Origin: Thermoplasmata archaeon
GTDB taxonomy: Archaea > Thermoplasmatota > E2 > DHVEG-1
Length of the DNA: 63,144 bases
Assembly: GCA_003942085.1 (NCBI GenBank)
Contig: DQIQ01000004.1
Location: forward strand, 1-63,144
Direction of reading: 5' to 3'
Notes under the pieces: model-generated
What the model was told of the DNA's origin: nothing
The model's input: the letters and a program-made list of their open reading frames with translations, nothing else
Database searches by the model: none
Translations under genes and position numbers: made by a program
Shown: positions 1-63,144 of the stretch, one piece after another
How positions within the stretch are numbered: the stretch's first letter is position 1
Layout: each line of letters begins with the position of its first letter

Positions 1-146
1 AGGTAGGAACACCTTTTTGCATCACGGTTGATCATGATTCACTGGTCGACAATAAGGTCACGGTACGGAATCGTGATACCACCAAGCAAGAAAGAGAAAA
101 AATAGAGGATATCGTCTCATATATCAAGCGGAACATATCCTGCTAA
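1..146 (+). CDS. glyS: glycine--tRNA ligase, C-terminal fragment (gene begins upstream of window)
   Basis: Frame open from window edge to TAA at 144-146. The tail GTPFCITVDHDSLVDNKVTVRNRDTTKQEREKIEDIVSYIKRNIS fits the anticodon-binding C-terminus of archaeal/eukaryal-type GlyRS (PFxITVD...VTVRxRD). Confidence 0.6.
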   Translation, partial: VGTPFCITVDHDSLVDNKVTVRNRDTTKQEREKIEDIVSYIKRNISC

Positions 147-152
147 TTTTTT

Positions 153-1469
153 TTAAAACATCTTTAGTGTTTCATCGACAATTTCCAATGCCTCATCGAT
201 TTCTTCAGCAGAGATTGTCAATGGCGGACGGAATCGTATGGTGTGCGATCCGCACGTAAGAACCAGAAGAGAGCGTGCATACAGTTTGCTTTTCAGGCTG
301 TCTCTTTCTTCTGGTGTTCGCAGATCAAAGGCGCACATGAGCCCTCGTCCACGCGCATTAGAAATCTTATGCGGATATTTCTTTTCGATTTCTTCCAGTC
401 CCTGCTGTAATCGTTTCCCTTGTGTTTCCGCATTTTTTATTAGATTTTCTTTTTCGATCACTTCCAGATATTTCTGACAGCGGACCATGTCGACGAGGTT
501 TCCGCCCCACGTCGAATTCAGGCGGCTTTCCACTGCAAAAACGTTGTCCTTGACTTCATCGACACGGTCGCTTACCATGATTCCGCAGACCTGTGTTTTT
601 TTGCCGAATGCAAGGATATCTGGTTCGAAATCGAAATGTTGATACGCCCACATCTTCCCGGTCAAGCCAACACCGCTTTGCACTTCATCGACGATGAACA
701 TAATCTCGTGTTTATCACAGAGTCGTCGGAGATCAGAGAAGAACTCCTTGCGGAAATGGTTGTCTCCTCCTTCACCCTGGATTGGCTCAATGATAAGGGC
801 AGCGATGTCACCCGGATTCTGCGCCACTGCTTTTTCTATCTCAGTGACCGCTTGTGCTTCAAGTGCCTGGACGTTTTTTAAATTTTGATTGTTTAATGGA
901 AATTCTATCTTTGGGTTCACGATGCGCGGCCAGTCAAACTTCGTGAAATATTTTGTTTTGTTCACATTAAAGGTGTTGGTCATGGAAAGGGTATAGCCTG
1001 TTCTCCCATGAAATGCATCTTTGAAATGAATGACTTTTCTGCCGATTTCTCCTTTCCCCAATTCGATGTTCTTTCGTATCTTCCAGTCAAAAGCGGTTTT
1101 CACACCGTTTTCTATCGCAAGAGCCCCACCACTGATAAAAAACAGATGATGGAAGTGCTCTGGGACTGCACATTTTGCAAACGCTTCGACAAATTCAGCC
1201 ATCTCAACAGTATAGATATCAGAGTTCGTCGGGTTGTTTATTGCAACTTCCCCCATTTTTTTGACAAAGTCCGGGTCAGTCAAAGCGGGATGGTTGCATC
1301 CTAATGGAGCAGTAGCAAAAAACGAGAAACCATCAAGGAAATATTTCCCTGTTCGAGAATCATAGATCCGGCATCCCTTGCTTTTCTTGAGATCCAAGAC
1401 GAGGTCGAACCCGTCCGCAAGCATATATCGTCCAAGTGTCTTGTGGACATCTGTTGGTTTCATCTTCAT
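153..1469 (-). CDS. lat: L-lysine 6-transaminase (class III PLP aminotransferase)
   Basis: 438-aa ORF. The N-terminus VHKTLGRYMLADGFDLVLDLKKSKGCRIYDSRTGKYFLDGFSFFATAPLGCNHPAL resembles the LAT family. Class III aminotransferase core present (DEVQSGVGLTGK). Confidence 0.75.
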   Translation of the reverse strand: MKMKPTDVHKTLGRYMLADGFDLVLDLKKSKGCRIYDSRTGKYFLDGFSFFATAPLGCNHPALTDPDFVKKMGEVAINNPTNSDIYTVEMAEFVEAFAKCAVPEHFHHLFFISGGALAIENGVKTAFDWKIRKNIELGKGEIGRKVIHFKDAFHGRTGYTLSMTNTFNVNKTKYFTKFDWPRIVNPKIEFPLNNQNLKNVQALEAQAVTEIEKAVAQNPGDIAALIIEPIQGEGGDNHFRKEFFSDLRRLCDKHEIMFIVDEVQSGVGLTGKMWAYQHFDFEPDILAFGKKTQVCGIMVSDRVDEVKDNVFAVESRLNSTWGGNLVDMVRCQKYLEVIEKENLIKNAETQGKRLQQGLEEIEKKYPHKISNARGRGLMCAFDLRTPEERDSLKSKLYARSLLVLTCGSHTIRFRPPLTISAEEIDEALEIVDETLKMF

Positions 1470-1572
1470 ACGAGCAATTCTCCTGTAAAATAGGACTGTT
1501 CTTGCGTTGAGCGGTATACTTCCTTGTTATAAAATAATATCGGTGGTTTGTATCGCCAGGAAAACGCTATGA

Positions 1573-2901
1573 TCACTTTTTTAATCGCTCTGTTTTCTCA
1601 TCGAATTTTATGCCCATTTCTTCCAGTTCATCTAGAATAGGGTTGTAGATTTCTGGGATAACCGGGATATGAACGCCGGTCATGGTAATTTCTTTGTTCA
1701 GAACCATCTTGACTGCGATAGCAGCGGGAAGTGCAACAGTACGCGCAACAGAGGTATCTCCATCGGGGATGCCGTAGTCAACCAAGGTTGAGGTCACATA
1801 CTCCTTTTTGGAAGGATACTCTGCGATGAACTCATGATGCATGACGACCATGTCTCGCTCGTGCTGGCCCATGGACATCTTTTGTAAGGTCAGTACATTG
1901 AGGTAATCTAAGGGGTTGTTTTTGTCTTTCGGGAGGGGTTCGTTTCCAAACAATCCGAGCCACTCAAGTCGTTTGATGACTGCAGCATATGGTTTAAGGC
2001 CGAGATATAATGCGGTTGTTAAGGGGAGATTGTCCTTTGGTTTCGCACCAATTAAATGTCGGGTGAGATCCCCGTATGTTTTCCCGGAGAATCCCTTCGG
2101 AAGTTCCTCAGAAAGCCATCCTAGTGCAACGATATTTCGAAGAGTTTCGCACCAGCCGGTCATCCGGAACGTCCCGCGATACACGGTGGTTGCATCTTTT
2201 AACCCATAGATGTCTTTGTACGGCACTGAATTTCGGTTTGGATAGTTCTCAAAAGCTCCAACGCCTTTTACATTTTGGATGATATAGTTTTCAAAGAGCT
2301 GTTCACCGGGAATGGAGATTTCTTTGCCTGTCTCCAGCCATTTGGCAGCGTTACGGGACGCAAGCAGCACTCCTCGTGGTGACCATGAGAACTTATACCC
2401 GAACGGATTGTTGTTAGCCTCATGGGACGGAAGAGCACCGGTGGTCGATCGGAAACTGACGACCTTTCCACCGCTGTTTTCGATAGCATGGATGATCCGC
2501 ATCGCTGACATATGGTCGATACCCGGGTCAAGACCGCATTCATTAAGGATGAGAATCCCTGCGGTTTTTGCTTTCTGGTAAAGTGCTTTCATCGCGTCGC
2601 TGACGTAGGAGGTGGTGATCATCTGTTTCTTATGTTTTATACACATCTCTGCGACCTTTACATGGTAGGTATAAGGCAGGAGACTGACCACGACATCAGC
2701 TTGGGAAACGAAATCCTCAACTTTTTTATCGTCATTGACATCTAACGCATGTGCTTCTCCCCGAGGATGACCATGGATCATTTCTTCTGCTTTGGAAACG
2801 GTCCTGCTTGCCATGATCACATGAAAATCAGGTTGATCTAAAAGATATTGAATCATCGGTCGAGAGACCATGCCTGCGCCAAGGACAAGTATTTTTTTCA
2901 T
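1573..2901 (-). CDS. saccharopine dehydrogenase (NADP+, L-glutamate-forming)-like, homolog of the SDH half of AASS / LYS9
   Basis: 442-aa ORF with Rossmann N-terminus KKILVLGAGMVSRP. Motifs SLLPY, GLDPGIDHM, NNNPFGYKFSWSPRGVL and YPNRNS are typical of saccharopine reductase. Confidence 0.8.
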   Translation of the reverse strand: MKKILVLGAGMVSRPMIQYLLDQPDFHVIMASRTVSKAEEMIHGHPRGEAHALDVNDDKKVEDFVSQADVVVSLLPYTYHVKVAEMCIKHKKQMITTSYVSDAMKALYQKAKTAGILILNECGLDPGIDHMSAMRIIHAIENSGGKVVSFRSTTGALPSHEANNNPFGYKFSWSPRGVLLASRNAAKWLETGKEISIPGEQLFENYIIQNVKGVGAFENYPNRNSVPYKDIYGLKDATTVYRGTFRMTGWCETLRNIVALGWLSEELPKGFSGKTYGDLTRHLIGAKPKDNLPLTTALYLGLKPYAAVIKRLEWLGLFGNEPLPKDKNNPLDYLNVLTLQKMSMGQHERDMVVMHHEFIAEYPSKKEYVTSTLVDYGIPDGDTSVARTVALPAAIAVKMVLNKEITMTGVHIPVIPEIYNPILDELEEMGIKFDEKTERLKK

Positions 2902-2950
2902 AACATTGCCTCCAAATATGTAAAATTGTTAAGTGGCGAAACAAATGACC

Positions 2951-4258
2951 TTATAAATATTTGTTGATGTAACGATAGGAAGGAGTAAGCCTCCCCTGAT
3001 ACAGTACCACCGCGTTCTTTATCTCAACGGGCAAGGCTACCGCCTCAAAATCAGCGGCCGTGAAATCAGCGTTCATAATCTCAGGGACGAACCGTAAAAG
3101 GGTTTCGCTGAACGACTGGGACGACTCCCGGGGCAGTTCACAGGGGAGGTTATCAACAACCATGACCACCACACCGTCGCCTTCGTACCCATCCTTTATC
3201 GAATCTGTGCGAGGATCGTAAACAAAAACAGGATTATCGGGGGTGGTCGTCTTTTCTGTAAACTCGATGGCACCGTTGACATCCGAGCTGATATCCCCGA
3301 TCACCTTCAGACGTGGTTTTTCTTTTGATTCAAAGGTTTTTTTCATATAGCTCTTGGTAAGGAGTCGCGGATACTGTGCACTCCAGAAGATGCAGTTCAT
3401 GAGAATGGAAAGAGAAGGAATATATCTCTCGAATGCTGAACGATACGCTTCAGGGTGGCTGTAGTAGTCCTGCAGATCAAATTTTTTATTAGGCAAAACA
3501 GGTTCTACCATGTGTTCTTCTTTGAACACCACCTTGTAGATTACGGTGTTTGAAGGGTTTTTAAAAACTGAGTCGAGTTCCTCTGGTTTTATTTCTTTTG
3601 TCGGGAGAACATCAAGGATTTCTTGGGCGCCACCTGAGACATTGCCATAACCGGAAAAACCGATGATCAGCGGTGTTAAAGAAGCAGGCAACCCTTTGGT
3701 TTTTATCTCCCTGCCAACAACGGTGAGGTGTTTCTTGATATCATCTAAATCCTTGTAATGGATCGTCTGTTTGATCTTAGTAAACGATGAGTCTATCTGC
3801 TCCCAGGATACTCGCTGTCCGAACGTCCACAGGGTATCGACCATACCAGCTAGACCAGCAAACCTGCCGAAGAACACCAGCCGCATTCCCTTTGCATCGA
3901 CGATGCGTTCGTAATCGATCAGGGTGCATCCCTGTTCCATCATCTTTTTCAGCATCGGCATATTATGCTGCTGACCCTTGATGGTATGGGAAAAAAACAC
4001 GTAGGTTTTTCCATGCTCAAAAAAATCAATAGGGATTTCTTTTACTGCAAAAACAACTGAACTGGGCTGTAAGCTATCCTGAACATGGGCACCTGCCGCT
4101 CGATAATCGTCCTCTGAGAACACACGGATATCCGAGGGTTGGATGAATGTTTCAATCCCGTATTTTTTTTTCAGTTCAGAAACATGCTGAGGGGTGAGAG
4201 GGACTCGTTGTTCCCAGCGGTTCTTATCTTCCCGTCGTATTCCTAGTGCGGCACTCAT
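2951..4258 (-). CDS. lysine-ketoglutarate reductase-like (saccharopine dehydrogenase, L-lysine-forming; AlaDH/PNT fold)
   Basis: ALGIRREDKNRWEQRVPLTPQHV, FFSHTIKGQQHNM and LIDYERIVD match the LKR half of bifunctional AASS. The ATG at 4258 is preferred over the ORF-track start at 4282. Confidence 0.7.
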   Translation of the reverse strand: MSAALGIRREDKNRWEQRVPLTPQHVSELKKKYGIETFIQPSDIRVFSEDDYRAAGAHVQDSLQPSSVVFAVKEIPIDFFEHGKTYVFFSHTIKGQQHNMPMLKKMMEQGCTLIDYERIVDAKGMRLVFFGRFAGLAGMVDTLWTFGQRVSWEQIDSSFTKIKQTIHYKDLDDIKKHLTVVGREIKTKGLPASLTPLIIGFSGYGNVSGGAQEILDVLPTKEIKPEELDSVFKNPSNTVIYKVVFKEEHMVEPVLPNKKFDLQDYYSHPEAYRSAFERYIPSLSILMNCIFWSAQYPRLLTKSYMKKTFESKEKPRLKVIGDISSDVNGAIEFTEKTTTPDNPVFVYDPRTDSIKDGYEGDGVVVMVVDNLPCELPRESSQSFSETLLRFVPEIMNADFTAADFEAVALPVEIKNAVVLYQGRLTPSYRYINKYL

Positions 4259-4358
4259 GCAGTAACACCCACGACTCCCCATCCGTTTTCATTTAAAAGG
4301 CTTTCCGGGCGTCTTTTTCGCAACAACAGAAGATAAAAGCATCATAATTCTTTTGGAG

Positions 4359-4431
4359 AAAAAAAATAGATGAGGAGAGAGGGAAGAAGGGAGGAGAAGG
4401 AGGAAGGAAGGGAGGCTCCCCTCTCTCATCT
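4359..4431 (-). terminator. hairpin plus U8 tract downstream of beta-propeller gene 1
   Basis: On the minus strand, an imperfect 13-bp stem (AGATGAGAGAGGG / CCCTCT..CTCATCT) encloses a pyrimidine-rich loop. It is followed 1 nt later by T8 (plus-strand A8 at 4359-4366). Confidence 0.5.
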
Positions 4432-4446
4432 GTACTTAAGTATGAA

Positions 4447-6468
4447 CTACGACAGTTTGACGCTGGATATGTCGCTGAGATCTGCTAGATTGTTCATCTT
4501 TACCATCGAGTCAGACACAGTATAGAGGACGTCGCCGATATACAGCGTCCTGGTAATGTCGGTGTTTGACGTGCCCCAGTACCAGTAATAGTCAGAGGGG
4601 TGCTGCATCTGCTCCGGGGTCTGATGGGTGATGCGTCCTTTGAACTCAAAGCCACCATCAAGGCTGAGCCGGTAGACATAGGCGCCCTGGAAGGTGAACT
4701 CACCAAAGAGGGTATCAGTCCCATTGCTTGCGATGTATCGGTCTTTGACTTCCTGGGTGATCTCATAGAGGCTGACAGGAATGACGAGGAGTTGTTTGTC
4801 TTTGTCGAAAAGGAACGCCTTGTGGTCATAGAGAGCAGGGCTATCGGTTCCACGGTCGCCGATGACAACCTTTGCAACTTCTTTCGGGTTCTCAAAGTCG
4901 CTCACATCGAACAGTGCGATTTTTAATCCGAGGATAGCGGTATAATAGATTGCTCCTGGCGTGTGAACCTTATCCGCATCAATGGTTGGATCGACTTCTT
5001 TTCCGATGCCGATGATATGAGTCTCATCGTAGGGATGGAGATACTCGGAGTAACCGGGGATCTTCAGCTCGCCAAGGATGCGTGGGTTGTAGGGATCAGA
5101 CAGATCGACCGTGAAGAGCGGGTCGACCTGAACAAAGGTGACAAGATACGCGCGATCCCCCAGGAATCGTGCTGCGTAGATGGACTCGCCAGGTGCGATG
5201 TTCTCGATCTGGGAGACTTGTTTGAGGTTTTCGTCAAGGATGTAGATATTGTTACTGGTTTGTGTTCCTTCTCCCCAGTTGTTCCCAACGGTGGTTGCGA
5301 TTCTGAAAAACCCGTTGTGTTCATCCAAGGAGAACTGGTTTAGGATATGGCCCGGGACTTCACCCTGCGCAATATAGGTGACAGCACCGGTGGTTATTGA
5401 GATCTTATGCAGAATCGTGGTTTCCTGTTCGCTGGTTGATGATCTGTCTACTGGTGTTCGGTATAACAAGGGATAGTACGGATAATGGGCTGAGGCAAGG
5501 AAAATATTGTTTTTTGACACATACATCGTCTGGGAGCTGCCTAGCATGAAGCTTTTTTCAACAATATCGTTGGTATCAAGGTTCAGCGACACTACATGGG
5601 TCATGCTGTCAGAGAGCTCCGGGACATCAACGTAGTAGATGTCACCTGCGGAGATGTTCGTTGTTACGTTATCGATGCTGATCTGAGGGACATTGAGAGT
5701 GTAATTTTTCTCATCCAATGCTTGGTAAATATTATAGGTGTACTCGGTTGCGACCACATAGACAAATTCATCGATCAGCCGGGCGTCAAAGTATCCACCG
5801 TCGATCCTGATTTCCTTTATCAAAGCTGGACTACCCCGGTTGCTGAGATCATAGACGTTTATGACGGTCTGCGAGACACCACCCCACCAGATATCCAGTG
5901 AATTAACCGCTATTTTAGCATCTCCGCTCATGAGCGGATAGGGGTAGGAGCCACCAGAGTCACCAAAGATAACAAGGCGGTCCCCATGGATGAAGATGTT
6001 ACTGATGGTGACGTTCGTAATACTGATCTGAGACAGAATTGTTGCTTCTGCTGTCGGATATGCTTTGATGATGTAGACGGTCTGGTTTGCTACCACGTAG
6101 AGGTAGGTTCCATCGGTTTTCACGATATCAGGCTCGTCGACACCTGCGACCTGAACATTGGTCGTTGAATAAGAAGGAGGCACCTCACCACCTTGAGTTG
6201 CTCCATCTGCAGTTGGGGCTTGTCCAGATTTTTCAAACAAAACATTTGGACCTCCACCATTGTAACGTCCCTGGTTTCCGCTGGCTTCGAACCGTGCGTG
6301 GAGGAACGTAAGGAGATCATCATAGTTGGTGAACGTGTTGAGTTTGTAGGTATAGGCTCCTTTATCAAGTGGCGAGAGAGTGATGACTGCTACAAGACTT
6401 GCGCACGTCAGCATGCTTACAATCAAGATTCCTGTTATTTGCGTGGTTTTCTTTTCCATAGTAATCAC
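4447..6468 (-). CDS. membrane-anchored/secreted beta-propeller domain protein (PF09826-like), paralog 1
   Basis: 673 aa with an N-terminal TM (ITGILIVSMLTCASLVAVI). Conserved blocks VSGVDEPDIVKTDGTYLY, DPLFTVDLSDPYNP.ILGELKIPGYSEYLHPYDETH.IGIG and YDHKAFLFDK are shared with the next gene. Confidence 0.7.
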   Translation of the reverse strand: MITMEKKTTQITGILIVSMLTCASLVAVITLSPLDKGAYTYKLNTFTNYDDLLTFLHARFEASGNQGRYNGGGPNVLFEKSGQAPTADGATQGGEVPPSYSTTNVQVAGVDEPDIVKTDGTYLYVVANQTVYIIKAYPTAEATILSQISITNVTISNIFIHGDRLVIFGDSGGSYPYPLMSGDAKIAVNSLDIWWGGVSQTVINVYDLSNRGSPALIKEIRIDGGYFDARLIDEFVYVVATEYTYNIYQALDEKNYTLNVPQISIDNVTTNISAGDIYYVDVPELSDSMTHVVSLNLDTNDIVEKSFMLGSSQTMYVSKNNIFLASAHYPYYPLLYRTPVDRSSTSEQETTILHKISITTGAVTYIAQGEVPGHILNQFSLDEHNGFFRIATTVGNNWGEGTQTSNNIYILDENLKQVSQIENIAPGESIYAARFLGDRAYLVTFVQVDPLFTVDLSDPYNPRILGELKIPGYSEYLHPYDETHIIGIGKEVDPTIDADKVHTPGAIYYTAILGLKIALFDVSDFENPKEVAKVVIGDRGTDSPALYDHKAFLFDKDKQLLVIPVSLYEITQEVKDRYIASNGTDTLFGEFTFQGAYVYRLSLDGGFEFKGRITHQTPEQMQHPSDYYWYWGTSNTDITRTLYIGDVLYTVSDSMVKMNNLADLSDISSVKLS

Positions 6469-6508
6469 ATCATTTTTCTAAGAGTAATCCCTGTTATGTC
6501 GGTGAGAG

Positions 6509-6545
6509 CTTATATAGTGTCTGAAAACGTTTGGGAAAAACCGAA
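6509..6545 (-). promoter_or_regulatory. conserved 37-nt upstream element with TATA-like box (copy 1)
   Basis: Identical 37-mer cttatatagtgtctgaaaacgtttgggaaaaaccgaa occurs at 6509-6545 and 8838-8874. On the coding strand it ends in CTATATAAG, 41-49 nt upstream of the ATG. Confidence 0.6.
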
Positions 6546-6628
6546 CAACAGGGGGTTTTTCGTTCCAGCTATCCTTTGTAAACCCTTATAGTAACTTCTT
6601 CATTCTGGGGGGGAAAAAGGAGGCGAGG

Positions 6629-6671
6629 AAAAAAAGAAAAAGAGATGAAAAGAGGACGGATGTGTCCCTCT
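6629..6671 (-). terminator. weak hairpin plus oligo-T tracts downstream of beta-propeller gene 2
   Basis: On the minus strand, the AGAGGGAC..GTCCTCT hairpin is followed by TTTCATCTCTTTTTCTTTTTTT (T5 and T7 runs). Confidence 0.4.
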
Positions 6672-6698
6672 TTTTTATGTTTATTATTTGTGTCTGTT

Positions 6699-8792
6699 TT
6701 ATGGAACAAGCGGTATGCTGTTAAGCTGAGCAAGGCTGTCGAGGTCGTTCATTTTTACCATGTTGTTCGAAATGGTGTACAGGGTGTTTTCGATGAACAG
6801 TGATCGTTGGATCGAGTTTCCTGAGGTTCCCCAGTAGTAGGTTGTGTCTTGTTCGGCTGCCTGATAGTCATGGGTGACAATCCCTTTGAGTGCGAGACCG
6901 TTCTGAAGCGAAATACCAAAGACATATGCTGATTGTTGAGAGTAGTTTCCAGCGGGGATGACCAAGATGCCTTTTTCTTTGTCAAAGAGGAACGCTTTAT
7001 GTTCATACAGTGCTGTTGATTCGGTCCACCAATAACTGTCCTTATCTGAGTTTTCAATGATGTATTGTGAGACTTCTACAGGGTTGCTCATGCTGGTGAT
7101 GTCGTAGAGTGCGATTTTCACAGCAGTGTTATTTCTTCCGATGCCGATGACATGGGTTTCATCGTAAGGATGTAGGTAGGTCGAATACCCGGGAATCTGT
7201 AGCTCGCCAAGGATTGTCAGGGTTGTCGGGTTGCTCAGGTCAATGACCATGAATGGGTCTGTCTGTTTGAAGGTAACAATGTAGCAGGTGGGACCGACGA
7301 ATCTGGTTGCATAGATACTTTCTCCACTATCAGGGGTGATATCTTCAAGGCTCCCGATGGTTTGTAAATCCATATCGAGCACGTAGAGGTTTGTTTCAGG
7401 GTTAATACTGCCGAAGATATAGCTGACTGAGCTGCCTTGTATGGTGGTCGCAACCCGGAGGTACCCGTTGTACTCATCAAGGGAGAACTGGTTGTTGATG
7501 TACCCAGGGACGCTTCCTTGTACCATATAGGTGATTTCTCCGTCATGGATGCTGATGCGGTGGATGATCGTCTGTTCTGTCTGTCTGATGAGATCACGAG
7601 TGAGCTGTTTCTTTTGGGCTTCAGGCATGGTGTTCTGTGCGTAGTTCTGCAATATCCAGAACGTGATTTCTTGTTTCTGGTAGTCTTGCAGATCCAAGGT
7701 TTTAACGCTCTCCAGTTGTGTTTTGACGCTCTCAGGTAGAATTGGTAGAATGATGTCATCAACTAGTTTTTGCAGCTGAGTATAATCGTAATACGACCAG
7801 GATGAGTAGGTGATGTAGATGTTCTCCTGGGATACATAGACGTTCTGGCTGGTTCCAAGTAAAAAGATCTTTGCGTGGATCTGCTCGTCGTCATTGTGGA
7901 TATTCACTGAGATAACATTGGTAAGGGTGCTGCTTTTCTCAGGACTGTCGATATAGTAAATGTCAGCTAAGGGGATGTCCACAACTTGTGCATTCAGCGT
8001 GAGGCGTGGCACTATTGAGGTGTTAGCATCAAGTGTCTGGGTATTGTAGGTGTATTGGGTGGTGATTACGTAGATATAAGCACCGATGAGTCGCGCGTCT
8101 GAGAGATACCCGCCGACGATGATTTCTTTTACTTGTTCTGGAGGACTGATGGTGGTAAGGTCGTAAATCTTGATGTAGGTGTCCGGTGAGCTGTACCAAG
8201 GCATGATCGAGGAAATGCTTTCTTTTTTCAGGGCATCCATCCCGGAGTCGTAGAGAATAGGATAATTCACCGATGATTGAGCGAAAATCACCAGTCGTGT
8301 CCCGTTGACAAAGATGTTTTGAATGGTAAGATTTTCAGCGACTGTTATGGTTGCTTGGATACTTGCGTTTGCCGCAGGGGTTGCTCTGATGATAAGAACC
8401 TTGTTTCCCGAGACGATATAAAGGTAGGTTCCATCGGTTTTGACGATATCTGGTTCGTCGACTCCTGAGACCTGTATGTTTGTTTTTGAATAATCAACGG
8501 TTTGACCACCTTGGGTGGCCTTCTCATCGGTTGCCAGTCCGCTTGTAACAACATTTGAGCCGACGCGGCTTGGGGCAGGCAGATTTCCTTGAGTATTGCT
8601 GTTCATCACTTTTTCATTGCTTGCTTGTAAAAAAGAGGTAAGTGTATGATACGAGTCAAAGTTTTTTACCTCATAGGTCGTTGTTGTGATTGGACCTGAT
8701 TGTTGGAACATGGCCACATAGGAGACGCTTGCAACAACCAGGATTGACACCAGCACGATTCCTAGCATTTGATATTGTTCTTTTTTGTTCAT
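6699..8792 (-). CDS. membrane-anchored/secreted beta-propeller domain protein (PF09826-like), paralog 2
   Basis: 697 aa with an N-terminal TM (MLGIVLVSILVVASVSYVAMF). Carries the same conserved blocks as 4447-6468 (VSGVDEPDIVKTDGTYLY, LGELQIPGYSTYLHPYDETHVIGIG, YEHKAFLFDK). Confidence 0.7.
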   Translation of the reverse strand: MNKKEQYQMLGIVLVSILVVASVSYVAMFQQSGPITTTTYEVKNFDSYHTLTSFLQASNEKVMNSNTQGNLPAPSRVGSNVVTSGLATDEKATQGGQTVDYSKTNIQVSGVDEPDIVKTDGTYLYIVSGNKVLIIRATPAANASIQATITVAENLTIQNIFVNGTRLVIFAQSSVNYPILYDSGMDALKKESISSIMPWYSSPDTYIKIYDLTTISPPEQVKEIIVGGYLSDARLIGAYIYVITTQYTYNTQTLDANTSIVPRLTLNAQVVDIPLADIYYIDSPEKSSTLTNVISVNIHNDDEQIHAKIFLLGTSQNVYVSQENIYITYSSWSYYDYTQLQKLVDDIILPILPESVKTQLESVKTLDLQDYQKQEITFWILQNYAQNTMPEAQKKQLTRDLIRQTEQTIIHRISIHDGEITYMVQGSVPGYINNQFSLDEYNGYLRVATTIQGSSVSYIFGSINPETNLYVLDMDLQTIGSLEDITPDSGESIYATRFVGPTCYIVTFKQTDPFMVIDLSNPTTLTILGELQIPGYSTYLHPYDETHVIGIGRNNTAVKIALYDITSMSNPVEVSQYIIENSDKDSYWWTESTALYEHKAFLFDKEKGILVIPAGNYSQQSAYVFGISLQNGLALKGIVTHDYQAAEQDTTYYWGTSGNSIQRSLFIENTLYTISNNMVKMNDLDSLAQLNSIPLVP

Positions 8793-8837
8793 GGTTTCAC
8801 ATCTTATCGTAGATTACTGTTGTAATATCTGTCAGAA

Positions 8838-8874
8838 CTTATATAGTGTCTGAAAACGTTTGGGAAAAACCGAA
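8838..8874 (-). promoter_or_regulatory. conserved 37-nt upstream element with TATA-like box (copy 2)
   Basis: Exact copy of 6509-6545, located 46-82 nt upstream of the ATG at 8792. Confidence 0.6.
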
Positions 8875-9025
8875 TAAACATAATTTTTTACAGATAAACA
8901 TAAGTTCAAATCTTCTTCGCTGTAAAATCACTGACTAATTCCGGGGGTTTAAATCCCTTCCACCTGTACTTTTTATAATTGATTTCATATTTAAAAAGAG
9001 TAAGCACTTAGTCTTTTAAACAGGG

Positions 9026-10063
9026 TTATATATCAACTGGATTCATCAATGGAAATCTATCTTGGTTCCATTCTTTTTGACTACTAAGTGCAACTGATAT
9101 ATTATATGGTGTATCTCCAATACCATCTCCATCAACATCTATTCCATTGTAATTGCCCCAGTAATTTCCATTTGAATTGAAATCCCATGAATTATCCAAT
9201 AACACAGATAAGGCAGGGTCGTTAGGGTCAGAGGCATATTCTTGGGCATCTACATTAGTATTGTTGAAAAAATTGTTATTATAGATAGTGTTATAATTGC
9301 TGTTAAGAATAATGAATCCATGACCATTTAGATAAATATTATTGTCATATATTTCGTTATTTTCGCAGTAATCATAAAGATGAAGACCCGTATCACTATT
9401 TGAATGAATTATATTCCCAGATATTGTAAGATTATGAGATGAAATGAATTGTACGCCCCTGTTTGAAGTATACACTGTATTTTCCGAAAAAATTGTTTGG
9501 TTACATGATTGTGCGTATACTCCAAAATTACTATGAGAATTATTTGAATATATTATGTTTTTTGATATAGCGCACCCATCTGAACTCCACATTGCAATAC
9601 CCACTATGTTGTTTCCCATAATATTCCCAGAAATCATATTATTTGGGGCATTTTCCATATAAATCCCCCAACTGTTATCTGATAAGTTATTATCTGAAAT
9701 TATATTGTCTGAAGAATTTATCCGTATCGCTCTTGTCCCGATTCCACTTTTAATTGTAAAGCCACTAATACTTATTTGGTCTTTGTTAATAGTGATTCCA
9801 TCATTGTTTTCTTTTCCAAGAATAATTGTTTTATCTTTATCTTCTCCAATGAGGCTAATAGTCGTATCAATTACTAAGTTTTCATTGTAAGTTCCACTGT
9901 AAACATGAATGGTGTAACCATCATTTGCAGCAGTGATAGCGGCTTGGATGTTTGTATAGTCCTTGTCCCCTTTGCTATCCACATAAATAGTTTTTGATTC
10001 AACAGGTTGTTCAACACATCCACTAAATGCAATAGTTAAATTAAAACAGCAATTAATAAGCAC
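9026..10063 (-). CDS. right-handed parallel beta-helix repeat protein (NosD/pectin-lyase-fold), probable lipoprotein
   Basis: 345 aa with a GTG start and a lipobox-like IAFSGC near the N-terminus. Contains many N/G/I-rich ~22-aa beta-helix repeats (ISGNIM.NN, ISKNIIYSNN, ISGNIIHSN) and a C-terminal DVDGDGIGD Ca-binding-like motif. Confidence 0.6.
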   Translation of the reverse strand: MLINCCFNLTIAFSGCVEQPVESKTIYVDSKGDKDYTNIQAAITAANDGYTIHVYSGTYNENLVIDTTISLIGEDKDKTIILGKENNDGITINKDQISISGFTIKSGIGTRAIRINSSDNIISDNNLSDNSWGIYMENAPNNMISGNIMGNNIVGIAMWSSDGCAISKNIIYSNNSHSNFGVYAQSCNQTIFSENTVYTSNRGVQFISSHNLTISGNIIHSNSDTGLHLYDYCENNEIYDNNIYLNGHGFIILNSNYNTIYNNNFFNNTNVDAQEYASDPNDPALSVLLDNSWDFNSNGNYWGNYNGIDVDGDGIGDTPYNISVALSSQKEWNQDRFPLMNPVDI

Positions 10064-10101
10064 AATAACTTCCCTTTCATCCTTGTTTCCTCAAATCCAA
10101 A

Positions 10102-10132
10102 ATAGATTAATTATTCATAAATCTACTGTTTT
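10102..10132 (-). promoter_or_regulatory. shared upstream element (copy A) before the beta-helix gene
   Basis: atagattaattattcataaatctactgtttt matches 10728-10758 at ~25/31 positions. Contains an ATAGATT..AATCTAC inverted repeat and an AT-rich TATA-like core. Confidence 0.3.
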
Positions 10133-10210
10133 ATCACAACAGCAGTAAATCAACCTCCGTCAATGAATATCATGTCGGTAAACTGGGATTAAAATCCCTT
10201 TCCATCAGTT

Positions 10211-10705
10211 TTATTGTTTAGACAAGAAGTCATCGACATCCTTAATAAATTCCAATGTCCCGCACTCTATTTGTTTTGTTAAAGTATCTAAATTACTAAA
10301 ATCTGGGTTGTCAACTAAAATGTTCTCCATGATAGAATCAACGCCTTTTGTAGTTGATGGAATGCGGTATTTCTTCCAGTCACTTTCTTTAAACAATTTC
10401 CAATATTTTGTTTGAACCGTTTTATTATATCCTGCTAACCATACCTCAAATTTAAAGGTGTCATGACAAAAAACGATTGCAATTTTCAATTTTTTTCTTT
10501 TTAATGATGCAGGAAAAAAGGAAAAATATGTCATGTCCATATATCCATAATAAATACTCCCAGATACAAAATAATCAGGATATTTGTTTTTAAAATACGT
10601 TCTCAAATCCATGATATATTTCATTAATCCTTTATATGCTTCTTTGATGTCTCCTTTCTTCATCTGTTTTCTATATTCATCGACATATTCATGAAATGGT
10701 TTCAT
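10211..10705 (-). CDS. conserved hypothetical cytoplasmic protein
   Basis: 164-aa ORF with good coding character and no TM. No family could be named confidently from the sequence. Confidence 0.5.
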   Translation of the reverse strand: MKPFHEYVDEYRKQMKKGDIKEAYKGLMKYIMDLRTYFKNKYPDYFVSGSIYYGYMDMTYFSFFPASLKRKKLKIAIVFCHDTFKFEVWLAGYNKTVQTKYWKLFKESDWKKYRIPSTTKGVDSIMENILVDNPDFSNLDTLTKQIECGTLEFIKDVDDFLSKQ

Positions 10706-10727
10706 CCGTAAGATCCTCCATCCTAAG

Positions 10728-10758
10728 ATAGATTATTTACTCATAAATCTGTTCTTTT
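10728..10758 (-). promoter_or_regulatory. shared upstream element (copy B) before the 164-aa gene
   Basis: atagattatttactcataaatctgttctttt lies 23-53 nt upstream of the ATG at 10705. Similar to 10102-10132. Confidence 0.3.
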
Positions 10759-10837
10759 TATAGATAGACCGTATAGAAATGTTCAAATCAGCTTTGATAT
10801 TTCTTTACAGAGTAATTCAGTAGGTCGTAGGAAAACA

Positions 10838-11287
10838 ATGAACAAAAAAAGTATGAATGTTGTGATACGCAGGATGATTCTAAAGGATTATGACGCGGTG
10901 ATTGCTCTTTGGAAAAAAGGGAGCATACCGTACAGACCACAGGGCCGTGATAGTAAAAAAAATATCGGCCGACAATTACAACAACCAACAAGTCTATACT
11001 TTATAGCGGAGAACGAAAGAAGAATTATCGGAGTAATTTTAGGCACACATGATGGACGAAAAGGATGGATCAATCGACTCGTCGTTACTCCGGTGTATCA
11101 ACAGAAAGGGATCGCAAAACAATTGGTTGAAGAAGTTGAACATCACCTTGCAGGCTTAGGAATCGATATTACGGCTTGCCTCATCGAAGATTGGAACAGC
11201 ACATCAATGCAAGTGTTTGAACGGTTAGGATACAAGAAACATACCGATATACTATACTTCTCCAAAAGAAAAAATATTAAGATATAG
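10838..11287 (+). CDS. GNAT family N-acetyltransferase
   Basis: 149 aa. Acetyl-CoA motif A is present: RLVVTPVYQQKGIAKQLVEEVE (Q/RxxGxG/A-like). Confidence 0.75.
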   Translation: MNKKSMNVVIRRMILKDYDAVIALWKKGSIPYRPQGRDSKKNIGRQLQQPTSLYFIAENERRIIGVILGTHDGRKGWINRLVVTPVYQQKGIAKQLVEEVEHHLAGLGIDITACLIEDWNSTSMQVFERLGYKKHTDILYFSKRKNIKI

Positions 11288-11399
11288 GAAGTTAGATACT
11301 ATTTTACCGGTATTTTGTTGGTCAAATCCAGACAACCCCACCGTATTGTTTCGGTCATCCCCCATATAGCTATAAATAGCGAAATTCTATCATAGACGG

Positions 11400-11675
11400 G
11401 TGATGGGAAAACGAGCGGTAACCAAAAAAACCGATGTACTGTCTGCTTCAGAGATCGGCCAGTTCACCTATTGTGCACATGCTTGGCTCTTGCAGCGCTG
11501 CGGGTATACCGCTGAGTCTCCGTTTCTGGAACCAGGGAAACAGGCGCATATCGCCTTGGGTGACACCATCGATGGACTTGAAGAAAAGATGCGGTATTCG
11601 CGATGGTATATCCTTCTTGGTCTTGCAGTATTGTTCATAGGATTTCTTTTTGTATTCTTCGAGGTGATCCTATAG
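11400..11675 (+). CDS. Cas4/DUF83-family nuclease, N-terminal fragment (Cys helix plus first TM helix)
   Basis: SASEIGQFTYCAHAWLL matches the N-terminal Cys context of Cas4-type PD-(D/E)xK nucleases. The ORF ends within the hydrophobic stretch ILLGLAVLFIGFLFVFF. Confidence 0.5.
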   Translation: MMGKRAVTKKTDVLSASEIGQFTYCAHAWLLQRCGYTAESPFLEPGKQAHIALGDTIDGLEEKMRYSRWYILLGLAVLFIGFLFVFFEVIL

Positions 11676-12208
11676 AGTTACTTGTTTTTGGTCTCGTGCT
11701 TCTGATTGGTGCAATCATTATCTTTGCGTATGCATCAAAGATCCGACGTTCCGTACGGGCAAAGAAGAAATCATGTGGGATCCCTAAGGGCATGATTCTG
11801 TATTCTGATCTGAATGTTCCCGCAGCACCGCTGTTCTCGAGTCGTTCCCGTCTTACAGGAAAACCAGATTACATCGTACGAAAAGACGACCATTTCCTCC
11901 CGGTAGAAGTAAAAACAGGAGGCGGACAGCATCCTCATCATAGCCAGGTGCTCCAGCTTGCAGTGTATTGTCAACTGCTTGAAGAGACCACAGGGGCGTT
12001 TGTCCCCGAGGGCATTCTTGTCTATAATAATGTACCCTATACTATTCCGTTTGACCCGAAATTACGCTTCGAGCTCGAATCGGTGATAAAACGCATGCGT
12101 AGCTGCCTGCGCAGTGGTGTCGTTCAAAGGAATCATCAGGAGCAAAAGCGGTGTACGCATTGTTCGATGAGACAGTATTGTAATGATGTTGTTCCGGATG
12201 GTCCATAA
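11603..12208 (+). CDS. Cas4/DUF83-family nuclease, C-terminal fragment (second TM helix plus PD-(D/E)xK core)
   Basis: Lies in the -1 frame relative to 11400-11675. Has the TM LLVFGLVLLIGAIIIFAYA, then GKPDYIV, PVEVK, QLAVYCQLL and the C-terminal CTHCSMRQYC. The true start is unclear because the ORF overlaps the upstream fragment. Confidence 0.55.
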   Translation: MVYPSWSCSIVHRISFCILRGDPIELLVFGLVLLIGAIIIFAYASKIRRSVRAKKKSCGIPKGMILYSDLNVPAAPLFSSRSRLTGKPDYIVRKDDHFLPVEVKTGGGQHPHHSQVLQLAVYCQLLEETTGAFVPEGILVYNNVPYTIPFDPKLRFELESVIKRMRSCLRSGVVQRNHQEQKRCTHCSMRQYCNDVVPDGP

Positions 12209-12263
12209 TTCCATAAAAATAATATACTTATCTTGTATTGTAACCAAACCATCAGAGAACGCT

Positions 12264-13229
12264 ATGGGATATAGTATGAAGAAAGGGCATGGCATCGGAT
12301 TCGGTAAGGCTATCTTGTTTAACGAACACTTTGTCGTCTATGGGATTCCGTCGATTGTGTCGGCAATCGGGAACCACACGGTTGCGAAGATCGAACCCTA
12401 TGACCACGTAGGATTTTCACTTGCGGATAAACGACTTGCAACACCGAAATATAAGGAGGACAAGCTTTCTCAGCAGAAGGAATCCTTTGAGCTTATGTTC
12501 AAGAAAATGGGTATCGATTTATCAAAGAACGGAGTATCCATCACCCTGGAAGGTAATCTCTATGCGGCTAGTGGGATCGGTGCCTCAGCAGCATCGTGTG
12601 TCGCAGTCGCTAGAGCACTTGCTGAATATTTCGATATGAATCTTTCCGATGAAGAGATCAACGATATTGCCTATGAGGGTGAAAAAGGGTATCATGGGAC
12701 GCCGTCTGGCGTAGACAATACCGCGTCGACGTATGGCGGGTTGATCTGGTTCCAGAAAGGTGACAAGAATGTCATTGATCGCATTCCTCTGTTAAATCCT
12801 GTTGAGATCGTGATCGGGAACACCGGAAAGGTGACCGATACGAAAGCAGCGGTTGATGGCGTCAAGCAGCGAAAAGAGAAAAACCCGAAGAAGTACCAGG
12901 AGGTTTTTGACCGAGCTGAGAACATCGCGTATCTGGCGAAACGGGCGATCCAGGATCGATCCTTTCCGAATGTCGGCAAGCTGATGAATGAGAACCATAA
13001 GCTGCTGCAGCAAATCGAGGTGTCGTCACGGGAATTGGATTTCCTGGTCAGTATCGCGCGGGACGCGGGTGCCTTGGGCGCGAAGCTCACCGGTGGCGGC
13101 CTGGGAGGCAACATGCTTGCACTCACCCCTGGAAAAGAGCTGCAGAACAAGGTAGCAAATGCGATTGAAAAAGAAGGTTTCCAGACCGTGAAAACCGTGA
13201 TCGGTGCATCGCGGGAGAGTGTGGAGTAA
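12264..13229 (+). CDS. mvk: mevalonate kinase (GHMP kinase)
   Basis: GKAILFNEHFVVYGIPSIV N-terminal motif, GHMP motif ASGIGASAASCVAVARAL, and KLTGGGLGG near the C-terminus. The ATG at 12264 (or 12276) is preferred over the ORF-track start at 12183. Confidence 0.8.
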   Translation: MGYSMKKGHGIGFGKAILFNEHFVVYGIPSIVSAIGNHTVAKIEPYDHVGFSLADKRLATPKYKEDKLSQQKESFELMFKKMGIDLSKNGVSITLEGNLYAASGIGASAASCVAVARALAEYFDMNLSDEEINDIAYEGEKGYHGTPSGVDNTASTYGGLIWFQKGDKNVIDRIPLLNPVEIVIGNTGKVTDTKAAVDGVKQRKEKNPKKYQEVFDRAENIAYLAKRAIQDRSFPNVGKLMNENHKLLQQIEVSSRELDFLVSIARDAGALGAKLTGGGLGGNMLALTPGKELQNKVANAIEKEGFQTVKTVIGASRESVE

Positions 13230-13231
13230 GT

Positions 13232-14542
13232 ATGAATCTTCGTCCGTTTCTCAAGCAGCTTGAAGAGCAGGAAAAGCTAGTCCGAATCAAAAAGGAAGTT
13301 TCAGTGAAGTATGAGATTGCTAATATCATGTATTCGCTCAATGAAAAACCCGTGATCTTTGAGAACGTCAAAGGCTATGAGTTTCCGGTGTTCGGCGGGA
13401 TCACCTCTGATCGGGATATCATCGCGCAGGGGTTGGGGACGACGAAGGAAAAACTGATGATGAAGCTGGTGGAAGGGCTGCGTCATCCGAAGGTCCCAGA
13501 GGTTGTAGAAAAAGGTCCTTGTCAAGAGGTTGTAATTAAGAATCCTGATCTGAAGAAATTACCCTTATTGTTCCATGTCGATGGTGACGGTGGCAGGTAT
13601 GCGACCGCGACGGTCGCGACGATTAAGGATCCGCAGACCGGTCGGAATGTCGCGTATCATCGGTTGATGGAGCGGAGTCAGAACCGGTTCACCGCCCGAT
13701 TGATTAAGGGGCGGCAGACGCGAACGACCTATGATCGGACCGTTGGTGATCTTGAGATGGCGATCTGCATCGGTAATTCGATTTCTGTGATGCTGGCTGC
13801 ATCACTAGGACCGCCGTCTGGTGTCGATGAGTTTTCCATTGCTAATACGCTTGATCCGATGAAGATGGTGAAATGCAAGACCAAGAATCTTGAGGTCCCC
13901 GCGGAGTCTGAGTTTGTGTTAGAGGGACGCTTAACCAAGGAAGTGGATAAGGAAGGTCCGTTTGTGGATTTGACGGAGACCCGTGATTTTGAGCGTAAGG
14001 AACCTGTGTTTGTCATTGATTGTATCACGCATCGGAAGGATGCATTGTATCAGGCACTGATCCCTGGGAGACTTGAGCATAAGATCCTGATGGGGATGCC
14101 AAAGGAACCGACGATCTATGATGAGGTCAGCAAGGTTGCCGCCTGTAAGAACGTGTTGGTGACCATGGGTGGCGGTTCATGGCTGCATGGGATCGTGCAG
14201 ATTGCAAAGAAGAACCCTGATGACGGGAAGAAAGCAATCGAGGCAGCGTTCACCGGTCATAAGAGCATGAAGCATGTGGTGATCGTTGATGACGATGTCG
14301 ATCTGTATAACCCGACTGCGGTGGAATGGGCTATAGCGACCCGATTCCAAGCTGGAAAGGACCTGGTGGTGAAGCTGGATCAGCCTGGCAGTTCTCTTGA
14401 TCCGTCCTCAAAGCAGGAGGAAGGTAAAAAGGCGCTCACCGACAAGGTCGGGGTGGATGCGACGATCCCGTTTGATGTGGATAAGAAAAAGTATGAGATT
14501 GTGAAATATACGAAAGTGAAGCTTGATGATTACCTCAGGTAG
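13232..14542 (+). CDS. UbiD-family (prFMN-dependent) decarboxylase; by context anhydromevalonate phosphate decarboxylase
   Basis: 436 aa with a UbiD-like N-terminus (LRPFLKQLEEQEKLVRIKKEVS.KYEIA). Starts 2 nt after the mvk stop and sits in the same cluster as the aconitase-X genes. Confidence 0.7.
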   Translation: MNLRPFLKQLEEQEKLVRIKKEVSVKYEIANIMYSLNEKPVIFENVKGYEFPVFGGITSDRDIIAQGLGTTKEKLMMKLVEGLRHPKVPEVVEKGPCQEVVIKNPDLKKLPLLFHVDGDGGRYATATVATIKDPQTGRNVAYHRLMERSQNRFTARLIKGRQTRTTYDRTVGDLEMAICIGNSISVMLAASLGPPSGVDEFSIANTLDPMKMVKCKTKNLEVPAESEFVLEGRLTKEVDKEGPFVDLTETRDFERKEPVFVIDCITHRKDALYQALIPGRLEHKILMGMPKEPTIYDEVSKVAACKNVLVTMGGGSWLHGIVQIAKKNPDDGKKAIEAAFTGHKSMKHVVIVDDDVDLYNPTAVEWAIATRFQAGKDLVVKLDQPGSSLDPSSKQEEGKKALTDKVGVDATIPFDVDKKKYEIVKYTKVKLDDYLR

Positions 14543-14843
14543 AGGAAAGTATAAGGTGTGGCTGCAGCGCCAGAAGATTGGTGTTGACATGGTTTTTTTT
14601 CTTGGCGGGGGGGAACGGTCGCACATTGGTGGTGTGGTGATCGCAGAGCCAGAAAAAAAAGTAAGAGCAATAAGGCTCGCCGGGCATTATGATGATATCG
14701 TTTTACAGCCGATTGCCAAGGCGGCATGCAAAAAATATAAAACGAAAGTTATTACGGTCGGCGGGGTGCATGTCGATAATGCAACAAAAGAAGAAATTGA
14801 TCTGCTAGTAAAAAATTGTAAAAAGTTGGTAAAGAAGATCTGA
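14523..14843 (+). CDS. small LpdD-like protein (putative prenylated-flavin chaperone / UbiD accessory subunit)
   Basis: ~100 aa with FLGGGERSHIGGV and VGGVHVDNATKEEI, resembling the GGxxxHIG / G(I/V)HxD..T..EI pattern of LpdD-type partners of UbiD decarboxylases. Start is uncertain (ATG 14523, GTG 14556). Confidence 0.45.
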   Translation: MMITSGRGKYKVWLQRQKIGVDMVFFLGGGERSHIGGVVIAEPEKKVRAIRLAGHYDDIVLQPIAKAACKKYKTKVITVGGVHVDNATKEEIDLLVKNCKKLVKKI

Positions 14844-14846
14844 TTT

Positions 14847-16013
14847 TTAATGCCCGAACAATCTTTTCGTCACGACCGTCGCATAACTTCCTTTCGGCAA
14901 TGAAAACGACACCTGCATCTTATATCGAATCATGTTTCCTATACTATTAATCTCATCTCGCTCCGGCTTTGAGATCGTGAAATCCTGCGGGATAAGCAGA
15001 ATCTCCCGCGCTCGTGTTTTGAAGAAATTCCCGGCTTCTTCCTCAATTCTAAATTCAGGGAGTTGTAGCCCTTCTTTTTCAAGCACTGATGAAACAATCT
15101 GTTGTTCGCCATCCGTAAACATCGCAGTCTCACTGATTGTCAGAAACGTCAATGGTATCTTTTCTTTCTCTGGTTCTGAGAGGTTTGTATAAAACAATAA
15201 CGCACCGATCGCGTACTCCACCGAGTATAACTTTTTTTTCTCAACAGTGCGTTTCAGCATCTCTTTGACGCATTCGTTCCACAGGAAGCTTTGGTACGCG
15301 TTCACGAACATCTCTCGCAGGTGCGCAGGGATCCTCCGGTACGCCGCACGCCAGTCCTTCGTCTTTGCATACTCCTTAATGACCTCTGCAAACGCTCTAT
15401 TGTACACCCGTACGCTTGCAAGATCATTCCAGGCAGACTGTATCTTCCGTTTATCATCCTTGATTTTCTTCGGCTCTGATTTCTGATATGATGTCAGATA
15501 CTGTTTGACTGCTTTTTCATACTTTTTTAATATTACATCTTTGCCGATAAACGTATTATCGATGACGCTGCCAAACCTCTGTGAATCAAAATAATTCGGC
15601 ACACCAGACGTCGAAATCGTCTCAGCCTTCAGAGCGATATCAGCTAGTTTTTTCTCTTCTACATCACGAACCATGATCGTGAACCGGTTCCCCTTAAGAT
15701 CACCTACCTTTATTTTCTTACGAGAATAGCCAACAAGCGTCAGAACCAGTAAATCCATCTTCAGACCCTGAACATTATATCGGGTTGGAATCGAAATGTA
15801 CTGCCGAGCAAGTGCATGTTTATCCTTGAGTCCTGCATACCCGATCTCAAAGAGCGAAATGCGGATTCGCTGTGCGATCCGACGGATCGCATCGAACGTA
15901 TCAATCTCCTGTTTCTCCAGTAAAAACACGGTATGTTCATCCTTCTCAGTCGACGCCTCAAAACCAGGGAGTTCCTCGACCATGAAATCCGCGGGTTGTT
16001 GTTTCAGCTTCAT
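14847..16013 (-). CDS. truD: tRNA pseudouridine(13) synthase TruD/Pus7
   Basis: MKLKQQPADFMVEE N-terminus and the GLKDKHALARQ catalytic-Asp motif. Length is ~388 aa. Confidence 0.8.
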   Translation of the reverse strand: MKLKQQPADFMVEELPGFEASTEKDEHTVFLLEKQEIDTFDAIRRIAQRIRISLFEIGYAGLKDKHALARQYISIPTRYNVQGLKMDLLVLTLVGYSRKKIKVGDLKGNRFTIMVRDVEEKKLADIALKAETISTSGVPNYFDSQRFGSVIDNTFIGKDVILKKYEKAVKQYLTSYQKSEPKKIKDDKRKIQSAWNDLASVRVYNRAFAEVIKEYAKTKDWRAAYRRIPAHLREMFVNAYQSFLWNECVKEMLKRTVEKKKLYSVEYAIGALLFYTNLSEPEKEKIPLTFLTISETAMFTDGEQQIVSSVLEKEGLQLPEFRIEEEAGNFFKTRAREILLIPQDFTISKPERDEINSIGNMIRYKMQVSFSLPKGSYATVVTKRLFGH

Positions 16014-16075
16014 AGAATAACAAAACAATAAAATAATCCGAGCATATAACCCTGTCCATACGGGGTTGATAGTTC

Positions 16076-17260
16076 ATGTATCTTTCAAAAGAAGAAGAAA
16101 AAATACTCCATGGTGAACAAGGCGAAGTCCCGGAACGCATGCTTCGCTTGCTCACCCAGCTTGGTGACATCTACGGTGCTGACAAGATGATCCCAGTCGG
16201 ATCAGTCCAAGTCGCTGGTGTCTCCTATAAATCCATCGCTGACCCAGGAACCGAGTTCCTCGAAGACCTTGCCGCGAAAGGCGCAAAAGTAAAAGTCCTT
16301 ACTTTCCTCAACCCGGCAGGGATGGACCTTGAGAACTGGGAGAAACTCAAGTTCCCAAAGGAGTTTGCAAAAAACCAGCTCCGCATCATGGATGCTTTTA
16401 AAAGCATGGGCATCGTGATCACCGCGACCTGCACGCCTTATCTTGCGGGAAACCTACCGCGATTTAGAGAGCATATCGCCTGGTCAGAATCCAGTGCTAT
16501 TTCATTTTCAAACTCGGTCATCGGGGCACGAACCAATCGTGAAGGCGGACCTTCTGCTCTTGCCGCTGCAATCCTAGGAAAAACACCGAACTACGGGCTC
16601 CACATCTGGGAAAACCGGCAGCCCACCATCAAAGTCAAGATAGAAACAGACCTTATCTTCGATGCGGACTACGGCGCACTCGGCTACCATGTCGGCAAAC
16701 AAATCAAAAACAAAATACCGTATTTCACCGGCATCAAAAACGCGGATACCGACCAGCTCAAATCACTTGGTGCAGCCATGGCGGCATCCGGTGCTGTTGC
16801 CCTCTACCACATCGAAGGACTCACCCCTGAGGCAGACCTGGTTAAAAAAGACCACCTTGAAACGATCACGGTTACAAAAAAAGAGCTTGACGAGGCGTAC
16901 GCAAAACTCAATACCGGCAAAGAACCGGACATCGTCATCCTCGGCTGCCCGCACGCATCCTTACGAGAGATAGGCTCAGTTGCGGAGAAGCTCAAAGGAA
17001 AACATCTCAGAAAACCAGTCTGGGTGTGCACCTCACGGATGATGAAAGAGGCAGCAGACCGCATGGGATATTCCGATATCATAGAAAAAGCAGGGGGACA
17101 CATCGTCGCAGACACCTGCATGGTCGTCTCACCCATCGAAGATATGGGATATAAAACCACTGGGGTCAACAGCGGTAAGGCAGGGAACTATCTTCCCGGG
17201 TTCTGCAAACAAAACGTGTGTTTTGCTAATCTTGATAAACTCCTGGAGGCAGTAGCATGA
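16076..17260 (+). CDS. aconitase X catalytic domain protein (DUF521); phosphomevalonate dehydratase large subunit
   Basis: 394 aa. MYLSKEEEKILHGEQGE...QVAGVSY and the Cys-containing blocks are typical of AcnX. ATGA overlap with the next ORF. Confidence 0.8.
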   Translation: MYLSKEEEKILHGEQGEVPERMLRLLTQLGDIYGADKMIPVGSVQVAGVSYKSIADPGTEFLEDLAAKGAKVKVLTFLNPAGMDLENWEKLKFPKEFAKNQLRIMDAFKSMGIVITATCTPYLAGNLPRFREHIAWSESSAISFSNSVIGARTNREGGPSALAAAILGKTPNYGLHIWENRQPTIKVKIETDLIFDADYGALGYHVGKQIKNKIPYFTGIKNADTDQLKSLGAAMAASGAVALYHIEGLTPEADLVKKDHLETITVTKKELDEAYAKLNTGKEPDIVILGCPHASLREIGSVAEKLKGKHLRKPVWVCTSRMMKEAADRMGYSDIIEKAGGHIVADTCMVVSPIEDMGYKTTGVNSGKAGNYLPGFCKQNVCFANLDKLLEAVA

Positions 17261-17643
17261 TGAAAGGAAGGACCATCTCGCCAGGGAAAGCCAAGGGGAT
17301 CGCATTAGTCTCAAAGGAACCGATCGGGTTCTACGGCGGCATCAACATCAAAACCGGTATCGTGATAGAGAAAGGCCATCCTCTTGAGGGAAAGAACGTC
17401 AAAGATAAGATTTTGGTCTTTCCCTGCGGCAAAGGTTCCACCGTCGGCTCCTATGTAATTTACGGGCTGCAGAAGAACGGTGTTGCCCCGAAAGGAATCA
17501 TCAACAAAGAAACAGAGACCATTGTCGCAACCGGGGTCATCCTCGCCGGCATCCCTTGTGTCGATAAGATCGATATTGATCAGATCAAAGACGGGGACAC
17601 AGTGGTCTTAAACGCTGATAATGCGACCATCGAAGTCGCATAG
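17257..17643 (+). CDS. aconitase X swivel domain protein (DUF126); phosphomevalonate dehydratase small subunit
   Basis: 128 aa with GKAKGIALVSKEPIGFYGGIN and VFPCGKGSTVGSYV motifs. Translationally coupled to the large subunit. Confidence 0.8.
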   Translation: MMKGRTISPGKAKGIALVSKEPIGFYGGINIKTGIVIEKGHPLEGKNVKDKILVFPCGKGSTVGSYVIYGLQKNGVAPKGIINKETETIVATGVILAGIPCVDKIDIDQIKDGDTVVLNADNATIEVA

Positions 17644-17648
17644 TAACC

Positions 17649-18941
17649 TCACAGCAACGCACGCATGTTCCATGAAACACCAATTCCATGCACAGGGACA
17701 TTATGGTCACCATCATCATCAGTCCAGGATATCGTCCCATCAATTGTGCAATACCCGATCTTCATCCCCAGATACGAGGGGAACTTCCATATTTTGTTGG
17801 TGGCATGGGTAATGGAGATATCTCCACTTAGCGATGTTTTCGTCCCATACAAAAGGGATTGACTGATCACATACAGCGGATTGATGCTAGGGTCTGCCTT
17901 GAGGCTGAACGCAGCCGGAAGTTTCACCAGCGGGAACACTTTTTCATCCTTCGCCGTGATTTTCAGATTCACGTCCTTAAGCTCGGTAAGACTTACTCCG
18001 CGATCGGTCGTAATCAAAAGAGTGCCGAACGGATCCAGTTTTGATAACGCCTGGGAGATTGCTTGGGGACTGGGAAGATAGTTTGCCGCGTAGATGTTCC
18101 AACCATTATCCAGGCTTAGAGAGAACCAGTCCCAGCCGCCTATCGATAATCTCCGGATCGCATTTGGAGTCCAGGAATGTTCATGAGACCCTGATCCCTT
18201 CACCGTGTAGGTTTGTCCATCGATGATGACTGTTCCAGAGACATCACAGCCGAGCAGCACATAGTTCGCAACCTCACTGTCGGATTTATCCACTACTCGT
18301 GAACCGAGAGCCCACACCGGCAGCGACCGGGCTGTATAATCCAGATCGATCACAATCTGTTGTGCGGCATCGACATCAGCACCTTCAGCATGCACATGCC
18401 AGCGTGGATAGGTTCCTTCCGCCCAGGAGTTCTCAAACTCGACCTTCACCCCAGGAGTACCAGCAATGAGAGTTCCTTCCTTAAGGAGCCCCAGATAATG
18501 CTCCTTGTTGACCATCCCGCCATAGGTTTCACTGTTATTTCCCAGGAGGCTGACGACAAGCAGGTCGGGTTTATTGGTCCCGAGCAGATCACCTCGAGCC
18601 ATATGATTAAAGCTCACGGCGACCGCCCAGTCCTTCAGCTGACTGGTGCTGTCATTAAAAACCGCGTTGAAATACCACCATTCCCGGGAGATACGCAACT
18701 CGTCGAAATGCACTCCTTCATCCTGCGCTGAGACATCGCGACGGTATGCTGGGATAAGAGACGTCGGTGGAGTCGGAAGTTTCACCGGTGGCAGAATGGT
18801 GGTTGTATTGTCACCAGAATCTTGTGGAGTCTGACCATCAGATGGCAGGAACGAACTGATATAATCTGCCTTGTAGAAAAAAAGCGTAGAAATTACGATG
18901 AGTGCTACGATGATGATCGTATCAATCTTTCTGAATTTCAT
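17649..18941 (-). CDS. membrane-anchored CrtC/AttH-like (lipocalin-fold) protein
   Basis: N-terminal TM (IIIVALIVISTLFF). Blocks REWWYFNAVF, GSGSHEHSWTP and WDWFSLSLDNGWNIY resemble the hydroxyneurosporene synthase/AttH family. The ATG at 18941 is preferred. Confidence 0.5.
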   Translation of the reverse strand: MKFRKIDTIIIVALIVISTLFFYKADYISSFLPSDGQTPQDSGDNTTTILPPVKLPTPPTSLIPAYRRDVSAQDEGVHFDELRISREWWYFNAVFNDSTSQLKDWAVAVSFNHMARGDLLGTNKPDLLVVSLLGNNSETYGGMVNKEHYLGLLKEGTLIAGTPGVKVEFENSWAEGTYPRWHVHAEGADVDAAQQIVIDLDYTARSLPVWALGSRVVDKSDSEVANYVLLGCDVSGTVIIDGQTYTVKGSGSHEHSWTPNAIRRLSIGGWDWFSLSLDNGWNIYAANYLPSPQAISQALSKLDPFGTLLITTDRGVSLTELKDVNLKITAKDEKVFPLVKLPAAFSLKADPSINPLYVISQSLLYGTKTSLSGDISITHATNKIWKFPSYLGMKIGYCTIDGTISWTDDDGDHNVPVHGIGVSWNMRALL

Positions 18942-19085
18942 TCTCCACCAAACGATATCGTTATACAGTGCTTCTGACAGGAGGATATTAATAGTTTCTT
19001 GTACAAGCGGTACCCTTTTGGCACGCGCGCATATTTTTATTAATACAGTGAACAATTACCCTCAACCACGTGCGGAGGCAGCGGT

Positions 19086-19601
19086 ATGATAGAAAAACGC
19101 GATATTGAGAACTGTTTTTCAGAGCTTTCCTGGATACAAAACAAAGACCTCAGAAAAAAGGTCGTAGACGTATGGAAAATCGCTGCTGATCGCGGAGGAT
19201 GGAAGCAGCTTCAGGAAATCCCGTTTACTCTTCTTTTTGAGAACTCAGGGCCTCTTGTCGACCATACGAAAAGGATAACAAAACTAGCATGGACCGTGGT
19301 CAATGCAAGGGATGAGCCTCTCAATAAGGATCATTTGATCGCTGGTGCATTGCTTCATGATGTCGGCAAACTTCTTGAATATGAGATGAAAGCCGGAAAA
19401 ATCGTCAAAAGCAGCTTTGGGGAAAAAACACGCCATCCTGCTGCTGGTGCTCAGCTTGCCGAGGAATATAAGCTTCCTAAGGAAGTCGTCCATATCATCG
19501 CTGCACATAGTCATGAGGGAGACACAATGAATCGGTCACCTGAGGCAATCATTGTTCATCATTGTGATTTTATAGACTTTGAAATCAAAAAAAGGAAGTG
19601 A
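19086..19601 (+). CDS. HD-domain metal-dependent phosphohydrolase
   Basis: 171 aa with H..HD motif GALLHDVGK and a downstream HSHEGD. Confidence 0.7.
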   Translation: MIEKRDIENCFSELSWIQNKDLRKKVVDVWKIAADRGGWKQLQEIPFTLLFENSGPLVDHTKRITKLAWTVVNARDEPLNKDHLIAGALLHDVGKLLEYEMKAGKIVKSSFGEKTRHPAAGAQLAEEYKLPKEVVHIIAAHSHEGDTMNRSPEAIIVHHCDFIDFEIKKRK

Positions 19602-19605
19602 CACA

Positions 19606-21102
19606 ATGAAGGTGAAGAACGCTGCAGGCAGAACAGTTGAAACAACGATTGCGGGTACCACCTTCAAACCATTTACAGGAGCACGGAAGTACGGGTTTGC
19701 TTCAAAACTAACCACCCTGGAAAAAGCGCTGAAGGACTGCCGGTTGAAAAACGGCATGACGGTTTCTTTTCATCATCAGCTCCGTAACGGGGATTTTGTG
19801 GTGAACCAGACGCTTGCTGCAATCAAAGAGCTGGGGGTAAAAGATATTCGCCTTGCACAAACCGCGTTATTCACGGTCCATCAGCCAGTCATTGAATATA
19901 TCAAAGAAGGGATCGTCACCAGAATCGAAGGAAGTCTGAATGACACGGTCGGGGATTTTGTCTCGAAACATCCACTGAAAAGCCCGGTCATCCTGCGGTC
20001 GCATGGAGGTCGGTGGGCAGCAGTAAAAACCGGGGAGCTGCACGTTGATATCGCAGTCATCGCTGCATCAGTTGCAGATGAACGTGGAAACTGCACGGGT
20101 CTTGTTGGAAACAGCGCATTTGGTCCTATTTCGTATTCACAGGTCGATGCGATGCACGCGGACCATGTGATCGTCGTTACGGATAACGTCGTGGAGTACC
20201 CCTGCAAGCCACAAGAAATCACGGAGCGATACGTGGATTATGTCGCACAAATTGACCAGATTGGTGACCCAAAACAGATCGTCTCAGGATCCTTGAAGAT
20301 CACCGATGACTCTGAGAAACTCAATATTGCTCGACAATGTGTTGACCTGATGGATGCGGTTGGACTGATAAAAGACGGTATGGTGTTTCAATCGGGTTCT
20401 GGCGGTATATCGCTTGCCGCAGTCAAGTACCTCGGGGAGCGGCTTGAAGAGAAAAACGTCGTTGCTGCCTGTGCGACCGGGGGGTTAACAAAATTCATTA
20501 TTGATATTTACAAGGCTGGTCGTGTCAAAAAAATGTATTACTCGCAGGTGTTTGACACCGAATCGATACAGTTCATCCAAAATGACCCAAGCATGCCTGC
20601 TGACATCGGGCATTATGCAGACCCGACATCAAAGGGACGGACCGCAGACAGCCTTGATGCCGTGGTCCTCGGGGCAACCGAGGTTGATGTCCGCTACAAC
20701 GTCAACGTCAACACGCATAGCGACGGACGTCTGTTGCATGGTATTGGCGGTCATCAGGACACCGCAGCTGGTGCTGACCTTACGATTATCACTACTCCAA
20801 TCTTTAGGAAAACAAACCCGATCATCCGGGAGAATGTCACTACCATCACGACACCTGGATCCGTTATTGATGCGGTGGTGACGAACCGAGGGATCGCGAT
20901 AAACCCGATACGAAAAGACTTTCTTAAGAAGATAAAAGGCACGATTGACACGGTTCCGATAGAGGAGCTAAAACGTATGGCGTACGATGCCACCGGTACA
21001 CCACAGGAACCGCATCTCGGCGACGAGATCATCGGGATCATCAAATGGTTCGATGGAACGGTTTTAGACATGGTGCGGGTGGTCAAAGAGGAGAGCCCAT
21101 GA
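19606..21102 (+). CDS. citF: citrate lyase alpha subunit-like CoA/ACP transferase (CitF family)
   Basis: SFHHQLRNGDFVVN and the GSGGIS block are typical of CitF. GGAAGTGA precedes the ATG at 19606. Confidence 0.7.
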   Translation: MKVKNAAGRTVETTIAGTTFKPFTGARKYGFASKLTTLEKALKDCRLKNGMTVSFHHQLRNGDFVVNQTLAAIKELGVKDIRLAQTALFTVHQPVIEYIKEGIVTRIEGSLNDTVGDFVSKHPLKSPVILRSHGGRWAAVKTGELHVDIAVIAASVADERGNCTGLVGNSAFGPISYSQVDAMHADHVIVVTDNVVEYPCKPQEITERYVDYVAQIDQIGDPKQIVSGSLKITDDSEKLNIARQCVDLMDAVGLIKDGMVFQSGSGGISLAAVKYLGERLEEKNVVAACATGGLTKFIIDIYKAGRVKKMYYSQVFDTESIQFIQNDPSMPADIGHYADPTSKGRTADSLDAVVLGATEVDVRYNVNVNTHSDGRLLHGIGGHQDTAAGADLTIITTPIFRKTNPIIRENVTTITTPGSVIDAVVTNRGIAINPIRKDFLKKIKGTIDTVPIEELKRMAYDATGTPQEPHLGDEIIGIIKWFDGTVLDMVRVVKEESP

Positions 21103-21869
21103 AGTGGAAAACCTCGATTTCTAAGATAGAACCGAATCATATTATGACCAAAGGGTACCGACAGGAGGATCTCATTGGGAACGTCCCCTTTCCTCATGTG
21201 GTGTACCTCTTGTTGAAAGGAACGCTCCCGACACAGGAGCAAGGGAATATGGTTGATGCAATCCTTACCTCATGTATCGATCATGGCCTCACGCCACCGT
21301 CATCTATCGCATCCCGGACCGTCGCATCTGGCGGAGTCCCTTTACCTACTGCGGTCGCTGCAGGGATTCTCTCGATCGGGGATGCCCATGGTGGCGCGAT
21401 AGAAAAAGGGGCAAAAATCCTCCAAGAAGGCGTTCTTCAGATGAAAAAAGAAGGAAAATCTGCGGATTTGATAGCAGCAGCCCTGGTGAAGGAAAGCAAT
21501 GAGCAGAAGAAGCGGATCCCCGGGTTTGGTCATCGAATCCATACTGCGGACCCTCGGACAAAAAGGTTATTTGAACTGGCTGAAGAGCTCAAAATAGCAA
21601 AGGACCATGTTGCCCTTTGCCAGGCCATTGAAACCGCACTTGAGAAATCCCAGGGAAAAAAACTTCCGATTAATGTGGATGGCGCGATCGCCGCGATCAT
21701 CTCTGACATGGGCTTTGACTGGCGTTTAGGCAAAGCATTCTTTTTGCTTGGCAGGGTCGCAGGGCTCACCGCACAGGTTTACGAAGAACAGACCCAGGAA
21801 AAACCGATGCGTGAGATGTTTACGATTGATTATGATTATGTCGGCCCGGGGGAAAAAAACCTCCCCTAA
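21099..21869 (+). CDS. citryl-CoA lyase-like protein (short citrate-synthase family)
   Basis: ~256 aa with DHGLTPPS, GDAHGGA and GFGHRIHTADPR, the citrate synthase active-site blocks without the large N-terminal domain. ATGA overlap with the citF stop. Confidence 0.65.
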   Translation: MKWKTSISKIEPNHIMTKGYRQEDLIGNVPFPHVVYLLLKGTLPTQEQGNMVDAILTSCIDHGLTPPSSIASRTVASGGVPLPTAVAAGILSIGDAHGGAIEKGAKILQEGVLQMKKEGKSADLIAAALVKESNEQKKRIPGFGHRIHTADPRTKRLFELAEELKIAKDHVALCQAIETALEKSQGKKLPINVDGAIAAIISDMGFDWRLGKAFFLLGRVAGLTAQVYEEQTQEKPMREMFTIDYDYVGPGEKNLP

Positions 21870-21985
21870 CTTCGCCTCTTAACGATCAATTACTCATTTC
21901 CTTCCTTCTGCGAAACGTAATCTTCCCCTCGGAGGCAACAAAACAAAAACGTTTATAACTCTAATCGGTTTGCCGTATCAATACA

Positions 21986-23305
21986 ATGAAGATACTATTG
22001 GTGTTTCCAAGAATCGAGCATGGAGCCTCAACATATTCAGATAAAGGTTCGTGGGCATCCCTACTGCTCGGCTATGCGGTCATCACGTTACCTCATATTG
22101 CAGGGATTACTCCTCGCCAGCATTCGGTGACCATCGTAGATGAGAACTACGAGGACATAGATTTTTCTGCAGACGCAGACTTGATAGGAATCACTTGCTA
22201 CACGATGACGGCTCCCCGTGTGTATGAGATAGCTGATGAGTTCAGACGACGGGGTAAAAAGGTGGTCCTGGGTGGATATCATCCCACGGCGATGCCAGAA
22301 GAAGCAACCCAGCACGCAGACAGTATCTTGCGTGGTGAGGTCGAATTGACCTGGCCTCAGATGCTACAGGACGCTGAACAAGGGAAGATGAAAACGATTT
22401 ATGAGGCAAACCCTGATTTTGACATGGCCCTGATTCCACCGATCCGCCGAGACCTCATTCGACATAACCCTTTCATCGGAGCGGTGCAGACTTCTCGGGG
22501 ATGCCCGAACCGCTGTGAGTTCTGCGCAATAACCAGTTTCTGTCAACATGGCGTGAAGCACCGACCGATCAAGAATGTCATAGAGGAAATGAAACAAATC
22601 CCAAACTCAGTGTTCATCATTCATGATCCAAGCCTCACCATCAACCCTCCATATTCCCGAGAGTTATTTCAAGAGATGATCAAGCACAAAATAAAGAAAG
22701 GATGGATCGCGAATGGGAATGCCAATGTGCTGGGGAAAATCGACGATGAGTTCCTCTGTCTCGCCAGGAAATCCGGATGCGTCGAATGGTTCGTCGGGTT
22801 TGAATCCATAAGCCAAGCGTCTTTGAACGGCATTAAAAAAACCGTAAACAAGGTTGAGGATTTCAAACGCATGATTAAACGTGTTCATGACCATGGGATG
22901 ACCGTTCAAGGTGGCATAATCTTTGGATTTGATCAAGACACCCCAGATATTTTTGAGACCACTTTGGAAAAGGTCAAAGAATGGGGACTTGACTGCTTAG
23001 AGGTAAACATTCTCACTCCGTACCCCGGTACCCCCTTGTTTGACCGTTTGGAAAAAGAAGGAAGGATTCTGACGAAAGACTGGTCACGCTACAATCAAGT
23101 AGACGTCGTGTATCAACCCAAACAAATGACTCCACAGGAGCTCATAGAAGGCTCCCGGATGGTCGCAAAGCAGTATTATACCATGACAAACGTGATGTTC
23201 CGGGCGCTAAAGATCCTTGCAATCACACGGAAGCGTGCTGGATTGGTCCCCGCGGGAACGAACTACACATTCCGAAGATACTACAAACGAGATTTCCATA
23301 TCTAG
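21986..23305 (+). CDS. B12-binding-domain radical SAM protein (class B)
   Basis: N-terminal cobalamin-binding-like Rossmann region (KILLVFP...IGITCYT...VVLGGYHPT). CxxxCxxC motif in TSRGCPNRCEFCAI. Confidence 0.8.
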   Translation: MKILLVFPRIEHGASTYSDKGSWASLLLGYAVITLPHIAGITPRQHSVTIVDENYEDIDFSADADLIGITCYTMTAPRVYEIADEFRRRGKKVVLGGYHPTAMPEEATQHADSILRGEVELTWPQMLQDAEQGKMKTIYEANPDFDMALIPPIRRDLIRHNPFIGAVQTSRGCPNRCEFCAITSFCQHGVKHRPIKNVIEEMKQIPNSVFIIHDPSLTINPPYSRELFQEMIKHKIKKGWIANGNANVLGKIDDEFLCLARKSGCVEWFVGFESISQASLNGIKKTVNKVEDFKRMIKRVHDHGMTVQGGIIFGFDQDTPDIFETTLEKVKEWGLDCLEVNILTPYPGTPLFDRLEKEGRILTKDWSRYNQVDVVYQPKQMTPQELIEGSRMVAKQYYTMTNVMFRALKILAITRKRAGLVPAGTNYTFRRYYKRDFHI

Positions 23306-23325
23306 CTTATAGACAAAATAGATCA

Positions 23326-24645
23326 TCAGGCGCTGTTCACAATCAATTTGAATTTCCCTGTTTTCTCATCGAGGGGAAGATCGTTGACGACTTTCACGCT
23401 GTACGTCACATTGGTGAATTTTTTCTCCGCGAGGATTCGATCGAGTTCTTGTCGTATGCGCTGCTCTACCAGTACGTGGTCTCCGTTGATAACCGCTCGA
23501 AATTCAAATGATGTTTTGTCTTTTATCGCGAATTGGAGTTTCTCTAGTCCGCTGACATAAAATTCTGCAATCACGATAGGATGGATAAAGTCCATGACTC
23601 CCTCGCGGTTCTGTAACCAGATCATGGATTCCGATCGTCCGATGATATTATCGACGAAGGTGAAAGGCAGGATCTTCCGCTGGTCTTTTTTCAGGTTGAA
23701 CATATCATTGATTTTGTAGCGAATCAAAGGCTGGGTATAGTTAAAGAGGTTTGTTATGAGGGCATACTCGTCCTTGAATTCTATCAGACATAAATCATCC
23801 ATGAGGTACATACCATCGTATTCCCGTTTTCCTGTTCCAAGGACCGGGCATTCCGCAAGACCGTAGTTATTGGTCATGGGCGCGTGAAACGCTTCTTCAA
23901 TGCCCTCCTGGTCTTTAGGGATAATCCCTTCACCGCAATTCACCACGATTCGAGGATGGATCTGTAGATTACCTTGTTTTTGTTGTTTAGCAAGGATTGT
24001 TAATCCAGTGAAATATCCGCCGAGGATGTCCGGCTGGAAGATATTTAGCCTCTTGACATGGTCCTGCAACGGTTTTGTGATATCAAGGATCAGAGGATCG
24101 CAAAAAAATCCGATGACGCCGCGTCGACACCAGGCGGTGAAACTCACCCCTGTAAAATGACCGGTGGTTGCACCATAAAACACAGATTTGCTTTTATGGA
24201 ACCCTAAATCAGACACCCGTATGATATAGGGGAAAAACCGGTCCCAGTCATTGCCCGCGTAGACAAACATCCCTATTTTTCCGGATGACCCTGAGGTATG
24301 CAGCACATGATATTTTCCGAGATACAGATCATTTGGGTCTCTGTTTTCCTGGATGAACTTCTGAACGCCTTTTTTTGTCACATCACGTTGGGTCATCACC
24401 TCATCAAAGTGCTCCATGAGAATGTCTTTATCAACGATCGGGAGGTCTTCGATGTCGACGGTCTTTATTGACTCTGAAGTAATACCAGCCGACGTATACA
24501 AATCATGATAAAAACGCGAATGTTGGAACGCGTGCTGAAGTAATGCACGGAATTTTTTTTGCTGGAGGCGAAGAATATTCTCACGGGATTTCTTTTCGTT
24601 TCTGCGCATCGCAAGATAACTTCGTACTAGGGTAAACGTGCTCAT
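23326..24645 (-). CDS. PaaK/coenzyme F390 synthetase-like adenylate-forming ligase (paralog 1, divergent)
   Basis: 439 aa with P-loop-like AMP motif HTSGSSGKIGMFVY and the ANL-superfamily layout. Confidence 0.65.
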   Translation of the reverse strand: MSTFTLVRSYLAMRRNEKKSRENILRLQQKKFRALLQHAFQHSRFYHDLYTSAGITSESIKTVDIEDLPIVDKDILMEHFDEVMTQRDVTKKGVQKFIQENRDPNDLYLGKYHVLHTSGSSGKIGMFVYAGNDWDRFFPYIIRVSDLGFHKSKSVFYGATTGHFTGVSFTAWCRRGVIGFFCDPLILDITKPLQDHVKRLNIFQPDILGGYFTGLTILAKQQKQGNLQIHPRIVVNCGEGIIPKDQEGIEEAFHAPMTNNYGLAECPVLGTGKREYDGMYLMDDLCLIEFKDEYALITNLFNYTQPLIRYKINDMFNLKKDQRKILPFTFVDNIIGRSESMIWLQNREGVMDFIHPIVIAEFYVSGLEKLQFAIKDKTSFEFRAVINGDHVLVEQRIRQELDRILAEKKFTNVTYSVKVVNDLPLDEKTGKFKLIVNSA

Positions 24646-24875
24646 ACGACCCGACTTTCCATTGCCAGAATGAAATAACCGAGGTTTTTTTTATACCTTT
24701 TGCCTTCAATATTGATTGGACCTTTGTTGTATATGATTTAGGAGCGTCCTCGCATACGGCGCAAACAGCTGGCTGCCATAAAATTATCTAAGGAAAGAAT
24801 GAGGCACTACATGAAAAAAGCATAAATGTTTATAACCAGAAAATGATTTCTGCCAGTGACAGGAGTACAACAGCA

Positions 24876-26270
24876 ATGAATCCATTTTTCGACCCGGTGT
24901 TTTACCTCCGTCTTGCGAAAAGTTATCTTTCAGATATCAACCGAGTCTGGCATACTGATCTGCAGCAGCTGAAAAAATATCAAGACCAGGCGTTTCGTCA
25001 GATGGTACGGTACGCGTATACGGTCCCTCTGTATCATCAAAAATACAAGGCCAACAATATTCATCCCAGTGATATCAAAGGGACGAGCGATGCTTTGAAG
25101 CTGCCCTGTATCACCAAAGACGACCTTAAAACACATTATCCTGTCGGGATTATTCCAAAAGGATATGATACGTCCAAAGGGTTTCAAGTGAGCACCTCCG
25201 GGTCGACCGGAAAACCAGTACGCATCTATTTCGATGTTTTCAGTGCGATAAAAGGTTTGGAAGGGTTTGTCAGGGAACTGCGTACCTATGGAGGGAACTG
25301 GCAGCGTTCACGGGTAATGCTCATCATTGAAAACCATCCGGGTAGCTTTGAGCATGCACTCTTCTCCGGAAGCGTGCTACCGTTCCTGAATCATTTCATC
25401 TCTCTGAAGAACATCCGCTACATTCACATTAGTGAAAAACCAGAAACTATTATGAAGCAGATAAACGAGTTTCAACCGGAGTTCCTCGGTTCTGATCCGA
25501 ATATGTTACGACAGCTTGCATTTTTAAAGGAACATGGAGAAGCACCTGATCTTCACCCCACCACGCTACTTTCTGGTGCCGCAATGCTTGATAGTTACAC
25601 CAGGCGATATGTTGAACAAGCATTCGGTGCAACCTTGTATGATACCTACGGGGCGACCGAAGCAGGACCGATCGCGTTCGAATGTATCGACAAGGGTATG
25701 TACCATGTTCATTCAGATTTTGTGTTCCTTGAGTGTCTCGATGATGATAATACCCCGGTTGCTCCAGGAGAAATCGGACGTGCGGTGGTAAGCCGCCTCT
25801 ATGGTGGAGGGACGCCGATTATCAGATACACCGGAATTGAGGACCTGGTCACCCCTGCTGAGGCAAAGTCGTCATGTGGGATTACCACGGAGATGATTCA
25901 ACACATTGGAGGAAGGTCAACCGACCTCTTCATTTTGCCAAACGGTTCCTTTATGTCACCGCTCATCGTCACAGGCATTCCGGCTGAGACCATGGAGCAT
26001 TTCCATTCGTATAAGATACAACAGTTCCAAATCGTTCAGCAAAGCAAAAATGAAATCGAGGTTTTCGTCGTCATTGACAGCCACCTCAGGAATGTCGGTG
26101 TCCCAATAAATGAACTTTTCTCGGAGATGAAAAAACGGTTTACCCAGGCTATTGGTCTAGGGGTCGAAATCAAGATTACTGAGACCGATGAAATCCAGCC
26201 TGGCGTCGCATCAGATCATGTCAAGGTAGCGATTTCAAAAGTGCACGATCCGGCCAAAAAATTACATTAA
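24876..26270 (+). CDS. PaaK/coenzyme F390 synthetase-like adenylate-forming ligase (paralog 2)
   Basis: VPLYHQKY, STSGSTGKPVRIYFD and YDTYGATE motifs. Clear paralog of 35909-37312. The ATG at 24876 (MNPFF) is preferred. Confidence 0.7.
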   Translation: MNPFFDPVFYLRLAKSYLSDINRVWHTDLQQLKKYQDQAFRQMVRYAYTVPLYHQKYKANNIHPSDIKGTSDALKLPCITKDDLKTHYPVGIIPKGYDTSKGFQVSTSGSTGKPVRIYFDVFSAIKGLEGFVRELRTYGGNWQRSRVMLIIENHPGSFEHALFSGSVLPFLNHFISLKNIRYIHISEKPETIMKQINEFQPEFLGSDPNMLRQLAFLKEHGEAPDLHPTTLLSGAAMLDSYTRRYVEQAFGATLYDTYGATEAGPIAFECIDKGMYHVHSDFVFLECLDDDNTPVAPGEIGRAVVSRLYGGGTPIIRYTGIEDLVTPAEAKSSCGITTEMIQHIGGRSTDLFILPNGSFMSPLIVTGIPAETMEHFHSYKIQQFQIVQQSKNEIEVFVVIDSHLRNVGVPINELFSEMKKRFTQAIGLGVEIKITETDEIQPGVASDHVKVAISKVHDPAKKLH

Positions 26271-26926
26271 TCCAAAGGTTTTTTTATAAGAAAAAAGGAA
26301 GTGATAGAGCCAAGCGTTTCTGATCGGACCTGATCTTTTATTTCAAAATATCGGGAAAGGTCAATCCGATCATCGAGAATTTTGCCCTGGGCATCCGTGA
26401 TGATCCGGACGATGACCCGAGTGTTTGGGCGCACATGGGTTGCGAGATGGGCAATCATCTCCGATTGTCTTTTTACTCCATATAAGACGACAATCACGTC
26501 AAACCCGTCAAAGGGGTAGGAAAACCCGTCCGCACATTCAATTTCCAGGTGATGACCCAGTGAGAACTGTTGGATGTATTCCTTGGAGGCACGGATTGCT
26601 TCTGGGTCTTTGTCGATAGCGACTACAGAAGCATTTGTTTTTTGTGCAAAAAGAACCGCGGTGGAAGGAAGTGATCCACTCCCGATAATAAGGATCCGAT
26701 CGTGTATTGATATCGAAGCCATCCTGATTTCTTCAGAGACGATTTCTTTGTACATATCAAGATACAGTTCTGAGAATATCTGCAGCTTGCTGCCTATTTT
26801 CTCCACGATGATAAACAAACGGTCCATGAGTTGTTTAAACGCGTTCGTTGGAAAGCTATTGGCAATTCGCCTGAAAAGTATAGACTGCATCAGAAGGAAG
26901 AATCGTTCCATCACATGTTTTGCCAT
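26267..26926 (-). CDS. class I SAM-dependent enzyme, nicotianamine-synthase-like signature
   Basis: 219 aa. RILIIGSGSLPSTAVLFA followed by VVAIDKDPEA. The GxGxxPxT form of motif I resembles NAS/CntL-type aminocarboxypropyl transferases rather than the usual GxGxG. Confidence 0.4.
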   Translation of the reverse strand: MAKHVMERFFLLMQSILFRRIANSFPTNAFKQLMDRLFIIVEKIGSKLQIFSELYLDMYKEIVSEEIRMASISIHDRILIIGSGSLPSTAVLFAQKTNASVVAIDKDPEAIRASKEYIQQFSLGHHLEIECADGFSYPFDGFDVIVVLYGVKRQSEMIAHLATHVRPNTRVIVRIITDAQGKILDDRIDLSRYFEIKDQVRSETLGSITSFFLIKKPLD

Positions 26927-26959
26927 ACTGTCTCTGTGAGCTCCATCGTTGTTGTCTCT

Positions 26960-27901
26960 TTAAATGTAATGTTCCTTTTCAAGCCATTGTCGTACCCGCT
27001 TCATCCCCTCTTCATAAGCAACCGCGGGCTTATAATTTAAAAGGGTTTTTGCTTTTTTTAATGATACTGAGTTTTGATTGGTAAATATCTCAACGGCAAC
27101 GGGTGTTACCCATGGTTCGATTTTAATGAGAGTATACCCTGCCATCATGAGTTTTCCTACCACTAATGCGGTTCGTTTTGACATGTGCTTCTTAATCGGT
27201 GGTTTTCCCGCCATTTTTGCCAGAGCGTTTAGATAATCACCCCACGTAGTCGCATTATCCCCATCAGTGATATCAATACTCTCACCGATCACACCAGGTT
27301 CTCGTAAAGCGACAAGTAAGGCATCAAGGAGATTGTCAATATACGTATGCAGAAAGATGCCGGTTCCTTTGTCGATGAGTGCAATTCGGTTTTTTTGAAT
27401 AGCTAAAAGAGGCCGCAGCACCCAGGTTTTTGCACCAGGTCCATAGACGTTTCCAGGACGAATGATGACAACAGGGAAGTGATCATGGGTATATTTCTCT
27501 ATAAGGATATGTTCTGCTGCCGCCTTTGTTTTATGGTAGTACCCTCTGCTTTTTCCGGTTTCATATCTGATGTGTGAGAGATAGATGAACTTCTTTATCA
27601 AGGATGCTTCACTAGCGGCAATAAGGTTTTTTGTTCCCTCGATGTTTATTTGATCGAAAATGTGCCTTGGTCCGTAGTCTTTCACCAGTGCGGCACAGTG
27701 AAACACGACATCGACCTGATCCATCGAGGATTTAAGAAATGCAGAATCAGTGATATCGCCGGAAAGGTATTCCACTTGTTTATGAAAAAATGTCGGTTGA
27801 GTATGATGGATAATGCCGCGAACAAAATGACCCTCAGATACAAGTCGTTGTACTAACGAACTTCCGATGAACCCTGCTGCTCCGGTGATGAGACATCTCA
27901 T
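26960..27901 (-). CDS. NAD(P)-dependent epimerase/dehydratase family SDR
   Basis: ITGAAGFIGSSL Rossmann motif and YHKTK (YxxxK) catalytic motif. ATGA overlap with the upstream UbiA gene. Confidence 0.8.
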   Translation of the reverse strand: MRCLITGAAGFIGSSLVQRLVSEGHFVRGIIHHTQPTFFHKQVEYLSGDITDSAFLKSSMDQVDVVFHCAALVKDYGPRHIFDQINIEGTKNLIAASEASLIKKFIYLSHIRYETGKSRGYYHKTKAAAEHILIEKYTHDHFPVVIIRPGNVYGPGAKTWVLRPLLAIQKNRIALIDKGTGIFLHTYIDNLLDALLVALREPGVIGESIDITDGDNATTWGDYLNALAKMAGKPPIKKHMSKRTALVVGKLMMAGYTLIKIEPWVTPVAVEIFTNQNSVSLKKAKTLLNYKPAVAYEEGMKRVRQWLEKEHYI

Positions 27902-28884
27902 GCGCCCTTCACCTGAAACTCATAGCGTTTCCTGAGAAGATACTGAGAACCGCTGGTGATGACGAGGGCAACGAGGTAGACCAGGATTGCTATAGGGATA
28001 CTCGCTATTCCAAATATGAATGCGGAGGCAAGAGTGATCCGTTCGATGACAAAAAATTCATGGAACCGTAATCCTTTCTCCCGTGAATAAGACGACAGGG
28101 ATCGAAATAAATAGAGGTACATCACCAGGAGAATGGCTGCATCGATGATGATGATCAGATAAAATTGAATAGCCAGAAAATGATAGTACAAGGGGAGGAT
28201 CAACGACAGAGGAAGCCATATAGCAGTCAGGAGTAAAGAAAAATAAATGGAGATTTTTACTCCATATTTTACGGGGATGGTCTGGTAGCCGCCTTTTTTA
28301 TCTCCTTCGATGTCTCGAATCGCACCCACAAGATTGCTGTTCGTATCATGCAGGAGGAAAACGACGGAGAGCAACCATACATACGGGGGAAGTGAGGAAA
28401 GGGAAGCACCGGTAGCAAATATCCCAAAAAAATAAGCAGCCATGGTAACCAACCCTCTATTGACATTACCACTGAGACCATGTGATTTTGAAACGTTCGT
28501 ATACAGAAACACCAGGAGAGCGACCACAAAAACAAGCACGACATTATAGAAACTTAACAGAAAAGTCAGAAAAAAACCTGCGAACGCAAAGCAGGCACCG
28601 ACGATGATTGCTTCCTTTGGTTTGATTCTGCCTGAAGGAATGGGGCGATGAGGTTTCTGGATTGAATCCAGTTTTCTATCGAGATAATCTGAGAGGTACA
28701 ATCCTGCGATCCAGCCCATGATCGGGATGAACAGTACCAACAGTGCTATTGATATCGATGGAAAATTCCCCAGGGCAACGCATGTGCCGACGAGGCTGAC
28801 CAACCCGCACCATATCACCGTATATAGCCGCATGGTCTCAAGATGCGCGAAGAGTTTTGTTTTCAACAAGGACGAGGACGTCAC
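27898..28884 (-). CDS. UbiA-family polyprenyltransferase (paralog 1)
   Basis: 328 aa, polytopic. First Asp-rich motif LSDYLDRKLDSIQKPHRPIPSG and second motif RDIEGDKKGGYQTIPV. GTG start. Confidence 0.8.
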   Translation of the reverse strand: MTSSSLLKTKLFAHLETMRLYTVIWCGLVSLVGTCVALGNFPSISIALLVLFIPIMGWIAGLYLSDYLDRKLDSIQKPHRPIPSGRIKPKEAIIVGACFAFAGFFLTFLLSFYNVVLVFVVALLVFLYTNVSKSHGLSGNVNRGLVTMAAYFFGIFATGASLSSLPPYVWLLSVVFLLHDTNSNLVGAIRDIEGDKKGGYQTIPVKYGVKISIYFSLLLTAIWLPLSLILPLYYHFLAIQFYLIIIIDAAILLVMYLYLFRSLSSYSREKGLRFHEFFVIERITLASAFIFGIASIPIAILVYLVALVITSGSQYLLRKRYEFQVKGA

Positions 28885-29003
28885 CTAGACAGCTCCGCTA
28901 TATACAGGGAATGATAATCATTACATTTAAACCTTTAACATGAAGCAATCCCCATATCATTTATTTGATACAACGACACCTTGAAAAAAAAGGGTAACAA
29001 TGG

Positions 29004-29663
29004 ATGAAAACAGCGAAGAAATTAAAAAAAGTCTCAGCATTCCAAGCAGCAGGAGACAAAATGACTCGCACCTCGTTTGATAAAACAGCACTGTTATACA
29101 ATTTTATCGAAAAACGCATCTGGGATGACTATACAAGTGCGTGCAAAATCATTGAAGGGTATTTAACTCTTGAATCAGAAGAAAAAATAATAGACATTGG
29201 TGGAGGGACCGGATTAATTGCTAAGCTGCTTCGTAGCAAAAAACAGAACGACGACATCATGGTTTTTGATCTTTCTTGCAGTATGCTGCAAAAAGTGAAG
29301 GATCCATCATTGTCTTTAACCCAAGGGGACGCGACAGCCTTTCCCCTGAAAGATGAGACGTTTACCCTGGCGATTCTCATCAATACGCTACACCACATTC
29401 CTCAAACCAAACAACAGGTTGCATTGCAGGAGGTTTTTCGAATTTTAAAAAAACAAGGCAGAATATTCATAATCGAGTTATGGTATCCAAAATCGTTTCT
29501 AACAAATCTTTTTGTAAAAACCGAAAAAATAATGGTTGGAAAAACCCATCATCTCACTCCCGATAAAATGCACCTTTTGGTACAGGATGCAGGGTTCCAT
29601 GGAATAAAGGTTTTTTCCCCAAAGAACTATCACTATCGTTATGTCACCACCGCAGTAAAATAA
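29004..29663 (+). CDS. class I SAM-dependent methyltransferase (Methyltransf_11-like)
   Basis: IIDIGGGTGLIA motif I, VFDLS acidic loop, and GRIFIIE post-III motif. Confidence 0.75.
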   Translation: MKTAKKLKKVSAFQAAGDKMTRTSFDKTALLYNFIEKRIWDDYTSACKIIEGYLTLESEEKIIDIGGGTGLIAKLLRSKKQNDDIMVFDLSCSMLQKVKDPSLSLTQGDATAFPLKDETFTLAILINTLHHIPQTKQQVALQEVFRILKKQGRIFIIELWYPKSFLTNLFVKTEKIMVGKTHHLTPDKMHLLVQDAGFHGIKVFSPKNYHYRYVTTAVK

Positions 29664-29767
29664 CCAGTGATTATCGTTTTTGCTTTCATGGTATTACTCC
29701 AGATGGTCAGGGAAATCACGAGAAGACAATTTTAATAAACACCAGCTGGTTTCCTAGCGTCCATCAT

Positions 29768-30721
29768 ATGAAAAAGAATATTCTATCCATGCTTGACATT
29801 GCTGAGGAAATCGAAGAAATCATCGATCTTGGAATTAAAATGAAACATGAGGTGAAAGCAGGTAAACATTACGATGCTTTACAAGGAAAAACACTTGCCA
29901 TGATTTTTGATCGTCAATCAACAAGGACCCGGGTCTCTTTTGAGGTTGGTATGACGTTGCTAGGGGGACATGCGATCTTTCTTACCGGTGGTGAGATGGG
30001 GATAGGACAACGAGAATCCCCTGAGGATATCGCATACGTGTTATCCAGGTATGTCGATGCGATTGTGTACCGGCCAATCAACACATCCCATTTACAAGAA
30101 TTAGCTGCACATGCGACAGTACCGGTCATTAACGGACTTGACCGCGAGGAACACCCCTGCCAGATACTTGCTGACCTTATGACGATAAAAGAAAAAAAAG
30201 GTCGACTTGAAGGTCTTACCTTTACGTTTATTGGTGATGGAGACGATAATCTTGCACACTCTTACCTCTTAGGATGTACACTGACTGGAATGAATGTAAC
30301 GGTGGTCTCCCCGAAGAAATATTGGCCAAATGAGTATTATACCACACGATCAAAAGATATTGCTTGTAAGAAAAACCACACGGTGACCATTACTGAGGAT
30401 ATCAACACCATTGCACAAACCGATGTGATTGCAACCGACACTCATGTATCTTTTTGGTTCGACCATGAACGACAACAACGACGGATGGATCTCTCCAGCT
30501 ACATGGTCACATCAGAGATAATAAAGAAAGCAAAACCAGATGTGATCTTCATGCATTGTATGCCGATGTATTATGGAGAAGAAGTCGCCAAAGACGTTGC
30601 GCACGGGCAGAACTCCGTTGTTATTGACGAAGCGGAGAACCGATTATGGGTGCAAATAGCACTGCTAATCATGCTTCTACGGGAACACCCATCCGAAAAA
30701 ATGCAAGAGAAGAATCTGTAA
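29768..30721 (+). CDS. ornithine-carbamoyltransferase-family transcarbamylase with atypical second-substrate motifs
   Basis: STRTRVSFE and HPCQILAD carbamoyl-phosphate motifs are intact. The canonical DxxxSMG is replaced by DTHVSFW, and HCLPAxRGEE by HCMPMYYGEE. Confidence 0.7.
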   Translation: MKKNILSMLDIAEEIEEIIDLGIKMKHEVKAGKHYDALQGKTLAMIFDRQSTRTRVSFEVGMTLLGGHAIFLTGGEMGIGQRESPEDIAYVLSRYVDAIVYRPINTSHLQELAAHATVPVINGLDREEHPCQILADLMTIKEKKGRLEGLTFTFIGDGDDNLAHSYLLGCTLTGMNVTVVSPKKYWPNEYYTTRSKDIACKKNHTVTITEDINTIAQTDVIATDTHVSFWFDHERQQRRMDLSSYMVTSEIIKKAKPDVIFMHCMPMYYGEEVAKDVAHGQNSVVIDEAENRLWVQIALLIMLLREHPSEKMQEKNL

Positions 30722-31804
30722 TGTCACATCGATGAAAATCAATACGTAGGAGAATATCAAGAAGTTGAATCCTACTCTCCCGATCTTTTTACCCAGCTGT
30801 CTTTGTTGCTCCCCTTGTGAATGGACCAGCAGATAAAAACGAGAAATCGTGAATAACCACAGAAGGACGAAGGGGATGATGAACAGCATGGAAAGAATAG
30901 TTTGCGTATAGAGCAGGATCCCAAGAATTCCAGCGATGACGACCATGATGAACGCGACACGTGCAGTGATGCCCACCCCAAACGATGTTGCGTAGGTTCG
31001 TACCCCGAATCGTCGGTCACCTTCAGAATCGTGGATTCCTTCGACAAGATCGTGCGCGTCATCCGCAAAATAGGTAAAGGCTATGAGCAGGAGCAATGGG
31101 ATTACCTGGGAACGATGTATGGAAAGAATACCAAGGAGGGGAACCATAAAAGTCACATCTCCGTTCAGAGGGAGCGCAGACCAAAGCACAATTGCTCCAA
31201 TCAGGGGGACGACGAGCCATTGCATCGGAGTAAAAATTTCTGAATATGCAGGAAACTTGATTCGTTTCTTAAGATATCTGTTGTGGAACGCCACAAACAA
31301 CGCAGCCAAGCCAACGATGAAAAAGCACCAGGGACTGATGAGAAAAGCAAAGAGAAACGTGAGTGCCGAGAACAATAATGCGATCATGAAGAAGCGACCT
31401 GAGGTGATAGCACCTCGGGGGATAGGGCGGCTGGGGTGAACAATCCGATCGATATCGACATCGGTGATATCATTCCAGATGAGGGCGGCAAAAAAACCGC
31501 AATACTGTGTGGCGATTGCAAGGATGATTACTTTAATGATTTCCCAGGTATACAACTGAAAACCATAGAACAACAGAGGTACACAAGCAAACATCATGAA
31601 ATAACTGATGAGCTCATAAAATGGAAACGCACGCCAGTTAATAAGAAAATAAAATGGATGTTTAAACGGGGATTCTTTTGATGATTCGGTGTTTTGGGGC
31701 ATGGTCGCCACGATTTTCTTTGTAATGTAATTGAGTGAGACTAAAAAAAGTTTCTTCCTTCGCATCGGTACTATGCTGTTTTCTTCAGATAAAATGCATC
31801 CCAT
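30677..31804 (-). CDS. UbiA-family polyprenyltransferase (paralog 2)
   Basis: Polytopic. WNDITDVDIDRIVHPSRPIPRG and DDAHDLVEGIHDSEGDRRFG motifs. Start is uncertain (31804, 31765 or 31702). The 3' end overlaps the convergent gene by 45 nt. Confidence 0.75.
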   Translation of the reverse strand: MGCILSEENSIVPMRRKKLFLVSLNYITKKIVATMPQNTESSKESPFKHPFYFLINWRAFPFYELISYFMMFACVPLLFYGFQLYTWEIIKVIILAIATQYCGFFAALIWNDITDVDIDRIVHPSRPIPRGAITSGRFFMIALLFSALTFLFAFLISPWCFFIVGLAALFVAFHNRYLKKRIKFPAYSEIFTPMQWLVVPLIGAIVLWSALPLNGDVTFMVPLLGILSIHRSQVIPLLLLIAFTYFADDAHDLVEGIHDSEGDRRFGVRTYATSFGVGITARVAFIMVVIAGILGILLYTQTILSMLFIIPFVLLWLFTISRFYLLVHSQGEQQRQLGKKIGRVGFNFLIFSYVLIFIDVTLQILLLHFFGWVFP

Positions 31805-32403
31805 GCGATTGGTGCTATCAGGAGGAATGAATCATGGTGCATCTGTTTAAGGATGACGATGGAGGGGTATTTGTCGATGCACCGGCAGATGTCTTTGGAA
31901 GCGACGTGTAACTCGCGAACGATGATGATGGTATTCGGTTTTGCCGTCGTAAAGATATGCTCCAGGATACTAGCCTTGGGGTACGAACAGGTTGACACAA
32001 TGATGACATCGAAGGGTTTAACAGGATATGAGGATCCATCACCTTCGTAAATATTCACTTTTTTTTCCAATCCTTTTTTTTTCAGGACATCCCGTGCTTG
32101 CCGTACCGCATCCGGGTCCTTATCGATTCCCACGATCTTTACTTTTCCAAGAGAAGCAAGCTCAATCACCGTGAGAGGGTACGGCCCACAGCCGATGTGC
32201 AGAATTTTACTGTTTTCAGAAATGCCAACAGACTCATATTCAGATTTATATTCAGTTGCGATCGCTTTATTATAATGTTCTGCGATTCTTTGATTTTTAT
32301 AGGACCACACATCCATGATATGCCAAAAATAATTCGAAATGCCTTTAATAGGCCAGACGAAGAATCTTTCTATGATCGGTTGTTTTTCTCCCCGTTGTCG
32401 CAT
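31771..32403 (-). CDS. class I SAM-dependent enzyme, nicotianamine-synthase-like signature (second copy)
   Basis: 210 aa with ILHIGCGPYPLTVIELA then IVGIDKDPDA. Same GxGxxPxT variant as 26267-26926 and directly upstream of a UbiA gene. Confidence 0.4.
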   Translation of the reverse strand: MRQRGEKQPIIERFFVWPIKGISNYFWHIMDVWSYKNQRIAEHYNKAIATEYKSEYESVGISENSKILHIGCGPYPLTVIELASLGKVKIVGIDKDPDAVRQARDVLKKKGLEKKVNIYEGDGSSYPVKPFDVIIVSTCSYPKASILEHIFTTAKPNTIIIVRELHVASKDICRCIDKYPSIVILKQMHHDSFLLIAPIAWDAFYLKKTA

Positions 32404-32427
32404 ATGATGACAGGTCTTCCTTGAAAG

Positions 32428-32760
32428 TCAACTTTCTCTGGATATATCCCTGCTATTATTTGTATTTATACTTGAATCATGCTTGATGTTGAACCGTGTT
32501 GAAGCATATCTTTTTTTCATTGTTACCAAGATAACATTACAGCTGATGCCGACCGCGTTTGCGATTATTATTGCGATATCGATTCGAAGGGCCCCATAGA
32601 TCAACCAGAGGGACATCCCTAAAGCAAGAAGTAAAGGCATCCCGTAGGAGACATCGTCAAGTTTCTTGGTGCGATATCCCCGAACGATCTGAGGAAAAAA
32701 CCCTATTGAGGTGATTGCTCCTGCAGAAAAACCTATGACCGTAATCAAATCAATATTCAT
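32428..32760 (-). CDS. SemiSWEET / PQ-loop family transporter
   Basis: Three TM helices with FFPQIVRGYRTKKLDDVS (PQ motif). The ATG at 32760 is preferred over the TTG at 32781. Confidence 0.6.
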   Translation of the reverse strand: MNIDLITVIGFSAGAITSIGFFPQIVRGYRTKKLDDVSYGMPLLLALGMSLWLIYGALRIDIAIIIANAVGISCNVILVTMKKRYASTRFNIKHDSSINTNNSRDISRES

Positions 32761-32851
32761 GGACCGTAATTCATCCAACAAAGTATATTAAGTCTTCCTT
32801 ATATCCACGCATAAGTTTTTCAATGAATATCAGATGAAGAGAAATATCTCT

Positions 32852-32924
32852 GGGCCCGTGGGGTAGCTTGGTATCCTTCTAGCTTGGGGTGCTAGTGACT
32901 TGAGTTCAAATCTCAACGGGCCCA
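32852..32924 (+). tRNA. tRNA-Pro (anticodon GGG)
   Basis: Acceptor stem GGGCCCG/CGGGCCC. Anticodon stem CTAGC/GCTAG with loop TTGGGGT (GGG at 32886-32888). T arm TTGAG-TTCAAAT-CTCAA. No encoded CCA. Confidence 0.85.
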
Positions 32925-32954
32925 CTGAATCATCATTATCTTGTTGGAAAGATA

Positions 32955-33395
32955 TTACTTCATTACCCTTTTTTCATTTTTCACGATGTTAAGAACAATC
33001 TGGGTGTTTGTTTTTTCAACATTATCCATAGAAAGAACACCTTTGATAAACCCGTTTAAATCTTTTCTATCTTTAAAATGTGCAATGATCAATGAATCCC
33101 ATTCTCCAGTGATGTCATACACGCCACTCACATGTTTATCCTTTGATATTCTTTCTTGCACTTCGATCAGTTTTCCATGGGATATCTTAACATTTATTAT
33201 CGCGGTCAAATCGTATCCAATTTTTTCTTGGTTTATTAACGGAATATATCTTTCAATTACTTTTTCGTCCTCCATCCTTTTAATCCGATTGGATACCGTC
33301 GTCAATGATACGTTAAGTTCTCTTGCAATTTCTCTGTAGCTCTTCCGGGCATTCTCGTTTAATTTTCCCAGTATTTTATCATCTAATTCATCCAT
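32955..33395 (-). CDS. Lrp/AsnC family transcriptional regulator
   Basis: 146 aa with N-terminal HTH LDDKILGKLNENARKSYREIARELNVSLTTVSNRIKRM and a C-terminal RAM-like domain. Confidence 0.85.
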   Translation of the reverse strand: MDELDDKILGKLNENARKSYREIARELNVSLTTVSNRIKRMEDEKVIERYIPLINQEKIGYDLTAIINVKISHGKLIEVQERISKDKHVSGVYDITGEWDSLIIAHFKDRKDLNGFIKGVLSMDNVEKTNTQIVLNIVKNEKRVMK

Positions 33396-33737
33396 ACATA
33401 TGTAAATCTATTGTCAATTTAAATGTTTTTGCCCTCTTTTTTATTTAATTATTGAAATATGTAAATTATTTTCATGAAAAAAAGGTCAATTGACTTAATT
33501 TTTCGACAAAGAATATATTAATTATATTTACACCAGTATTATCTCATGACAGAAATCTGTTCAAGATGTCCAATCCCAAATCTGATGCATAGAAATTGCT
33601 GCGAATGTAATTTAATAAAAATACGATACTATGAAACTGATTAGGGCACGATGCAAACTATACAACTACATTTTCTTTTAATAAAAAATAGTACCATGAA
33701 CAATAAAGATCATAAAAAATAAAAAAAAAGAAGGATA

Positions 33738-33923
33738 TTACTTCTTTTTCAGATAGGGAAGGCCGGTTCGTTTGTTGACACCAACGGCATATCCCGGCGG
33801 TAATTCACAGGGTGTTCCACTTTTTGGTGATCGTTTACTAAAGAAATAAATCGTTTGCTTCCGTCCGCCTTTGAGCGTGACATCCCTCTTATATAACGTC
33901 CATCCTTCGTATATATATGGCAT
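33738..33923 (-). CDS. small basic hypothetical protein
   Basis: 61-aa ORF in the AT-rich islet with reasonable coding character. No family assigned. Confidence 0.4.
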   Translation of the reverse strand: MPYIYEGWTLYKRDVTLKGGRKQTIYFFSKRSPKSGTPCELPPGYAVGVNKRTGLPYLKKK

Positions 33924-34001
33924 AATTCGTTCCTCGGAACACGAATCATATAAGGACGATTTAAAGTTTCTCTACGCATCTCCAGAAAAAAACTAAGGGG
34001 T

Positions 34002-34403
34002 TTAGTGTTGTTGGATGGGTTGCAAAATGAGCTTGTTTTGATGTTTTTGAAAGATGATTTCATGATCCTCGAAAATCGGGTTTCTCCCGAGAAGAACAGG
34101 CAGGTCGTTACGATCGGACACATGGATTTCAAGGTTTTCGTAGGTGTACTTCCGGTCCTCATCATAGATAACCATGGTCAGGACTGATTTGAAAAGAGAT
34201 GTTTCCCCCGCCGCGGTATCGACACACCCTGCTTTTTCCAGCTTGAGTTTTAGATATTTGGCAATCGCATGAGGGATAACAATAAAATCTCCACCAGAAT
34301 CAAGCAGGGCATCAATCATGGGGGTCTCTCGTTCTTTAGAGAGAAACTTGATAGGAATTAACGGATAGTTCTTGTATTCGAAGACAAAGGGTGTTTCTTG
34401 CAT
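34002..34403 (-). CDS. retropepsin-like aspartic protease
   Basis: 133 aa with DALLDSGGDFIVIP (D-S/T-G active site) and LLGRNPIF flap-like motif. Confidence 0.6.
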   Translation of the reverse strand: MQETPFVFEYKNYPLIPIKFLSKERETPMIDALLDSGGDFIVIPHAIAKYLKLKLEKAGCVDTAAGETSLFKSVLTMVIYDEDRKYTYENLEIHVSDRNDLPVLLGRNPIFEDHEIIFQKHQNKLILQPIQQH

Positions 34404-34411
34404 GATTCTAT

Positions 34412-34603
34412 TTAATGTAAATGAATACTGCCAGATAATACTTTTGATATCTTGATGGTATCTTCAGGAAATTTCTGAGCAGGGTACTTCTCATCGGCAG
34501 CCCTTAGCACATCCTCAAGGTTCACGCTATGGTCAACGATTTGGTCGTTGAACAACAAAATCCATTCACCCGTGTATTTTTTAAGTATCTCTTCCTGGTC
34601 CAT
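34412..34603 (-). CDS. small DUF5678-like protein (partner of the retropepsin-like protease)
   Basis: 63 aa ending 8 nt upstream of the protease gene. The GEWILLFNDQIVDHS core resembles the small proteins that commonly precede such proteases. Confidence 0.4.
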   Translation of the reverse strand: MDQEEILKKYTGEWILLFNDQIVDHSVNLEDVLRAADEKYPAQKFPEDTIKISKVLSGSIHLH

Positions 34604-34661
34604 CAGCTATCACTTACCGTAATGCGGTATATAAACTTTCGCCATTTCTAGAGGAAAAAAC

Positions 34662-34874
34662 CTATTCTTTTTCCTCGTCGGTCTTCTCAAAAGAAAGGGA
34701 GAGAATCGCCCCAAGCAGACCACCGAGGACCAAAACAATGGTGATGGAATAGATGCCGATGTCCGCCCAGACACCATAGCGAAGGCCCCAAGTAATGTAG
34801 AGAATTAGTCCTGCGATAAGGACGATGAGAGCAACGATGGTATAGGCATTGATGTTTTTCATGCTTATTTTCAT
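34662..34874 (-). CDS. small two-TM membrane protein
   Basis: 70 aa with two hydrophobic helices and an acidic C-terminal tail. Confidence 0.45.
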   Translation of the reverse strand: MKISMKNINAYTIVALIVLIAGLILYITWGLRYGVWADIGIYSITIVLVLGGLLGAILSLSFEKTDEEKE

Positions 34875-34912
34875 TTTTTTATACCTCTTTTATCATTTTT
34901 TTTTAACTTGGA

Positions 34913-35051
34913 TGGGAGCACTGGGATTTGAACCCAGATCGACGGGTCTCTTCGTAGGTCATCGCTCCAGTTATTCATCATACGTCAGATGACCCTCTTG
35001 TAATCATACCTAACTGGAGCCCGTAATGATGCCGGGTTACACCATGCTCCC
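34913..35051 (-). tRNA. tRNA-Trp (anticodon CCA) with a 66-nt intron at the canonical 37/38 position
   Basis: Minus strand: acceptor GGGAGCA/TGCTCCC. Anticodon stem ACGGG/CCCGT and loop CUCCAG|intron|A (CCA at 35015-35017). T arm CTGGG-TTCAAAT-CCCAG. Mature length 73 nt. Confidence 0.8.
34948..35013 (-). ncRNA. tRNA-Trp intron carrying a box C/D guide RNA
   Basis: Boxes: C AUGAUUA (35001-35007), D' CUGA (34985-34988), C' AUGAUGA (34975-34981), D-like AUGA (34959-34962). Both spacers are exactly 12 nt. The D spacer contains UAACUGGAGC, complementary to GCUCCAGUUA at the anticodon loop/intron junction. Confidence 0.65.
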
Positions 35052-35064
35052 ATTATGATAGGTA

Positions 35065-35169
35065 TTACTGTTTCTGTCGTCGCATCCGTTTTTCTCGTCG
35101 CATCCGTTTCTTGCGCCATTTCCAGCGCATTTTCCTTCGCTTTTTCCATACTCGAGAACTGCGTTTCAT
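35065..35169 (-). CDS. rpl41e: 50S ribosomal protein L41e (34 aa; below the ORF-track cutoff)
   Basis: Minus-strand ORF MKRSSRVWKKRRKMRWKWRKKRMRREKRMRRQKQ*. The core MRWKWRKKRMRR matches eukaryotic RPL41 (MRAKWRKKRMRRLKRKRR) and archaeal L41e. An internal ATG at 35130 would give a 21-aa form. Confidence 0.75.
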   Translation of the reverse strand: MKRSSRVWKKRRKMRWKWRKKRMRREKRMRRQKQ

Positions 35170-35241
35170 TGGATTTTCCTCTGGTTTGTCTACCTTGCCC
35201 CTAAAATAGATAGCTATATTTAACTGTTTAGGAACAAAAAG

Positions 35242-35583
35242 CTATGGTTTCTCTGCTCTGTCAAGCCACACATATTTACAGCAGGTGCAATACCAGGCAG
35301 ATGATATCCATTCTTGCTTTCCATTCACCGGGTTTTTATGGCGGAACAATCTGACAAGTTTCAGGTCACAATTTGGGCATTTCCCATCGTACGATTTCTG
35401 ATAATCCTTTCCACCGATCGGATACATCAATGTATCGGAAGCAACCGTGTAAAGGAAATTACAGTCGGTGCACAGCCAGGCAGTCGGGACCCATTTACGT
35501 TTCCCATCCAAGGTCTTGTTTTGATACAACCGGACTGCTTTTGCGCTGCATTTGGGACATTTCTTTTTTATAGGTGACACCAC
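35242..35583 (-). CDS. tandem zinc-ribbon protein (internal duplication)
   Basis: 113 aa with a GTG start. Two repeats of CPxC-x(15-25)-W..(A/S)W.CxxC (CPKCSAKAVRLY...AWLCTDC and CPNCDLKLVRLF...AWYCTCC). Confidence 0.5.
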   Translation of the reverse strand: MVSPIKKKCPKCSAKAVRLYQNKTLDGKRKWVPTAWLCTDCNFLYTVASDTLMYPIGGKDYQKSYDGKCPNCDLKLVRLFRHKNPVNGKQEWISSAWYCTCCKYVWLDRAEKP

Positions 35584-35709
35584 CTCTTATAGTATGCTTG
35601 TTCTCTCCTACCTACATCATGTGCAGGTTTAAAAGATTCTCATACAACAGATTGTTTCCTTAAAGTATACTTTTAGAAAAGTGATACAAATGAAAAAAAA
35701 TGATTTAAG

Positions 35710-35784
35710 CGGGCTTGGAGGGATTCGAACCCTCGGCCAATCGGTTAAGAGCCGATTGCTCTAGCCTAGCTGAGCTACAAGCCC
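35710..35784 (-). tRNA. tRNA-Lys (anticodon CTT)
   Basis: Minus strand: acceptor GGGCTTG/CAAGCCC. D arm GCTC-AGCTAGGCT-AGAGC. Anticodon stem ATCGG/CCGAT with loop CTCTTAA. T arm GAGGG-TTCGAAT-CCCTC. No CCA. Confidence 0.85.
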
Positions 35785-35908
35785 CCTTGATAGAAAGTAT
35801 ATGGTGTAACATTCGCTATTATTTAGGTTTGACGATGGCATCGTATCGGCTTTGACAGATGAAGTAGGTCCTGAAAAAGGAATATCCTGACCAGATAAAA
35901 CTCTGGAG

Positions 35909-37312
35909 TTACTCGTCGATTACCTTGTATCCCTTTTCAGGTTTTATAAGGGAGATGACCAGCGGTGCTGGTTTTCCCTTCTGAGAAGGAATATCCTGCA
36001 CTTCTTTGACGTTAATCTGGACACCCGGACCTGCTTTTTTCGAATGAATCTCTTTTATTTTTTCAAAAATCAAATCAATCGAAGGACCAACGGTTCGCAG
36101 GTCTTCATCGATAATGACGAGGATGTCTATCTCATGAAGTGTTTTCTGAACAATCTGAAACTGCTTGACTTTTCTGGTTTTAAGATCATTCAGGATGCTG
36201 TATAGACTAGCAAAGGATGCTGCCGGGAACAACCGACCATCAGGTAGTACCACGCTATCGCTCCTTCTCCCCTCCACACCATCCTTAAGCACCGGGGTAT
36301 GCAGACCGCAGGGACAGTCATTATCCTCGGCCAGGACTATCCAATCATCCATCCCGGTGTATCGCACGATAGGCGTCGCCTTCCCATACAGTCGCGTCAC
36401 CACGATATGACCACGTTTTCCCTTTTCCACAGGTTCCCTATCCTCATCTATTGTCTCCACATGGAAATAATCATAGTTGACATGCCAGGTTCCTTCGTCG
36501 CATTCAAAAGCGATCGGAGCTCCAAGGGATTCTACCGACTCGTAGGTATTATACATTTTACATCCAAAAGCTTCCTCGACATAACTTCTGGTGTACTGCT
36601 CAAGGACAGACCCGCCCACGACAAGGGCTTTGGGGGTGATGTGTTCTCCATAACCTTTTCGTTTATAATACGCTAATTGAAAGAACGTGGCCGGGTAGGA
36701 ATACATAAGATCAGGTTTGAATCGATCAAGTTGCGTAATAATTTCCTTCATCGGAAGAAAAGCGTTCAACATGATGCGTTTATCCTTACGGTACACCAAG
36801 GAAGCTTTGGAATAAAAAAGGTTTTCAACGGTCGAGTCAGCCATATTTGGATTAAAATTACCGATATTTGCTAAGCGGGAGGTCCTCCAATTCAAATGCA
36901 GCTGATCAAACATTCGTAAGGTCGCCCCAATCCCACCGGTGAACACAGAAAAATCAGTGTAGATGGAGACTTGTTTTCCTGTTGAACCAGAGGTTGACAC
37001 GATGCGCGTGTTCTGTTTATTATACCCGCAAGGAAGGATATCGTTCGGAAAATGCTGGACTAGGTCTGGTTTTGAAACAAAAGGGATTTTTGCCACATCT
37101 TGTATCCCGGAGACATCCTGAAGACGAAGCCCAGCAGCTTCATACTTTTGATGATAGAGGGGGACTGTTTCTGCATACCGAAATGTCCTTCGCAGCGCTT
37201 TATCTCGATATTTTTTGATTTTCTCAGAGGAATATCTTCGCACTCTTGAAGCATCAAAAAGAAAATTCTTAAGAAACGGCAGAGCGGTGCCAGGATTAAG
37301 AAACGGATTCAT
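35909..37312 (-). CDS. PaaK/coenzyme F390 synthetase-like adenylate-forming ligase (paralog 3)
   Basis: 467 aa with VPLYHQKY and STSGSTGKQVSIYTD. Colinear with 24876-26270. Confidence 0.7.
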   Translation of the reverse strand: MNPFLNPGTALPFLKNFLFDASRVRRYSSEKIKKYRDKALRRTFRYAETVPLYHQKYEAAGLRLQDVSGIQDVAKIPFVSKPDLVQHFPNDILPCGYNKQNTRIVSTSGSTGKQVSIYTDFSVFTGGIGATLRMFDQLHLNWRTSRLANIGNFNPNMADSTVENLFYSKASLVYRKDKRIMLNAFLPMKEIITQLDRFKPDLMYSYPATFFQLAYYKRKGYGEHITPKALVVGGSVLEQYTRSYVEEAFGCKMYNTYESVESLGAPIAFECDEGTWHVNYDYFHVETIDEDREPVEKGKRGHIVVTRLYGKATPIVRYTGMDDWIVLAEDNDCPCGLHTPVLKDGVEGRRSDSVVLPDGRLFPAASFASLYSILNDLKTRKVKQFQIVQKTLHEIDILVIIDEDLRTVGPSIDLIFEKIKEIHSKKAGPGVQINVKEVQDIPSQKGKPAPLVISLIKPEKGYKVIDE

Positions 37313-37361
37313 ATGTAATCAATTTCTACCCCAATGCAAATATTAATAATATATTTTCTGA

Positions 37362-39386
37362 TTGCATCAAAGCGTGAAATACGCACTGAAATGCCTGAAA
37401 TGCGGTAAGACCTATTCTGAGAATCAATATATCTGTGCCTGTGAAAACAAATGTGACGCGCTTTTAAAGACCGTCTATGAACAAAAAAAATTCACCATCG
37501 ATGAGTCTTACCAGGGGATCTGGCGATATCATCAGTGGCTGCCGATACAAAAAATAGACCAACGGCTTGTCGATTCCAGCAGCTCACCGCTTACCTATAA
37601 AAGCACTAAACTTGCGGCACATCTTGGGTTGAAGAACCTTTTCATCTGCTTAAACGCGTACCCGCATTGTCATACCGGGTCGTTTAAGGACCTTGAGGCG
37701 GAAGTGACCTTCCAGCGAGTCATGAACACATTTGACTCTGGAAAGCCCTTGGTGATGTCCTCCGATGGAAACAATGCGATAGCATTTGTGCATTATTCCA
37801 ATGTGATCCGGTACCCGATTTTCTTATTTGCAACAGAAGATGCACGTCTGAGACGGATCTGGTCGTTCTCTAAATCCAATCCCTATACCCGGCTTTTCCC
37901 CATCGAGGGTGATTACTTTGATGCAATCAACCTTGCCAATCAATTTGCCCATGTGGAAGGGTATCTTTCAGAGGGCGGTTTCCGCAATGTCGGCCGTCGA
38001 GACAGCGTCGGAACCATGATGCTAGAGGTGACTCAGCTGCTTGGTCATCTCCCTGATCATTACTTCCAGGCGCTTGGCTCAGGCCCTGGTGCTATTGCAG
38101 CCTACGAGGCTTCAGAACGGCTCATCCTTGATGGTCGGTTTGGAAAAAAGCTTCCGAAAATTCATGGTGCTCAAAACTATCCTTTTGTCCCGATGGTCGA
38201 AGCATGGGAAAACAATAGCCGGAAAATCGATGAACGGTTCCAAACCGTTTCAGCAAAGCAATTAATCGACCAAACCTTGGCGCATGTGCTGACAAACCGC
38301 TTTCCCGCGTACTCTCTCATCGGCGGCATGTATGATGTTCTCCAAGAGACCAAGGGAGAGATGTACAGCGTCACCAACGAAGAAATCGAAAAAGCTCAAT
38401 TGTTATTTGAAAAACTCGAAGGCATCAGCGTTGTTCCCGAGGCAGGCGTAACCATCGCATCATTACAACAAGCCATTCGCAAAGAAACGGTGTCACCACA
38501 GGATTACATTGTGGTGAACGTGACCGGTGGCGGCAGAAAAGAAATCAAAAGAGAACGAATCCATATTGAACCTTATAAATTTACAACGAAAAAACAACAG
38601 ATAAACCAAAGATCACTCGAAGAAAAAATACAGCATTCAAAGGAGCTCATTCAAGAGTCTCTTCAAACGTATGGGGACAAGGTCGCTGTTGCCTGCAGCT
38701 GGGGAAAGGACAGCATGGTCCTGTTGCACTTGGCACGAACCGTGAACCCAGATATCCCTATCTTTTCTGTGTTGACCATCCATAAACCAAAGGAGACCTT
38801 TGATTTTGTTGTAAAAGTTATCCAACAATACCACATCAAACCAAATATTTTCATGGTTGGAGACACGATACCTGAGGTGTTTTTGAAAAACAACATTGAA
38901 GTCACCCTGTTGCCCATGGACGAGTATCGCCTGGAGGAAGAAAAAATAAAAAAAGAGACAGGACATGAAATCTACTTCGCAGACCCTGATATCTGCTGCA
39001 AGCTTCTAAAAGTCGTTCCAGTCCGCTATGCATATACGACGCTTGGATTACGCGCTTGGTTCAGCGGGCTACGAAGCTCAGAGGGGTACACAAGGAAGTA
39101 TTTAGCTGAAATTGAAAAAATAAGTGAAAGCGAAACGAAAATCAACCCCCTGCTCAGCTGGACTGAAGAGGAGATATGGAAATATATTAAAAACAACAAA
39201 CTCCCCGCGCATCCCTGGTATAAAAAAAGATATAATGATGGACGAAAAATCCGATCGCTAGGATGTGAACCATGCACGGTCCCTATATTCGACCATGAAA
39301 GTGAACGGGATGGCCGATGGAGAAAGACCCTGAAAAAAGGAGGGGAATGCGGCATTCATACCCGTTCATCAGGTGAGAGGAAATGA
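37362..39386 (+). CDS. fusion protein: Zn-ribbon + threonine-synthase-like PLP domain + CysH-type (P)APS reductase domain
   Basis: 674 aa. N-terminal CLKCGK..CACENKC. PLP-lysine motif HTGSFKD (ThrC/cysteate-synthase type). C-terminal half has the PP-loop-like VAVACSWGKDSMVLLHL, CCKLLKV, GLRSSEG, SLGCEPCT and the terminal ECGIH redox motif. TTG start at 37362 (GTG at 37374 also possible). Confidence 0.7.
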   Translation: MHQSVKYALKCLKCGKTYSENQYICACENKCDALLKTVYEQKKFTIDESYQGIWRYHQWLPIQKIDQRLVDSSSSPLTYKSTKLAAHLGLKNLFICLNAYPHCHTGSFKDLEAEVTFQRVMNTFDSGKPLVMSSDGNNAIAFVHYSNVIRYPIFLFATEDARLRRIWSFSKSNPYTRLFPIEGDYFDAINLANQFAHVEGYLSEGGFRNVGRRDSVGTMMLEVTQLLGHLPDHYFQALGSGPGAIAAYEASERLILDGRFGKKLPKIHGAQNYPFVPMVEAWENNSRKIDERFQTVSAKQLIDQTLAHVLTNRFPAYSLIGGMYDVLQETKGEMYSVTNEEIEKAQLLFEKLEGISVVPEAGVTIASLQQAIRKETVSPQDYIVVNVTGGGRKEIKRERIHIEPYKFTTKKQQINQRSLEEKIQHSKELIQESLQTYGDKVAVACSWGKDSMVLLHLARTVNPDIPIFSVLTIHKPKETFDFVVKVIQQYHIKPNIFMVGDTIPEVFLKNNIEVTLLPMDEYRLEEEKIKKETGHEIYFADPDICCKLLKVVPVRYAYTTLGLRAWFSGLRSSEGYTRKYLAEIEKISESETKINPLLSWTEEEIWKYIKNNKLPAHPWYKKRYNDGRKIRSLGCEPCTVPIFDHESERDGRWRKTLKKGGECGIHTRSSGERK

Positions 39387-40006
39387 GAGTCGCAAAAGGG
39401 TGTTGGTCTTGGGTAGCACCCCCGCTGCTCGGCAGTGTGCTTTTTTCAGCTCTTGTCATCTGGTTTTCACCATGGTTCCTTATTGGCGCAATCCCTATGA
39501 TTTGCGTTTTGGTTTTTTTCCTGATCTTCTTCCGGGACCCGGAACGAAAGATCGGTGATGGCGTTATTGCTCCAGCCGATGGAGAAATCAGAGACATTAA
39601 AAAAGAAAAAGACCAGGTCCTCATCTCCACGTTCATGGAGGTCAACAATGTCCATGTCAACAGGATGCCTATTGCTGGACGGATCATTAAAATGACGCAT
39701 TTTCCCGGATATCATCTGAGAGCCTGGAAAAAAGAATCTGATCTGAACGAACGGGTCGTCATCACCATCGACACCTCAATAGGGCAAGTTACGGTTGTAC
39801 AGCTCGCAGGACTCATCGCGCGTCGTGTGTATCCCTATATCAAAGATGGAGACGTGCTTAAGAAAGGAGACAGAATCGGAATCATCAGACTTGGTTCACG
39901 GGTCGATGTGTATCTCCCAGCAGAAAAAATAAAATCGATAAACGTGAAAATCGGCGATCCGGTAAGAGCAGGTGAAGACACCATTGCCTTTTTGAAAGAG
40001 GAATGA
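39383..40006 (+). CDS. phosphatidylserine/archaetidylserine decarboxylase-like pyruvoyl proenzyme
   Basis: 207 aa with an N-terminal TM region and the self-cleavage-type motif RLGSRVDVYLP. ATGA overlap with the upstream fusion gene. Confidence 0.7.
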   Translation: MRVAKGCWSWVAPPLLGSVLFSALVIWFSPWFLIGAIPMICVLVFFLIFFRDPERKIGDGVIAPADGEIRDIKKEKDQVLISTFMEVNNVHVNRMPIAGRIIKMTHFPGYHLRAWKKESDLNERVVITIDTSIGQVTVVQLAGLIARRVYPYIKDGDVLKKGDRIGIIRLGSRVDVYLPAEKIKSINVKIGDPVRAGEDTIAFLKEE

Positions 40007-40012
40007 ACAGCG

Positions 40013-40795
40013 TCACTCTGGTTCTTTGGTTTTTTTTGCTTTTTTCGTAGCTTTTCTTTTTGGTTTGGGTTTCGGTTTTGCTTCTTCTTCGTCAGCTTGG
40101 GTCGACTCAGTCGGTGAATCTATAACAGCTGGTTCTTCGGTCGTTCCAGCAGCAGGAACAGAATCTTCTGCTTTAGAGATATACTTCGCATCAATTCGAT
40201 CTGTGATGTACACATCCTTACCAGCTCGGAAGATCTGTACACCATCTTCTATTGCTTTTTTCCCATCGATACGCAGGATCAACGGAACCTCTGTCCGGAC
40301 TTTACCTGCCTCAATTGCTTTTTCTATGCTCCCACTGAGATGCACGTTCTTCCGATCAATCGGGTTAAGACCACCCTCAAGGATGATGTCGATTTCTTCC
40401 TCAGTCACCGGGTAGAAAAACTCGTCGAGCTCCGCAGGTGGTAAATCATCAAGACGGATGTCAATGGTGTGACCGTAGGTCGCCCTGATCATGCCACCAT
40501 CAATCTGATACCTGCCTTTCGGGTCGGTGAGTGCGATCGCCTCGATATGATGCTCCCGAAGCCATTGGAATCCTGATCTGCTCACGCCTACTGCTTCAAC
40601 AAACTCAGAGATATCAACCCAGCCATGGCCATCGACCATAACACCGAGTTTCTCTGGGAAATGACGAAGAACCCCTGCCATGATACGACCAAGGGAATCA
40701 AGTTCACGATCACTCATGAGGAATTTTCCTTTCTCTTTGCACACTGGGCATATCTCTCCACGATAATACCCGTGTTCATCACATTTTCCGAGCAT
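40013..40795 (-). CDS. kptA: RNA 2'-phosphotransferase (Tpt1/KptA) with N-terminal Zn knuckle and Lys-rich C-terminal tail
   Basis: LGRIMAGVLRHFPEKLG, KGRYQI, IRATYGHT and RKNVHLS motifs. N-terminal CDEH..CPVC. Tail KPKPKPKRKATKKAKKTK. The ATG at 40795 is preferred over the 40960 extension. Confidence 0.75.
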   Translation of the reverse strand: MLGKCDEHGYYRGEICPVCKEKGKFLMSDRELDSLGRIMAGVLRHFPEKLGVMVDGHGWVDISEFVEAVGVSRSGFQWLREHHIEAIALTDPKGRYQIDGGMIRATYGHTIDIRLDDLPPAELDEFFYPVTEEEIDIILEGGLNPIDRKNVHLSGSIEKAIEAGKVRTEVPLILRIDGKKAIEDGVQIFRAGKDVYITDRIDAKYISKAEDSVPAAGTTEEPAVIDSPTESTQADEEEAKPKPKPKRKATKKAKKTKEPE

Positions 40796-40884
40796 AGTTT
40801 CACGTTCTGTAATAGTATAAGATGTATAAGTTTTTGTATTCCTTGTTATATTACCCTGTTGGTGGACCAGTGGAACAAGAAGAG

Positions 40885-41562
40885 ATGAAAAAACAGGCCG
40901 CGGAAAAAGCAGTGCAATATATCGAAGACGGGATGGTGATCGGCCTTGGGACCGGCTCAACCGTTGAGTTCGCGGTAAAAAAAATCGGGGAGATGGTAAA
41001 AGGCGGCTTGAAAATAACAGGGATCCCTACTTCACTAAAGACAAAAAGGTTAGCAACTGAGCTCAAAATCCCGCTGATAGACCTTGATGACCATACGACC
41101 ATTGACATCACCATCGATGGTGCTGACGAGGTGGATTCCAATCTGAATCTGATCAAAGGCGGTGGTGGCGCGCTGACCAGGGAAAAGATCATTGCGTTTC
41201 ATTCAAAAAAAGTCATCATCATCGTTGATGAAACAAAGATAGTAAAAGGCCTGGGGTGTGACTCGTTCCTCCCTGTTGAGGTCACTAAGTTCGGATGGTC
41301 AGCCACTAAAAAAGCATTGGAAGGGCTTGGGTGCACAGGGGAATTACGTAAGATCATGGATGAGGCGTTCATCACGGATAATCAGAACTACATCATCGAT
41401 TGTGATTTCGGAAAGATAACAGACGCTGAGGCATTAGAAAAGGAGATCAATAATATCCCTGGCGTCTTAGAAAACGGGTTGTTTATCGGTCTGGCAGATG
41501 AAGTCATCGTCGGCAGCAAACAAGGCATGATGACGTTAGAACGACAAGATATCGTGCAATAG
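40885..41562 (+). CDS. rpiA: ribose-5-phosphate isomerase A
   Basis: GMVIGLGTGSTV, DGADEVD and KGGGGALTREK motifs. The ATG at 40885 is preferred. Confidence 0.85.
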   Translation: MKKQAAEKAVQYIEDGMVIGLGTGSTVEFAVKKIGEMVKGGLKITGIPTSLKTKRLATELKIPLIDLDDHTTIDITIDGADEVDSNLNLIKGGGGALTREKIIAFHSKKVIIIVDETKIVKGLGCDSFLPVEVTKFGWSATKKALEGLGCTGELRKIMDEAFITDNQNYIIDCDFGKITDAEALEKEINNIPGVLENGLFIGLADEVIVGSKQGMMTLERQDIVQ

Positions 41563-41571
41563 ATTACATTT

Positions 41572-42312
41572 TTGTTTTCAGAAGGATGGCTTACACAGAT
41601 GTTTTTCTCAGAGATGACCGCACGGGATACCTTAAAAAGAACGAAACAAAAAATGACAGAGTACCAGATAGGGATTTTAGAGCAGCTCAACGCAATCGAA
41701 GTAGATGCGCATTGGTTCCGTCGTGTGTTCCATACGTTTGCAGCCTCGTTTTTATTTTACTACCTGTTACCAGACGAGAAATGGATTAATCTTGGAAAAA
41801 TTGTCCTCCCGATCATCATCGTAGCATGTATGGCTGTGGTCGAATATCAACGGATACGAGGCGGTCTTGATCACCATCGGTTCTTTGGCCTGCGGAACTA
41901 TGAGAAGAAACGACCAGCGAGCTATCTGTATTTTGGCATCGGTGTTCTCGTATTGTTTCTGTTGTTTCCCCAGCAGATAGCGATCCCCTGCATTCTGTGC
42001 GCGTCGTTCACCGATCCGATCATCGGTGAATCCCGGTATTATCTTGGGAAAAAACGCGCGTATCTCATTGGTTTTGTCGTTTCACTGTGTTTCTTCCTGG
42101 TGAGCTGGTACCGCGCAGACTGGTGGATATTACTCCTTGTGTGTTTGCTAGGTGCCACCGGGGTGCTGATCGGTGAGGCAAAGAAACTCAGATTTGTTGA
42201 TGATGACCTTATGATCCAGATGCTCCCTGCTATCCTTCTGCTGTTGCTATGGCAAGGATGTGTAGCTCTAGGTGTGAATATCTTACCGCCAAAGATGATC
42301 CTTCCGCTATGA
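41572..42312 (+). CDS. polytopic membrane protein, dolichol/polyprenol kinase-like (COG0170-like)
   Basis: About 6 TM helices. RRVFHTFAAS, FTDPIIGE and VDDDLMIQMLP are reminiscent of the CTP-dependent polyprenol kinase / CTP-transferase-1 superfamily. Start is uncertain. Confidence 0.4.
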   Translation: MFSEGWLTQMFFSEMTARDTLKRTKQKMTEYQIGILEQLNAIEVDAHWFRRVFHTFAASFLFYYLLPDEKWINLGKIVLPIIIVACMAVVEYQRIRGGLDHHRFFGLRNYEKKRPASYLYFGIGVLVLFLLFPQQIAIPCILCASFTDPIIGESRYYLGKKRAYLIGFVVSLCFFLVSWYRADWWILLLVCLLGATGVLIGEAKKLRFVDDDLMIQMLPAILLLLLWQGCVALGVNILPPKMILPL

Positions 42313-42590
42313 TAGAAAAGGAAAAGATGATGAAGACCTCGACCAACCGAAGAAATGAATCAGCTCAGAAGCTGCTGCTACGCTTAGAGTTATGGTTTGC
42401 ACCATTGCTTCTGGTCGTCCCTCTTATTGTATCGTTGGTTTTTTTAGGGGATTGGTATGTGAAAGGATTTATTGGAAGGTCTGCAAGCTATGATGGAGAA
42501 TTGTTCCTCGGATTGCTTCTGTTAATTGGTAATCTTTTGTTTGATATCCCCTTTTTACGATCACTAAGGATGCAAAAGAAAAAACAATGA
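42309..42590 (+). CDS. small two-TM membrane protein
   Basis: ATGA overlap with the upstream gene. Hydrophobic helices LWFAPLLLVVPLIVSLVFL and LFLGLLLLIGNLLF. Confidence 0.45.
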   Translation: MIEKEKMMKTSTNRRNESAQKLLLRLELWFAPLLLVVPLIVSLVFLGDWYVKGFIGRSASYDGELFLGLLLLIGNLLFDIPFLRSLRMQKKKQ

Positions 42591-42596
42591 CCGGTA

Positions 42597-43232
42597 TTAT
42601 TTTGCTTTGTTTTTTTTCGCTCGTGCTAGGTGACGATACACAAAATACAGACACCCAATGATAATGAGGATAATGATGACGATGTCAAGTCCTTCAAGAT
42701 ACTGGCTTACTTCATCCCAGTGTTGTCCTAAAAGAAATCCAAGATAAGTAAGGATGGCGTTCCAAATCGTCGCACCAAGGATGGTGTATACTGTGAATTT
42801 TTTAACATTCATCTTTCCGATACCGGCGATAAGGGAGATGAGATGGCGAACGACAGGGACAAGCCGGGCGATGAATACCGTAAGCTCCCCTCGTTTGTTG
42901 AACCATTCCTCGGTTTTTTTGATATCCTCAGTATCAACCAAAACGTATTTTCCATATTTTTCAACGAGTCTATGCCCCCCGGTTTTTCCGATATAATAAA
43001 AGATGAGAGAACCAGTGATGCTCCCCAAGGTACTAGCGATGATAACGAATATAAAATTAAAAGACCCTTGTGCCACTAAAAATCCTGCGAACGGCATGAC
43101 AAACTCAGAAGGAACAGGGACGACCATGCTTTCCAGCATCATCAGGAAAAATATTCCAGCATACCCCAAGAGAGAAATGGTTGAAAGAGCAAAGCTCCCG
43201 ATAACTGCAAAAATTTCTGTGAGGAATGACAT
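42597..43232 (-). CDS. DedA family membrane protein
   Basis: 211 aa with VPVPSEFVMPFAGFLVAQG and G..RLVPVVRHLISLIAG motifs. Confidence 0.8.
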   Translation of the reverse strand: MSFLTEIFAVIGSFALSTISLLGYAGIFFLMMLESMVVPVPSEFVMPFAGFLVAQGSFNFIFVIIASTLGSITGSLIFYYIGKTGGHRLVEKYGKYVLVDTEDIKKTEEWFNKRGELTVFIARLVPVVRHLISLIAGIGKMNVKKFTVYTILGATIWNAILTYLGFLLGQHWDEVSQYLEGLDIVIIILIIIGCLYFVYRHLARAKKNKAK

Positions 43233-43316
43233 AGGATGCCAAGGAAAATCATGTAGGCCTATTTATACTTCGTTCTTTCATTGGCGGTGAACTAGAGTCG
43301 ATCAGTAAAAAAAAAA

Positions 43317-45551
43317 TTATTTAATGAAACGTGACGTCAAAAGCAGAGGTAACACGCAGAGACTTGCTATAAAGGAAAAACCAATGAGCGTTATGACCAC
43401 GATACTGAATTGATGGAGTGAGGGAATATTAACAGCAAATGTCGCAAGCAAGGCGACGCTGGTTGTTGTTGCAGCTCCTACCAGTGACCACCCTGTTGTT
43501 TCAATAGTGATTCTCACTGCCTCTGTCTTCGATACTCCTTTTGCTATCTCTTCTCGTACACGTTGTGTGGTCTGAATACTATAATCGATTCCTGTTCCAA
43601 TCATTATCGAAGCAACCGTGATATTGACGATAGACAGTGGTATATCAAGCATCACCAGCGCACCTGGTTCCCATGCTATTACCACAAGAACCGGGATGAG
43701 TGACAGAAGTCCGATACCAATGGAATTAAACCCGATGATCAAACATGCAAGCACCAACAACAACGCAATCAAAAGAGAGGTCGCCTGTGAGCTCATGATC
43801 TGTTTATTGATCTCAACACTGACAACATCCTGACCTGCAAGGACGGAGACACGACCATTTTGCGGGATGATAGCGCTTTGTGCAATTTCATCTATTGCCG
43901 TGATAAGTTTTTCCAATGTCCCCACGCTGGTTCCAGCAGGGAAGGAAACAACAATAATCGTCTTTGAATATTGATCATCGACGATCCCTTTTTTTGCGAT
44001 TTTATCAAGAATAATGGTGTTGACTCCGATAAGCTCAGAGATTTTTTCAATTATCTTGCTTCGTTCTAACACGTCATTAATCTTCTTGATTTCATCAGCG
44101 ATCGAATACGCAGACCCACCAGCAGCTCTAATCTCCTCTTCCATGGTATAGATCGCTTCGATGACTTCAGGATATGTCAAACCCTGGCGGTCTGTTTCAA
44201 TGTACAATGCATTGAAGTTCGTACCACCACCAAAATTCTTCGAATACTCAAGGAGTTTTTCCACCTCAGGGATACCTTGTGGTGCCATATCGAGATAGTT
44301 GACATCGGTTTTCACCTGAGGAAGCACTATTATGGAGAGAACAACGAAGAAACAGGCGACAGCAAACAGCTTCTTTCTGTAATCAACAAGGAATTTGGCG
44401 AAGCGTTTCCACTGATGCATCGTCTCATGTTTCTCAAAATGCAGGACGAGACAGAGACAGGGGACAAGGATTGTCGCAGAGATAAACGCAAACATGATAC
44501 CTATTGCGCATCCAAAACCAAACGTGACCATCGGCGGCATATTTGACGTCATCAGGGAGCCAAATCCGATGATCGTCGTAAATGCACACATGAACACTGC
44601 TTTTCCGGTAAGCCCCAGGGTTCGTTCCACTCGCTCAATTTTATCTTCAACGGTATGTTCTTCCGCAAATCGATTCGCAAGGTAAATCGAATAATCCACC
44701 CCAAGTCCAAGAAGCAATGCCGCAACAGCAATCGAAAGAATAGTAAGCTCAGGTTGGATTATACCTAAAACCCCAAAAGTAAGGAGAAGCGCGTAACCCA
44801 GCGGTAAAAATCCAATGATGAGACCTTTGAGGGTTCTATGAAAGAACAACAGAACACATGCGACACCAATAGCTGCCAAGGGAAACACGATTGTTAAAGA
44901 TTGGAGTGTCTGCTCTTTCATCGCCTGTTGCATCGCAAGCGAACCAGTCACAGTCATCGTCGAATACCGAGCTTCTTTCACAATAGCATCTTTTACATTT
45001 TTAAGGATCTGAAGAAACTCTGCGTTATCAGAGAGCTGGAAGATGATAACCGCGACCTTATAGGAATTCAGGAAAAGGACCCCTTGTCGTGATTGGAGAC
45101 GCGCCATGTAGGTGTTGATGAGAGCTGGATCATCAGGGATTTCGTATTTGCCTGTCCCGCCAAGACCCTCAGGAAGAGCAGGTTTTGCGTTTTCCTCTTT
45201 GATAAGCTGAGCGATGCTACTCACCGAAAAAATGCCATCGGTTTTCCCTTTGTCAAGCTCATAGGTGTTTATCTTTGTGGTCACCCGGTCCATTTCATGT
45301 AAAATGTATGGGTCACGGATGTCATCTGCCTCGATATAGATGATGATGGTAGATCCTATCTGGAATTCCTGGTTGATCTTATTCCATAACTGTACTGTTG
45401 GATCATTTTGAGGTAAAAAGGTGGTAAGATCGGACTGCATATACACGTTACGAACCTGCAGGCCGATAATGATGGTAATAATTGTATACACAAGCAGAAT
45501 CGTTTTTGGTCGTTTCACCAGGATTTTTGCAAGGGAATGTGCTATCTTCAT
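43317..45551 (-). CDS. MMPL/RND-superfamily (HAE3-like) exporter
   Basis: 744 aa with two 6-TM bundles, each preceded by a soluble loop. SSD-like repeats are present (LGLGVDYSIYL, GTGIDYSIQ). Confidence 0.8.
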   Translation of the reverse strand: MKIAHSLAKILVKRPKTILLVYTIITIIIGLQVRNVYMQSDLTTFLPQNDPTVQLWNKINQEFQIGSTIIIYIEADDIRDPYILHEMDRVTTKINTYELDKGKTDGIFSVSSIAQLIKEENAKPALPEGLGGTGKYEIPDDPALINTYMARLQSRQGVLFLNSYKVAVIIFQLSDNAEFLQILKNVKDAIVKEARYSTMTVTGSLAMQQAMKEQTLQSLTIVFPLAAIGVACVLLFFHRTLKGLIIGFLPLGYALLLTFGVLGIIQPELTILSIAVAALLLGLGVDYSIYLANRFAEEHTVEDKIERVERTLGLTGKAVFMCAFTTIIGFGSLMTSNMPPMVTFGFGCAIGIMFAFISATILVPCLCLVLHFEKHETMHQWKRFAKFLVDYRKKLFAVACFFVVLSIIVLPQVKTDVNYLDMAPQGIPEVEKLLEYSKNFGGGTNFNALYIETDRQGLTYPEVIEAIYTMEEEIRAAGGSAYSIADEIKKINDVLERSKIIEKISELIGVNTIILDKIAKKGIVDDQYSKTIIVVSFPAGTSVGTLEKLITAIDEIAQSAIIPQNGRVSVLAGQDVVSVEINKQIMSSQATSLLIALLLVLACLIIGFNSIGIGLLSLIPVLVVIAWEPGALVMLDIPLSIVNITVASIMIGTGIDYSIQTTQRVREEIAKGVSKTEAVRITIETTGWSLVGAATTTSVALLATFAVNIPSLHQFSIVVITLIGFSFIASLCVLPLLLTSRFIK

Positions 45552-45943
45552 AACCCGCCCTCCTGATGATCCATGGTGATTTGCACATATTTCGTTCCAT
45601 TCGTTTCCGCAGCTAGACTTGCAATCTTATTCAGCCGTGATTCGATGATTTTTACCCGTCGGCGGAGGAGAACAAGCGGTGAGACCGCGCAGTAGAGATA
45701 CGGGTTTTTCCCGATGCTTGGTGTTTTTATTTTTTGTCGGTAGACGACTTTTTGTGCATACATCTTTGAAAGAAGCTCCCTAACGGTGCTCGGATGCAGT
45801 TTGGTTCCAGAGATGATTTCATCGCTGCGTGCCCCGTTTTTTCGCAGCAAGTAGACGTAGATACGAGATTCTGCCCTGGAGTCAAGTAATTCGTGGACTG
45901 CAGTCTCAATGTTCTTATCAATAGGTGATCGGGGTCTACTCAT
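45548..45943 (-). CDS. TrmB-like winged-helix transcriptional regulator
   Basis: 131 aa with HTH IYVYLLRKNGARSDEIISGTKLHPSTVRELLSKM. 4-nt overlap with the MMPL gene. Confidence 0.7.
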   Translation of the reverse strand: MSRPRSPIDKNIETAVHELLDSRAESRIYVYLLRKNGARSDEIISGTKLHPSTVRELLSKMYAQKVVYRQKIKTPSIGKNPYLYCAVSPLVLLRRRVKIIESRLNKIASLAAETNGTKYVQITMDHQEGGL

Positions 45944-46011
45944 GAAAGCGCACCAATTTATTTTAAATTTTATATAAAAAAAGTTGTTTTGTCAGTTTAA
46001 ATACCTTTCCA

Positions 46012-46036
46012 TTTTGTCGTCTCCCACCCGACAAAA
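46012..46036. promoter_or_regulatory. palindromic operator-like site 1: TTTTGTCG-N9-CGACAAAA
   Basis: Perfect 8-bp inverted repeat with a 9-nt spacer, in the divergent intergenic region between the TrmB-like/MMPL operon and the DUF357 gene. Confidence 0.5.
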
Positions 46037-46038
46037 CA

Positions 46039-46063
46039 TTTTATCGGCTGAAAGACGATAAAA
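46039..46063. promoter_or_regulatory. palindromic operator-like site 2: TTTTATCG-N9-CGATAAAA
   Basis: Second perfect 8-bp inverted repeat with the same 9-nt spacing, centred 27 bp from site 1. Confidence 0.5.
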
Positions 46064-46119
46064 ATACAACCTATGCAAACATTTATTTCCCCCCATCACC
46101 TCCCGTTAACATCGACAGC

Positions 46120-46359
46120 ATGGATGAAAAAACCAGGGTGACAAAAGACATCGTAATGTTTGAGGAAAACATCAAACAAATACGCGAAACAACAATGACA
46201 GACAGACAGAAAAAAATCCTCGAACTTGCCTCGCAATACTATGAAGATACAAAATATTATGCAAGCAAAAAAGACTACTTCACCGCGTTTGGCTGCATCA
46301 ACTACGCCCATGGGCTTCTTGATGCCATCCTCAAAACAGAACACCAAAGAGGAGAGTAA
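46120..46359 (+). CDS. DUF357 family protein
   Basis: 79 aa. [18 protein letters not shown] is typical of this small archaeal family. Confidence 0.6.
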
Positions 46360-46360
46360 T

Positions 46361-46912
46361 ATGAAAGTAAAAGGAAGCATAGAAAAATATTATCATTACG
46401 CTTTTCCCATGCAAACGGTCCTTGTCACCAGCAACGATGAAGCCGGGAAAACAAACATCATCACCCTTGCCTGGCACACCCCGATCTCACGCAAACCACC
46501 ATTGTATGGCATTTCGATTGCCCCGAAGCGACACTCCCATGCACTGATTGAGAAAAGCAAGGAATTTGTCATCAATTTCATCCCGTATTCTCTGGTTGAG
46601 GCTGCACAGTTCTGCGGGACCCACTCCGGTAAAACAACCGATAAGCTCTGTAAAACCGGAATCACCCTTGCACCATCTCTGAAACTATCCACACCTCTAA
46701 TCAAGGAAGGATACGCCCATCTGGAATGCAAATTAGTAGAAAGTATTCCGCTTGGCGACCATACGCTTTTTATTGGCGAAATACTCGTAGTCTCAGCTGA
46801 TGAAAACGCATTCAAAAACGAACTGCTCAGAACAGACCTTGTCCATCCCTTGTACTACATCGGGGAAAACGCGTATACGACGCTTGATAGGGTAAAAAGG
46901 AAAATATTCTAG
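46361..46912 (+). CDS. flavin reductase-like FMN-binding protein
   Basis: MQTVLVTS..GKTNIITLAWHTPIS and GDHTLFIGEI motifs. The ATG at 46361 lies immediately after the DUF357 stop. Confidence 0.75.
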   Translation: MKVKGSIEKYYHYAFPMQTVLVTSNDEAGKTNIITLAWHTPISRKPPLYGISIAPKRHSHALIEKSKEFVINFIPYSLVEAAQFCGTHSGKTTDKLCKTGITLAPSLKLSTPLIKEGYAHLECKLVESIPLGDHTLFIGEILVVSADENAFKNELLRTDLVHPLYYIGENAYTTLDRVKRKIF

Positions 46913-47697
46913 CTGAAAAAAAGCTGCAGCTCAGCATCCACATTAATCCCTAATATCTGCTGGGCGTTGCCCTGATTGACACTAAGTTCAAGAAAACGAT
47001 TACTTCCGATGGTGAAGAGAAGGTCTCCTGGCTTTGCATATCCGTACGAGGACACAAACGGAATCTGCTCCCATCGACGGTCACCAGCGACCACCGTGAT
47101 TTTTTTCTGCTCGACCTCACCAGGTAAAATATCACAGGGGATGTTTGTTATCAGATTTCCAAACCGATCGACATAAATCACTTCCCCAACGACCCGGTCG
47201 CCGTGATGCTCCCCTAAATCGAACTGAAGGTCAACAAAATGCTTTGTCGGTGTACCGATCTCACCAAAGGGGACTCCCCGTGCGATATACGCGGCGACCG
47301 GCGCGAAGATATCACGACCATGGAAGGTGCGGGATAACGGATGGATCATGTATTTAGGGTTCGTGATCTCATAGACAACAAAGTCTCCCAGAAGGCGCGC
47401 GGTCGGCAAGAGTATCCCATTATCCGGACCGACCAGGATCTGTTTTTTTGTCGTGACAATCAAACCTTTCCGTTCCGTACCAACACCAGGGTCGACCACC
47501 GCAACATGAATTGTCCCCAGAGGAAAAAACGGTGCGGTTGCCCACAGGATGAACGCACCTTCTCTGATATTATGCGGTGAAACCTCATGTGTGATGTCAA
47601 GAAGCCGCGCATCAGAAATACTTGATGCGACCCCTTTCATCTGCGCAACATATCCATCCTTGGTGCCGAAATCCGTAAGAAACGTAATCCGTCTCAT
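46909..47697 (-). CDS. SAM hydroxide adenosyltransferase (DUF62; fluorinase/chlorinase-like fold)
   Basis: ITFLTDFGTKDGYVAQMKGV N-terminus, HVAVVDPGVGT and FHGRDIFAP motifs. Confidence 0.8.
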   Translation of the reverse strand: MRRITFLTDFGTKDGYVAQMKGVASSISDARLLDITHEVSPHNIREGAFILWATAPFFPLGTIHVAVVDPGVGTERKGLIVTTKKQILVGPDNGILLPTARLLGDFVVYEITNPKYMIHPLSRTFHGRDIFAPVAAYIARGVPFGEIGTPTKHFVDLQFDLGEHHGDRVVGEVIYVDRFGNLITNIPCDILPGEVEQKKITVVAGDRRWEQIPFVSSYGYAKPGDLLFTIGSNRFLELSVNQGNAQQILGINVDAELQLFFS

Positions 47698-47838
47698 GTC
47701 TCCAACCTTTGCGACGATCTCTGCTCAGTATTGTTGTTCCATTCATTAGTCTTATTGACCACTTTTTTCTCACGACCTAACCAAAACTATATATGGGAGA
47801 AGCGTGTATAATATTAAAGATTGGAGAAGTAAGAAGGA

Positions 47839-48243
47839 ATGGAGTCCGGAGAGATGAGTTATAAAAAAACAAGTGTCGCAGAGGACATTTGGGAACAAAA
47901 CGCTCAGCGAAGTATGACCTGCCCTCAATGTAAAGGGTTTTTGACCATCGTCCAGGTTGATCCCATTGACGAAACAGATAACGCGTACACCCCGTACAGG
48001 ACTGTTGTTGAATGTTCTAGCTGCTCTTATCGTATGGTCACCGAATCGTTCACCATTCTTGGAGGAATCAAGGATTTCGACAATGAATATGTTGAGATCG
48101 GCAGCTGGGGACCAAGCGGCAGTCGGGTGCTCTCACGCTTTAAGCACTCGATCAGTGTCAACCTTCTCAATGAACTAAAAAAATCACAAGAACTCGTGGA
48201 ATTCTTAATCGTCAATGAACACGTCGTTCAGGTCATAGGATAA
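47839..48243 (+). CDS. hypothetical zinc-ribbon protein
   Basis: 134 aa with CPQC...CSSC. No family assigned. Confidence 0.45.
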   Translation: MESGEMSYKKTSVAEDIWEQNAQRSMTCPQCKGFLTIVQVDPIDETDNAYTPYRTVVECSSCSYRMVTESFTILGGIKDFDNEYVEIGSWGPSGSRVLSRFKHSISVNLLNELKKSQELVEFLIVNEHVVQVIG

Positions 48244-48403
48244 ACACACTAATAAAAAAAGAAGAATGGACCCTCACGACTACATCATTTTAAAGGCCAA
48301 CAGGTTTGTTTATAGAATGTTTTTAATAAATAGTTCATAAACCAATAATTGGTAAAGGAAAAAAGTCAAATAAAGAACCAAACATTATAGTCCTGTGAGA
48401 CTC

Positions 48404-49597
48404 ATGACGAAAAAAGCGGTTATTTTAGCGGCTGGCGAAGGAAAACGGCTCAGGCCGTTCACCGAGACCATGCCTAAAGTCATGCTCCCCGTTGCCAACA
48501 AACCACTACTCGAATACGTGTTTGACGCCGCCAGAAAAAGCGGAATTGAGGAAATCATCGTCGTCGTTGGGTACAAAAAAGAAGTCATCATGGAGTATTT
48601 CAAAGACTACAAAGACATCAAAATAACATACGTCATCCAAGAAAGACAACTCGGGACTGCCCATGCACTCCTTCAGGCAAAAAAACACATCAAGGATTCC
48701 TTCATTGTTCTGGCAGGGGATAACATCATTGACCCAGGCAGCATTGCAAAGCTCCTCAAAGACCAATCAGAATATTCCCTGCTCATAAAAGAACACCCGC
48801 ATCCCTCCAAATACGGGGTCGTATTTATCGAAAACCGAAACATCAGACGCATTGTTGAAAAACCAAAAGAAGATGTTGGCAAATACATCTCCACCGGAAT
48901 CTACAAACTCCCCCGCTCTGTCTTCACCGACCTTGAACACTGCTACGCGGAGGGAGTTCACGCGCTGTCATCTGTCATCCAAACCCTGGTAGACAAAGGA
49001 AAACATATCAACACCATTCTAGCAAAATCATGGATGGACATAGTATATCCCTGGGACCTCATCACTGTCAACGAAGCAATGATTCAGACGACAAGTGAAT
49101 CCACCAGCGGCGTCATCGAAAAAAACGTTACGATAAAAGGCAGGGTATCCATTGGAAAAGATACGAAAATCTACGCAGGCTGCTACATCGTCGGTCCAGT
49201 GATCATCGGGGATAACTGCGAAATAGGACCCCATGCGTGCATCTTCCCATCCACCAGCATCGGCAAAAACACTGTGATTCATCCGTTCAGCGAAATAAGA
49301 AGCAGCATTATTATGGATGATGTTCACATCGCATCAAGTTCACATATCTCCCAGTCCATCATCGGCAAAGGATGCATCATCGGGGATAACTTCTCGACAA
49401 TAACAGGGAAAACGATGATAGAAATCGACGATGAGATCAAGAAACTAGAAACACCGATAGGAGCCATGGTCGGAGAAGACTGCATCATCGAAAGCCACGT
49501 CGTGGTTGACCCTGGAAAGATCATCGGCAGAAAATGCAGGATTTCCCCCATGAAACATATCATAAAAAATATCCCAAGTGAAAGTAAAGTGATGTAA
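48404..49597 (+). CDS. bifunctional sugar-1-phosphate nucleotidylyltransferase / acetyltransferase (archaeal GlmU-like), copy 1
   Basis: AVILAAGEGKRLRPFT N-terminal NTP-transferase motif and a C-terminal left-handed beta-helix with hexapeptide repeats. Confidence 0.75.
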   Translation: MTKKAVILAAGEGKRLRPFTETMPKVMLPVANKPLLEYVFDAARKSGIEEIIVVVGYKKEVIMEYFKDYKDIKITYVIQERQLGTAHALLQAKKHIKDSFIVLAGDNIIDPGSIAKLLKDQSEYSLLIKEHPHPSKYGVVFIENRNIRRIVEKPKEDVGKYISTGIYKLPRSVFTDLEHCYAEGVHALSSVIQTLVDKGKHINTILAKSWMDIVYPWDLITVNEAMIQTTSESTSGVIEKNVTIKGRVSIGKDTKIYAGCYIVGPVIIGDNCEIGPHACIFPSTSIGKNTVIHPFSEIRSSIIMDDVHIASSSHISQSIIGKGCIIGDNFSTITGKTMIEIDDEIKKLETPIGAMVGEDCIIESHVVVDPGKIIGRKCRISPMKHIIKNIPSESKVM

Positions 49598-49598
49598 C

Positions 49599-51413
49599 GT
49601 GTGCGGAATCATAGGTTATGCAGGTTTTCGTGACGCGCGGACCGTCTTACTCGATTCATTAAAACGACTTGATTACCGGGGGTACGATTCAGCGGGCGTC
49701 GCCATCATCGATAAGAAACTAAAAGTCTACAAGGAAGTAGGCGAGATAGCAAACGTAGAAAAAAAAATCCCGCTGCTCAAAGGAACCACCGGGATCGGTC
49801 ACACTCGATGGGCGACCCATGGGGGTGTTACCAAAGAAAACGCTCATCCGCACCTTAGTTGTGATAAAAAAATCGCAATCGTCCATAATGGGATCATCGA
49901 AAACTTCAGCACACTCAAAGAAGACTTAAAAAAGAAGGGACATAAATTCATCTCCCAAACAGACACAGAGGTCATTGCGCATCTCATTGACGAACTCTAC
50001 AAAGGAAACCTCGAGGATGCAGTTGCCGCTACCGTAAAAAAGATCCAAGGATCCTATTCAATTGTTGCCATCAGTCAAGATGAACCTGGGAAAGTCGTTG
50101 GAATCCGAAAAGAAAGCCCGCTGGTCATCGGCGTGGGAGACAGCGAAAACTTCCTTGGTTCAGACATCACCGCGTTTCTCAAATACACCAATCGTGTGAT
50201 GTTCCTCAACGATGGGGAACTCTGTGTCATAACACCAGACGCCATCAGGGTGTATGACAAGAACAAGAAAATGATCAAAAAGAAAGAAGACCTCATCACT
50301 TGGGATATAAAAGACGCGGAGAAATCAGGCTTCCCTCATTTCATGCTCAAAGAAATCTATGACCAACCAGACACGGTCCATCACGTCCTCAGAGGGCGCA
50401 TCTCAGAAATCGAAGAAACAATCACGTTCCCTGATCGTGTTGAAAAGCTCCTCAGTCCTGAAATTGCTTCTATTCACATCGTTGCCTGCGGTACTTCATT
50501 TTATGCTGGTATGATCGGGAAATACCTCATCGAACAGCACACCAATATACCAGTGTTCACAGAGCTAGCCTCAGAGTACCGATATTTCGGGACACGAAAC
50601 GAGTCCTCACTGGTCATCGCGATCACCCAGTCCGGTGAGACCGCCGATACCCTAGCAGCATTACGAGAAGCACAGATGTCAGGATGCAAAACACTGGTCG
50701 TGACCAACGTTATCGGCAGCACCGCAACTCGTATCTCCGATGGATACATCTTACAGCAGTCAGGCCCGGAAATCGGCGTAGCCGCAACCAAAACATTCAC
50801 CTCACAGATCATTGTCCTGTTCCTCATTGCCCTCAAAATTGCGTTGCGTCAAAAGATGCTTGGCTCCGATGAGCTGTACAACAACATCTTCCATCTGAAA
50901 GAACTCCCGCGACATGTCCGAGACGTCCTACAGCGAAGCAATGACATCATCGCTGTCGCAAAACACCTCAAGGACGCGAAATCCGTGTTTTTTATCGGCA
51001 GAGGCATCAACTATCCGCTCTCCTTAGAAGGTGCGTTGAAGCTCAAAGAAATCTCCTACATCCATGCCGAGGGGTTTGCTGCTGGTGAGCTGAAACATGG
51101 ACCGTTCGCCCTGCTGACTAAAGAAACCCCGGTCGTCGCAATCGTCACCAAAGACGAAACCTATGAAAAGATCCTTGCCAACATCGGTGAAATAAAAGCA
51201 CGAGGATCCAAAGTGATTGCCATAGCTGAAGACAAAGACACAGAAATCGAAAACCACGCTGACTATGTGCTTCGCTTCCCTGCGGGCTCTCATGTGCTGC
51301 CGTGCATCCCTATCACCGTTGTTCTCCAGTTACTCGCCTATCATGTGGCTCATCTCCGAAAATGCCCGATTGATAAACCACGGAACCTTGCAAAATCAGT
51401 AACCGTTGAGTGA
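49599..51413 (+). CDS. glmS: glutamine--fructose-6-phosphate aminotransferase (isomerizing)
   Basis: GTG start followed by CGIIGY (Ntn Cys). Two SIS domains and the terminal KSVTVE. Confidence 0.9.
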   Translation: MCGIIGYAGFRDARTVLLDSLKRLDYRGYDSAGVAIIDKKLKVYKEVGEIANVEKKIPLLKGTTGIGHTRWATHGGVTKENAHPHLSCDKKIAIVHNGIIENFSTLKEDLKKKGHKFISQTDTEVIAHLIDELYKGNLEDAVAATVKKIQGSYSIVAISQDEPGKVVGIRKESPLVIGVGDSENFLGSDITAFLKYTNRVMFLNDGELCVITPDAIRVYDKNKKMIKKKEDLITWDIKDAEKSGFPHFMLKEIYDQPDTVHHVLRGRISEIEETITFPDRVEKLLSPEIASIHIVACGTSFYAGMIGKYLIEQHTNIPVFTELASEYRYFGTRNESSLVIAITQSGETADTLAALREAQMSGCKTLVVTNVIGSTATRISDGYILQQSGPEIGVAATKTFTSQIIVLFLIALKIALRQKMLGSDELYNNIFHLKELPRHVRDVLQRSNDIIAVAKHLKDAKSVFFIGRGINYPLSLEGALKLKEISYIHAEGFAAGELKHGPFALLTKETPVVAIVTKDETYEKILANIGEIKARGSKVIAIAEDKDTEIENHADYVLRFPAGSHVLPCIPITVVLQLLAYHVAHLRKCPIDKPRNLAKSVTVE

Positions 51414-51425
51414 GGCAGAAAAACC

Positions 51426-52631
51426 ATGAAATGTGTGATTCTTGCGGCAGGCGAAGGAAACCGGATGCATCCTCTCACGTATACCAGGCCAAAAGTGATG
51501 CTTCCGATCGCAGACAAACCAATCCTTGAATGGAACCTGCTCAATGCTCGTGCAGCTGGTCTGAAAGAATATATTTTTATCGTCAGTTACAAAAGTGAGA
51601 TGGTACGAGAATATTTCGGAAATGGAAAACCATGGAACGTAAAGATCAGCTACATCAATCAGGGAAAAGCCATGGGGACTGCTCACGCCATCGGAACGGT
51701 CGAGCCGTTCGTCAATGATTTTATCACCCTCTGTGGTGATACGATTTTTGGTGCCAGCGATATTAAAAAAGTCGCCCAGAAAGGAACCAAGATAGGATTA
51801 ATCCAGATGGATAATGCAACGGAGTATGGTATCGTAGAGCTCAAGGGAAAACACTTAATCAAGATCTCTGAGAAAATGGAGCATCCATCATCCAACGTCA
51901 TCAACGCAGGTATCTACCATTTCAACAAAAAGATCTTTGACTTTATTCGTAGGACGGCAAAATCACCAAGAGGCGAGTTTGAAATTACTGATTCCATCAA
52001 TAAGATGGTAAGTAAAGAGCCAATGGAGGGCGTATTCCTTAAAGAATGGCGAGATGTCGTCTACCCGTGGCATCTCCTTGATGCAAACGAGGAGATTTTA
52101 AAGAAGTTGAAGACAAAAATTCAAGGCACTGTTGAGAAGAACGTGACATTAAAAGGAATCGTAGTCGTCGGAAAAGACACGGTTATCCGTTCAGGCACCT
52201 ACATCGAAGGCCCGGTCGTCATCGGAAATAACAGTAAAATCGGACCAAACTGCTATCTCAGACCCTTTACTACTATAGGGAATCACTGCCATGTGGGAAA
52301 CGCCTGCGAAGTAAAAAACTCCATCATCATGGACCATAGCAACGTCCCCCATCTCAACTACGTTGGTGATTCCATCATCGGACAGCACTGTAATCTTGGG
52401 GCAGGCACCACCGTTGCAAACCTCAAACTTGATAAAAACAATATAGCGGTCGTACTCAATGGAAAAAAAATTGATTCCAAACGACGGAAACTTGGGATGG
52501 TTATGGGAGATAATGTACAGACAGGGATTAACTCCATTATAAATGTTGGAACGATGATTGGTAACGACGTGTTTATCGGTCCAGGTGGATTTGCGAAAAA
52601 TGAACTCAAACCATTCTCACGAATCTTATAA
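51426..52631 (+). CDS. bifunctional sugar-1-phosphate nucleotidylyltransferase / acetyltransferase (archaeal GlmU-like), copy 2
   Basis: VILAAGEGNRMHPLT motif and C-terminal hexapeptide repeats. Paralog of 48404-49597. Confidence 0.75.
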   Translation: MKCVILAAGEGNRMHPLTYTRPKVMLPIADKPILEWNLLNARAAGLKEYIFIVSYKSEMVREYFGNGKPWNVKISYINQGKAMGTAHAIGTVEPFVNDFITLCGDTIFGASDIKKVAQKGTKIGLIQMDNATEYGIVELKGKHLIKISEKMEHPSSNVINAGIYHFNKKIFDFIRRTAKSPRGEFEITDSINKMVSKEPMEGVFLKEWRDVVYPWHLLDANEEILKKLKTKIQGTVEKNVTLKGIVVVGKDTVIRSGTYIEGPVVIGNNSKIGPNCYLRPFTTIGNHCHVGNACEVKNSIIMDHSNVPHLNYVGDSIIGQHCNLGAGTTVANLKLDKNNIAVVLNGKKIDSKRRKLGMVMGDNVQTGINSIINVGTMIGNDVFIGPGGFAKNELKPFSRIL

Positions 52632-52693
52632 AAAAACATAATCTTTCTCCCCAGTTATTTAATATATACCATTGCTACTATCGCTTTTTTAAT

Positions 52694-54316
52694 ATGTCGT
52701 TGATTGCAAGAAAATCACTTCTCATTACTGTCTCAAAAGTCATTGCTCAATTCGTTGGTTGGATAGGTTTAGCGGTATTGGCAAAACTCTGGGGAGGGTT
52801 TGCACCAGAAGCCATTGGAATCATCGGTTTTGCAATGTCATTCATCGCTATGTTTGACCTCATAGCAGACCTCGGGTTTTATCAGGCTCATATAAAAAAA
52901 GTGTCTGAAGGAAAAGACCTGGGGACCTGCATTGGCACCTTTGCAGCGATTAAAATATTATTGACCTCCTTGATGGTCGGAGTGGTTCTGTTATCTATTT
53001 TCATCTGGAAAAACGTATTTCATAACGAGTTCTATGATGCGACGACTGAATCAGTTGTTTTCGTCATGCTCATATATTTTGTTCTTGCAGACCTTACACA
53101 AATAGCAACAGTGACCTTTGAGGCAAAAAAAGAAATCGCAAAACGAGAACTCACCTACATCTTTGAATCAATAAAAACACCAATGATGATCCTCGTCGCA
53201 GTTGCAGGAGTCGGAACCTTGGCTACCATCCAACCTGCTATCCAATGGCCTGATTTCCTCGGTCCGCTTCAGAAATTCCTTGCGAGCCACGCGGTTGGAT
53301 CTCTCGCTATGACCTATGTGTTTGCGATTCTCGCATCATTTGTTGTCGGTCTCTGGTTATTAAGAAAATATCCGATTAAAAAACCCAGATGGGGGCTAGG
53401 AAAAGAGTACACAGCCTTTGCTCTACCGATTATGTTAATTTCGGTTATCGGTGTTATTTCTGTGAATATAGATAAGATTATGCTTGGATTTTTTTGGACA
53501 TCCACAGAAGTTGGTTACTTTTTTTCGATGCAGCAGATCATGCAGATGTTAATGATTCTTCATGTCGCTGTTGGAACAGTTCTGTTTCCAACGTTTTCAG
53601 AGTACCATACAAAAAATGATTTTCAGAAAATCATGGAAGCAGTATGTATGTCAGAACGATACATCTCTATGGTGATGGTACCACCCGTTGTCGTCTTTAT
53701 CGTGTTTGCTAATCCGGTCATTGGTACTGTTTTAAGCAATGCGTTTTACCCGGCAGCATCCACCCTCATTGTTCTTTCAATCTACGTTTACATTTTAAGT
53801 TTGACGAGGCCCTGCTTTGCGTTGACGAGTGGGATTAATAAACCGATTATCGGAGCAAAAATCGGATCTGTCATGTGCATAATCAATATAGTATTAAATT
53901 TCTTGCTTATACCAAAAGATGGATTACTTTCATCGTTTGGTATCAACGGTCCACTTGGTGCTGCTGTTGCCACGGTCACTGCGGGCTTTGTGGGGTTTTT
54001 TTGGTTTAAGTTTACCGTAAAAAAATTGATTGGCGTAAAGATGGTATATAGTCATATCCCACGTCATATTATCGCAGGTTTTGTGATGGCTCTAGCCTTG
54101 TATTTTTTGAGCTATTCCATTCTAACGATTCGATGGTATCTGCTTATTGTCTTCGCGTTCATAGGGTTAGCTGTCTATCTTGGGGTTTTATACGTTTTGA
54201 AAGAATTTAATAAAAAGGACCTAACCTTCTTCCTCAATCTGTTACAACCAAAAGAAATGTTGAATTATATTAAATCAGAATTAAAAGAGGAAAAAGAAAG
54301 CTTGGAAAAAAAATAG
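52694..54316 (+). CDS. oligosaccharide flippase (Wzx / MOP superfamily polysaccharide biosynthesis protein)
   Basis: 540 aa with ~12-14 TM helices and a charged C-terminal tail. Confidence 0.7.
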   Translation: MSLIARKSLLITVSKVIAQFVGWIGLAVLAKLWGGFAPEAIGIIGFAMSFIAMFDLIADLGFYQAHIKKVSEGKDLGTCIGTFAAIKILLTSLMVGVVLLSIFIWKNVFHNEFYDATTESVVFVMLIYFVLADLTQIATVTFEAKKEIAKRELTYIFESIKTPMMILVAVAGVGTLATIQPAIQWPDFLGPLQKFLASHAVGSLAMTYVFAILASFVVGLWLLRKYPIKKPRWGLGKEYTAFALPIMLISVIGVISVNIDKIMLGFFWTSTEVGYFFSMQQIMQMLMILHVAVGTVLFPTFSEYHTKNDFQKIMEAVCMSERYISMVMVPPVVVFIVFANPVIGTVLSNAFYPAASTLIVLSIYVYILSLTRPCFALTSGINKPIIGAKIGSVMCIINIVLNFLLIPKDGLLSSFGINGPLGAAVATVTAGFVGFFWFKFTVKKLIGVKMVYSHIPRHIIAGFVMALALYFLSYSILTIRWYLLIVFAFIGLAVYLGVLYVLKEFNKKDLTFFLNLLQPKEMLNYIKSELKEEKESLEKK

Positions 54317-54460
54317 ACGAGATGTGTTTATCAGACCATCTTTTTACTTCCTCTTTGGGATTTAGCATAATTAAATGATTGGTTTTTTCGTATTTCATAT
54401 CGGATTAAGATGGTGGTCATATAAAGCTGTAATGTTAATTTTTCTATTTTATTATTGAAT

Positions 54461-55195
54461 TTATTTTTTTATCTCCATCACACAGAGATACTTTCGTTTG
54501 TTCCATTTTGGTTTTTTTTCTTTGAAATAATTTAATTCTTTTTCTGATTGGACCCATAAACCTTCGACAAGTTCCTTCATGAAAAACAAATGAACAGATG
54601 AAGCGATAAAATGTTTAAATTCCTCCGCATAGAGACTTTTTGATATTTCATCATTTCTTTGTCCAAGGGGGAATGTGAGAATGAACAATCCGTTTTTTTC
54701 AAGAAGATCATTGATCACCCGGTTTATATTACGAAATGCATAGGATGAATACTGTTTTTCTAAAAGGCCCGTAGGTTTCACATAATCTGGATTATCGCCC
54801 CCATCTGAATCCATATGTTCAAACGTGGAGATAGAATAAATGAAGTCATAACGATGTTTTGTTTTGAATGTGTAGATGTCTTCGTTAAAGACATCATAAG
54901 CTTTTTCGTATTTATCAACTGTATCTTTTTCTTTGAAATCTCGAAATGTGTCATAGTAATGTTTTGTGACATTTCCTATCTCTAATGTGCGTTCATGAGG
55001 ATATGAATCTATATAATAACGGATGACTGGAATTTCTATGGTTCTTACCTTTCTCCAAAAACAATTATAGGAATGGAAAAAATATTTTAAGGGAACGTTC
55101 TTGAATTTGAAAGTTCTCTTTTTAAAAGGTCTTCTCACGGCGGCTTCAATAAGTTTAAACATCATATTTTTCGACGATCCTTTCGACTTTTTCAT
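54461..55195 (-). CDS. hypothetical protein, possibly class I methyltransferase fold
   Basis: 244 aa with LEIGN..., DFIYSISTFEHMD and GLFILTFP, loosely resembling SAM-MT motifs I, II and III. Confidence 0.35.
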   Translation of the reverse strand: MKKSKGSSKNMMFKLIEAAVRRPFKKRTFKFKNVPLKYFFHSYNCFWRKVRTIEIPVIRYYIDSYPHERTLEIGNVTKHYYDTFRDFKEKDTVDKYEKAYDVFNEDIYTFKTKHRYDFIYSISTFEHMDSDGGDNPDYVKPTGLLEKQYSSYAFRNINRVINDLLEKNGLFILTFPLGQRNDEISKSLYAEEFKHFIASSVHLFFMKELVEGLWVQSEKELNYFKEKKPKWNKRKYLCVMEIKK

Positions 55196-56129
55196 CGATT
55201 TTGTTTGTTATCATTTTATAGAAGCCATATAACATTCGAGGTATTTTTGCTTTAATGTATTTTGCTCGTTTCCAATGATGTAATGCCTCAAGCCATTTTG
55301 GATTTGTTGATTCTATCCATTTTTTATCAAGACGAGATACCATGAGAAATGTATGATCTGTACAGAAATATGAGCTAATCTCAGGATCAATATATTTCAC
55401 AATTGCTTTTGCAGTGATTTCCATTCTTGTATCCATATTTTTTTTATCATATATTTTTAGATCAGGTTTTTTAAAAACCAATGCGGTTCCTTTCTTTTTT
55501 TGATCAGAGGTATATCGTTCTCCTTCAGTCATGTAACAAGTATGATATGTTGTAGAAACCGTCCCATAAGTATATCCATTTTTTTCAACAACATCCCTAA
55601 GAATAACATCGATAATTCTCCAAGCATAATCATTATCTACATGATAGTTTTTCACTGCATCTTTGCGAATAATCCAAGGACCACCTAAAGGTCGTTTTTT
55701 AAGGTTTGTGGTTGTAGGATCTTCTCGTTCAAACTCATAATGAACAATCCGTTTACTTCCAAAGTAATCGTATTTATCCTTGCATTTTATCATTTCATTA
55801 TACCAACCTTTAGTTGGGATTTTCGCGCAATCAATAAATACGAACCAAGGGGTGGAAACACGTTTGATAAGCATTTCCCAACATTTTCCTAAAGTTAAAT
55901 CTGGAAAAATTTCAATGCTCACACGAGGATATGTCTTTAAAATATCTATTGTTTTATCTTTTGAACCACCATCGATAACAAACAGTTGTCTAATAGGCAC
56001 TTCTTCAAACATTGTGTCGAGCGTTTTTTCTAGGTATTTTTCTGCATCTAATGTCATCATGATCGCATCAACTGATTCTGTATTTGGATCTTCTTTCAAT
56101 CGATCAATATTTTTATAGCTACCCAACAT
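55155..56129 (-). CDS. family 2 glycosyltransferase
   Basis: N-terminal VDAIMMTLDAEKYLEKTL...VIDGGSKDKT pattern. 1-nt TAATG overlap with the upstream gene. Confidence 0.7.
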   Translation of the reverse strand: MLGSYKNIDRLKEDPNTESVDAIMMTLDAEKYLEKTLDTMFEEVPIRQLFVIDGGSKDKTIDILKTYPRVSIEIFPDLTLGKCWEMLIKRVSTPWFVFIDCAKIPTKGWYNEMIKCKDKYDYFGSKRIVHYEFEREDPTTTNLKKRPLGGPWIIRKDAVKNYHVDNDYAWRIIDVILRDVVEKNGYTYGTVSTTYHTCYMTEGERYTSDQKKKGTALVFKKPDLKIYDKKNMDTRMEITAKAIVKYIDPEISSYFCTDHTFLMVSRLDKKWIESTNPKWLEALHHWKRAKYIKAKIPRMLYGFYKMITNKIDEKVERIVEKYDV

Positions 56130-57178
56130 TATATAATTCCCTCCATTTTTAAATCAGCATCAACCATTTTTTGTATAAGAGTTTTAAAATCGGTTTTTGG
56201 TTTCCATTTAAGGATTTTTTGTGCTTTTGATGAATCCCCAATTAGTGACATTTTTTCTTTTAATTTATATAATTCAGGCGAACAATAAATTAGTGTTTTG
56301 TTGGTTTTTTTCTCGATACCTCGTTCATTGAGATCTTTCCCTATCCATTCTAACGAAATTCCTGCATGACTAAATGCATAAAAAATATATTCACGTATTG
56401 TATGTCCAGTACCAGTTGCAACTATGAAATCATCAGGGCGTTTTGACTGAAGCATCATCCACATTGCTTCGACATAATCTGGTGCATATCCCCAATCTCG
56501 AACCGAATCAAGATTACCTACCATGAGTTTTTCTTGCTTCCCAGACAATATTTTCGCTACTCCACGAGTTATTTTCCGTGTAATAAAATTTTTCCCCCGT
56601 CGCGGGGATTCATGGTTATACAGAATACCATTCCATATTTTCATCCCATATTTTTCACGATAATATATTGCACAATAATACGCAAATAGTTTTGCGATTG
56701 CGTAAGGAGAATCTGGATTAAATTTTGTATATTCATTTTGCGGGCATTGTGATGGAGACGACCCAAATAACTCCCGAGATGATGCGTTAAAAATTTTTGC
56801 ATCACATTTTGAGTCATGGACTGCTGAAAATACTCGTAATGAACCTAAGGCATTTACATCAGCTGTTTCTAAAGGTGACACGAAGGAAATTTGTCTATCA
56901 GATTGTGCAGCAAGATGATACACTTCATCTGGTTGAATTTCTTGGAGTATTTTAATAAGTGAAGGGTAATCACAAATATCTCCATAATGAATCGTAACTT
57001 GATTGACATCATAATGCTCGTCGAGAGAAAGCACTTGAAAATGAGAGGTTGCTGATGTCACAGATTTTTGGACGAGCCCATGAACCTCATACTTTTTATT
57101 TAGAAGTAATTCGGTAAGATATGAACCATCCTGACCAGTTATTCCAGTGATGAACGCTTTTTTCATGGAGTTATCCAA
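56129..57178 (-). CDS. GDP-mannose 4,6-dehydratase-like SDR (divergent paralog)
   Basis: [24 protein letters not shown] and NHESPRRG motifs. The catalytic block reads ASSRELFG instead of ASTSELFG, and AAQSDR instead of AAQSHV. Confidence 0.65.
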   Translation of the reverse strand: MDNSMKKAFITGITGQDGSYLTELLLNKKYEVHGLVQKSVTSATSHFQVLSLDEHYDVNQVTIHYGDICDYPSLIKILQEIQPDEVYHLAAQSDRQISFVSPLETADVNALGSLRVFSAVHDSKCDAKIFNASSRELFGSSPSQCPQNEYTKFNPDSPYAIAKLFAYYCAIYYREKYGMKIWNGILYNHESPRRGKNFITRKITRGVAKILSGKQEKLMVGNLDSVRDWGYAPDYVEAMWMMLQSKRPDDFIVATGTGHTIREYIFYAFSHAGISLEWIGKDLNERGIEKKTNKTLIYCSPELYKLKEKMSLIGDSSKAQKILKWKPKTDFKTLIQKMVDADLKMEGII

Positions 57179-57336
57179 CCTTAAGGACGAAAGGACTAGA
57201 AATAATAGAAATATATAGATAACTGTCGTTTATTTTCAATAATTCTTTTAATTTTTCCCATACTCTGTGTTTTAATATTGAATCAACGACCTTATTATCT
57301 TTTTCTTTCAAGATAGAAAATATGCGTATTAATTTT

Positions 57337-58608
57337 CTATTTTACAACCGACTTTAAATCCTTTTTCACCAACTCAACCTCAGGTAATGGGAAAATAAAA
57401 CATCCTCCTTTCTCAAGATATTCTTTTTCACGCTCTAAGAACTCTTTTCTAAAATGCCATGGAAGTACAAGATAATAATCAGGGTTACACGCTCTTGAAA
57501 AATCCTCGGAGAAAATGAGGATGTGGCTCGCTGGAGTCCAATGTCCGTTTTTCAAAGGGTTTTTATCAGCGGCAAACGAAATAAGCCGATAATCAATACC
57601 GCAAAACTGAAGGAGTACATTTCCTTTGGTAGACGCACCATATAAGTGTACTGTTTTTCCTTTCTTTTTTTCTTTGCATAAAAAGGTATACAATATTTCA
57701 CGTATTTTCGATATACGATCATTGAAATCCTTAAAAGGCTTTACAGAATCAAACCCTTGTTTTTTTTCCTCATTTAAAATCTTAGTCACTTTATCAGTAC
57801 CATCAGGGTATTTTGCGTTTTTATGACAGACAGAGAGTTTGAAACTACCGCCGTTGATGTCATTGAATGCAACATCAAAAACTCTCAGGTCATTTCGTTC
57901 CATCATCCATACGATTTGTTTCAATGTATAATATTCCAGGTGTTCATGACAAATAGTATCAAATGCGTTCATTTTAATCATCGTTGGCATATAGGACTGT
58001 TCTAACACCCAGATACCGTCTGGGTGAAGTATCTCTTTTATCTCAGAGACGAACGACATGGGGTTTTCGAGATCATAAAACATAGCAATAGAGGTAATAA
58101 TCTTTGCTTTACCGGTAGGGTGCACTTTATCAAAAGCTCGTTTGGAAAAAAAATCAGTGACTAAAACAATATTATTTGGGTAATGAATCTTGAATTGCTC
58201 CCCACCAGGGTCTATTCCAATCAGTTTCATTTCTTTTACAGTATATGATTTTAATAACGTTCCATCGTTGCTTCCTATATCAAGAACGATATCATCTTCC
58301 TGCAAGTGAGCAAGCTGCTGAGCATCCAACGCAATTTCTTTTAAATGATTACTCATCGTCTGATTCAATCCAGATAAATATCCATAACTTGTTCCATACA
58401 TTTCACACAGAGGAACGCTATGTGCTAATTGGAGCAGCCCACAAGCATTCTCCCCATTGCATTTCACAAGTTCAAGCGGTGCAGACGGAGGATCATTTGT
58501 CCCAACAACAGGGAAGCGCCCTGATAATGCTTGAATTCCAAGGTTAATAACAGGAATTAAATCGGTATTTTTACATATACGGCAGTGAGTTATTTCATTA
58601 ATTGCCAT
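57337..58608 (-). CDS. NDP-hexose C-methyltransferase (Zn-binding N-domain + class I MT + C-MT C-domain)
   Basis: [26 protein letters not shown]-terminal motif and VLDIGSNDG motif I. The ATG at 58608 is preferred, giving an 11-nt overlap with the upstream gmd. Confidence 0.7.
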
Positions 58609-59647
58609 GCATTTTAACTCCTTCTTTTTGAAGGTCGGCGTGGACCATGATCTTGACGAGCTCTTCAAAACATACTTTCGGTTTCCATCCAAGAACAGTC
58701 CTTGCTTTTGTAGAATCCCCTCGTAGATAGTCGACTTCAGCTGGTCTGAAGTAATGAGGTGATACTTCGATATAGACGCGTTTTTTACTCGAATCGATCC
58801 CAACTTCATTAACACCTTTTCCGCTCCATTCTATCGATATCCCTACTTCTTTAAATGCATGTTCTATGAATTCTCGAACACTATGCGTTTCGCCGGTTGC
58901 GATGACAAAATCATCAGGTTTTTTTTGTTGTAGCATCATCCACATTGCTTCGACATAATCTGGTGCGTATCCCCAGTCACGCATCGCATTCATATTTCCC
59001 ATGTACAGTTTTTCTTGTTTTCCGGCAAGGATTTTTGCAATACTCATAGTTATTTTTCTTGTGACGAAATTTTCCCCTCGGCGAGGAGATTCATGGTTGA
59101 ATAAAATACCGTTCCATATTTTCATGTGGTAAGCTTCGCGGTAGTTGACTGCTATCCAATGTGCATATAATTTTGCAGCAGCATAGGGGGACTTTGCATA
59201 AAAATGAGTGTCTTCATTTTGTTTCTCAGGGGATGAGCCAAATAATTCGCTTGTGGAAGCATTATATATTTTTGTATTTTCGATAAGATTTGTTGAACGA
59301 ATTCCTTCTAACAATCGTAATGTTCCTATTGCATCAGCATCAGCACTGTACACCGGTACTTCAAAGGAGACATGTACATGCGATTGTGCTGCAAGATGGT
59401 AAACTTCATCTGGTTCAACTTCTTTTAAAATATGTAGAAGACTTGTCGCATCGGTCATGTCTCCATAATGCAGAAGTAACCCTTTTTTCTGGTCTTCATG
59501 ATATTTATGGAGGTGTTCTATTCGTTCCCTGTTAAATGTACTTGCTCTTCGTATCAATCCATGCACTTCGTATCCTTTGCTCAGAAGCAGTTCCGCTAAA
59601 TAGGAACCATCTTGACCTGTGACTCCGGTAATAAATGCTTTTTTCAT
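58598..59647 (-). CDS. gmd: GDP-mannose 4,6-dehydratase
   Basis: [37 protein letters not shown] and [17 protein letters not shown] are the canonical Gmd motifs. Confidence 0.85.
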
Positions 59648-59918
59648 GATTCACCCTTTAAAATTCCTCAATACAAAGATGTTCATAAACCTTATTCCTA
59701 TATTTTATATGAATACTCCTAATTATCGTCTCCGTCTCATATTAACACTCGATATAATCCAGATGAACAATAGGACTTAAAAACTGCATGTTTCAAGCTA
59801 CGAACACGATTCCCTTTGATATTTTCTCAACAGTAACTCGGTAACCACCCAAAACAGTAAGGAACTTTCACTAACAATCCGCCTTTACTACCATTTACAT
59901 ACCTTTTAATCGGCATAG

Positions 59919-60986
59919 TTATTGAAAAAGTAGTTTCTTGATTTCTTCTTTTGAAACCGGTTTGAGGTCTCGTGATGAATAACGATCAACAGAACAATGT
60001 CGCGCAGTTGGATAATCCGATACCGTGTAGCTGATGCTGGGCATTTCTAACTGCGGAGGGATGATCAGCATATCATCGGTTTCAAATCCTACGGATGCTT
60101 CTGATTCGGTCATCAGTTCTTCGAACATTTTTTCACCTGGACGCAGTCCGATGATTCTTTTTTCAATACTTTCTTTTTTATAATGATATTTTTCCGCGTA
60201 CGTTTCAATGATGACGTCTACAAGATCACCAAGTCTGACGACAGGCATTTTTAGGATGAAGACTTCTCCCCCTTTTGCCATGAGCGTTGCTTTGAACACC
60301 AATTCAATAGTATCTGACACAGACATCATGAATCTGGTCATTTCCGGGTTTGTTATGGTTATCGGTCTTTTTTGTCGAATCTGTTCTTCAAAAAGAGGAA
60401 TGACCGACCCTCGTGAGAATGAGACATTGCCGAAACGAACTGAGGAGAAAATCGTTGGTTTTGATCCTTTTCCTTCATTCGCATCGATGATGAGTTTTTC
60501 TGCAAGAAGTTTTGTCGCACCCATGGTATTTACTGGATTGACTGCCTTGTCAGTGCTGATGCTGATAACGCGATCTACCCCTGACTCAAGTGCAGCTTCG
60601 ATGACATTTCGTGTACCAAGGACATTGGTCTTAATCGCCTCAAAGGGATTATATTCACAGAGAGGCACATGCTTCAGTGCTGCTGCATGATACACAATAT
60701 CAATATCTTCCATAGCAAGAAGGACACGTTCTTTATCACGGATATCCCCTATTAAAAATCGTTTATTAGGGATCTCATGGATCATTTTTACCCCAGTATC
60801 GTCTGTCTCATTGATCATCTGGAAGGTGGCGTTTTCATCATTACTGAATATTCGTACAACCTCTGGTTTAAATTTCAGCACGCTTCGTACGATTTCACTG
60901 CCGATGCAGCCAGTGCCACCGGTCACTAAGATTTTTTTTCCTCGAAAGATGTTTTCTAACTGTTTTTGCATCATGATCATCAACAT
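59919..60986 (-). CDS. CapD/PseB-like NDP-sugar 4,6-dehydratase (polysaccharide biosynthesis protein)
   Basis: KKILVTGGTGCIGSEIVR, HAAALKHVP and STDKAVNPVNTMGATK motifs. Confidence 0.7.
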   Translation of the reverse strand: MLMIMMQKQLENIFRGKKILVTGGTGCIGSEIVRSVLKFKPEVVRIFSNDENATFQMINETDDTGVKMIHEIPNKRFLIGDIRDKERVLLAMEDIDIVYHAAALKHVPLCEYNPFEAIKTNVLGTRNVIEAALESGVDRVISISTDKAVNPVNTMGATKLLAEKLIIDANEGKGSKPTIFSSVRFGNVSFSRGSVIPLFEEQIRQKRPITITNPEMTRFMMSVSDTIELVFKATLMAKGGEVFILKMPVVRLGDLVDVIIETYAEKYHYKKESIEKRIIGLRPGEKMFEELMTESEASVGFETDDMLIIPPQLEMPSISYTVSDYPTARHCSVDRYSSRDLKPVSKEEIKKLLFQ

Positions 60987-62125
60987 CCTTTTTCGATCTC
61001 ATGGAGAATATAATCCATTTCTTTTTTTGTTAAGGAGGGATAGAGAGGAAGGGTAAGAACTTTTTCAGCTATTTCCTCAGTGACAGGTAAATCATTTTTT
61101 TTGTAGTTAAATCCTTTTGTGTAGTACGTTTTCAGATGAACCGGTTCGAAATACACTTTTGTCATAATCCCTGCCTTGGTGAGGTGCTGCTGTAGATGAT
61201 CCCTGGTTTTTTTATCAGGCAGCTCGATCGTATAGAGCTGGTAGACATGATACTCATCTTTTGATTCAGCAGGGGTTCGTATATCCTTCATCTTTGCGAG
61301 TTTTTTTGTATAGTACGCTGCTTTTTCCCTGCGCAGTTGTATGATTTTGTTGAATTTTTTAAATTGTGAAAGCACTAACGCTGCGTTGATACTTGGTAGT
61401 CTGTAATTGTAACCGGCTTGGATGTAATCTAACTCCTGAGTGGTTGCAAAGTAGCCTTCTTTGCTTTCGACACGACCATGAGAACGAATCAGATTGAGTT
61501 TTTCGGCAACGGCCCTGGAATTTGTGACTACGATGCCGCCTTCTCCTGCGGTGATGACTTTGTTTTGGCAGAAGCTGAACATCGCCGCATCACTAAATGT
61601 TCCTACCCGTTTATTATGTATTTTTGCTCCGAGTGATTCTGCGGCATCCTCGATCAGGATAAGGTGATGGTCTTTCGCGATTTCTTGTAATGCTTTGATT
61701 TCTTTACAAGGACCTCCGCCGTAATGAACAGGGATGATCGCCTTTGTTTTACTTGTGATTTTTTCTTTTACGTCCTCGGGGTCTAATGCATAGGATTGCC
61801 CCTCGATGTCAGCAAAAATAGGTGTCGCACCGGTAAGAGCTACAACGTTTGCTGTCGCGATAAAGGTAAAGGATGGTACAATGACTTCATCACCATCTCT
61901 AATATCATACGCCAGTAGTGTTGCATGGAGAGCTGAAGTGCCTGAGTTAAACGAAACCCCCTGTTTCTTTCCAATAAAACCCGCGATGGTGTCTTCCAAT
62001 GTCTGTATTTCCGGGCCCATGGTCCAGTAGCTTCCCCGTTTGATGACCGAGGTAACCGCAGCGATATCCTGTGCGTCCCAGTACATTTTGAAAAGCGGGA
62101 TTTTCCATTTCATTTTTCGATTCAT
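60980..62125 (-). CDS. DegT/DnrJ/EryC1/StrS family sugar aminotransferase
   Basis: DEVIVPSFTFIATAN and FSFCQNKVITAGEGG (PLP-Lys region). Confidence 0.85.
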   Translation of the reverse strand: MNRKMKWKIPLFKMYWDAQDIAAVTSVIKRGSYWTMGPEIQTLEDTIAGFIGKKQGVSFNSGTSALHATLLAYDIRDGDEVIVPSFTFIATANVVALTGATPIFADIEGQSYALDPEDVKEKITSKTKAIIPVHYGGGPCKEIKALQEIAKDHHLILIEDAAESLGAKIHNKRVGTFSDAAMFSFCQNKVITAGEGGIVVTNSRAVAEKLNLIRSHGRVESKEGYFATTQELDYIQAGYNYRLPSINAALVLSQFKKFNKIIQLRREKAAYYTKKLAKMKDIRTPAESKDEYHVYQLYTIELPDKKTRDHLQQHLTKAGIMTKVYFEPVHLKTYYTKGFNYKKNDLPVTEEIAEKVLTLPLYPSLTKKEMDYILHEIEKGC

Positions 62126-62246
62126 CCTTTTTATTTTATTTTGCTCATCGATGTGATATTCACCTGATGGTCAGATGGTGCCAGTATCAGGTCTGTTGGT
62201 CGTTGTATCTTTTTTTTTTTTACTTAATTTTGAGAACCATGAACAA

Positions 62247-63144
62247 TCATGGTACGACTTCGTCACCGTTTCGTAGAGCTGCTTCGACGTTTTTCCGTAA
62301 TCGCCATACACCGTCTCGTTTCTCGACGATATCTTTGTTTGCGAATTTATCCACGATCTTCCAGAAATCCTCTTCTTTGTAGTTGATGAATTTAAGAAAA
62401 TCGGTTAGCATTCTTCTGTCAAGCTTCCAATCCTCCGAAATGACTTTTTCCACGGCTTCTTTACGAGTCATCATCCCGTCCCGGATGTAGAGACTGGCGA
62501 CTTCAGTGACCCGCTGGTGGCCGAACTTCGGGAATTTGAACCATGTGTGGGTAAGATAGCCAAGAGAGTCGATTTGATCGTATTGCTCAAGGAACCCGTC
62601 TCGTTTCCATTCGCCGGTATCATCGAGTGTTTTGAACCCTCGGGTTCTTGCGAACTGCATGTTCTTATAGCCGCTCCAGGGGAGGAAGTAACTGAGGAAT
62701 ATGGGATTGAGTTTTATCTTTTTTATTTCTTTTTCAGATGGAAAAATCCCTGGGTTGACATCCTTCATGGTGATGTCTTTATCAAGCCATGTATCCCAGG
62801 GGACTGGCTTTACAACATCATTGGTGATCTGTTTCATGGCACTCGGGGTTTCTTCTGTGTTTGGCCCACCATAGAGGAAGTTCGTGTCTTCACCGTAAAT
62901 GACCAAAGGCAGGTTCAGTTTTACGGCCATCTGCAGGGGGTACGCGTAGATCGCTTTGTCAAAATACCAGGTTGGTGACCCAAGTCGCTCTAACGCTTTT
63001 TTAAACAGATTCTTACAGACTTTCGGGTTCAATGACATGACGTGGGCGTCAACGCCAAATTCAGTGCGGATGTTCTCCCAGTTATGATGACCGGTTTGTG
63101 TCCATGTGAAGTTATCGACGCTTACCAGCAAGGGGTTCATCCCA
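62247..63144 (-). CDS. N-acetyl sugar amidotransferase (WbpG-like), N-terminus beyond the window edge
   Basis: Frame is open to the window end. C-terminal blocks HQRVTEVASLYIRDGMMTRKEAVEKV resemble the WbpG/LPS-biosynthesis PP-loop amidotransferase family. Confidence 0.55.
   Translation of the reverse strand, partial: GMNPLLVSVDNFTWTQTGHHNWENIRTEFGVDAHVMSLNPKVCKNLFKKALERLGSPTWYFDKAIYAYPLQMAVKLNLPLVIYGEDTNFLYGGPNTEETPSAMKQITNDVVKPVPWDTWLDKDITMKDVNPGIFPSEKEIKKIKLNPIFLSYFLPWSGYKNMQFARTRGFKTLDDTGEWKRDGFLEQYDQIDSLGYLTHTWFKFPKFGHQRVTEVASLYIRDGMMTRKEAVEKVISEDWKLDRRMLTDFLKFINYKEEDFWKIVDKFANKDIVEKRDGVWRLRKNVEAALRNGDEVVP

What the first reader, a model, noticed from the sequence alone, without database searches (positions are those of the whole stretch)
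19086..21869. HD / CitF / citryl-CoA-lyase-like operon: a hybrid citrate-cleavage (or thioester-conserving citrate synthase) system lacking CitD and CitE
The HD phosphohydrolase ends 4 nt before a CitF-family transferase. The CitF stop overlaps (ATGA at 21099-21102) the start of a ~256-aa short citrate-synthase-family protein of the citryl-CoA lyase type (GDAHGGA, GFGHRIH).

Classical citrate lyase needs CitD (ACP) and CitE. Classical CCL partners with citryl-CoA synthetase. Neither partner is present here.

CitF acting as an acetyl-CoA:citrate CoA-transferase, plus CCL, would give ATP-independent citrate <-> oxaloacetate + acetate with acetyl-CoA recycled. In reverse it would be a two-step citrate synthase that conserves the thioester.
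Basis: partly seen in the sequence, partly recalled or inferred. Interest (0 to 1): 0.6.

Follow-up and report, generated by a model that had tools for sequence, protein, structure and literature searches.

The report
Carrier-free, ATP-free citrate lyase operon
An uncultured sediment archaeon (Thermoplasmatota, MBG-D type) couples the CoA-transferase of bacterial citrate lyase to the citryl-CoA lyase of the reverse Krebs cycle, which probably interconverts citrate with acetate plus oxaloacetate without ATP or a carrier protein, a combination I found in no paper.

Summary
HD phosphohydrolase (19086-19601), CitF (19606-21102) and a 256-aa citryl-CoA lyase (CCL, 21099-21869) form a tightly coupled three-gene operon, with a 4-nt gap and an ATGA overlap.

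- CCL matches the solved citryl-CoA lyase 6HXP end to end and keeps the catalytic His/His/Asp.
- CitF matches Salmonella CitF (1XR4).
- CitD, CitE, CitC, CitG, CitX and a CCS-type ligase were not found in the genome (82.9% complete).
- CitD was not found in 53 genomes of the family.

The same operon slot behind the same HD gene holds three other cassettes:
- a CitD-CitE fusion plus CitF in a sister family;
- CitF plus a full-length citrate-synthase-like protein in others;
- an ATP-dependent CcsA-like protein plus a CcsB-citrate-synthase fusion in 12 of the 25 sampled genomes of this family. The other 13 have CitF-CCL. None has both.

The two cassettes switched at least twice within the genus.

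In the 32 Thermoplasmatota CitD homologues aligned, none has the prosthetic-group serine (Lys, Glu or Arg instead). CitX was found in 0 of 401 genomes.

The direction (cleavage or thioester-conserving synthesis) and the role of HD remain open. A canonical ATP-citrate lyase operon lies elsewhere in the genome.

This scan has already noted the same pair in at least 21 other genomes.

The parts
19032..19045 (+). A/T-rich TATA-box-like element (TTTTTATTAATA) about 40-50 nt upstream of the HD start. It is the likely archaeal promoter of the operon and may also serve the divergent gene.
   Evidence: Read directly. The promoter function is inferred and was not tested.
19086..19601 (+). HD-domain metal-dependent phosphohydrolase, 171 aa. 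It is the first gene of the operon. Its substrate is unknown.
   Evidence: PF01966 51.7 bits and TIGR00277 HDIG 48.6 bits. H60, H91-D92, H117, H141 and D161 are invariant in 43 orthologues. The AlphaFold model has pLDDT 96. The best fold match is the HD domain of YhaM, 9h3f, TMq 0.73; all other matches are generic HD hydrolases. The gene is translationally coupled to every cassette type at this slot.
19606..21102 (+). CitF homologue, 498 aa: citrate lyase alpha subunit / citrate CoA-transferase, EC 2.8.3.10.
   Evidence: PF04223 448 bits over the full length. TIGR01584 501.4 bits against a cut-off of 501.45. 390 bits to Salmonella CitF 1xr4, residues 36-494. It is the only CitF copy in the genome.
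21099..21869 (+). Citryl-CoA lyase, 256 aa: short citrate-synthase-family protein, EC 4.1.3.34. Its start overlaps the CitF stop (ATGA).
   Evidence: NF004869 301.7 bits and NF004866 299.5 bits, both above cut-off. 242.7 bits, E 3.7e-71, residues 3-256, to PDB 6hxp 'Citryl-CoA lyase'. H97, H145 and D194 are invariant in 45 orthologues and align with the catalytic His, His and Asp of E. coli GltA.

Best explanation
The three genes are one operon. It encodes a citrate lyase that works through free CoA thioesters, with no acyl carrier protein, no prosthetic group and no ATP.

Step 1 (inferred from family membership and from the known in-vitro activity of EC 2.8.3.10): CitF transfers CoA from acetyl-CoA to citrate, giving (3S)-citryl-CoA and acetate.

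Step 2 (inferred from close similarity to the characterised citryl-CoA lyase): CCL splits citryl-CoA into oxaloacetate and acetyl-CoA, which is recycled.

The net reaction is citrate <-> acetate + oxaloacetate, with acetyl-CoA as catalyst. The module is reversible in principle. I lean slightly towards cleavage, roughly 55:45. In relatives it is coupled to aconitase and isocitrate dehydrogenase genes, not to a citrate transporter, so its citrate is probably an internal TCA-branch intermediate.

Energetically the cassette equals the ATP-dependent CCS/CCL-type cassette plus an ADP-forming acetyl-CoA synthetase. That would explain why the two cassettes replace each other at this locus.

The co-translated HD phosphohydrolase is a constant companion of every variant, and its role is unknown.
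For: 1. Identity of the parts. CCL is an end-to-end, high-scoring relative of the solved citryl-CoA lyase, with the catalytic triad kept. CitF matches solved CitF.

2. Coupling. There is an ATGA overlap and a 4-nt gap. HD-CitF-CCL is conserved in about 50 loci.

3. Missing classical partners.
- No CitD or CitE.
- No hits for E. coli CitC, CitE, CitG, CitX or CitT, and none for a CcsA-like query.
- The only ATP-grasp_2 match is AclB.
- CitD in 0 of 53 genomes of the family.

4. Slot equivalence.
- In the same order, up468-HD-[CitD-CitE fusion]-CitF.
- In other lineages, HD-CitF-[349-360-aa citrate-synthase-like protein].
- In 12 of the 25 sampled family genomes, the identical slot (AcnX, up468, HD, X, rSAM) holds a 427-aa SucC/CcsA-like protein plus a 715-aa CcsB-like/citrate-synthase fusion. 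The other 13 hold CitF-CCL. None has both and none has neither.
- On a tree of the flanking genes the two cassettes are interspersed, with at least 2 switches forced by well-supported branches.

5. CitF tree. All CitFs partnered with a citrate-synthase-family protein form one clade (SH-aLRT 98). The CitDE-linked ones are basal when rooted on E. coli CitF.

6. The lineage already looks free of a prosthetic group.
- In 32 Thermoplasmatota CitD homologues, the residue aligned to E. coli CitD Ser14 is Lys (23), Glu (5) or Arg (4), never Ser or Thr.
- CitX was found in 0 of 401 genomes of the phylum, against CitD in 62.

7. Free acetyl-CoA is a listed substrate of EC 2.8.3.10 (table in PMC8085960).
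Against: - There are no biochemical data for this pair.
- The CitF score sits 0.05 bits below the NCBIfam equivalog cut-off.
- The genome also has a canonical ATP-citrate lyase in an aconitase-IDH-AclB-AclA operon, so a second citrate module looks redundant and could act on an analogue.
- The genome is only 82.9% complete, so absences are provisional.
- Nothing tested here settles the direction.
- The attachment of the prosthetic group at Ser14 of CitD is taken from my own knowledge of the Klebsiella/E. coli literature. I could not retrieve a paper to confirm it.
Confidence: 0.65

Rival explanations
1. The same two enzymes normally run in reverse, as a two-step citrate synthase that conserves the thioester. 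CCL condenses oxaloacetate and acetyl-CoA to citryl-CoA. CitF then passes the CoA to acetate. The net reaction is oxaloacetate + acetate -> citrate, feeding aconitase and IDH for 2-oxoglutarate and glutamate synthesis.
For: - No canonical citrate synthase was found in any of the 25 family genomes. All PF00285 matches are of the CCL, fusion or AclA type, whereas G037 of another family has a 428-bit canonical enzyme.
- No succinyl-CoA synthetase-like gene was found in this genome, so a reductive route to 2-oxoglutarate looks incomplete.
- In relatives the operon continues into aconitase and IDH genes, for example L081.
- ATP-citrate lyase is known to run in the synthase direction in Desulfobacter postgatei (Moller et al. 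1987, cited in PMC8085960).
Against: - The reaction has a standard free energy near zero and joins two molecules into one. At millimolar acetate and micromolar oxaloacetate the equilibrium citrate level is very low (my inference from textbook values).
- The ACL operon, which itself carries aconitase and IDH, is an equally good candidate for the synthase role.
- These archaea are regarded as peptide degraders that can obtain glutamate directly (PMC6461988).
Confidence: 0.2
2. The pair acts on a citrate analogue rather than citrate, for example 2-methylcitrate with propionyl-CoA, or citramalate. It would be a separate pathway from the canonical ATP-citrate lyase.
For: - The genome already has an ACL.
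- The CitF score is just under the equivalog cut-off.
- The citrate synthase family includes 2-methylcitrate synthases, which appear as weak hits.
- The neighbouring aconitase-family genes in relatives could be dehydratases of another substrate.
Against: - CCL is a close, full-length relative of the citryl-CoA lyase solved as 6hxp and passes two citryl-CoA lyase NCBIfam models.
- The alternative cassettes at the slot are of the citrate-lyase type (CitDE) and the CCS/CCL type.
- An IDH-family gene follows in L081.
Confidence: 0.08
3. The adjacency is not a functional pairing. CCL would serve an ATP-dependent citryl-CoA synthetase or the ACL encoded elsewhere, and CitF would be a CoA-transferase with another job. 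Alternatively this is a classical citrate lyase whose CitD and CitE lie in the unassembled 17% of the genome.
For: - The genome is incomplete, 82.9%.
- Orphan CitF copies without a lyase neighbour exist in some relatives: L073 and L076.
Against: - The start/stop overlap and the conservation across about 50 loci.
- CitD was not found in 53 family genomes, including several that are 94-97% complete.
- CitD and CitE were not found in the single-contig genome G023 or in G004.
- No CCS-like gene was found in this genome.
Confidence: 0.05

Closest known systems
Bacterial citrate (pro-3S)-lyase CitDEF with CitC, CitG and CitX (EC 4.1.3.6; E. coli, Klebsiella)
   Same: The CitF alpha subunit is homologous: 390 bits to Salmonella CitF. 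The overall chemistry is the same: acetyl thioester + citrate -> citryl thioester + acetate, followed by lyase cleavage to oxaloacetate. It is ATP-independent.
   Different: There is no CitD carrier, no CitE lyase, and none of the activation and cofactor genes CitC, CitG and CitX. The lyase step is taken over by an unrelated fold, the citrate synthase family. The thioester carrier must therefore be free CoA.
Citryl-CoA synthetase / citryl-CoA lyase (CcsAB + Ccl) of Hydrogenobacter thermophilus (reductive TCA cycle; Aoshima et al. 2004, cited in PMC1403158)
   Same: CCL is a close, full-length homologue of the solved citryl-CoA lyase 6hxp. Free citryl-CoA is the intermediate.
   Different: Citryl-CoA would be made by CoA transfer from acetyl-CoA (CitF), not by an ATP-dependent ligase. 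The products are acetate plus oxaloacetate, not acetyl-CoA plus oxaloacetate. That 6hxp is the Hydrogenobacter enzyme is from my memory of Verschueren et al. 2019; the tool shows only the molecule name.
ATP-citrate lyase (AclBA) and the postulated 'type II' ACL / CCS-CCL fusions (mentioned in PMC3362086)
   Same: Congeners carry a CcsA-like protein plus a CcsB-citrate-synthase fusion at exactly this slot. The window's genome has a canonical AclBA elsewhere. All of these work through citryl-CoA and a citrate-synthase-fold lyase.
   Different: The window's cassette has no ATP-grasp and no CoA-ligase domain. Its lyase is the short 256-aa form. That form keeps the first catalytic His (GDAHGGA), which AclA lacks (GPRFGGA).
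Reversible citrate synthase of the reversed oxidative TCA cycle (Desulfurella, Thermosulfidibacter; discussed in PMC9802188 and PMC12743299)
   Same: It is another ATP-independent way to split citrate using the citrate synthase fold.
   Different: That route uses a single full-length citrate synthase and yields acetyl-CoA directly from citrate plus CoA. Here there are two proteins, a CoA-transferase step, and acetate as the product.

Membership tests
CitF, citrate lyase alpha subunit / citrate CoA-transferase (EC 2.8.3.10) | Full-length match to the CitF family model | tested here: met
   PF04223, 448.3 bits, profile positions 6-466 of 466. 390 bits to solved Salmonella CitF 1xr4.
CitF, citrate lyase alpha subunit / citrate CoA-transferase (EC 2.8.3.10) | Passes the NCBIfam equivalog cut-off (TIGR01584) | tested here: inconclusive
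   501.4 bits against a cut-off of 501.45.
CitF, citrate lyase alpha subunit / citrate CoA-transferase (EC 2.8.3.10) | Transfers CoA (or the ACP-bound analogue) from an acetyl thioester to citrate | not testable with these tools
   This needs an enzyme assay. Free acetyl-CoA is a listed substrate of the EC class (PMC8085960).
Classical citrate lyase complex CitDEF (EC 4.1.3.6) | CitD acyl carrier protein bearing the phosphoribosyl-dephospho-CoA group on Ser14 | tested here: not met
   No PF06857 match in the genome or in 53 family genomes. CitD homologues elsewhere in the phylum have Lys, Glu or Arg at the Ser14 position.
Classical citrate lyase complex CitDEF (EC 4.1.3.6) | CitE beta subunit (HpcH/HpaI fold citryl-ACP lyase) | tested here: not met
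   No PF03328 match in G000, G004, G023 or G030. No tblastn hit with E. coli CitE or with the archaeal CitDE fusion.
Classical citrate lyase complex CitDEF (EC 4.1.3.6) | Cofactor and activation genes CitG, CitX and CitC | tested here: not met
   CitG and CitX were not found. CitX was found in 0 of 401 genomes of the phylum. E. coli CitC, CitG and CitX give no tblastn hit.
Citryl-CoA lyase, CCL (EC 4.1.3.34; short citrate synthase family) | Passes the curated citryl-CoA lyase models and matches the solved enzyme end to end | tested here: met
   NF004869, 301.7 bits (cut-off 212). NF004866, 299.5 bits (cut-off 245). 6hxp_A, 242.7 bits, query residues 3-256 against chain residues 5-253.
Citryl-CoA lyase, CCL (EC 4.1.3.34; short citrate synthase family) | Catalytic His, His and Asp of the citrate synthase active site | tested here: met
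   H97, H145 and D194 are invariant in 45 orthologues. They align to the GPAHGGA, GFGH and NVD motifs of E. coli GltA. That these are the catalytic residues rests on textbook knowledge.
Citryl-CoA lyase, CCL (EC 4.1.3.34; short citrate synthase family) | Short architecture lacking about 100 residues of full-length citrate synthases | tested here: met
   256 aa. The Pfam match covers profile positions 9-56 and 167-355 only. The gap is visible against the 360-aa partner forms and against GltA.
CCS/CCL system of the reductive TCA cycle | ATP-dependent citryl-CoA synthetase (CcsA/CcsB) supplying citryl-CoA | tested here: not met
   A CcsA-like query finds nothing in the genome. A CcsB-like query finds only CCL and AclA. 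AclB is the only ATP-grasp_2 match. Congeners do carry such a cassette at this slot, in place of CitF-CCL.

The most novel reading that the evidence does not exclude
Free-CoA, carrier-less citrate lyase chemistry may be the rule for the whole phylum Thermoplasmatota, not only for this operon. Its CitD homologues have lost the cofactor serine and no CitX was found, so CitD would survive only as a structural or regulatory subunit. On that background the lyase subunit was swapped from CitE to citrate-synthase-fold proteins, and the CoA-transferase (CitF) is exchanged back and forth with an ATP-dependent ligase. The always co-translated HD phosphohydrolase would then be a new, required component of citryl-CoA metabolism, for example acting on a CoA-derived phosphoester.
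Probability: 0.3. Interest if true: 0.75.

Novelty: new variant of a known kind. Interest (0 to 1): 0.62.

Why it matters
Citrate cleavage is the step used to read the direction of the TCA cycle from genomes. The accepted routes are ATP-citrate lyase, CCS/CCL, classical CitDEF and reversible citrate synthase. A fifth route, CitF plus CCL through free citryl-CoA, is invisible to marker-gene schemes. Depending on the annotation, CCL alone is scored as reverse-TCA autotrophy or as citrate synthase.

The route sits in MBG-D/Thermoprofundales-type archaea, among the most abundant archaea of anoxic sediments. It therefore affects how their carbon metabolism (amino-acid fermentation, acetate production, possible CO2 fixation) is modelled.

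The repeated in-place exchange between an ATP-dependent cassette and a CoA-transferase cassette is also a clean natural case of non-orthologous displacement that can be tested in vitro.

Tried and rejected
- Complex prediction on CitF + CCL, with alignments of 45 rows each, gave no verdict: score 0.00, mark 0.32. It says nothing for or against binding.

- Literature searches found no paper describing the pair. Search terms were CitF + citryl-CoA lyase; citrate CoA-transferase + citryl-CoA lyase; Thermoprofundales + citrate lyase; citryl-CoA lyase + Thermoplasmat*; and citryl-CoA + CoA-transferase + archaea. Reading searches found none either. The main MBG-D genome paper does not mention citrate.

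- I could not retrieve a source for Ser14 of CitD.

- The search for homologous proteins with CCL returned only close Thermoplasmatota relatives (at least 73% identity). Sources name them 'citryl-CoA lyase' or 'citrate synthase'. This was of no use for distant distribution.

- HD function stayed open. The atlas search gave only generic HD clusters. The fold search gave the YhaM HD domain and generic HD hydrolases. No substrate can be named.

- Citrate transporters were not informative. There is no 2HCT and no DASS above cut-off. There is one unlinked permease of the broad CitMHS superfamily at C18:30875-31942.

- I considered and down-weighted an ATP-yielding cycle: ACL running backwards plus CitF-CCL running forwards, which would give acetyl-CoA + ADP + Pi -> acetate + ATP. 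With the ATP-dependent cassette that replaces CitF-CCL in congeners, the same cycle would be futile.
Full report
**Observation**

- HD: 19086-19601.
- CitF: ATG at 19606, 4 nt after the HD stop; ends at 21102.
- CCL: a 256-aa citrate-synthase-family protein whose ATG (21099) overlaps the CitF stop as ATGA.

Each ORF has a Shine-Dalgarno-like motif. An A/T-rich TATA-like box lies at 19032-19045 upstream of HD. A TTTATAA box lies just upstream of the next gene, a B12-radical SAM gene starting at 21986. I therefore read a three-gene operon. This is taken from the sequence, and the promoter functions are inferred.

Family scores:
- HD: PF01966.
- CitF: PF04223, 448 bits over the full length. TIGR01584 gives 501.4 bits against a cut-off of 501.45.
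- CCL: the citryl-CoA lyase models NF004869 and NF004866, both well above cut-off.

**Organism**

Record titles of the closest loci name uncultured Thermoplasmatota / 'Thermoplasmatales archaeon' MAGs such as SM1-50, SG8-52-3 and M11B2D. These are the Marine Benthic Group D / Thermoprofundales kind of sediment archaea. The genome held is 2.02 Mb in 135 contigs and 82.9% complete.

**The parts themselves**

- CCL matches the solved 'Citryl-CoA lyase' 6hxp end to end: 242.7 bits, E 3.7e-71.
- H97, H145 and D194 are invariant in 45 orthologues. They align with the catalytic His, His and Asp motifs of E. coli citrate synthase.
- CCL is therefore not a decayed citrate synthase. It has the normal short CCL architecture, lacking about 100 residues that the full-length forms have.
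- CitF matches Salmonella CitF 1xr4 with 390 bits and is the only CitF in the genome.

**Missing partners**

- No CitD or CitE.
- No CitG or CitX.
- No tblastn hit for E. coli CitC, CitE, CitG, CitX or CitT, for an archaeal CitDE fusion, or for a CcsA-like ligase.
- The only ATP-grasp_2 match is AclB.
- CitD and CitE were also not found in the single-contig relative G023, nor in G004 (94% complete) and G030.
- CitD was not found in 53 genomes of the family.

**Comparative anatomy: the main evidence**

The order up468, HD, CitF, CCL, rSAM is kept through the genus and family. Among 80 Thermoplasmatota loci anchored on CitF, the lyase partner falls into classes.

(a) HD-CitF-CCL, in about 50 loci. 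It is followed either by the radical SAM gene or by a fused aconitase of 583-586 aa.

(b) HD-CitF plus a full-length citrate-synthase-like protein of 349-360 aa. In L081 this continues into aconitase large and small subunits and an IDH-family gene.

(c) A CitD-CitE fusion, or separate CitD and CitE, followed by CitF. In G025 and G033 of the same order this sits behind the same up468 and HD genes.

(d) CitF overlapping an aconitase large-subunit-like gene, with HD-CitDE nearby in L097.

A CitF tree rooted on E. coli places the CitDE-linked CitFs basally. All CitFs partnered with a citrate-synthase-family protein form one clade (SH-aLRT 98). Long and short lyase forms are intermixed inside that clade. 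The root rests on a single long outgroup branch.

**Exchange with an ATP-dependent cassette**

Within the window's own family, 13 of the 25 sampled genomes have CitF-CCL. The other 12 have a 716-718-aa frame with a full citrate-synthase domain instead (split in G018). None has both and none has neither.

The loci show the identical slot: AcnX, up468, HD, X, rSAM. In these 12 genomes X is two proteins:
- a 427-aa SucC/CcsA-like protein (ATP-grasp_2 + Ligase_CoA);
- a 715-aa fusion of a CcsB-like part (CoA_binding + Ligase_CoA) with a citrate-synthase-like domain.

This is an ATP-dependent enzyme of the CCS/CCL or 'type II ACL' kind.

On a tree of the flanking genes (1078 columns, 12 genomes) the two cassettes are interspersed. 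At least two switches are forced by well-supported branches. The window's nearest flanks belong to a genome with the ATP-dependent cassette.

**No prosthetic group in the phylum's CitD homologues**

E. coli CitD carries its cofactor on Ser14. This is from my own knowledge, and I found no retrievable source.

In 32 Thermoplasmatota CitD homologues, both stand-alone and fused to CitE, the aligned residue is Lys (23), Glu (5) or Arg (4). It is never Ser or Thr.

CitX was found in 0 of 401 sampled genomes of the phylum, while CitD was found in 62. MdcG-type transferases were not searched.

I infer that the lineage's CitF already worked with free CoA thioesters before CitE was displaced. EC 2.8.3.10 is listed as accepting free acetyl-CoA (PMC8085960).

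**Mechanism and direction**

The most likely mechanism has two steps. Both are inferred.
- CitF makes citryl-CoA from citrate and acetyl-CoA.
- CCL splits citryl-CoA to oxaloacetate and acetyl-CoA.

The direction is open.
- No dedicated citrate transporter is linked to the operon, and the conserved neighbours are aconitase and IDH. The citrate is therefore internal.
- The genome also has an aconitase-IDH-AclB-AclA operon next to an AMP-forming acetyl-CoA synthetase.
- ACL was found in 20 of the 25 family genomes.
- No canonical citrate synthase was seen in any of the 25.
- In G006, G012 and G019, CitF-CCL is the only citrate-synthase-family enzyme found.

Energetically, CitF-CCL equals the ATP-dependent cassette plus an ADP-forming acetyl-CoA synthetase. 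That makes the exchange neutral in either direction (my inference). I lean slightly towards cleavage, for example 2-oxoglutarate from amino acids -> isocitrate -> citrate -> acetate + oxaloacetate. A thioester-conserving synthase role remains a serious rival.

**The HD protein**

HD is co-translated with every cassette type, with 4-14-nt overlaps or gaps. Its H, HD, H, H, D ligand set is invariant and it folds confidently. Only generic HD relatives were found. Its role is unexplained.

**Novelty**

I found no paper describing CitF with CCL. Public annotation calls the protein 'citryl-CoA lyase' or 'citrate synthase'.

This scan has already noted the same pair in at least 21 other genomes, with the same reading. 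I re-tested the key points here.

The system is a new combination of two known enzyme systems. I class it as a new variant of a known kind.

Noticed in passing
G000 contig C54:2604-8938 (locus L005), minus strand: An operon of aconitase (646 aa), isocitrate dehydrogenase (411 aa), AclB (425 aa, with the citrate-binding domain) and AclA (613 aa). An AMP-forming acetyl-CoA synthetase lies nearby at 10367-12352. This is a canonical ATP-citrate lyase in the same genome as the CitF-CCL operon.
   Followed up: partly
L107:4286-7704, L110:3818-7236, L109:6410-9828 (congeners G014, G008, G024): At the exact slot of CitF-CCL, behind the same HD gene, these genomes carry a 427-aa SucC/CcsA-like protein and a 715-aa CcsB-like/full citrate-synthase fusion. 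This is an ATP-dependent enzyme of the 'type II ACL' kind.
   Followed up: yes
L108:6082-8225 (G018:C10): Here the CcsB-citrate-synthase fusion is split. A 503-aa frame ends inside the citrate-synthase domain and a separate 259-aa frame carries the rest. This is a frameshift, an assembly error or a real split gene.
   Followed up: no
L125-L154, L019:3865-4160, L086:4864-5130: All 32 Thermoplasmatota CitD homologues examined have Lys (23), Glu (5) or Arg (4) at the position of the cofactor-bearing Ser14 of E. coli CitD, mostly within an AGTxxK motif. CitX was found in 0 of 401 genomes of the phylum. What these CitD domains do is unknown.
   Followed up: partly
L087:5938-8702, L018:3820-6527, L090, L092, L093, L095, L096, L099, L101: In another Thermoplasmata clade, CitF is translationally coupled to a 392-aa aconitase large-subunit-like protein with no small subunit next to it. 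In L097, HD-CitDE lies about 2 kb upstream.
   Followed up: partly
L073:1806-3296 and L076:3654-5150: Second, orphan CitF copies (61-63% identical) occur in genomes that also have the HD-CitF-CCL operon (L044, L046). They sit next to a sulfotransferase or a papain-family peptidase and have no lyase partner.
   Followed up: partly
window 16076-17643 (+): Aconitase X large and swivel subunits (PF04412 532.7 bits, PF01989 112.2 bits). These are probably the archaeal mevalonate-pathway dehydratase rather than a TCA enzyme. They are conserved upstream of the slot in congeners.
   Followed up: no
window 17649-19055 (-): A divergently transcribed protein of about 430-468 aa with one N-terminal hydrophobic helix. 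It has no Pfam match itself. Orthologues give a weak DUF7065 hit. It is conserved next to HD down to order level.
   Followed up: no
window 21986-26270: A B12-binding radical SAM protein followed by two PaaK/F390-synthetase-like ligases. The citrate operon sits between it and the AcnX genes.
   Followed up: no

What the first reader, a model, noticed from the sequence alone, without database searches (positions are those of the whole stretch)
21986..32403. Dense, uncharacterised biosynthetic cluster: B12-radical SAM, PaaK-like ligases, two UbiA prenyltransferases, NAS-like SAM enzymes, SDR, methyltransferase and an atypical transcarbamylase
Ten contiguous genes with short or overlapping junctions:
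- class B radical SAM (21986-23305);
- two ANL/PaaK-like ligases (23326-24645, 24876-26270);
- NAS-like SAM enzyme, SDR and UbiA on one minus-strand operon (26267-28884, with an ATGA coupling);
- methyltransferase (29004-29663);
- OTC-family enzyme with altered substrate motifs (29768-30721);
- a second NAS-like + UbiA pair (30677-32403).

I know of no characterised pathway with this combination. Two candidate themes are tailoring of an isoprenoid lipid or quinone, and assembly of a polyprenyl-phosphate-linked sugar or amino-acid conjugate. The second is by analogy to UbiA-type phosphoribosyltransferase plus SDR epimerase in decaprenyl-phospho-arabinose synthesis.

The cluster lies downstream of the mevalonate-pathway genes. 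It continues thematically at 35909-40006 on the other side of a tRNA islet.
Basis: partly seen in the sequence, partly recalled or inferred. Interest (0 to 1): 0.75.

Follow-up and report, generated by a model that had tools for sequence, protein, structure and literature searches.

The report
Conserved archaeal membrane-lipid tailoring gene island
This is a real gene cluster, conserved in about twenty uncultured Thermoplasmatota species and with no characterised counterpart, that most likely builds or decorates isoprenoid ether membrane lipids and includes an ornithine-carbamoyltransferase relative that has lost the ornithine-recognition motif.

Summary
All ten ORFs and their domain assignments are confirmed. 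The organism is an uncultured Thermoplasmatota archaeon.

The cluster is not a chance juxtaposition. In about 20 species-level genomes the order is PQ-loop > NAS-like > UbiA_B > < OTC-like … UbiA_A > reductase > NAS-like > < B12-rSAM < citryl-CoA lyase < CitF. A CrtC/AttH-like isoprenoid hydratase is almost always present.

In other Thermoplasmatota, the same NAS-like family sits next to the mevalonate operon and next to MprF-type flippase-like proteins.

The OTC-like enzyme belongs to a distinct clade. DxxxSMG is replaced by DTxxS[FLIY]W, and HCLP by HCMP. Its nearest canonical relative lies in an argG-argH-argF operon; this clade lies against UbiA_B.

PaaK2 and the UbiE-like methyltransferase are lineage-specific accessories.

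Best reading (about 0.55): an isoprenoid ether-lipid tailoring island. Tail chemistry is analogous to the Ted/Hgs pair (B12-rSAM plus AttH-like hydratase). Head-group or backbone chemistry (DGGGPS-like UbiA, keto-reductase, NAS/CntL-like SAM transferase, adenylating ligases, atypical carbamoyltransferase) is uncharacterised. The product is unknown.

The quinone and polyprenyl-phosphate-sugar themes are not.

The parts
12183..14542 (+). Mevalonate kinase (12183-13229) and UbiD-type anhydromevalonate-phosphate decarboxylase (13232-14542): context, isoprenoid precursor supply.
   Evidence: TIGR00549 scores 239.9 against a cut-off of 163. UbiD family scores 338.5 against 244.85. In 15 other species a NAS-like gene is the immediate neighbour of this MVK.
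16076..17643 (+). AcnX large and small subunits (phosphomevalonate dehydratase of the archaeal mevalonate pathway): context.
   Evidence: Pfam AcnX E 6e-160 and AcnX_swivel E 1e-32.
17649..19055 (-). Divergent CrtC/AttH-like lipocalin hydratase homolog ('unk468').
   Evidence: Pfam CrtC, Lipocalin_9 and DUF7065 hits are only weak (E about 0.005-0.009). Its family aligns to the in-cluster F3 family with hhalign probability 99.6% and E 6.6e-25, and hmmsearch gives 2.3e-21. F3 passes the Pfam CrtC gathering score (26.4 against 22.5). The gene is adjacent to AcnX in 11 species.
19086..21869 (+). HD phosphohydrolase (19086-19601), CitF citrate CoA-transferase (19579-21102) and citryl-CoA lyase (21045-21869). 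They are co-oriented with the rSAM and are the likely acetyl-CoA supply.
   Evidence: citryl-CoA lyase NF004869 scores 301.7 against 212; citF scores 501.3 against 501.45. CS-like and rSAM are adjacent in 9 species.
21986..23305 (+). Class B (cobalamin-binding) radical SAM enzyme with DUF4070.
   Evidence: Pfam B12-binding, Radical_SAM and DUF4070. No equivalog cut-off is reached. Best PDB hit is QCMT 9ccb at only E 1e-12. Orthologs are 63-75% identical in 19 species, and 16 of those loci also hold an AttH-like gene, 33-83 nt away in four of them.
23326..24645 (-). PaaK/F390-synthetase-like adenylate-forming enzyme (PaaK2): lineage-specific accessory.
   Evidence: TIGR02304 E 1.7e-27 over the full length. 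PaaK 4r1l E 2e-5. Orthologs were found only in the same-species contig L001.
24843..26270 (+). PaaK-like adenylate-forming ligase (PaaK1).
   Evidence: AMP-binding. PaaK 4r1l E 8e-26. P-loop STSGSTGKP is present. Family members are found in 12 species loci, and a shorter PaaK-like family (F28) in 7 more.
26267..26926 (-). NAS/CntL-like class I SAM-dependent transferase (NAS_A).
   Evidence: PF03059 scores 29.0 against 27.1; CntL E 2e-11. It is 30% identical to NAS_B.
26960..27901 (-). Extended SDR (3-beta-HSD / OleD / HpnA-like keto-reductase), translationally coupled to UbiA_A.
   Evidence: ATGA overlap. Adjacent to UbiA_A in 14 species. Replaced by a PanE/ApbA-type reductase in 4 species.
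27898..28884 (-). UbiA-family prenyltransferase, DGGGP-synthase-like (UbiA_A).
   Evidence: PF01040 E 6e-38. Best PDB hit is DGGGPS 6m31 at E 2.6e-24. NCBIfam DGGGPS models score 122-141 bits against cut-offs of 269-296. IMG names its homologs DGGGPS.
29004..29663 (+). UbiE-like class I methyltransferase: accessory, seen only in the closest relatives.
   Evidence: Present in 4 of 73 species loci. A CrtC/AttH-like gene occupies this slot in most other genomes.
29768..30721 (+). OTC-family carbamoyltransferase of a distinct 'SxW' clade.
   Evidence: OTC HMM cut-offs are met, but DxxxSMG is replaced by DTHVSFW and HCLP by HCMP. The changes are conserved in 20 syntenic orthologs and 120 database homologs. 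No SxW sequence occurs among the 150 best 50%-identity cluster representatives. The gene is always in the same locus as UbiA_B.
30677..31804 (-). Second UbiA-family prenyltransferase (UbiA_B); the probable start is near 31765.
   Evidence: PF01040 E 3.6e-22. DGGGPS 6m31 E 3.9e-10. It is 25% identical to UbiA_A. The motifs NDITDVDID and HDSEGD are present.
31771..32403 (-). NAS/CntL-like class I SAM-dependent transferase (NAS_B).
   Evidence: PF03059 scores 35.6 against 27.1. Family profile against the PDB: CntL 2.8e-17, MtNAS 2.7e-11, best methyltransferase 2.4e-7. Model pLDDT is 90.5 and the top Foldseek hit is MtNAS.
32428..32781 (-). PQ-loop / SemiSWEET-like small membrane protein, first gene of the NAS_B-UbiA_B unit.
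   Evidence: Pfam MtN3_slv and PQ-loop. Adjacent to the NAS-like gene in 9 species.
35909..40006 (.). Third PaaK-like ligase (35909-37312, -), divergent from a cysteate synthase-PAPS reductase fusion (37362-39386, +) and a phosphatidyl/archaetidylserine decarboxylase (39383-40006, +).
   Evidence: cysteate synthase 400.9 against 324.9; PAPS reductase 163 against 154; PSD 198 against 183. The trio is conserved in L011, L012, L014 and L018.

Best explanation
The region is a lineage-specific 'lipid island' of an uncultured Thermoplasmatota archaeon. It makes or decorates isoprenoid ether membrane lipids.

Shown:
- The cluster is conserved.
- The families are as named.
- Related genomes give it an isoprenoid and membrane-lipid genomic context.

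Inferred mechanism:
1. CitF plus citryl-CoA lyase cleave citrate to acetyl-CoA. This feeds the adjacent archaeal mevalonate pathway and yields prenyl diphosphates.
2. The two DGGGPS-like UbiA enzymes form prenyl-ether bonds on phosphorylated hydroxy acceptors. UbiA_A may be the organism's own DGGGP synthase. UbiA_B is a second, specialised paralog.
3. The SDR is translationally coupled to UbiA_A and is replaced in some genomes by a PanE/ApbA-type reductase. It reduces a keto group of the acceptor or head group.
4. The NAS/CntL-like enzymes sit beside each UbiA and carry an amphipathic two-helix N-terminus. They transfer an alkyl group from SAM to a head-group nucleophile. A 3-amino-3-carboxypropyl group is slightly favoured over methyl.
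5. The PaaK-like ligases adenylate a carboxylate to form an amide or thioester.
6. The SxW-clade OTC-like enzyme carbamoylates a primary amine of an ornithine-like moiety whose distal end is no longer a free alpha-amino acid.
7. The B12-radical SAM enzyme and the CrtC/AttH-like hydratase modify the saturated isoprenoid tails by C-H activation followed by hydration, as the Ted/Hgs pair does when making hydroxy-GDGTs.
8. The PQ-loop protein, and elsewhere MprF-type flippase-like proteins, move the substrate or product across the membrane.
For: Synteny:
- The order PQ > NAS_B > UbiA_B > < OTC … UbiA_A > reductase > NAS_A > < rSAM < CCL < CitF recurs in about 20 of 73 species-representative genomes that hold a NAS-like gene.
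- Of 26 UbiA-bearing loci, 22 hold a CrtC/AttH-like gene, 18 a B12-rSAM, 17 a reductase and 12 a PaaK-like ligase.

Independent isoprenoid and lipid links:
- The NAS-like gene is the immediate neighbour of an LPG_synthase_TM (MprF flippase-like) gene in 19 species, of mevalonate kinase in 15, of UbiA_B in 12 and of the CrtC-like gene in 10.
- One MAG can hold both contexts (LSSG01 gives L032 and L065).
- In L083 the UbiA-NAS pair sits with a GT28/UDPGT glycosyltransferase, an NTP-transferase, the rSAM ortholog (65% identical) and a CrtC-like gene 33 nt downstream of it.

Family evidence:
- Both UbiA proteins are closest to DGGGPS 6m31.
- The F3 family passes the Pfam CrtC cut-off, and the window's 17649-19055 family aligns to it at 99.6% probability.

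Precedent:
- The B12-rSAM Ted plus the overlapping AttH-like Hgs make unsaturated and hydroxy-GDGTs. Other B12-rSAMs (Grs, Gmm, GDGT methylases) tailor archaeal lipid tails (bioRxiv 10.1101/2025.10.20.683597; PMC11214058).

Further lipid-related genes in the window:
- PSD.
- A cysteate synthase fusion.
- An HAE3/HpnN-like RND transporter.
- A DedA/VTT protein.
Against: - No product or activity is known for any gene here.
- The rSAM is 439 aa, whereas Ted homologs were defined as at least 500 aa. I could not compare the sequences.
- In the window the AttH-like gene is 2.9 kb from the rSAM, on the other strand and next to AcnX.
- The rSAM is co-oriented with CitF/CCL and could act on a small molecule.
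- Foldseek cannot separate NAS-like from ordinary methyltransferases.
- The NAS N-terminal substrate domain is absent, and the one catalytic-residue mapping I tried failed.
- The OTC-like enzyme keeps D231, S235, N167 and C273 equivalents and passes OTC HMM cut-offs, so it may still be the cell's ornithine carbamoyltransferase.
- Its link to UbiA_B is a convergent adjacency, not an operon.
- All related genomes belong to one phylum, so part of the synteny may be inherited gene order.
Confidence: 0.55

Rival explanations
1. A mosaic of unrelated housekeeping genes. These would be argF, the lineage's DGGGP synthase, generic methyltransferases, PaaK-type aryl-acid ligases and a citrate-lyase operon. 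Their order is conserved only because the genomes are related, and there is no common pathway.
For: - The OTC-like protein passes NCBIfam OTC cut-offs, and all databases name it ornithine carbamoyltransferase.
- IMG names UbiA_A homologs DGGGPS.
- Units lie on alternating strands, and OTC and UbiA_B are convergent.
- PaaK2 and the methyltransferase are not conserved.
- All syntenic genomes belong to one phylum.
Against: - Neighbours between the modules vary (methyltransferase or CrtC-like; SDR or PanE-like reductase; with or without PaaK-like), while the UbiA/NAS/reductase/rSAM/hydratase combination persists at only 45-55% protein identity.
- The NAS-like family re-associates with lipid genes in a second, unrelated context.
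- The OTC clade has lost DxxxSMG. Its nearest SMG relative in the same phylum sits in an argG-argH-argF operon.
Confidence: 0.17
2. Biosynthesis of a prenylated aromatic or redox lipid, a quinone- or phenazine-like membrane electron carrier. PaaK-like ligases would activate an aryl acid, UbiA would prenylate it, and the methyltransferases and B12-rSAM would methylate it.
For: - PaaK-like ligases and a UbiE/COQ5-like methyltransferase are present.
- Related clusters L005 and L038 hold a 2-oxoacid:ferredoxin oxidoreductase, as in aryl-acid metabolism.
Against: - UbiA_A and UbiA_B score far lower against aromatic prenyltransferase models (UbiA about 36 bits, MenA about 28 bits) than against DGGGPS and chlorophyll synthase.
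- The UbiE-like methyltransferase is present in only 4 of 73 loci.
- There are no ring-forming or ring-hydroxylating genes.
- The CrtC-like hydratase and MprF-like neighbours point to lipid tails and head groups.
Confidence: 0.1
3. Assembly of a polyprenyl-phosphate-linked sugar or amino-acid carrier for cell-surface glycans. This is the reader's second theme: a UbiA-type phosphoribosyl/glycosyl transferase plus an SDR epimerase, as in decaprenyl-phospho-arabinose synthesis.
For: - The SDR is of the sugar-nucleotide epimerase/dehydratase type.
- PQ-loop proteins include MPDU1-like factors (my own knowledge).
- L083 holds an NTP-transferase and a glycosyltransferase next to UbiA-NAS.
- The window has a glycan cluster at 48-63 kb.
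Against: - The DPPR-synthase model NF008977 scores 28.5 against a cut-off of 234.
- There is no DprE1-like FAD oxidase.
- The SDR is replaced by a 2-oxoacid-type reductase in some genomes.
- The theme does not explain the CrtC-like hydratases or the mevalonate and flippase-like contexts any better than the lipid reading does.
Confidence: 0.1
4. An opine or nicotianamine-type metallophore, possibly lipid-anchored. The NAS/CntL-like enzyme would add an aminobutyrate unit, a reductase would perform the CntM-like reductive condensation, and the PQ-loop protein would export the product.
For: - The family profile is closest to CntL and MtNAS.
- The NAS-like gene is next to an NAD(P)H reductase. In four genomes this is a PanE/ApbA-type enzyme with a G3P-DH-like N-terminal domain. 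That fold class also contains opine dehydrogenases (the fold relation is from my own knowledge).
Against: - No metal-uptake genes are nearby.
- There are strong links to UbiA, the mevalonate operon and flippase-like genes.
- The NAS N-terminal substrate domain is missing.
Confidence: 0.05

Closest known systems
Ted/Hgs: B12-radical SAM tetraether desaturase plus AttH-like hydroxy-GDGT synthase (Garcia et al., bioRxiv 10.1101/2025.10.20.683597)
   Same: A cobalamin-type radical SAM gene is genomically tied to a CrtC/AttH-like hydratase gene in an archaeal lipid context. In relatives the two genes are 33-83 nt apart on one strand. Ted homologs are reported in Thermoplasmatota.
   Different: The rSAM here is 439 aa with DUF4070, whereas Ted is at least 500 aa. 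Hgs homologs were reported almost only in Methanobacteriota and Bathyarchaeota, so these hydratases are a different, divergent branch. In the window the hydratase is 2.9 kb away and divergent. The reaction (desaturation, methylation or other) is unknown.
Digeranylgeranylglyceryl phosphate synthase (DGGGPS; PDB 6M31)
   Same: It is the best structural-database relative of both UbiA proteins, and both Asp-rich motifs are present. It is an O-prenylating, ether-forming branch of the UbiA family.
   Different: Both score at half or less of the curated DGGGPS cut-offs. There are two paralogs, 25% identical to each other. Each is paired with a NAS-like gene, and one is translationally coupled to a keto-reductase. 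None of this is part of canonical archaeol synthesis.
Nicotianamine synthase / CntL aminobutyrate (3-amino-3-carboxypropyl) transferases
   Same: Pfam NAS scores above the gathering threshold. The G-[SCG]-G-[PAS]-x-P-x-T and xPK motifs are shared. The family profile matches CntL (2.8e-17) and MtNAS (2.7e-11) far better than any methyltransferase. The top Foldseek hit is MtNAS.
   Different: The proteins are only about 210 aa. The roughly 100-residue N-terminal substrate domain is replaced by a two-helix hairpin. The catalytic Glu81 equivalent was not identified. Partners are membrane prenyltransferases, not opine dehydrogenases. The donor group transferred is untested.
Ornithine carbamoyltransferase and its substrate-shifted relatives (PTCase, AOTCase/SOTCase; Shi et al. 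2015, PMC4581275)
   Same: The fold and carbamoyl-phosphate site are intact (STRTR, HPxQ, ENR). It is 40-45% identical to canonical OTCs. As in PTCase, the SMG loop has become aromatic and hydrophobic.
   Different: It has DTxxS[FLIY]W[FY] instead of DxxxSMG, HCMP instead of HCLP, and Arg instead of Lys in FxKxSxRT. It does not match the published PTC, DPTC or DBTC signatures. It lies against a UbiA gene rather than in an arg or agmatine operon.
MprF-type lipid amino-acylation and flipping systems
   Same: In 19 species the NAS-like gene is the immediate neighbour of an LPG_synthase_TM (flippase-like) membrane protein. This suggests head-group modification followed by translocation.
   Different: There is no aminoacyl-tRNA-dependent synthase domain. 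The modifying enzyme is a SAM-dependent transferase. No flippase-like gene is present in this window.

Membership tests
Ornithine carbamoyltransferase (OTCase) | Carbamoyl-phosphate binding motifs SxRTR and HPxQ, and the C-terminal Arg (ENR). | tested here: met
   STRTR, HPCQ and ENR are present in the alignment to P. furiosus OTC 1a1s.
Ornithine carbamoyltransferase (OTCase) | The DxxxSMG ornithine-binding loop, the motif said to distinguish OTCase from other transcarbamylases (PMC4581275). | tested here: not met
   The window has DTHVSFW. The clade consensus DTxxS[FLIY]W[FY] holds in 20 syntenic and 120 database homologs. Asp and Ser are kept; Met-Gly is lost.
Ornithine carbamoyltransferase (OTCase) | Curated HMM cut-off (NCBIfam TIGR00658 / NF001986). 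| tested here: met
   329 bits against 280.85, and 352.7 against 306.
Ornithine carbamoyltransferase (OTCase) | Arginine-biosynthesis genomic context. | tested here: not met
   No arg genes are in the window or in the 20 related loci. The nearest SMG-type Thermoplasmatota OTC (49% identical) lies in argB-argD…argG-argH-argF. Whether a second OTC exists in these genomes could not be tested.
Putrescine carbamoyltransferase (PTCase) | Loop motif (Y/W)(G/W)(V/L/I)x, Gln at the third position of FxxxSxRT, a C-terminal extension of about 20 residues, and the curated HMM cut-off. | tested here: not met
   The loop is F-W-F ([FLIY]-W-[FY] in the clade). The third position is Arg (FDRQSTRT). The length is 317 aa. 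TIGR04384 scores 264.5 against 500.
Nicotianamine synthase / CntL family | Sequence membership (Pfam PF03059 gathering score; NAS-type SAM-binding motif). | tested here: met
   29.0 and 35.6 bits against 27.1. GSGSLPST and GCGPYPLT match the NAS/CntL GxGPxPxT. Profile against the PDB: CntL 2.8e-17.
Nicotianamine synthase / CntL family | N-terminal helical substrate domain and the catalytic Glu (MtNAS E81). | tested here: not met
   The model has only a two-helix hairpin before the Rossmann fold. The invariant Glu55 aligns to a MtNAS Glu that is not the E81Q site.
Nicotianamine synthase / CntL family | Transfer of the 3-amino-3-carboxypropyl group of SAM, with MTA as co-product. | not testable with these tools
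   This needs an enzyme assay. Foldseek scores for NAS and methyltransferases are practically tied.
Class B (cobalamin-dependent) radical SAM | N-terminal B12-binding domain plus a CxxxCxxC radical SAM core. | tested here: met
   PF02310 scores 52.7 bits and PF04055 59.6 bits. CPNRCEFC is present.
Tetraether desaturase Ted | Close sequence homology to Ted (the authors used E of 1e-100 or better and at least 500 aa). | not tested
   No Ted sequence was available. The length (439 aa) is below the authors' threshold.
Tetraether desaturase Ted / Hgs pair | The rSAM gene is adjacent to or overlapping an AttH-like hydratase gene. | tested here: inconclusive
   Sixteen of 19 species loci with the rSAM ortholog hold a CrtC/AttH-like gene, 33-83 nt away in four. 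In the window the hydratase homolog is 2.9 kb away on the other strand.
CrtC/AttH-like hydratases | Pfam CrtC lipocalin domain. | tested here: inconclusive
   The in-cluster family F3 passes (26.4 against 22.5). The window protein 17649-19055 is below the cut-off (17.1 bits) but aligns to F3 at hhalign probability 99.6%.
DGGGP synthase | Curated equivalog cut-offs (NF009521, NF009522, NF009523). | tested here: not met
   UbiA_A scores 141, 122 and 106 bits against 269, 296 and 353. UbiA_B scores 105, 68 and 50. Both have the Asp-rich motifs and DGGGPS 6m31 as best PDB hit.
Decaprenyl-phosphate phosphoribosyltransferase (DPA pathway) | Curated model NF008977. | tested here: not met
   28.5 bits against 234.
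Phenylacetate-CoA ligase PaaK | Curated equivalog cut-offs. | tested here: not met
   PaaK1 scores 95 bits against 646 and PaaK2 32 against 646. The third ligase scores 87 against 646. The ANL P-loop is present.

The most novel reading that the evidence does not exclude
Benthic and freshwater Thermoplasmatota make a so far unknown class of amino-acid-type isoprenoid ether lipids:
- A DGGGPS-like UbiA supplies the prenyl ether.
- A membrane-associated NAS/CntL-like enzyme transfers the 3-amino-3-carboxypropyl group of SAM to the lipid. This would be an archaeal, non-homologous counterpart of betaine-lipid or ornithine-lipid chemistry.
- PaaK-type ligases add amide-linked units.
- A re-purposed OTC (SxW clade) carbamoylates the lipid-bound amine, giving a ureido ('citrulline-like') head group.
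- A B12-rSAM/AttH-like pair hydroxylates the tails.
Probability: 0.15. Interest if true: 0.85.

Novelty: new variant of a known kind. Interest (0 to 1): 0.65.

Why it matters
The membrane lipids of uncultured sedimentary Thermoplasmatota (the MBG-D group and its relatives) are essentially unknown. Archaeal lipids from such sediments are nevertheless used as biomarkers and climate proxies.

The cluster offers three things:
- A compact, conserved and testable gene set, for which expression hosts already exist (T. kodakarensis, M. acetivorans).
- A second, divergent B12-rSAM/AttH-like pair, which could be another source of modified (hydroxylated, unsaturated or methylated) tetraethers.
- Two enzyme families with probable new chemistry: a short NAS/CntL-like SAM transferase partnered with membrane prenyltransferases, and an OTC clade that has lost the ornithine loop.

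It also warns that automated 'ornithine carbamoyltransferase' and 'DGGGP synthase' labels in these genomes may be wrong.

Tried and rejected
- **MtNAS Glu81 mapping.** I tried to map the invariant Glu55 of the NAS-like family onto the catalytic Glu81 of MtNAS by comparing wild-type and E81Q PDB chains. The aligned Glu is not the mutated residue, so no catalytic equivalence can be claimed.
- **Foldseek on the NAS_B model.** I hoped it would separate an aminobutyrate transferase from a methyltransferase. MtNAS is the top hit, but methyltransferases (MitM, CFA synthase, TleD, UbiG) are tied.
- **rSAM identity.** The best PDB relative is the glutamine C-methyltransferase 9ccb at only E 1e-12. All NCBIfam hits are far below their cut-offs. 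I could not obtain Ted, Gmm or Grs sequences for comparison.
- **Literature.** Searches for the gene combination (UbiA + radical SAM + Thermoplasmatota; nicotianamine synthase + UbiA + archaea) found nothing.
- **BDGT idea.** I considered that the cluster makes butanetriol/pentanetriol tetraethers (BDGTs). Nothing speaks for it, and no hit turned up in Methanomassiliicoccus, which I recall as the cultured BDGT producer.
- **Promoter scan.** The sigma-70 and terminator scan is not applicable to archaea and found fewer promoter-like sites than shuffles.
- **Quinone and decaprenyl-phospho-arabinose readings.** Both were rejected on model scores.

Full report

| Coordinates | Strand | Assignment |
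|---|---|---|
| 21986-23305 | + | Cobalamin-type radical SAM enzyme with DUF4070 |
| 23326-24645 | - | PaaK/F390-synthetase-like enzyme (PaaK2); no Pfam hit, full-length TIGR02304 similarity |
| 24843-26270 | + | PaaK/F390-synthetase-like enzyme (PaaK1) |
| 26267-26926 | - | NAS/CntL-like SAM enzyme (NAS_A) |
| 26960-27901 | - | Extended SDR |
| 27898-28884 | - | UbiA (UbiA_A); its stop overlaps the SDR start in ATGA |
| 29004-29663 | + | UbiE-like methyltransferase |
| 29768-30721 | + | OTC-family enzyme |
| 30677-31804 | - | UbiA (UbiA_B) |
| 31771-32403 | - | NAS/CntL-like SAM enzyme (NAS_B) |

- Only the OTC-like protein reaches a curated equivalog cut-off.
- The genes form at least five transcription units on alternating strands.
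- The PQ-loop gene 32428-32781 heads the NAS_B-UbiA_B unit.
- The rSAM follows HD-CitF-citryl-CoA lyase (19086-21869) on the same strand.
- The archaeal mevalonate genes lie upstream: MVK, UbiD-type decarboxylase and AcnX.

**Origin.** The same sequence occurs only on metagenome contigs. Homologs are named Thermoplasmatota, and related loci include the estuarine MAGs SG8-52-3 and SM1-50 as well as lake-sediment and soil MAGs.

**Conservation.**
- The NAS-like family is small: 42 clusters at 90% identity.
- A scan of one genome per species with its alignment gave 73 loci, nearly all Thermoplasmatota.
- tblastn with the window proteins and clustering of all locus ORFs show a recurrent order in about 20 species: PQ-loop > NAS_B > UbiA_B > < OTC-like < (CrtC-like) UbiA_A > reductase > NAS_A > < rSAM < citryl-CoA lyase < CitF.
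- Counts over the 73 loci:

| Gene family | Loci |
|---|---|
| UbiA_A | 20 |
| UbiA_B | 23 |
| OTC-like (always in a locus that also holds UbiA_B) | 20 |
| rSAM ortholog | 19 |
| CrtC-like family F3 | 24 |
| SDR | 14 |

- PaaK2 has orthologs only in the same-species contig.
- The methyltransferase occurs in only four loci. In most genomes its slot holds F3.
- In four loci the SDR is replaced by a PanE/ApbA-type reductase, a non-orthologous replacement that argues for a required keto-reduction.

**Why lipids.**
- F3 passes the Pfam CrtC gathering score. This family hydrates isoprenoid double bonds.
- The window's 17649-19055 protein, next to AcnX, belongs to a family that aligns to F3 at 99.6% hhalign probability.
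- Of the 19 loci with the rSAM ortholog, 16 hold such a hydratase gene, 33-83 nt away in four.
- This mirrors the recently described Ted/Hgs pair. Ted is a B12-rSAM that desaturates GDGT tails. Hgs is an overlapping AttH-like hydratase that then makes hydroxy-GDGTs. Other B12-rSAMs cyclise or methylate archaeal lipid tails.
- In a second group of Thermoplasmatota the NAS-like gene is the immediate neighbour of mevalonate kinase (15 species) and of LPG_synthase_TM, MprF flippase-like, membrane proteins (19 species). One MAG can carry both contexts.
- L083 shows UbiA-NAS next to an NTP-transferase and a GT28/UDPGT glycosyltransferase.
- Both UbiA proteins are closest to DGGGP synthase 6m31. They are only 25% identical to each other.
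- IMG labels UbiA_A homologs as DGGGPS, while NCBI says 'UbiA family prenyltransferase'. UbiA_A may therefore be the lineage's own DGGGPS.
- The window also holds an archaetidylserine-decarboxylase-type gene, a cysteate synthase-PAPS reductase fusion with a third PaaK-like ligase, an HpnN-like RND transporter and a DedA/VTT protein.

**The NAS-like enzymes.**
- A profile of the family matches CntL (2.8e-17) and MtNAS (2.7e-11) far better than any methyltransferase (2.4e-7). It shares the GxGPxPxT and xPK motifs with NAS and CntL.
- A confident model (pLDDT 90.5) shows a Rossmann fold preceded only by a two-helix hairpin. In Foldseek MtNAS ranks first but methyltransferases are tied.
- The invariant Glu55 does not correspond to the MtNAS E81Q site.
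- Membership in the NAS/CntL superfamily is therefore supported. Aminocarboxypropyl transfer is plausible but unproven.

**The OTC-like enzyme.**
- Against P. furiosus OTC, the carbamoyl-phosphate site is intact. The ornithine loop DxxxSMG is DTHVSFW, and HCLP is HCMP.
- The change is conserved in all 20 syntenic orthologs and in the 120 closest database proteins.
- Among the 150 best representatives of 50%-identity clusters, the best full-length hit is 45% identical. The full-length neighbours carry SMG and none carries SxW.
- The published annotation rule treats DxxxSMG as the OTCase signature. The window protein fits none of the PTC, DPTC or DBTC signatures.
- The nearest SMG-type Thermoplasmatota OTC (49% identical) is the last gene of an argG-argH-argF operon with argB and argD upstream. 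The SxW clade always lies beside UbiA_B.
- It keeps the Asp, Ser, Asn and Cys that contact ornithine, so it may still use ornithine or a close analogue.

**Interpretation.**
- The best-supported reading is an isoprenoid ether-lipid tailoring island. Tail chemistry comes from the rSAM/hydratase pair. Head-group or backbone chemistry comes from UbiA, reductase, NAS-like, PaaK-like and OTC-like enzymes.
- Only the conservation, family assignments and contexts are shown. The individual reaction steps are inferred.
- The rivals are a housekeeping mosaic, a prenylated redox lipid, a polyprenyl-phosphate carrier and an opine-type metallophore. All are less well supported but not excluded.

**Limits.**
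- No activity data exist.
- I could not compare the rSAM with Ted, Gmm or Grs sequences.
- I could not check whole genomes for second copies of OTC or DGGGPS.
- All comparative evidence comes from one phylum.

Noticed in passing
window 34913-35051 (-): Rfam finds a third tRNA, 139 nt long (43.5 bits), that ARAGORN did not report. It is probably an intron-containing archaeal tRNA in the 'tRNA islet' between tRNA-Pro(GGG) and tRNA-Lys(CUU).
   Followed up: no
window 19086-21869 (+): An HD phosphohydrolase, a CitF citrate CoA-transferase and a short citrate-synthase-like citryl-CoA lyase (passes NCBIfam) form an operon conserved upstream of the rSAM. CitF plus CCL without CitD/CitE or citryl-CoA synthetase would be an ATP-independent, CoA-transferase-driven citrate cleavage (or synthesis) route. 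It sits between the mevalonate genes and the lipid genes.
   Followed up: partly
window 35909-40006: A cysteate synthase domain is fused to a PAPS reductase domain (674 aa; both pass curated cut-offs). Its end overlaps by 4 nt a phosphatidyl/archaetidylserine decarboxylase gene. It is divergent from a PaaK-like ligase. The trio is conserved in four related genomes. In a non-methanogen this hints at a sulfonate (cysteate- or taurine-type) head group or conjugate.
   Followed up: partly
window 14526-14843 (+): A small ORF with a PAC_bac (proteasome-assembly-chaperone-like) domain lies next to the UbiD-type decarboxylase in 17 species and next to AcnX in 12. It may be an unrecognised accessory of the archaeal mevalonate pathway.
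   Followed up: no
L032, L033, L035, L040, L046 (about 1-4500): In the second group of Thermoplasmatota, carbamoyl-phosphate synthase genes (carA confirmed by Pfam; the neighbouring large-subunit-like ORF was not scanned) lie directly beside the CrtC/AttH-like gene and the AcnX operon. This is a curious echo of the OTC-like gene in the UbiA cluster.
   Followed up: partly
window 42597-45943: A DedA/VTT-domain protein, an HAE3/MMPL RND transporter with a sterol-sensing-like domain (HpnN-like) and a TrmB-type regulator lie together. They are further lipid-transport-type genes near the cluster.
   Followed up: no
window 153-4282 (-): A class III aminotransferase, a saccharopine dehydrogenase and an AlaDH/PNT-domain protein lie in a row. 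The set looks like lysine/saccharopine or polyamine metabolism.
   Followed up: no
window 48395-63140: A surface-glycan cluster holds two NTP-transferase/hexapeptide enzymes, GlmS, a flippase, a GT2, two GDP-mannose-dehydratase-type enzymes, a C-methyltransferase, a PseB-like dehydratase and a DegT aminotransferase. G+C drops markedly (0.32-0.39 at 54-60 kb against about 0.45), which suggests a variable or acquired island.
   Followed up: no
L005/L006 and L038: A variant of the cluster lacks the OTC-like gene. It inserts a four-subunit 2-oxoacid:ferredoxin oxidoreductase, a 393-aa GNAT-like protein and a 436-aa protein of unknown function between the two UbiA/NAS modules.
   Followed up: partly
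window 46909-47697 (-): A SAM hydroxide adenosyltransferase (DUF62 / SAM hydrolase family) gene lies near a cluster rich in SAM-consuming enzymes.
   Followed up: no

What the first reader, a model, noticed from the sequence alone, without database searches (positions are those of the whole stretch)
37362..40006. ThrC-like PLP domain fused to a CysH-type (P)APS reductase, translationally coupled to a PSD-like decarboxylase
A single 674-aa ORF joins three parts. The first is a Zn ribbon. The second is a threonine-synthase-fold PLP domain (HTGSFKD lysine motif). The third is a complete CysH-like domain (SWGKDS PP-loop-like motif, CCKLLKV, SLGCEPCT, C-terminal ECGIH).

CysH enzymes release sulfite. 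The one known ThrC homolog that consumes sulfite is cysteate synthase (O-phosphoserine + sulfite -> L-cysteate, Methanosarcinales coenzyme M route). A fusion would channel toxic sulfite directly into a sulfonated amino acid.

The stop overlaps (ATGA at 39383-39386) the start of a membrane-anchored pyruvoyl decarboxylase of the phosphatidylserine decarboxylase type (LGSRVD). A PaaK-like ligase is divergently transcribed. This suggests a sulfonate (cysteate/taurine-like) moiety, possibly destined for a lipid head group. I am not aware of this fusion being described.
Basis: inference. Interest (0 to 1): 0.7.

Follow-up and report, generated by a model that had tools for sequence, protein, structure and literature searches.

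The report
Fused sulfite-making and cysteate-making enzyme
A sediment archaeon joins, in one protein, an enzyme that should make sulfite from activated sulfate and an enzyme that should add sulfite to phosphoserine to give the sulfonated amino acid cysteate, which points to an undescribed sulfonate pathway in a very abundant, non-methanogenic group of archaea.

Summary
One ORF (37362/37374-39386, +) encodes a Zn-ribbon + PLP domain and a C-terminal CysH-type domain. The PLP domain passes NCBI's cysteate synthase equivalog model (401 bits, cut-off 325). The CysH domain keeps the CC...CxxC Fe-S motif and the ECGIH catalytic cysteine. Its stop overlaps (ATGA) a phosphatidylserine-decarboxylase gene, and a PaaK/CapK-like ligase is divergent.

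The fusion is not an artefact. It is intact in 28 of 29 related contigs, all Thermoplasmata MAGs, including published Thermoprofundales (MBG-D). Sister lineages (49-63% identity) carry the same two genes unfused but adjacent, usually with the ligase. Three also keep the decarboxylase and one adds SerC. Over 25 cysteate synthase lineages at 40-46% identity never have CysH nearby; the one examined sits next to ComDE-like and DUF39-type genes.

Best reading: a dedicated (P)APS -> sulfite -> L-cysteate module, not coenzyme M synthesis and not general sulfur assimilation. Published Thermoprofundales MAGs have sulfate-activation genes but no sulfite reductase. AlphaFold suggests two rigid domains on a flexible tether, so proximity rather than a tunnel. 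The fate of cysteate is unknown; the ligase and decarboxylase suggest a sulfonated envelope component, but that is inference. I found no paper describing the fusion. Verdict: new variant of known enzymes.

The parts
37362..39386 (+). Fusion gene: cysteate synthase domain + (P)APS reductase domain. 674 aa from TTG 37362; more likely 670 aa from GTG 37374.
   Evidence: ORF. Gene-caller start at 37374. Pfam and NCBIfam domains. Intact in 28 of 29 related contigs.
37392..37454 (+). N-terminal Zn-ribbon cysteines (C11, C14, C25, C27, C31). This is part of the cysteate synthase family, not a separate module.
   Evidence: Positions. C11, C14 and C27 are invariant and C31 is consensus across 22 cysteate synthases. 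TIGR03844 covers residues 7-399.
37380..38558 (+). PLP-dependent cysteate synthase domain (residues 7-399). PLP lysine K109 lies in HTGSFKD (37671-37691). GSGPG loop at 38076-38102.
   Evidence: TIGR03844, 400.9 bits against 324.9. 9K3C cysteate synthase, E 2e-77. Foldseek TM 0.87. Invariant residues.
38562..38615 (+). Inter-domain linker (about residues 401-418), predicted disordered.
   Evidence: AlphaFold pLDDT below 50 at residues 405-411 in 670-aa numbering. It corresponds to the stop plus the short spacer or overlap of the unfused gene pairs.
38583..39368 (+). CysH-type sulfonucleotide reductase domain (residues 408-669). Contains SWGKDS (38697-38714), the CC of the Fe-S motif (38994-38999), CEPC (39264-39275) and the catalytic ECGIH (39345-39359).
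   Evidence: NF002537, 163 bits against 154. Alignment to APS reductase 2GOY. Motifs invariant in all fused and partner CysH proteins. Foldseek 2GOY, TM 0.80.
39383..40006 (+). Membrane-anchored pyruvoyl decarboxylase of the phosphatidylserine/archaetidylserine decarboxylase family. Its start overlaps the fusion's stop (ATGA). Motifs: FFRDPER, VHVNRMP, LGSRVD.
   Evidence: PF02666, E 2e-40. NF003685, 198 bits against 183. Motif positions and hydrophobic N-terminus. Overlap conserved. Gene kept after CysH in three unfused lineages.
35909..37312 (-). Divergently transcribed adenylate-forming ligase of the PaaK/CapK/F390-synthetase group. Substrate unknown. TSGSTGK P-loop and a C-terminal GK motif are present.
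   Evidence: All NCBIfam hits are below their cut-offs. Best PDB hit is PaaK 4R1L, E 7e-27. Motifs. Found with the CS-CysH pair in 7 of 10 representative loci.
37313..37373 (.). Divergent intergenic region between the ligase and the fusion, with an AT-rich TATA-like stretch.
   Evidence: Sequence read directly. The promoter assignment is inference.

Best explanation
The gene encodes a bifunctional enzyme that should make L-cysteate from activated sulfate and O-phospho-L-serine.

The C-terminal domain is a thiol-dependent sulfonucleotide reductase of the iron-sulfur (APS-type, possibly APS/PAPS) kind. Its C-terminal cysteine (ECGIH, on a flexible tail) should attack APS. That would form an enzyme thiosulfonate, which a thioredoxin- or glutaredoxin-type reductant releases as sulfite.

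The N-terminal domain is a PLP cysteate synthase. It should eliminate phosphate from O-phosphoserine to give an aminoacrylate and add sulfite to form L-cysteate.

The fusion tethers the sulfite producer to the sulfite consumer. It arose from an older adjacent gene pair. In an organism reported to lack sulfite reductase, that would keep free sulfite low and commit activated sulfate to a sulfonate rather than to sulfide.

The gene is the centre of a conserved cluster with a PaaK/CapK-like adenylating ligase and a membrane phosphatidylserine-type decarboxylase. One sister lineage also has SerC, which supplies phosphoserine. My best guess for the fate of cysteate is that the ligase conjugates it (or a derivative) to a cell-envelope molecule. 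It is not used for coenzyme M.

Shown by computation: domain identities, motifs, conservation of the fusion, the gene pair and the cluster. Inferred: substrates, sulfite hand-over, the reductant and everything downstream of cysteate.
For: Domain identity:
- N-domain: TIGR03844 cysteate synthase, 400.9 bits against a cut-off of 324.9. The best ThrC model scores 103.7 against 303.
- N-domain: solved cysteate synthase 9K3C (CapA2, Alistipes finegoldii), E 2e-77 against ThrC 5e-11. AlphaFold model against 9K3C: TM 0.87, rmsd 1.8 A.
- N-domain: it shares all 59 invariant residues of 22 diverse cysteate synthases, including K109.
- C-domain: NF002537, 163 bits against 154. Best PDB hit is P. aeruginosa APS reductase 2GOY, with CC, CEPC and ECG[IL]H aligned.
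- C-domain: CC-X89-CxxC-X23-ECGIH is invariant in all fused proteins, and ECG[IL]H with the same cluster cysteines recurs in all but two of the stand-alone partners.
- CC-X~80-CXXC marks the Fe-S APS reductases and is absent from PAPS reductases (PMC1175818).

Functional coupling:
- The fusion is intact in 28 of 29 contigs.
- In six unfused lineages at 49-63% identity, the CysH gene lies immediately downstream of the cysteate synthase gene.
- In more than 25 lineages of 40-46% identity, no CysH lies within about 8 kb.

Context:
- SerC sits beside the ligase in L021 (TIGR01364, 479 bits against 443.6).
- The relatives SM1-50 and M11B2D are Thermoprofundales. The paper reports genes for sulfate -> APS -> PAPS but says CysH and CysJI are missing (PMC6461988). 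The 'missing' CysH is this fused domain.
- A methanogen-type locus has CS next to ComDE-like and DUF39-type genes (PMC4045070). None of these is in the window.
Against: - No enzymology exists for any member of this clade.
- The APS-specific NCBIfam model is not reached (TIGR02055, 119 against 235), nor is the cysH subfamily model (TIGR00434, 143 against 165). Substrate choice between APS and PAPS is therefore open.
- Sulfate-activation genes (sat, cysC) are not in the window or in the neighbouring DNA read on other assemblies just beyond both ends. Their presence rests on a published statement about the order, not on this genome.
- AlphaFold does not predict a fixed inter-domain interface (pTM 0.64, disordered linker), so true channelling is unsupported.
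- The use of cysteate is unknown. One bacterial-looking lineage group with 54-56% identical cysteate synthase has no CysH nearby (L028, L044, L046, L047).
Confidence: 0.75

Rival explanations
1. The PSD-like pyruvoyl enzyme acts in the same pathway and decarboxylates cysteate, or a cysteate conjugate, to a taurine-type moiety. The ligase then attaches it to a lipid or glycan, giving a sulfonated head group or surface decoration.
For: - The decarboxylase follows CysH with overlapping or near-touching reading frames in the fused clade and in three unfused lineages whose outer flanks differ.
- In L041 the ligase has moved to the other side, yet the four genes stay together.
- The ligase accompanies the pair in 7 of 10 representative loci.
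- In other lineages the pair sits inside glycan gene clusters with an AsnB-like amidoligase, glycosyltransferases and NeuB.
- The closest solved homologue of the N-domain serves bacterial sulfonolipid synthesis (PMC11211663 abstract).
Against: - The decarboxylase passes an NCBIfam phosphatidylserine decarboxylase equivalog (198 against 183). It has the usual N-terminal membrane anchor and motifs.
- To my knowledge, no member of this family is known to act on a soluble amino acid.
- Cysteate has no hydroxyl, so it cannot be a phosphodiester head group awaiting decarboxylation (my inference).
- Three CS-CysH lineages lack the decarboxylase.
- Gene order shared within one archaeal order can be inherited rather than selected.
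Confidence: 0.15
2. The fusion feeds coenzyme M biosynthesis by the Methanosarcinales-type route: cysteate -> sulfopyruvate -> sulfoacetaldehyde -> CoM.
For: - The N-domain belongs to the family first defined by that pathway (TIGR03844).
- Where methanogens and ANME archaea get sulfite for CoM is an acknowledged open question (PMC6286981).
Against: - No ComDE, DUF39/HcyBio or mcr genes are in the 63-kb window or in the flanks of any CysH-linked locus.
- A methanogen-type locus does have them next to the synthase.
- Relatives are Thermoprofundales, described as heterotrophic or mixotrophic. Coenzyme M does not occur as a term in that paper.
Confidence: 0.04
3. The CysH domain is ordinary assimilatory sulfate reduction, with sulfite going on to sulfide and cysteine. 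Its attachment to the PLP enzyme has no pathway meaning.
For: - The domain is a full CysH with catalytic residues.
- Homologues at 46-50% identity are widespread as stand-alone genes in other archaea.
Against: - Published Thermoprofundales MAGs are reported to lack sulfite reductase.
- The CysH subclade nearest to this domain is found on the same contigs as the cysteate synthases, directly downstream.
- The pairing is specific to one cysteate synthase clade.
Confidence: 0.04
4. The PLP domain uses another nucleophile or substrate. It could be a threonine synthase, an O-phosphoserine sulfhydrylase-like cysteine synthase or an S-sulfocysteine-forming enzyme. In that case the product is not cysteate.
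For: Fold-type II PLP enzymes change nucleophile easily. No member of this archaeal clade has been assayed.
Against: - The equivalog HMM is above its cut-off, and all ThrC models are 3- to 20-fold below theirs.
- The domain is much closer to the solved cysteate synthase than to any ThrC in both sequence and fold.
- Physical fusion to a sulfite-producing enzyme is what one expects if sulfite is the nucleophile.
Confidence: 0.05

Closest known systems
Cysteate synthase (EC 2.5.1.76): MA_3297-type of Methanosarcinales (TIGR03844) and CapA/CapA2 of Bacteroidota sulfonolipid synthesis (PDB 9K3C)
   Same: - Same family by equivalog HMM.
- Same PLP lysine motif and same invariant residues.
- Same fold (TM 0.87, rmsd 1.8 A).
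- Expected reaction: O-phosphoserine + sulfite -> L-cysteate.
   Different: - Here the enzyme is fused, or in sister lineages adjacent, to the enzyme that should make the sulfite.
- The context lacks ComDE/DUF39, so it is not the coenzyme M route.
- No CapB-type acyltransferase (serine-palmitoyltransferase or 8-amino-7-oxononanoate-synthase type) was seen among the adjacent genes annotated.
- The host is a non-methanogenic archaeon.
Assimilatory Fe-S APS reductase (CysH of P. aeruginosa 2GOY, M. tuberculosis; dual APS/PAPS enzyme of B. subtilis)
   Same: - PAPS_reduct fold.
- CC-X~80-CXXC cluster motif.
- C-terminal ECG[LI]H catalytic cysteine on a flexible tail.
   Different: - The nucleotide loop is SWGKDS, and there is an insertion of about 25 residues relative to 2GOY.
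- It does not reach the APS-reductase subfamily cut-off.
- It is covalently joined to a sulfite-consuming enzyme.
- By published report the host order has no sulfite reductase.
Plant APS reductase (reductase domain fused to a thioredoxin-like domain)
   Same: It is a precedent for fusing a CysH-type domain to its reaction partner (PMC1175818).
   Different: There the fused partner supplies electrons (upstream). Here it consumes the product sulfite (downstream).
Phosphatidylserine/archaetidylserine decarboxylase (PF02666; NF003685)
   Same: The neighbouring 207-aa protein has the family's membrane anchor, the FFRDP and H-x-N-R-x-P motifs and the G-S self-cleavage site. It passes one equivalog cut-off.
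   Different: - It is translationally coupled to a sulfonate-forming enzyme rather than to a serine-phospholipid synthase.
- It falls below the archaeal TIGR00164 cut-off (167.5 against 230).
- There is no PDB relative by sequence.
PaaK / CapK / F390-synthetase group of adenylate-forming enzymes
   Same: The ligase shares the fold family and the nucleotide-binding motif. The best solved relative is a Bacteroides PaaK-like protein, 4R1L.
   Different: - It scores far below every curated cut-off (for example PaaK, 99 against 700), so it is not a phenylacetate-CoA ligase.
- Its substrate is unknown.

Membership tests
Cysteate synthase (TIGR03844) | Whole-protein score above the curated equivalog cut-off, and higher than for threonine synthase models | tested here: met
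   400.9 bits against a cut-off of 324.9. The best ThrC model scores 103.7 against 303, and TIGR00260 scores 43.9 against 167.
Cysteate synthase (TIGR03844) | PLP-binding lysine and family-invariant active-site residues | tested here: met
   K109 in SFKD aligns with the SFKE lysine of 9K3C. 59 columns are invariant across 22 synthases of 40-64% identity, and the window protein shares all of them.
Cysteate synthase (TIGR03844) | Fold matches a solved cysteate synthase better than threonine synthase | tested here: met
   9K3C: E 1e-40, TM(target) 0.87, rmsd 1.8 A. The best ThrC: TM 0.76-0.78, rmsd 7-8 A. Model pLDDT is 91.5.
Cysteate synthase (TIGR03844) | Catalyses O-phosphoserine + sulfite -> L-cysteate | not testable with these tools
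   Needs an enzyme assay.
Coenzyme M pathway (Methanosarcinales type) | Cysteate synthase accompanied by sulfopyruvate decarboxylase ComDE and DUF39-type genes, in an organism with alkyl-CoM reductase | tested here: not met
   None is found in the window or in the flanks of the CysH-linked loci. They are present next to a 42%-identical synthase in L110. Only the local DNA could be tested, not the whole genome.
Assimilatory sulfonucleotide reductase (CysH) | PAPS_reduct domain with an NCBIfam equivalog score above cut-off | tested here: met
   PF01507, E 1.5e-34. NF002537, 163 bits against 154.
Assimilatory sulfonucleotide reductase (CysH) | Essential C-terminal catalytic cysteine (ECG[LI]H) | tested here: met
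   ECGIH at residues 662-666 aligns with ECGLH of 2GOY. It is conserved in all but one (cut-short) homologue examined.
Fe-S APS reductase subclass | CC-X~80-CXXC iron-sulfur motif | tested here: met
   CC at 545-546 and CEPC at 635-638, a spacing of 89 residues, invariant in the fused proteins. Motif definition from PMC1175818.
Fe-S APS reductase subclass | Score above the TIGR02055 APS_reductase subfamily cut-off | tested here: not met
   119 bits against 235. TIGR00434 cysH scores 143 against 165.1. APS versus PAPS preference stays open.
Phosphatidylserine/archaetidylserine decarboxylase | PF02666 domain, G-S self-cleavage site, membrane anchor and a curated cut-off | tested here: met
   PF02666, E 2e-40. 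NF003685, 198.3 bits against 183. LGS at residues 170-172 and a hydrophobic N-terminus.
Phosphatidylserine/archaetidylserine decarboxylase | Archaeal equivalog models (TIGR00164, NF038088) | tested here: not met
   TIGR00164, 167.5 against 230. NF038088, 179.1 against 240.
Phenylacetate-CoA ligase PaaK | Equivalog score above cut-off | tested here: not met
   NF041878, 99 against 700. TIGR02155, 87 against 646. It belongs only to the wider adenylate-forming group.
Bacteroidota capnine/sulfonolipid pathway (CapA-CapB-CapC) | Cysteate synthase together with a cysteate acyltransferase of the alpha-oxoamine synthase type | tested here: inconclusive
   No such gene was recognised near the pair. The class I/II aminotransferases in L023 match other subfamilies. 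Whole genomes could not be searched.

The most novel reading that the evidence does not exclude
The conserved cluster is a pathway for a so far unknown sulfonated cell-envelope molecule of Thermoprofundales (MBG-D), one of the most abundant archaeal groups in sediments. The cluster comprises the PaaK/CapK-like ligase, cysteate synthase, Fe-S (P)APS reductase and the membrane pyruvoyl decarboxylase, plus SerC in one lineage. One possible product is cysteate or taurine amide-linked to an ethanolamine- or serine-type archaeal lipid, or to a glycan. The pairing of CysH with cysteate synthase would then also explain why many anaerobic archaea keep 'orphan' CysH genes without a sulfite reductase: these genes make sulfite for sulfonate biosynthesis.
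Probability: 0.3. Interest if true: 0.8.

Novelty: new variant of a known kind. Interest (0 to 1): 0.62.

Why it matters
Both enzyme families are well known. Their fusion, and the wider conserved gene pair, links them into a dedicated route from activated sulfate to a carbon-sulfonate.

- It gives a concrete, testable answer for one lineage to an open question: where anaerobic archaea get sulfite for sulfonate biosynthesis (raised in PMC6286981).
- It corrects a published metabolic reconstruction. CysH was reported missing in Thermoprofundales, but it is there, fused, and annotated as 'hypothetical' or 'cysteate synthase'.
- It implies that a very abundant, uncultured, non-methanogenic sediment group makes cysteate for a purpose nobody has described.
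- A naturally fused sulfite-producing and sulfite-consuming pair is also a convenient system for studying how cells handle toxic sulfite.

Tried and rejected
- Assembly or frameshift artefact: rejected. There is one uninterrupted frame in 28 of 29 independent contigs.
- Threonine synthase: rejected.
- Coenzyme M context: rejected for the local DNA.
- Search for sat, cysC, sulfite reductase or comDE in the window and in neighbouring DNA read on other assemblies just beyond its ends: nothing found. Whole genomes could not be searched.
- Search for a CDP-alcohol phosphatidyltransferase (serine-lipid synthase) motif in the window and 109 loci: no match with a strict pattern. This is weak negative evidence.
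- Homologue search with the decarboxylase, meant to show whether it is a housekeeping copy or a specialised paralogue: the 120 listed hits were all from the same cluster-bearing lineages, so it was uninformative.
- PDB sequence search with the decarboxylase: no hit.
- Literature searches for the fusion, for CapK/taurine links and for Thermoprofundales sulfur genes: only the statements cited were found, and nothing on the fusion.
- My recollection that S. aureus type 1 capsule carries amide-linked taurine and that its locus has a PaaK-like CapK could not be verified in the library. I do not use it as evidence.
- AlphaFold was used to look for a fixed inter-domain interface. It gave a flexible tether instead.
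- A catabolic reading (cysteate desulfonation feeding sulfite backwards into APS) was considered and dropped. CysH-type enzymes are not known to run in reverse (my knowledge).


Full report

Yes. ORF 37362-39386 (+) is 674 aa from a TTG. Gene callers on identical public contigs start at GTG 37374, giving 670 aa = P0001. An AT-rich TATA-like stretch lies about 25 nt upstream of that GTG, so 37374 is the more likely start.

- Zn-ribbon cysteines, residues 11-31
- HTGSFKD, 104-110
- SWGKDS, 446-451
- CCKLLKV, 545-551
- GCEPCT, 634-639
- ECGIH, 662-666

The stop overlaps the ATG of the next ORF (ATGA, 39383-39386). That ORF is a 207-aa PS_Dcarbxylase protein. A 467-aa adenylate-forming ligase is transcribed divergently from 37312.

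**2. What are the two halves?**

N-terminal domain (residues 7-399):
- It scores 400.9 bits on NCBIfam TIGR03844 'cysteate synthase', an equivalog with a cut-off of 324.9. Every threonine synthase model is far below its own cut-off.
- Among solved structures, the best sequence match is 9K3C 'cysteate synthase' (E 2e-77, 264 bits). The best threonine synthase reaches 45 bits.
- An AlphaFold model (mean pLDDT 91.5) superposes on 9K3C with TM 0.87 and rmsd 1.8 A. 9K3C is CapA2 of Alistipes finegoldii, the cysteate synthase of bacterial sulfonolipid synthesis. Threonine synthases align with rmsd of 4-12 A.
- The protein shares all 59 invariant positions of 22 cysteate synthases spanning 40-64% identity. 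These include the PLP lysine K109 and three of the Zn-ribbon cysteines. The Zn ribbon is therefore part of the family, not a third module.

C-terminal domain (residues 408-669):
- It is a PAPS_reduct domain (E 1.5e-34). It passes NF002537 (163 bits against 154).
- Its best solved relative is the Fe-S APS reductase of P. aeruginosa (2GOY). The CC pair, the CxxC pair and the catalytic ECG[LI]H cysteine are aligned, and Foldseek gives TM 0.80.
- The pattern CC-X89-CxxC-X23-ECGIH is invariant in all fused homologues; ECG[IL]H with the same cluster cysteines recurs in all but two of the stand-alone partner proteins.
- According to Carroll et al., CC-X~80-CXXC ligates the 4Fe-4S cluster of APS reductases and of the dual APS/PAPS enzyme of B. 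subtilis. True PAPS reductases lack it (PMC1175818).
- The APS-specific subfamily HMM is not reached (119 against 235). I therefore call the domain a (P)APS reductase with an APS-type cofactor motif.

**3. Is the fusion genuine and conserved?**

- The full-length protein finds 33 clusters of fused proteins at 77-100% identity.
- Sixteen genome loci were recovered. All the close ones are from Thermoplasmata/Thermoplasmatota MAGs, among them SM1-50 and M11B2D.
- Reading through the frame, 28 of 29 contigs with enough sequence have one uninterrupted ORF. L003 has one in-frame stop and L056 a frameshift, each a single case.
- The ATGA overlap with the decarboxylase is kept in almost all of them.
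- Public annotation is 'hypothetical protein' (KYK21423.1, SM1-50) or 'cysteate synthase' (JGI).

**4. The more informative result: the gene pair is older than the fusion.**

- The closest stand-alone homologues of the C-domain (50-65% identity, about 256 aa) lie on the same contigs as the closest unfused cysteate synthases (one search compared).
- Neighbourhood look-ups show the CysH gene directly downstream of the synthase gene, separated by a few to about 30 nt or overlapping.
- I then fetched 80 metagenome loci around diverse cysteate synthases. I scored them all by tblastn and clustered them at 75% identity.

| Lineage set | Identity to window | CysH next to synthase | Decarboxylase | Ligase |
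|---|---|---|---|---|
| Fused clade | mean 86% | fused | yes | yes |
| Three lineages | 59-63% | adjacent | yes | yes |
| Three lineages | 50-55% | adjacent | no | partly (the P0071 contig is a further example with ligase) |
| One group, bacterial-looking (L028 is labelled Armatimonadota) | 54-56% | none | no | no |
| More than 25 lineages | 40-46% | none within about 8 kb | no | no |

- One of the 40-46% loci (L110) has the classical coenzyme M context: a TPP enzyme of ComDE type next to the synthase and a DUF39/HcyBio gene nearby. This matches the literature description (PMC4045070).
- The fusion is therefore a derived state of a conserved two-gene module that is specific to one archaeal clade of cysteate synthases.

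**5. The wider cluster.**

- An all-against-all comparison of the neighbours in ten representative loci finds only a few shared families:
  - the CS/CysH pair, 10 of 10 loci
  - the PaaK/CapK-like ligase, 7 of 10
  - the decarboxylase, 5 of 10
  - a NAS-like methyltransferase, 4 of 10
  - three families found in only 3 of 10 loci: two small unannotated ORFs and one group of ORFs on the opposite strand of the pair
- The outer flanks differ between the window, L021, L023/L027 and L041. In L041 the ligase lies downstream and convergent instead of upstream and divergent. The four genes have therefore stayed together through rearrangements.
- In L021 the gene next to the ligase is SerC (TIGR01364, 479 bits against 443.6). 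SerC is phosphoserine transaminase, which makes the expected amino-acid substrate.
- In L025 and L029 the pair sits among glycosyltransferases, a sulfotransferase, NeuB, UDP-glucose dehydrogenase and an AsnB-like amidoligase.

**6. Organism and physiology.**

- Zhou et al. classify SM1-50 and M11B2D as Thermoprofundales (MBG-D), which are heterotrophic or mixotrophic sediment archaea.
- They report that most MAGs have the genes for sulfate -> APS -> PAPS but that 'CysH and CysJI are missing' (PMC6461988). The paper does not mention coenzyme M.
- L010, L012 and L013 are contigs of those very MAGs and carry the fused CysH domain. CysH was therefore overlooked, not absent.
- With activated sulfate available and no sulfite reductase reported, a CysH tied to a cysteate synthase makes sense as a committed route to a sulfonate.
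- In this window, and in neighbouring DNA read on other assemblies just beyond its ends, I found no sat, cysC, sulfite reductase, comDE or mcr. Whole genomes could not be searched.

**7. Mechanism.**

Shown by computation:
- domain identities
- cofactor and catalytic motifs
- conservation of the fusion, the pair and the cluster

Inferred from the known chemistry of the two families:
- The C-terminal cysteine attacks APS (or PAPS). An enzyme thiosulfonate forms, and a dithiol reductant releases sulfite (mechanism in PMC1175818).
- The PLP domain forms an aminoacrylate from O-phosphoserine and adds sulfite to give L-cysteate.

The AlphaFold model has two confidently folded domains. The linker is disordered (residues 405-411 of the 670-aa form), the C-terminal tail has low confidence, and pTM is only 0.64. 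I therefore favour a flexible tether that raises the local sulfite concentration over a fixed tunnel. A flexible catalytic tail is also what is described for APS reductase (abstract of 10.64898/2026.09.04.749436, listed).

**8. What happens to cysteate?**

This is unknown.
- The ligase has intact adenylation motifs but falls far below every curated family threshold. Its nearest solved relative is a PaaK-like protein.
- The decarboxylase looks like an ordinary membrane phosphatidylserine/archaetidylserine decarboxylase.
- Cysteate has no hydroxyl, so it cannot itself be a phosphodiester head group waiting to be decarboxylated.
- Possibilities that fit the cluster:
  - (a) The ligase amide-links cysteate to an amine or carboxylate of a lipid or glycan. 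The amine could be the ethanolamine lipid made by the decarboxylase.
  - (b) The decarboxylase has drifted to make taurine.
  - (c) The decarboxylase is housekeeping and is co-located because both routes draw on the phosphoserine/serine pool.
- I could not discriminate between these.

**9. Novelty.**

- Both enzymes and both reactions are known.
- In the library I could search, none of the following is described: the fusion, the conserved CS-CysH pair, its cluster, or its presence in a non-methanogenic archaeal order.
- The proteins themselves are already in public databases under uninformative names.
- I rate it a new variant of a known kind, of moderate to high interest. It makes the question of the sulfite source for sulfonate biosynthesis directly testable, and it predicts an unknown sulfonated product in a very abundant sediment archaeon.

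Noticed in passing
window 34913-35051 (-): Rfam reports a tRNA match 139 nt long (43.5 bits) that ARAGORN does not call. It is probably an intron-containing archaeal tRNA.
   Followed up: partly
window 12183-17643: A GHMP kinase, a UbiD-like decarboxylase and the AcnX large and small subunits lie together. This looks like the archaeal-type mevalonate pathway (phosphomevalonate dehydratase / anhydromevalonate phosphate decarboxylase).
   Followed up: no
window 21986-26926; P0071 contig: A B12-radical SAM protein, a 439-aa protein with no family, a second PaaK-like ligase paralogue (475 aa) and a NAS-like methyltransferase lie about 11 kb upstream of the fusion. The same set lies directly beside the CS-CysH-ligase genes in the P0071 contig.
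   Followed up: partly
window 30677-32403; L021 4624-6204: A UbiA prenyltransferase plus NAS-like methyltransferase pair recurs upstream of the cluster in a lineage with only 62% identical synthase.
   Followed up: no
L003 3714-5723; L056: Two relatives have a broken fusion gene. L003 (MAG LFW-68_2) has an in-frame stop at codon 292, and L056 has a frameshift. These are either sequencing errors or pseudogenes.
   Followed up: partly
window 33400-35900; L001 7051-8391: The stretch between the ligase and the Lrp/AsnC regulator holds tRNA-Lys and small Zn-ribbon ORFs. In relative L001 a phage-type integrase sits at this spot, so it looks like a variable integration site.
   Followed up: no
window 48395-63140 and beyond the right end: There is a large glycan gene cluster: two NTP transferases, GlmS, a Wzx-like flippase, GT2, GDP-mannose dehydratase, a C-methyltransferase, DegT and Polysacc_synt_2. 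Another assembly that carries the window's DegT gene continues with two NeuB genes, a CMP-sugar synthetase and a UDP-GlcNAc 2-epimerase type gene, which suggests nonulosonic acid synthesis.
   Followed up: no
window 4447-8792 (-): Two adjacent large proteins (673 and 697 aa) each consist almost entirely of the PF09826 beta-propeller domain.
   Followed up: no
L028, L044, L046, L047: A group of cysteate synthases 54-56% identical to the window's has no CysH neighbour. L028 is labelled Armatimonadota and has Por-secretion-tail proteins nearby. This group is more similar to the window protein than some archaeal CysH-linked ones, which hints at transfer between archaea and bacteria.
   Followed up: no
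PMC6461988 versus L010, L012, L013: The published Thermoprofundales reconstruction lists CysH as missing. Contigs of two of its MAGs (M11B2D, SM1-50) encode the CysH domain fused to the cysteate synthase.
   Followed up: yes
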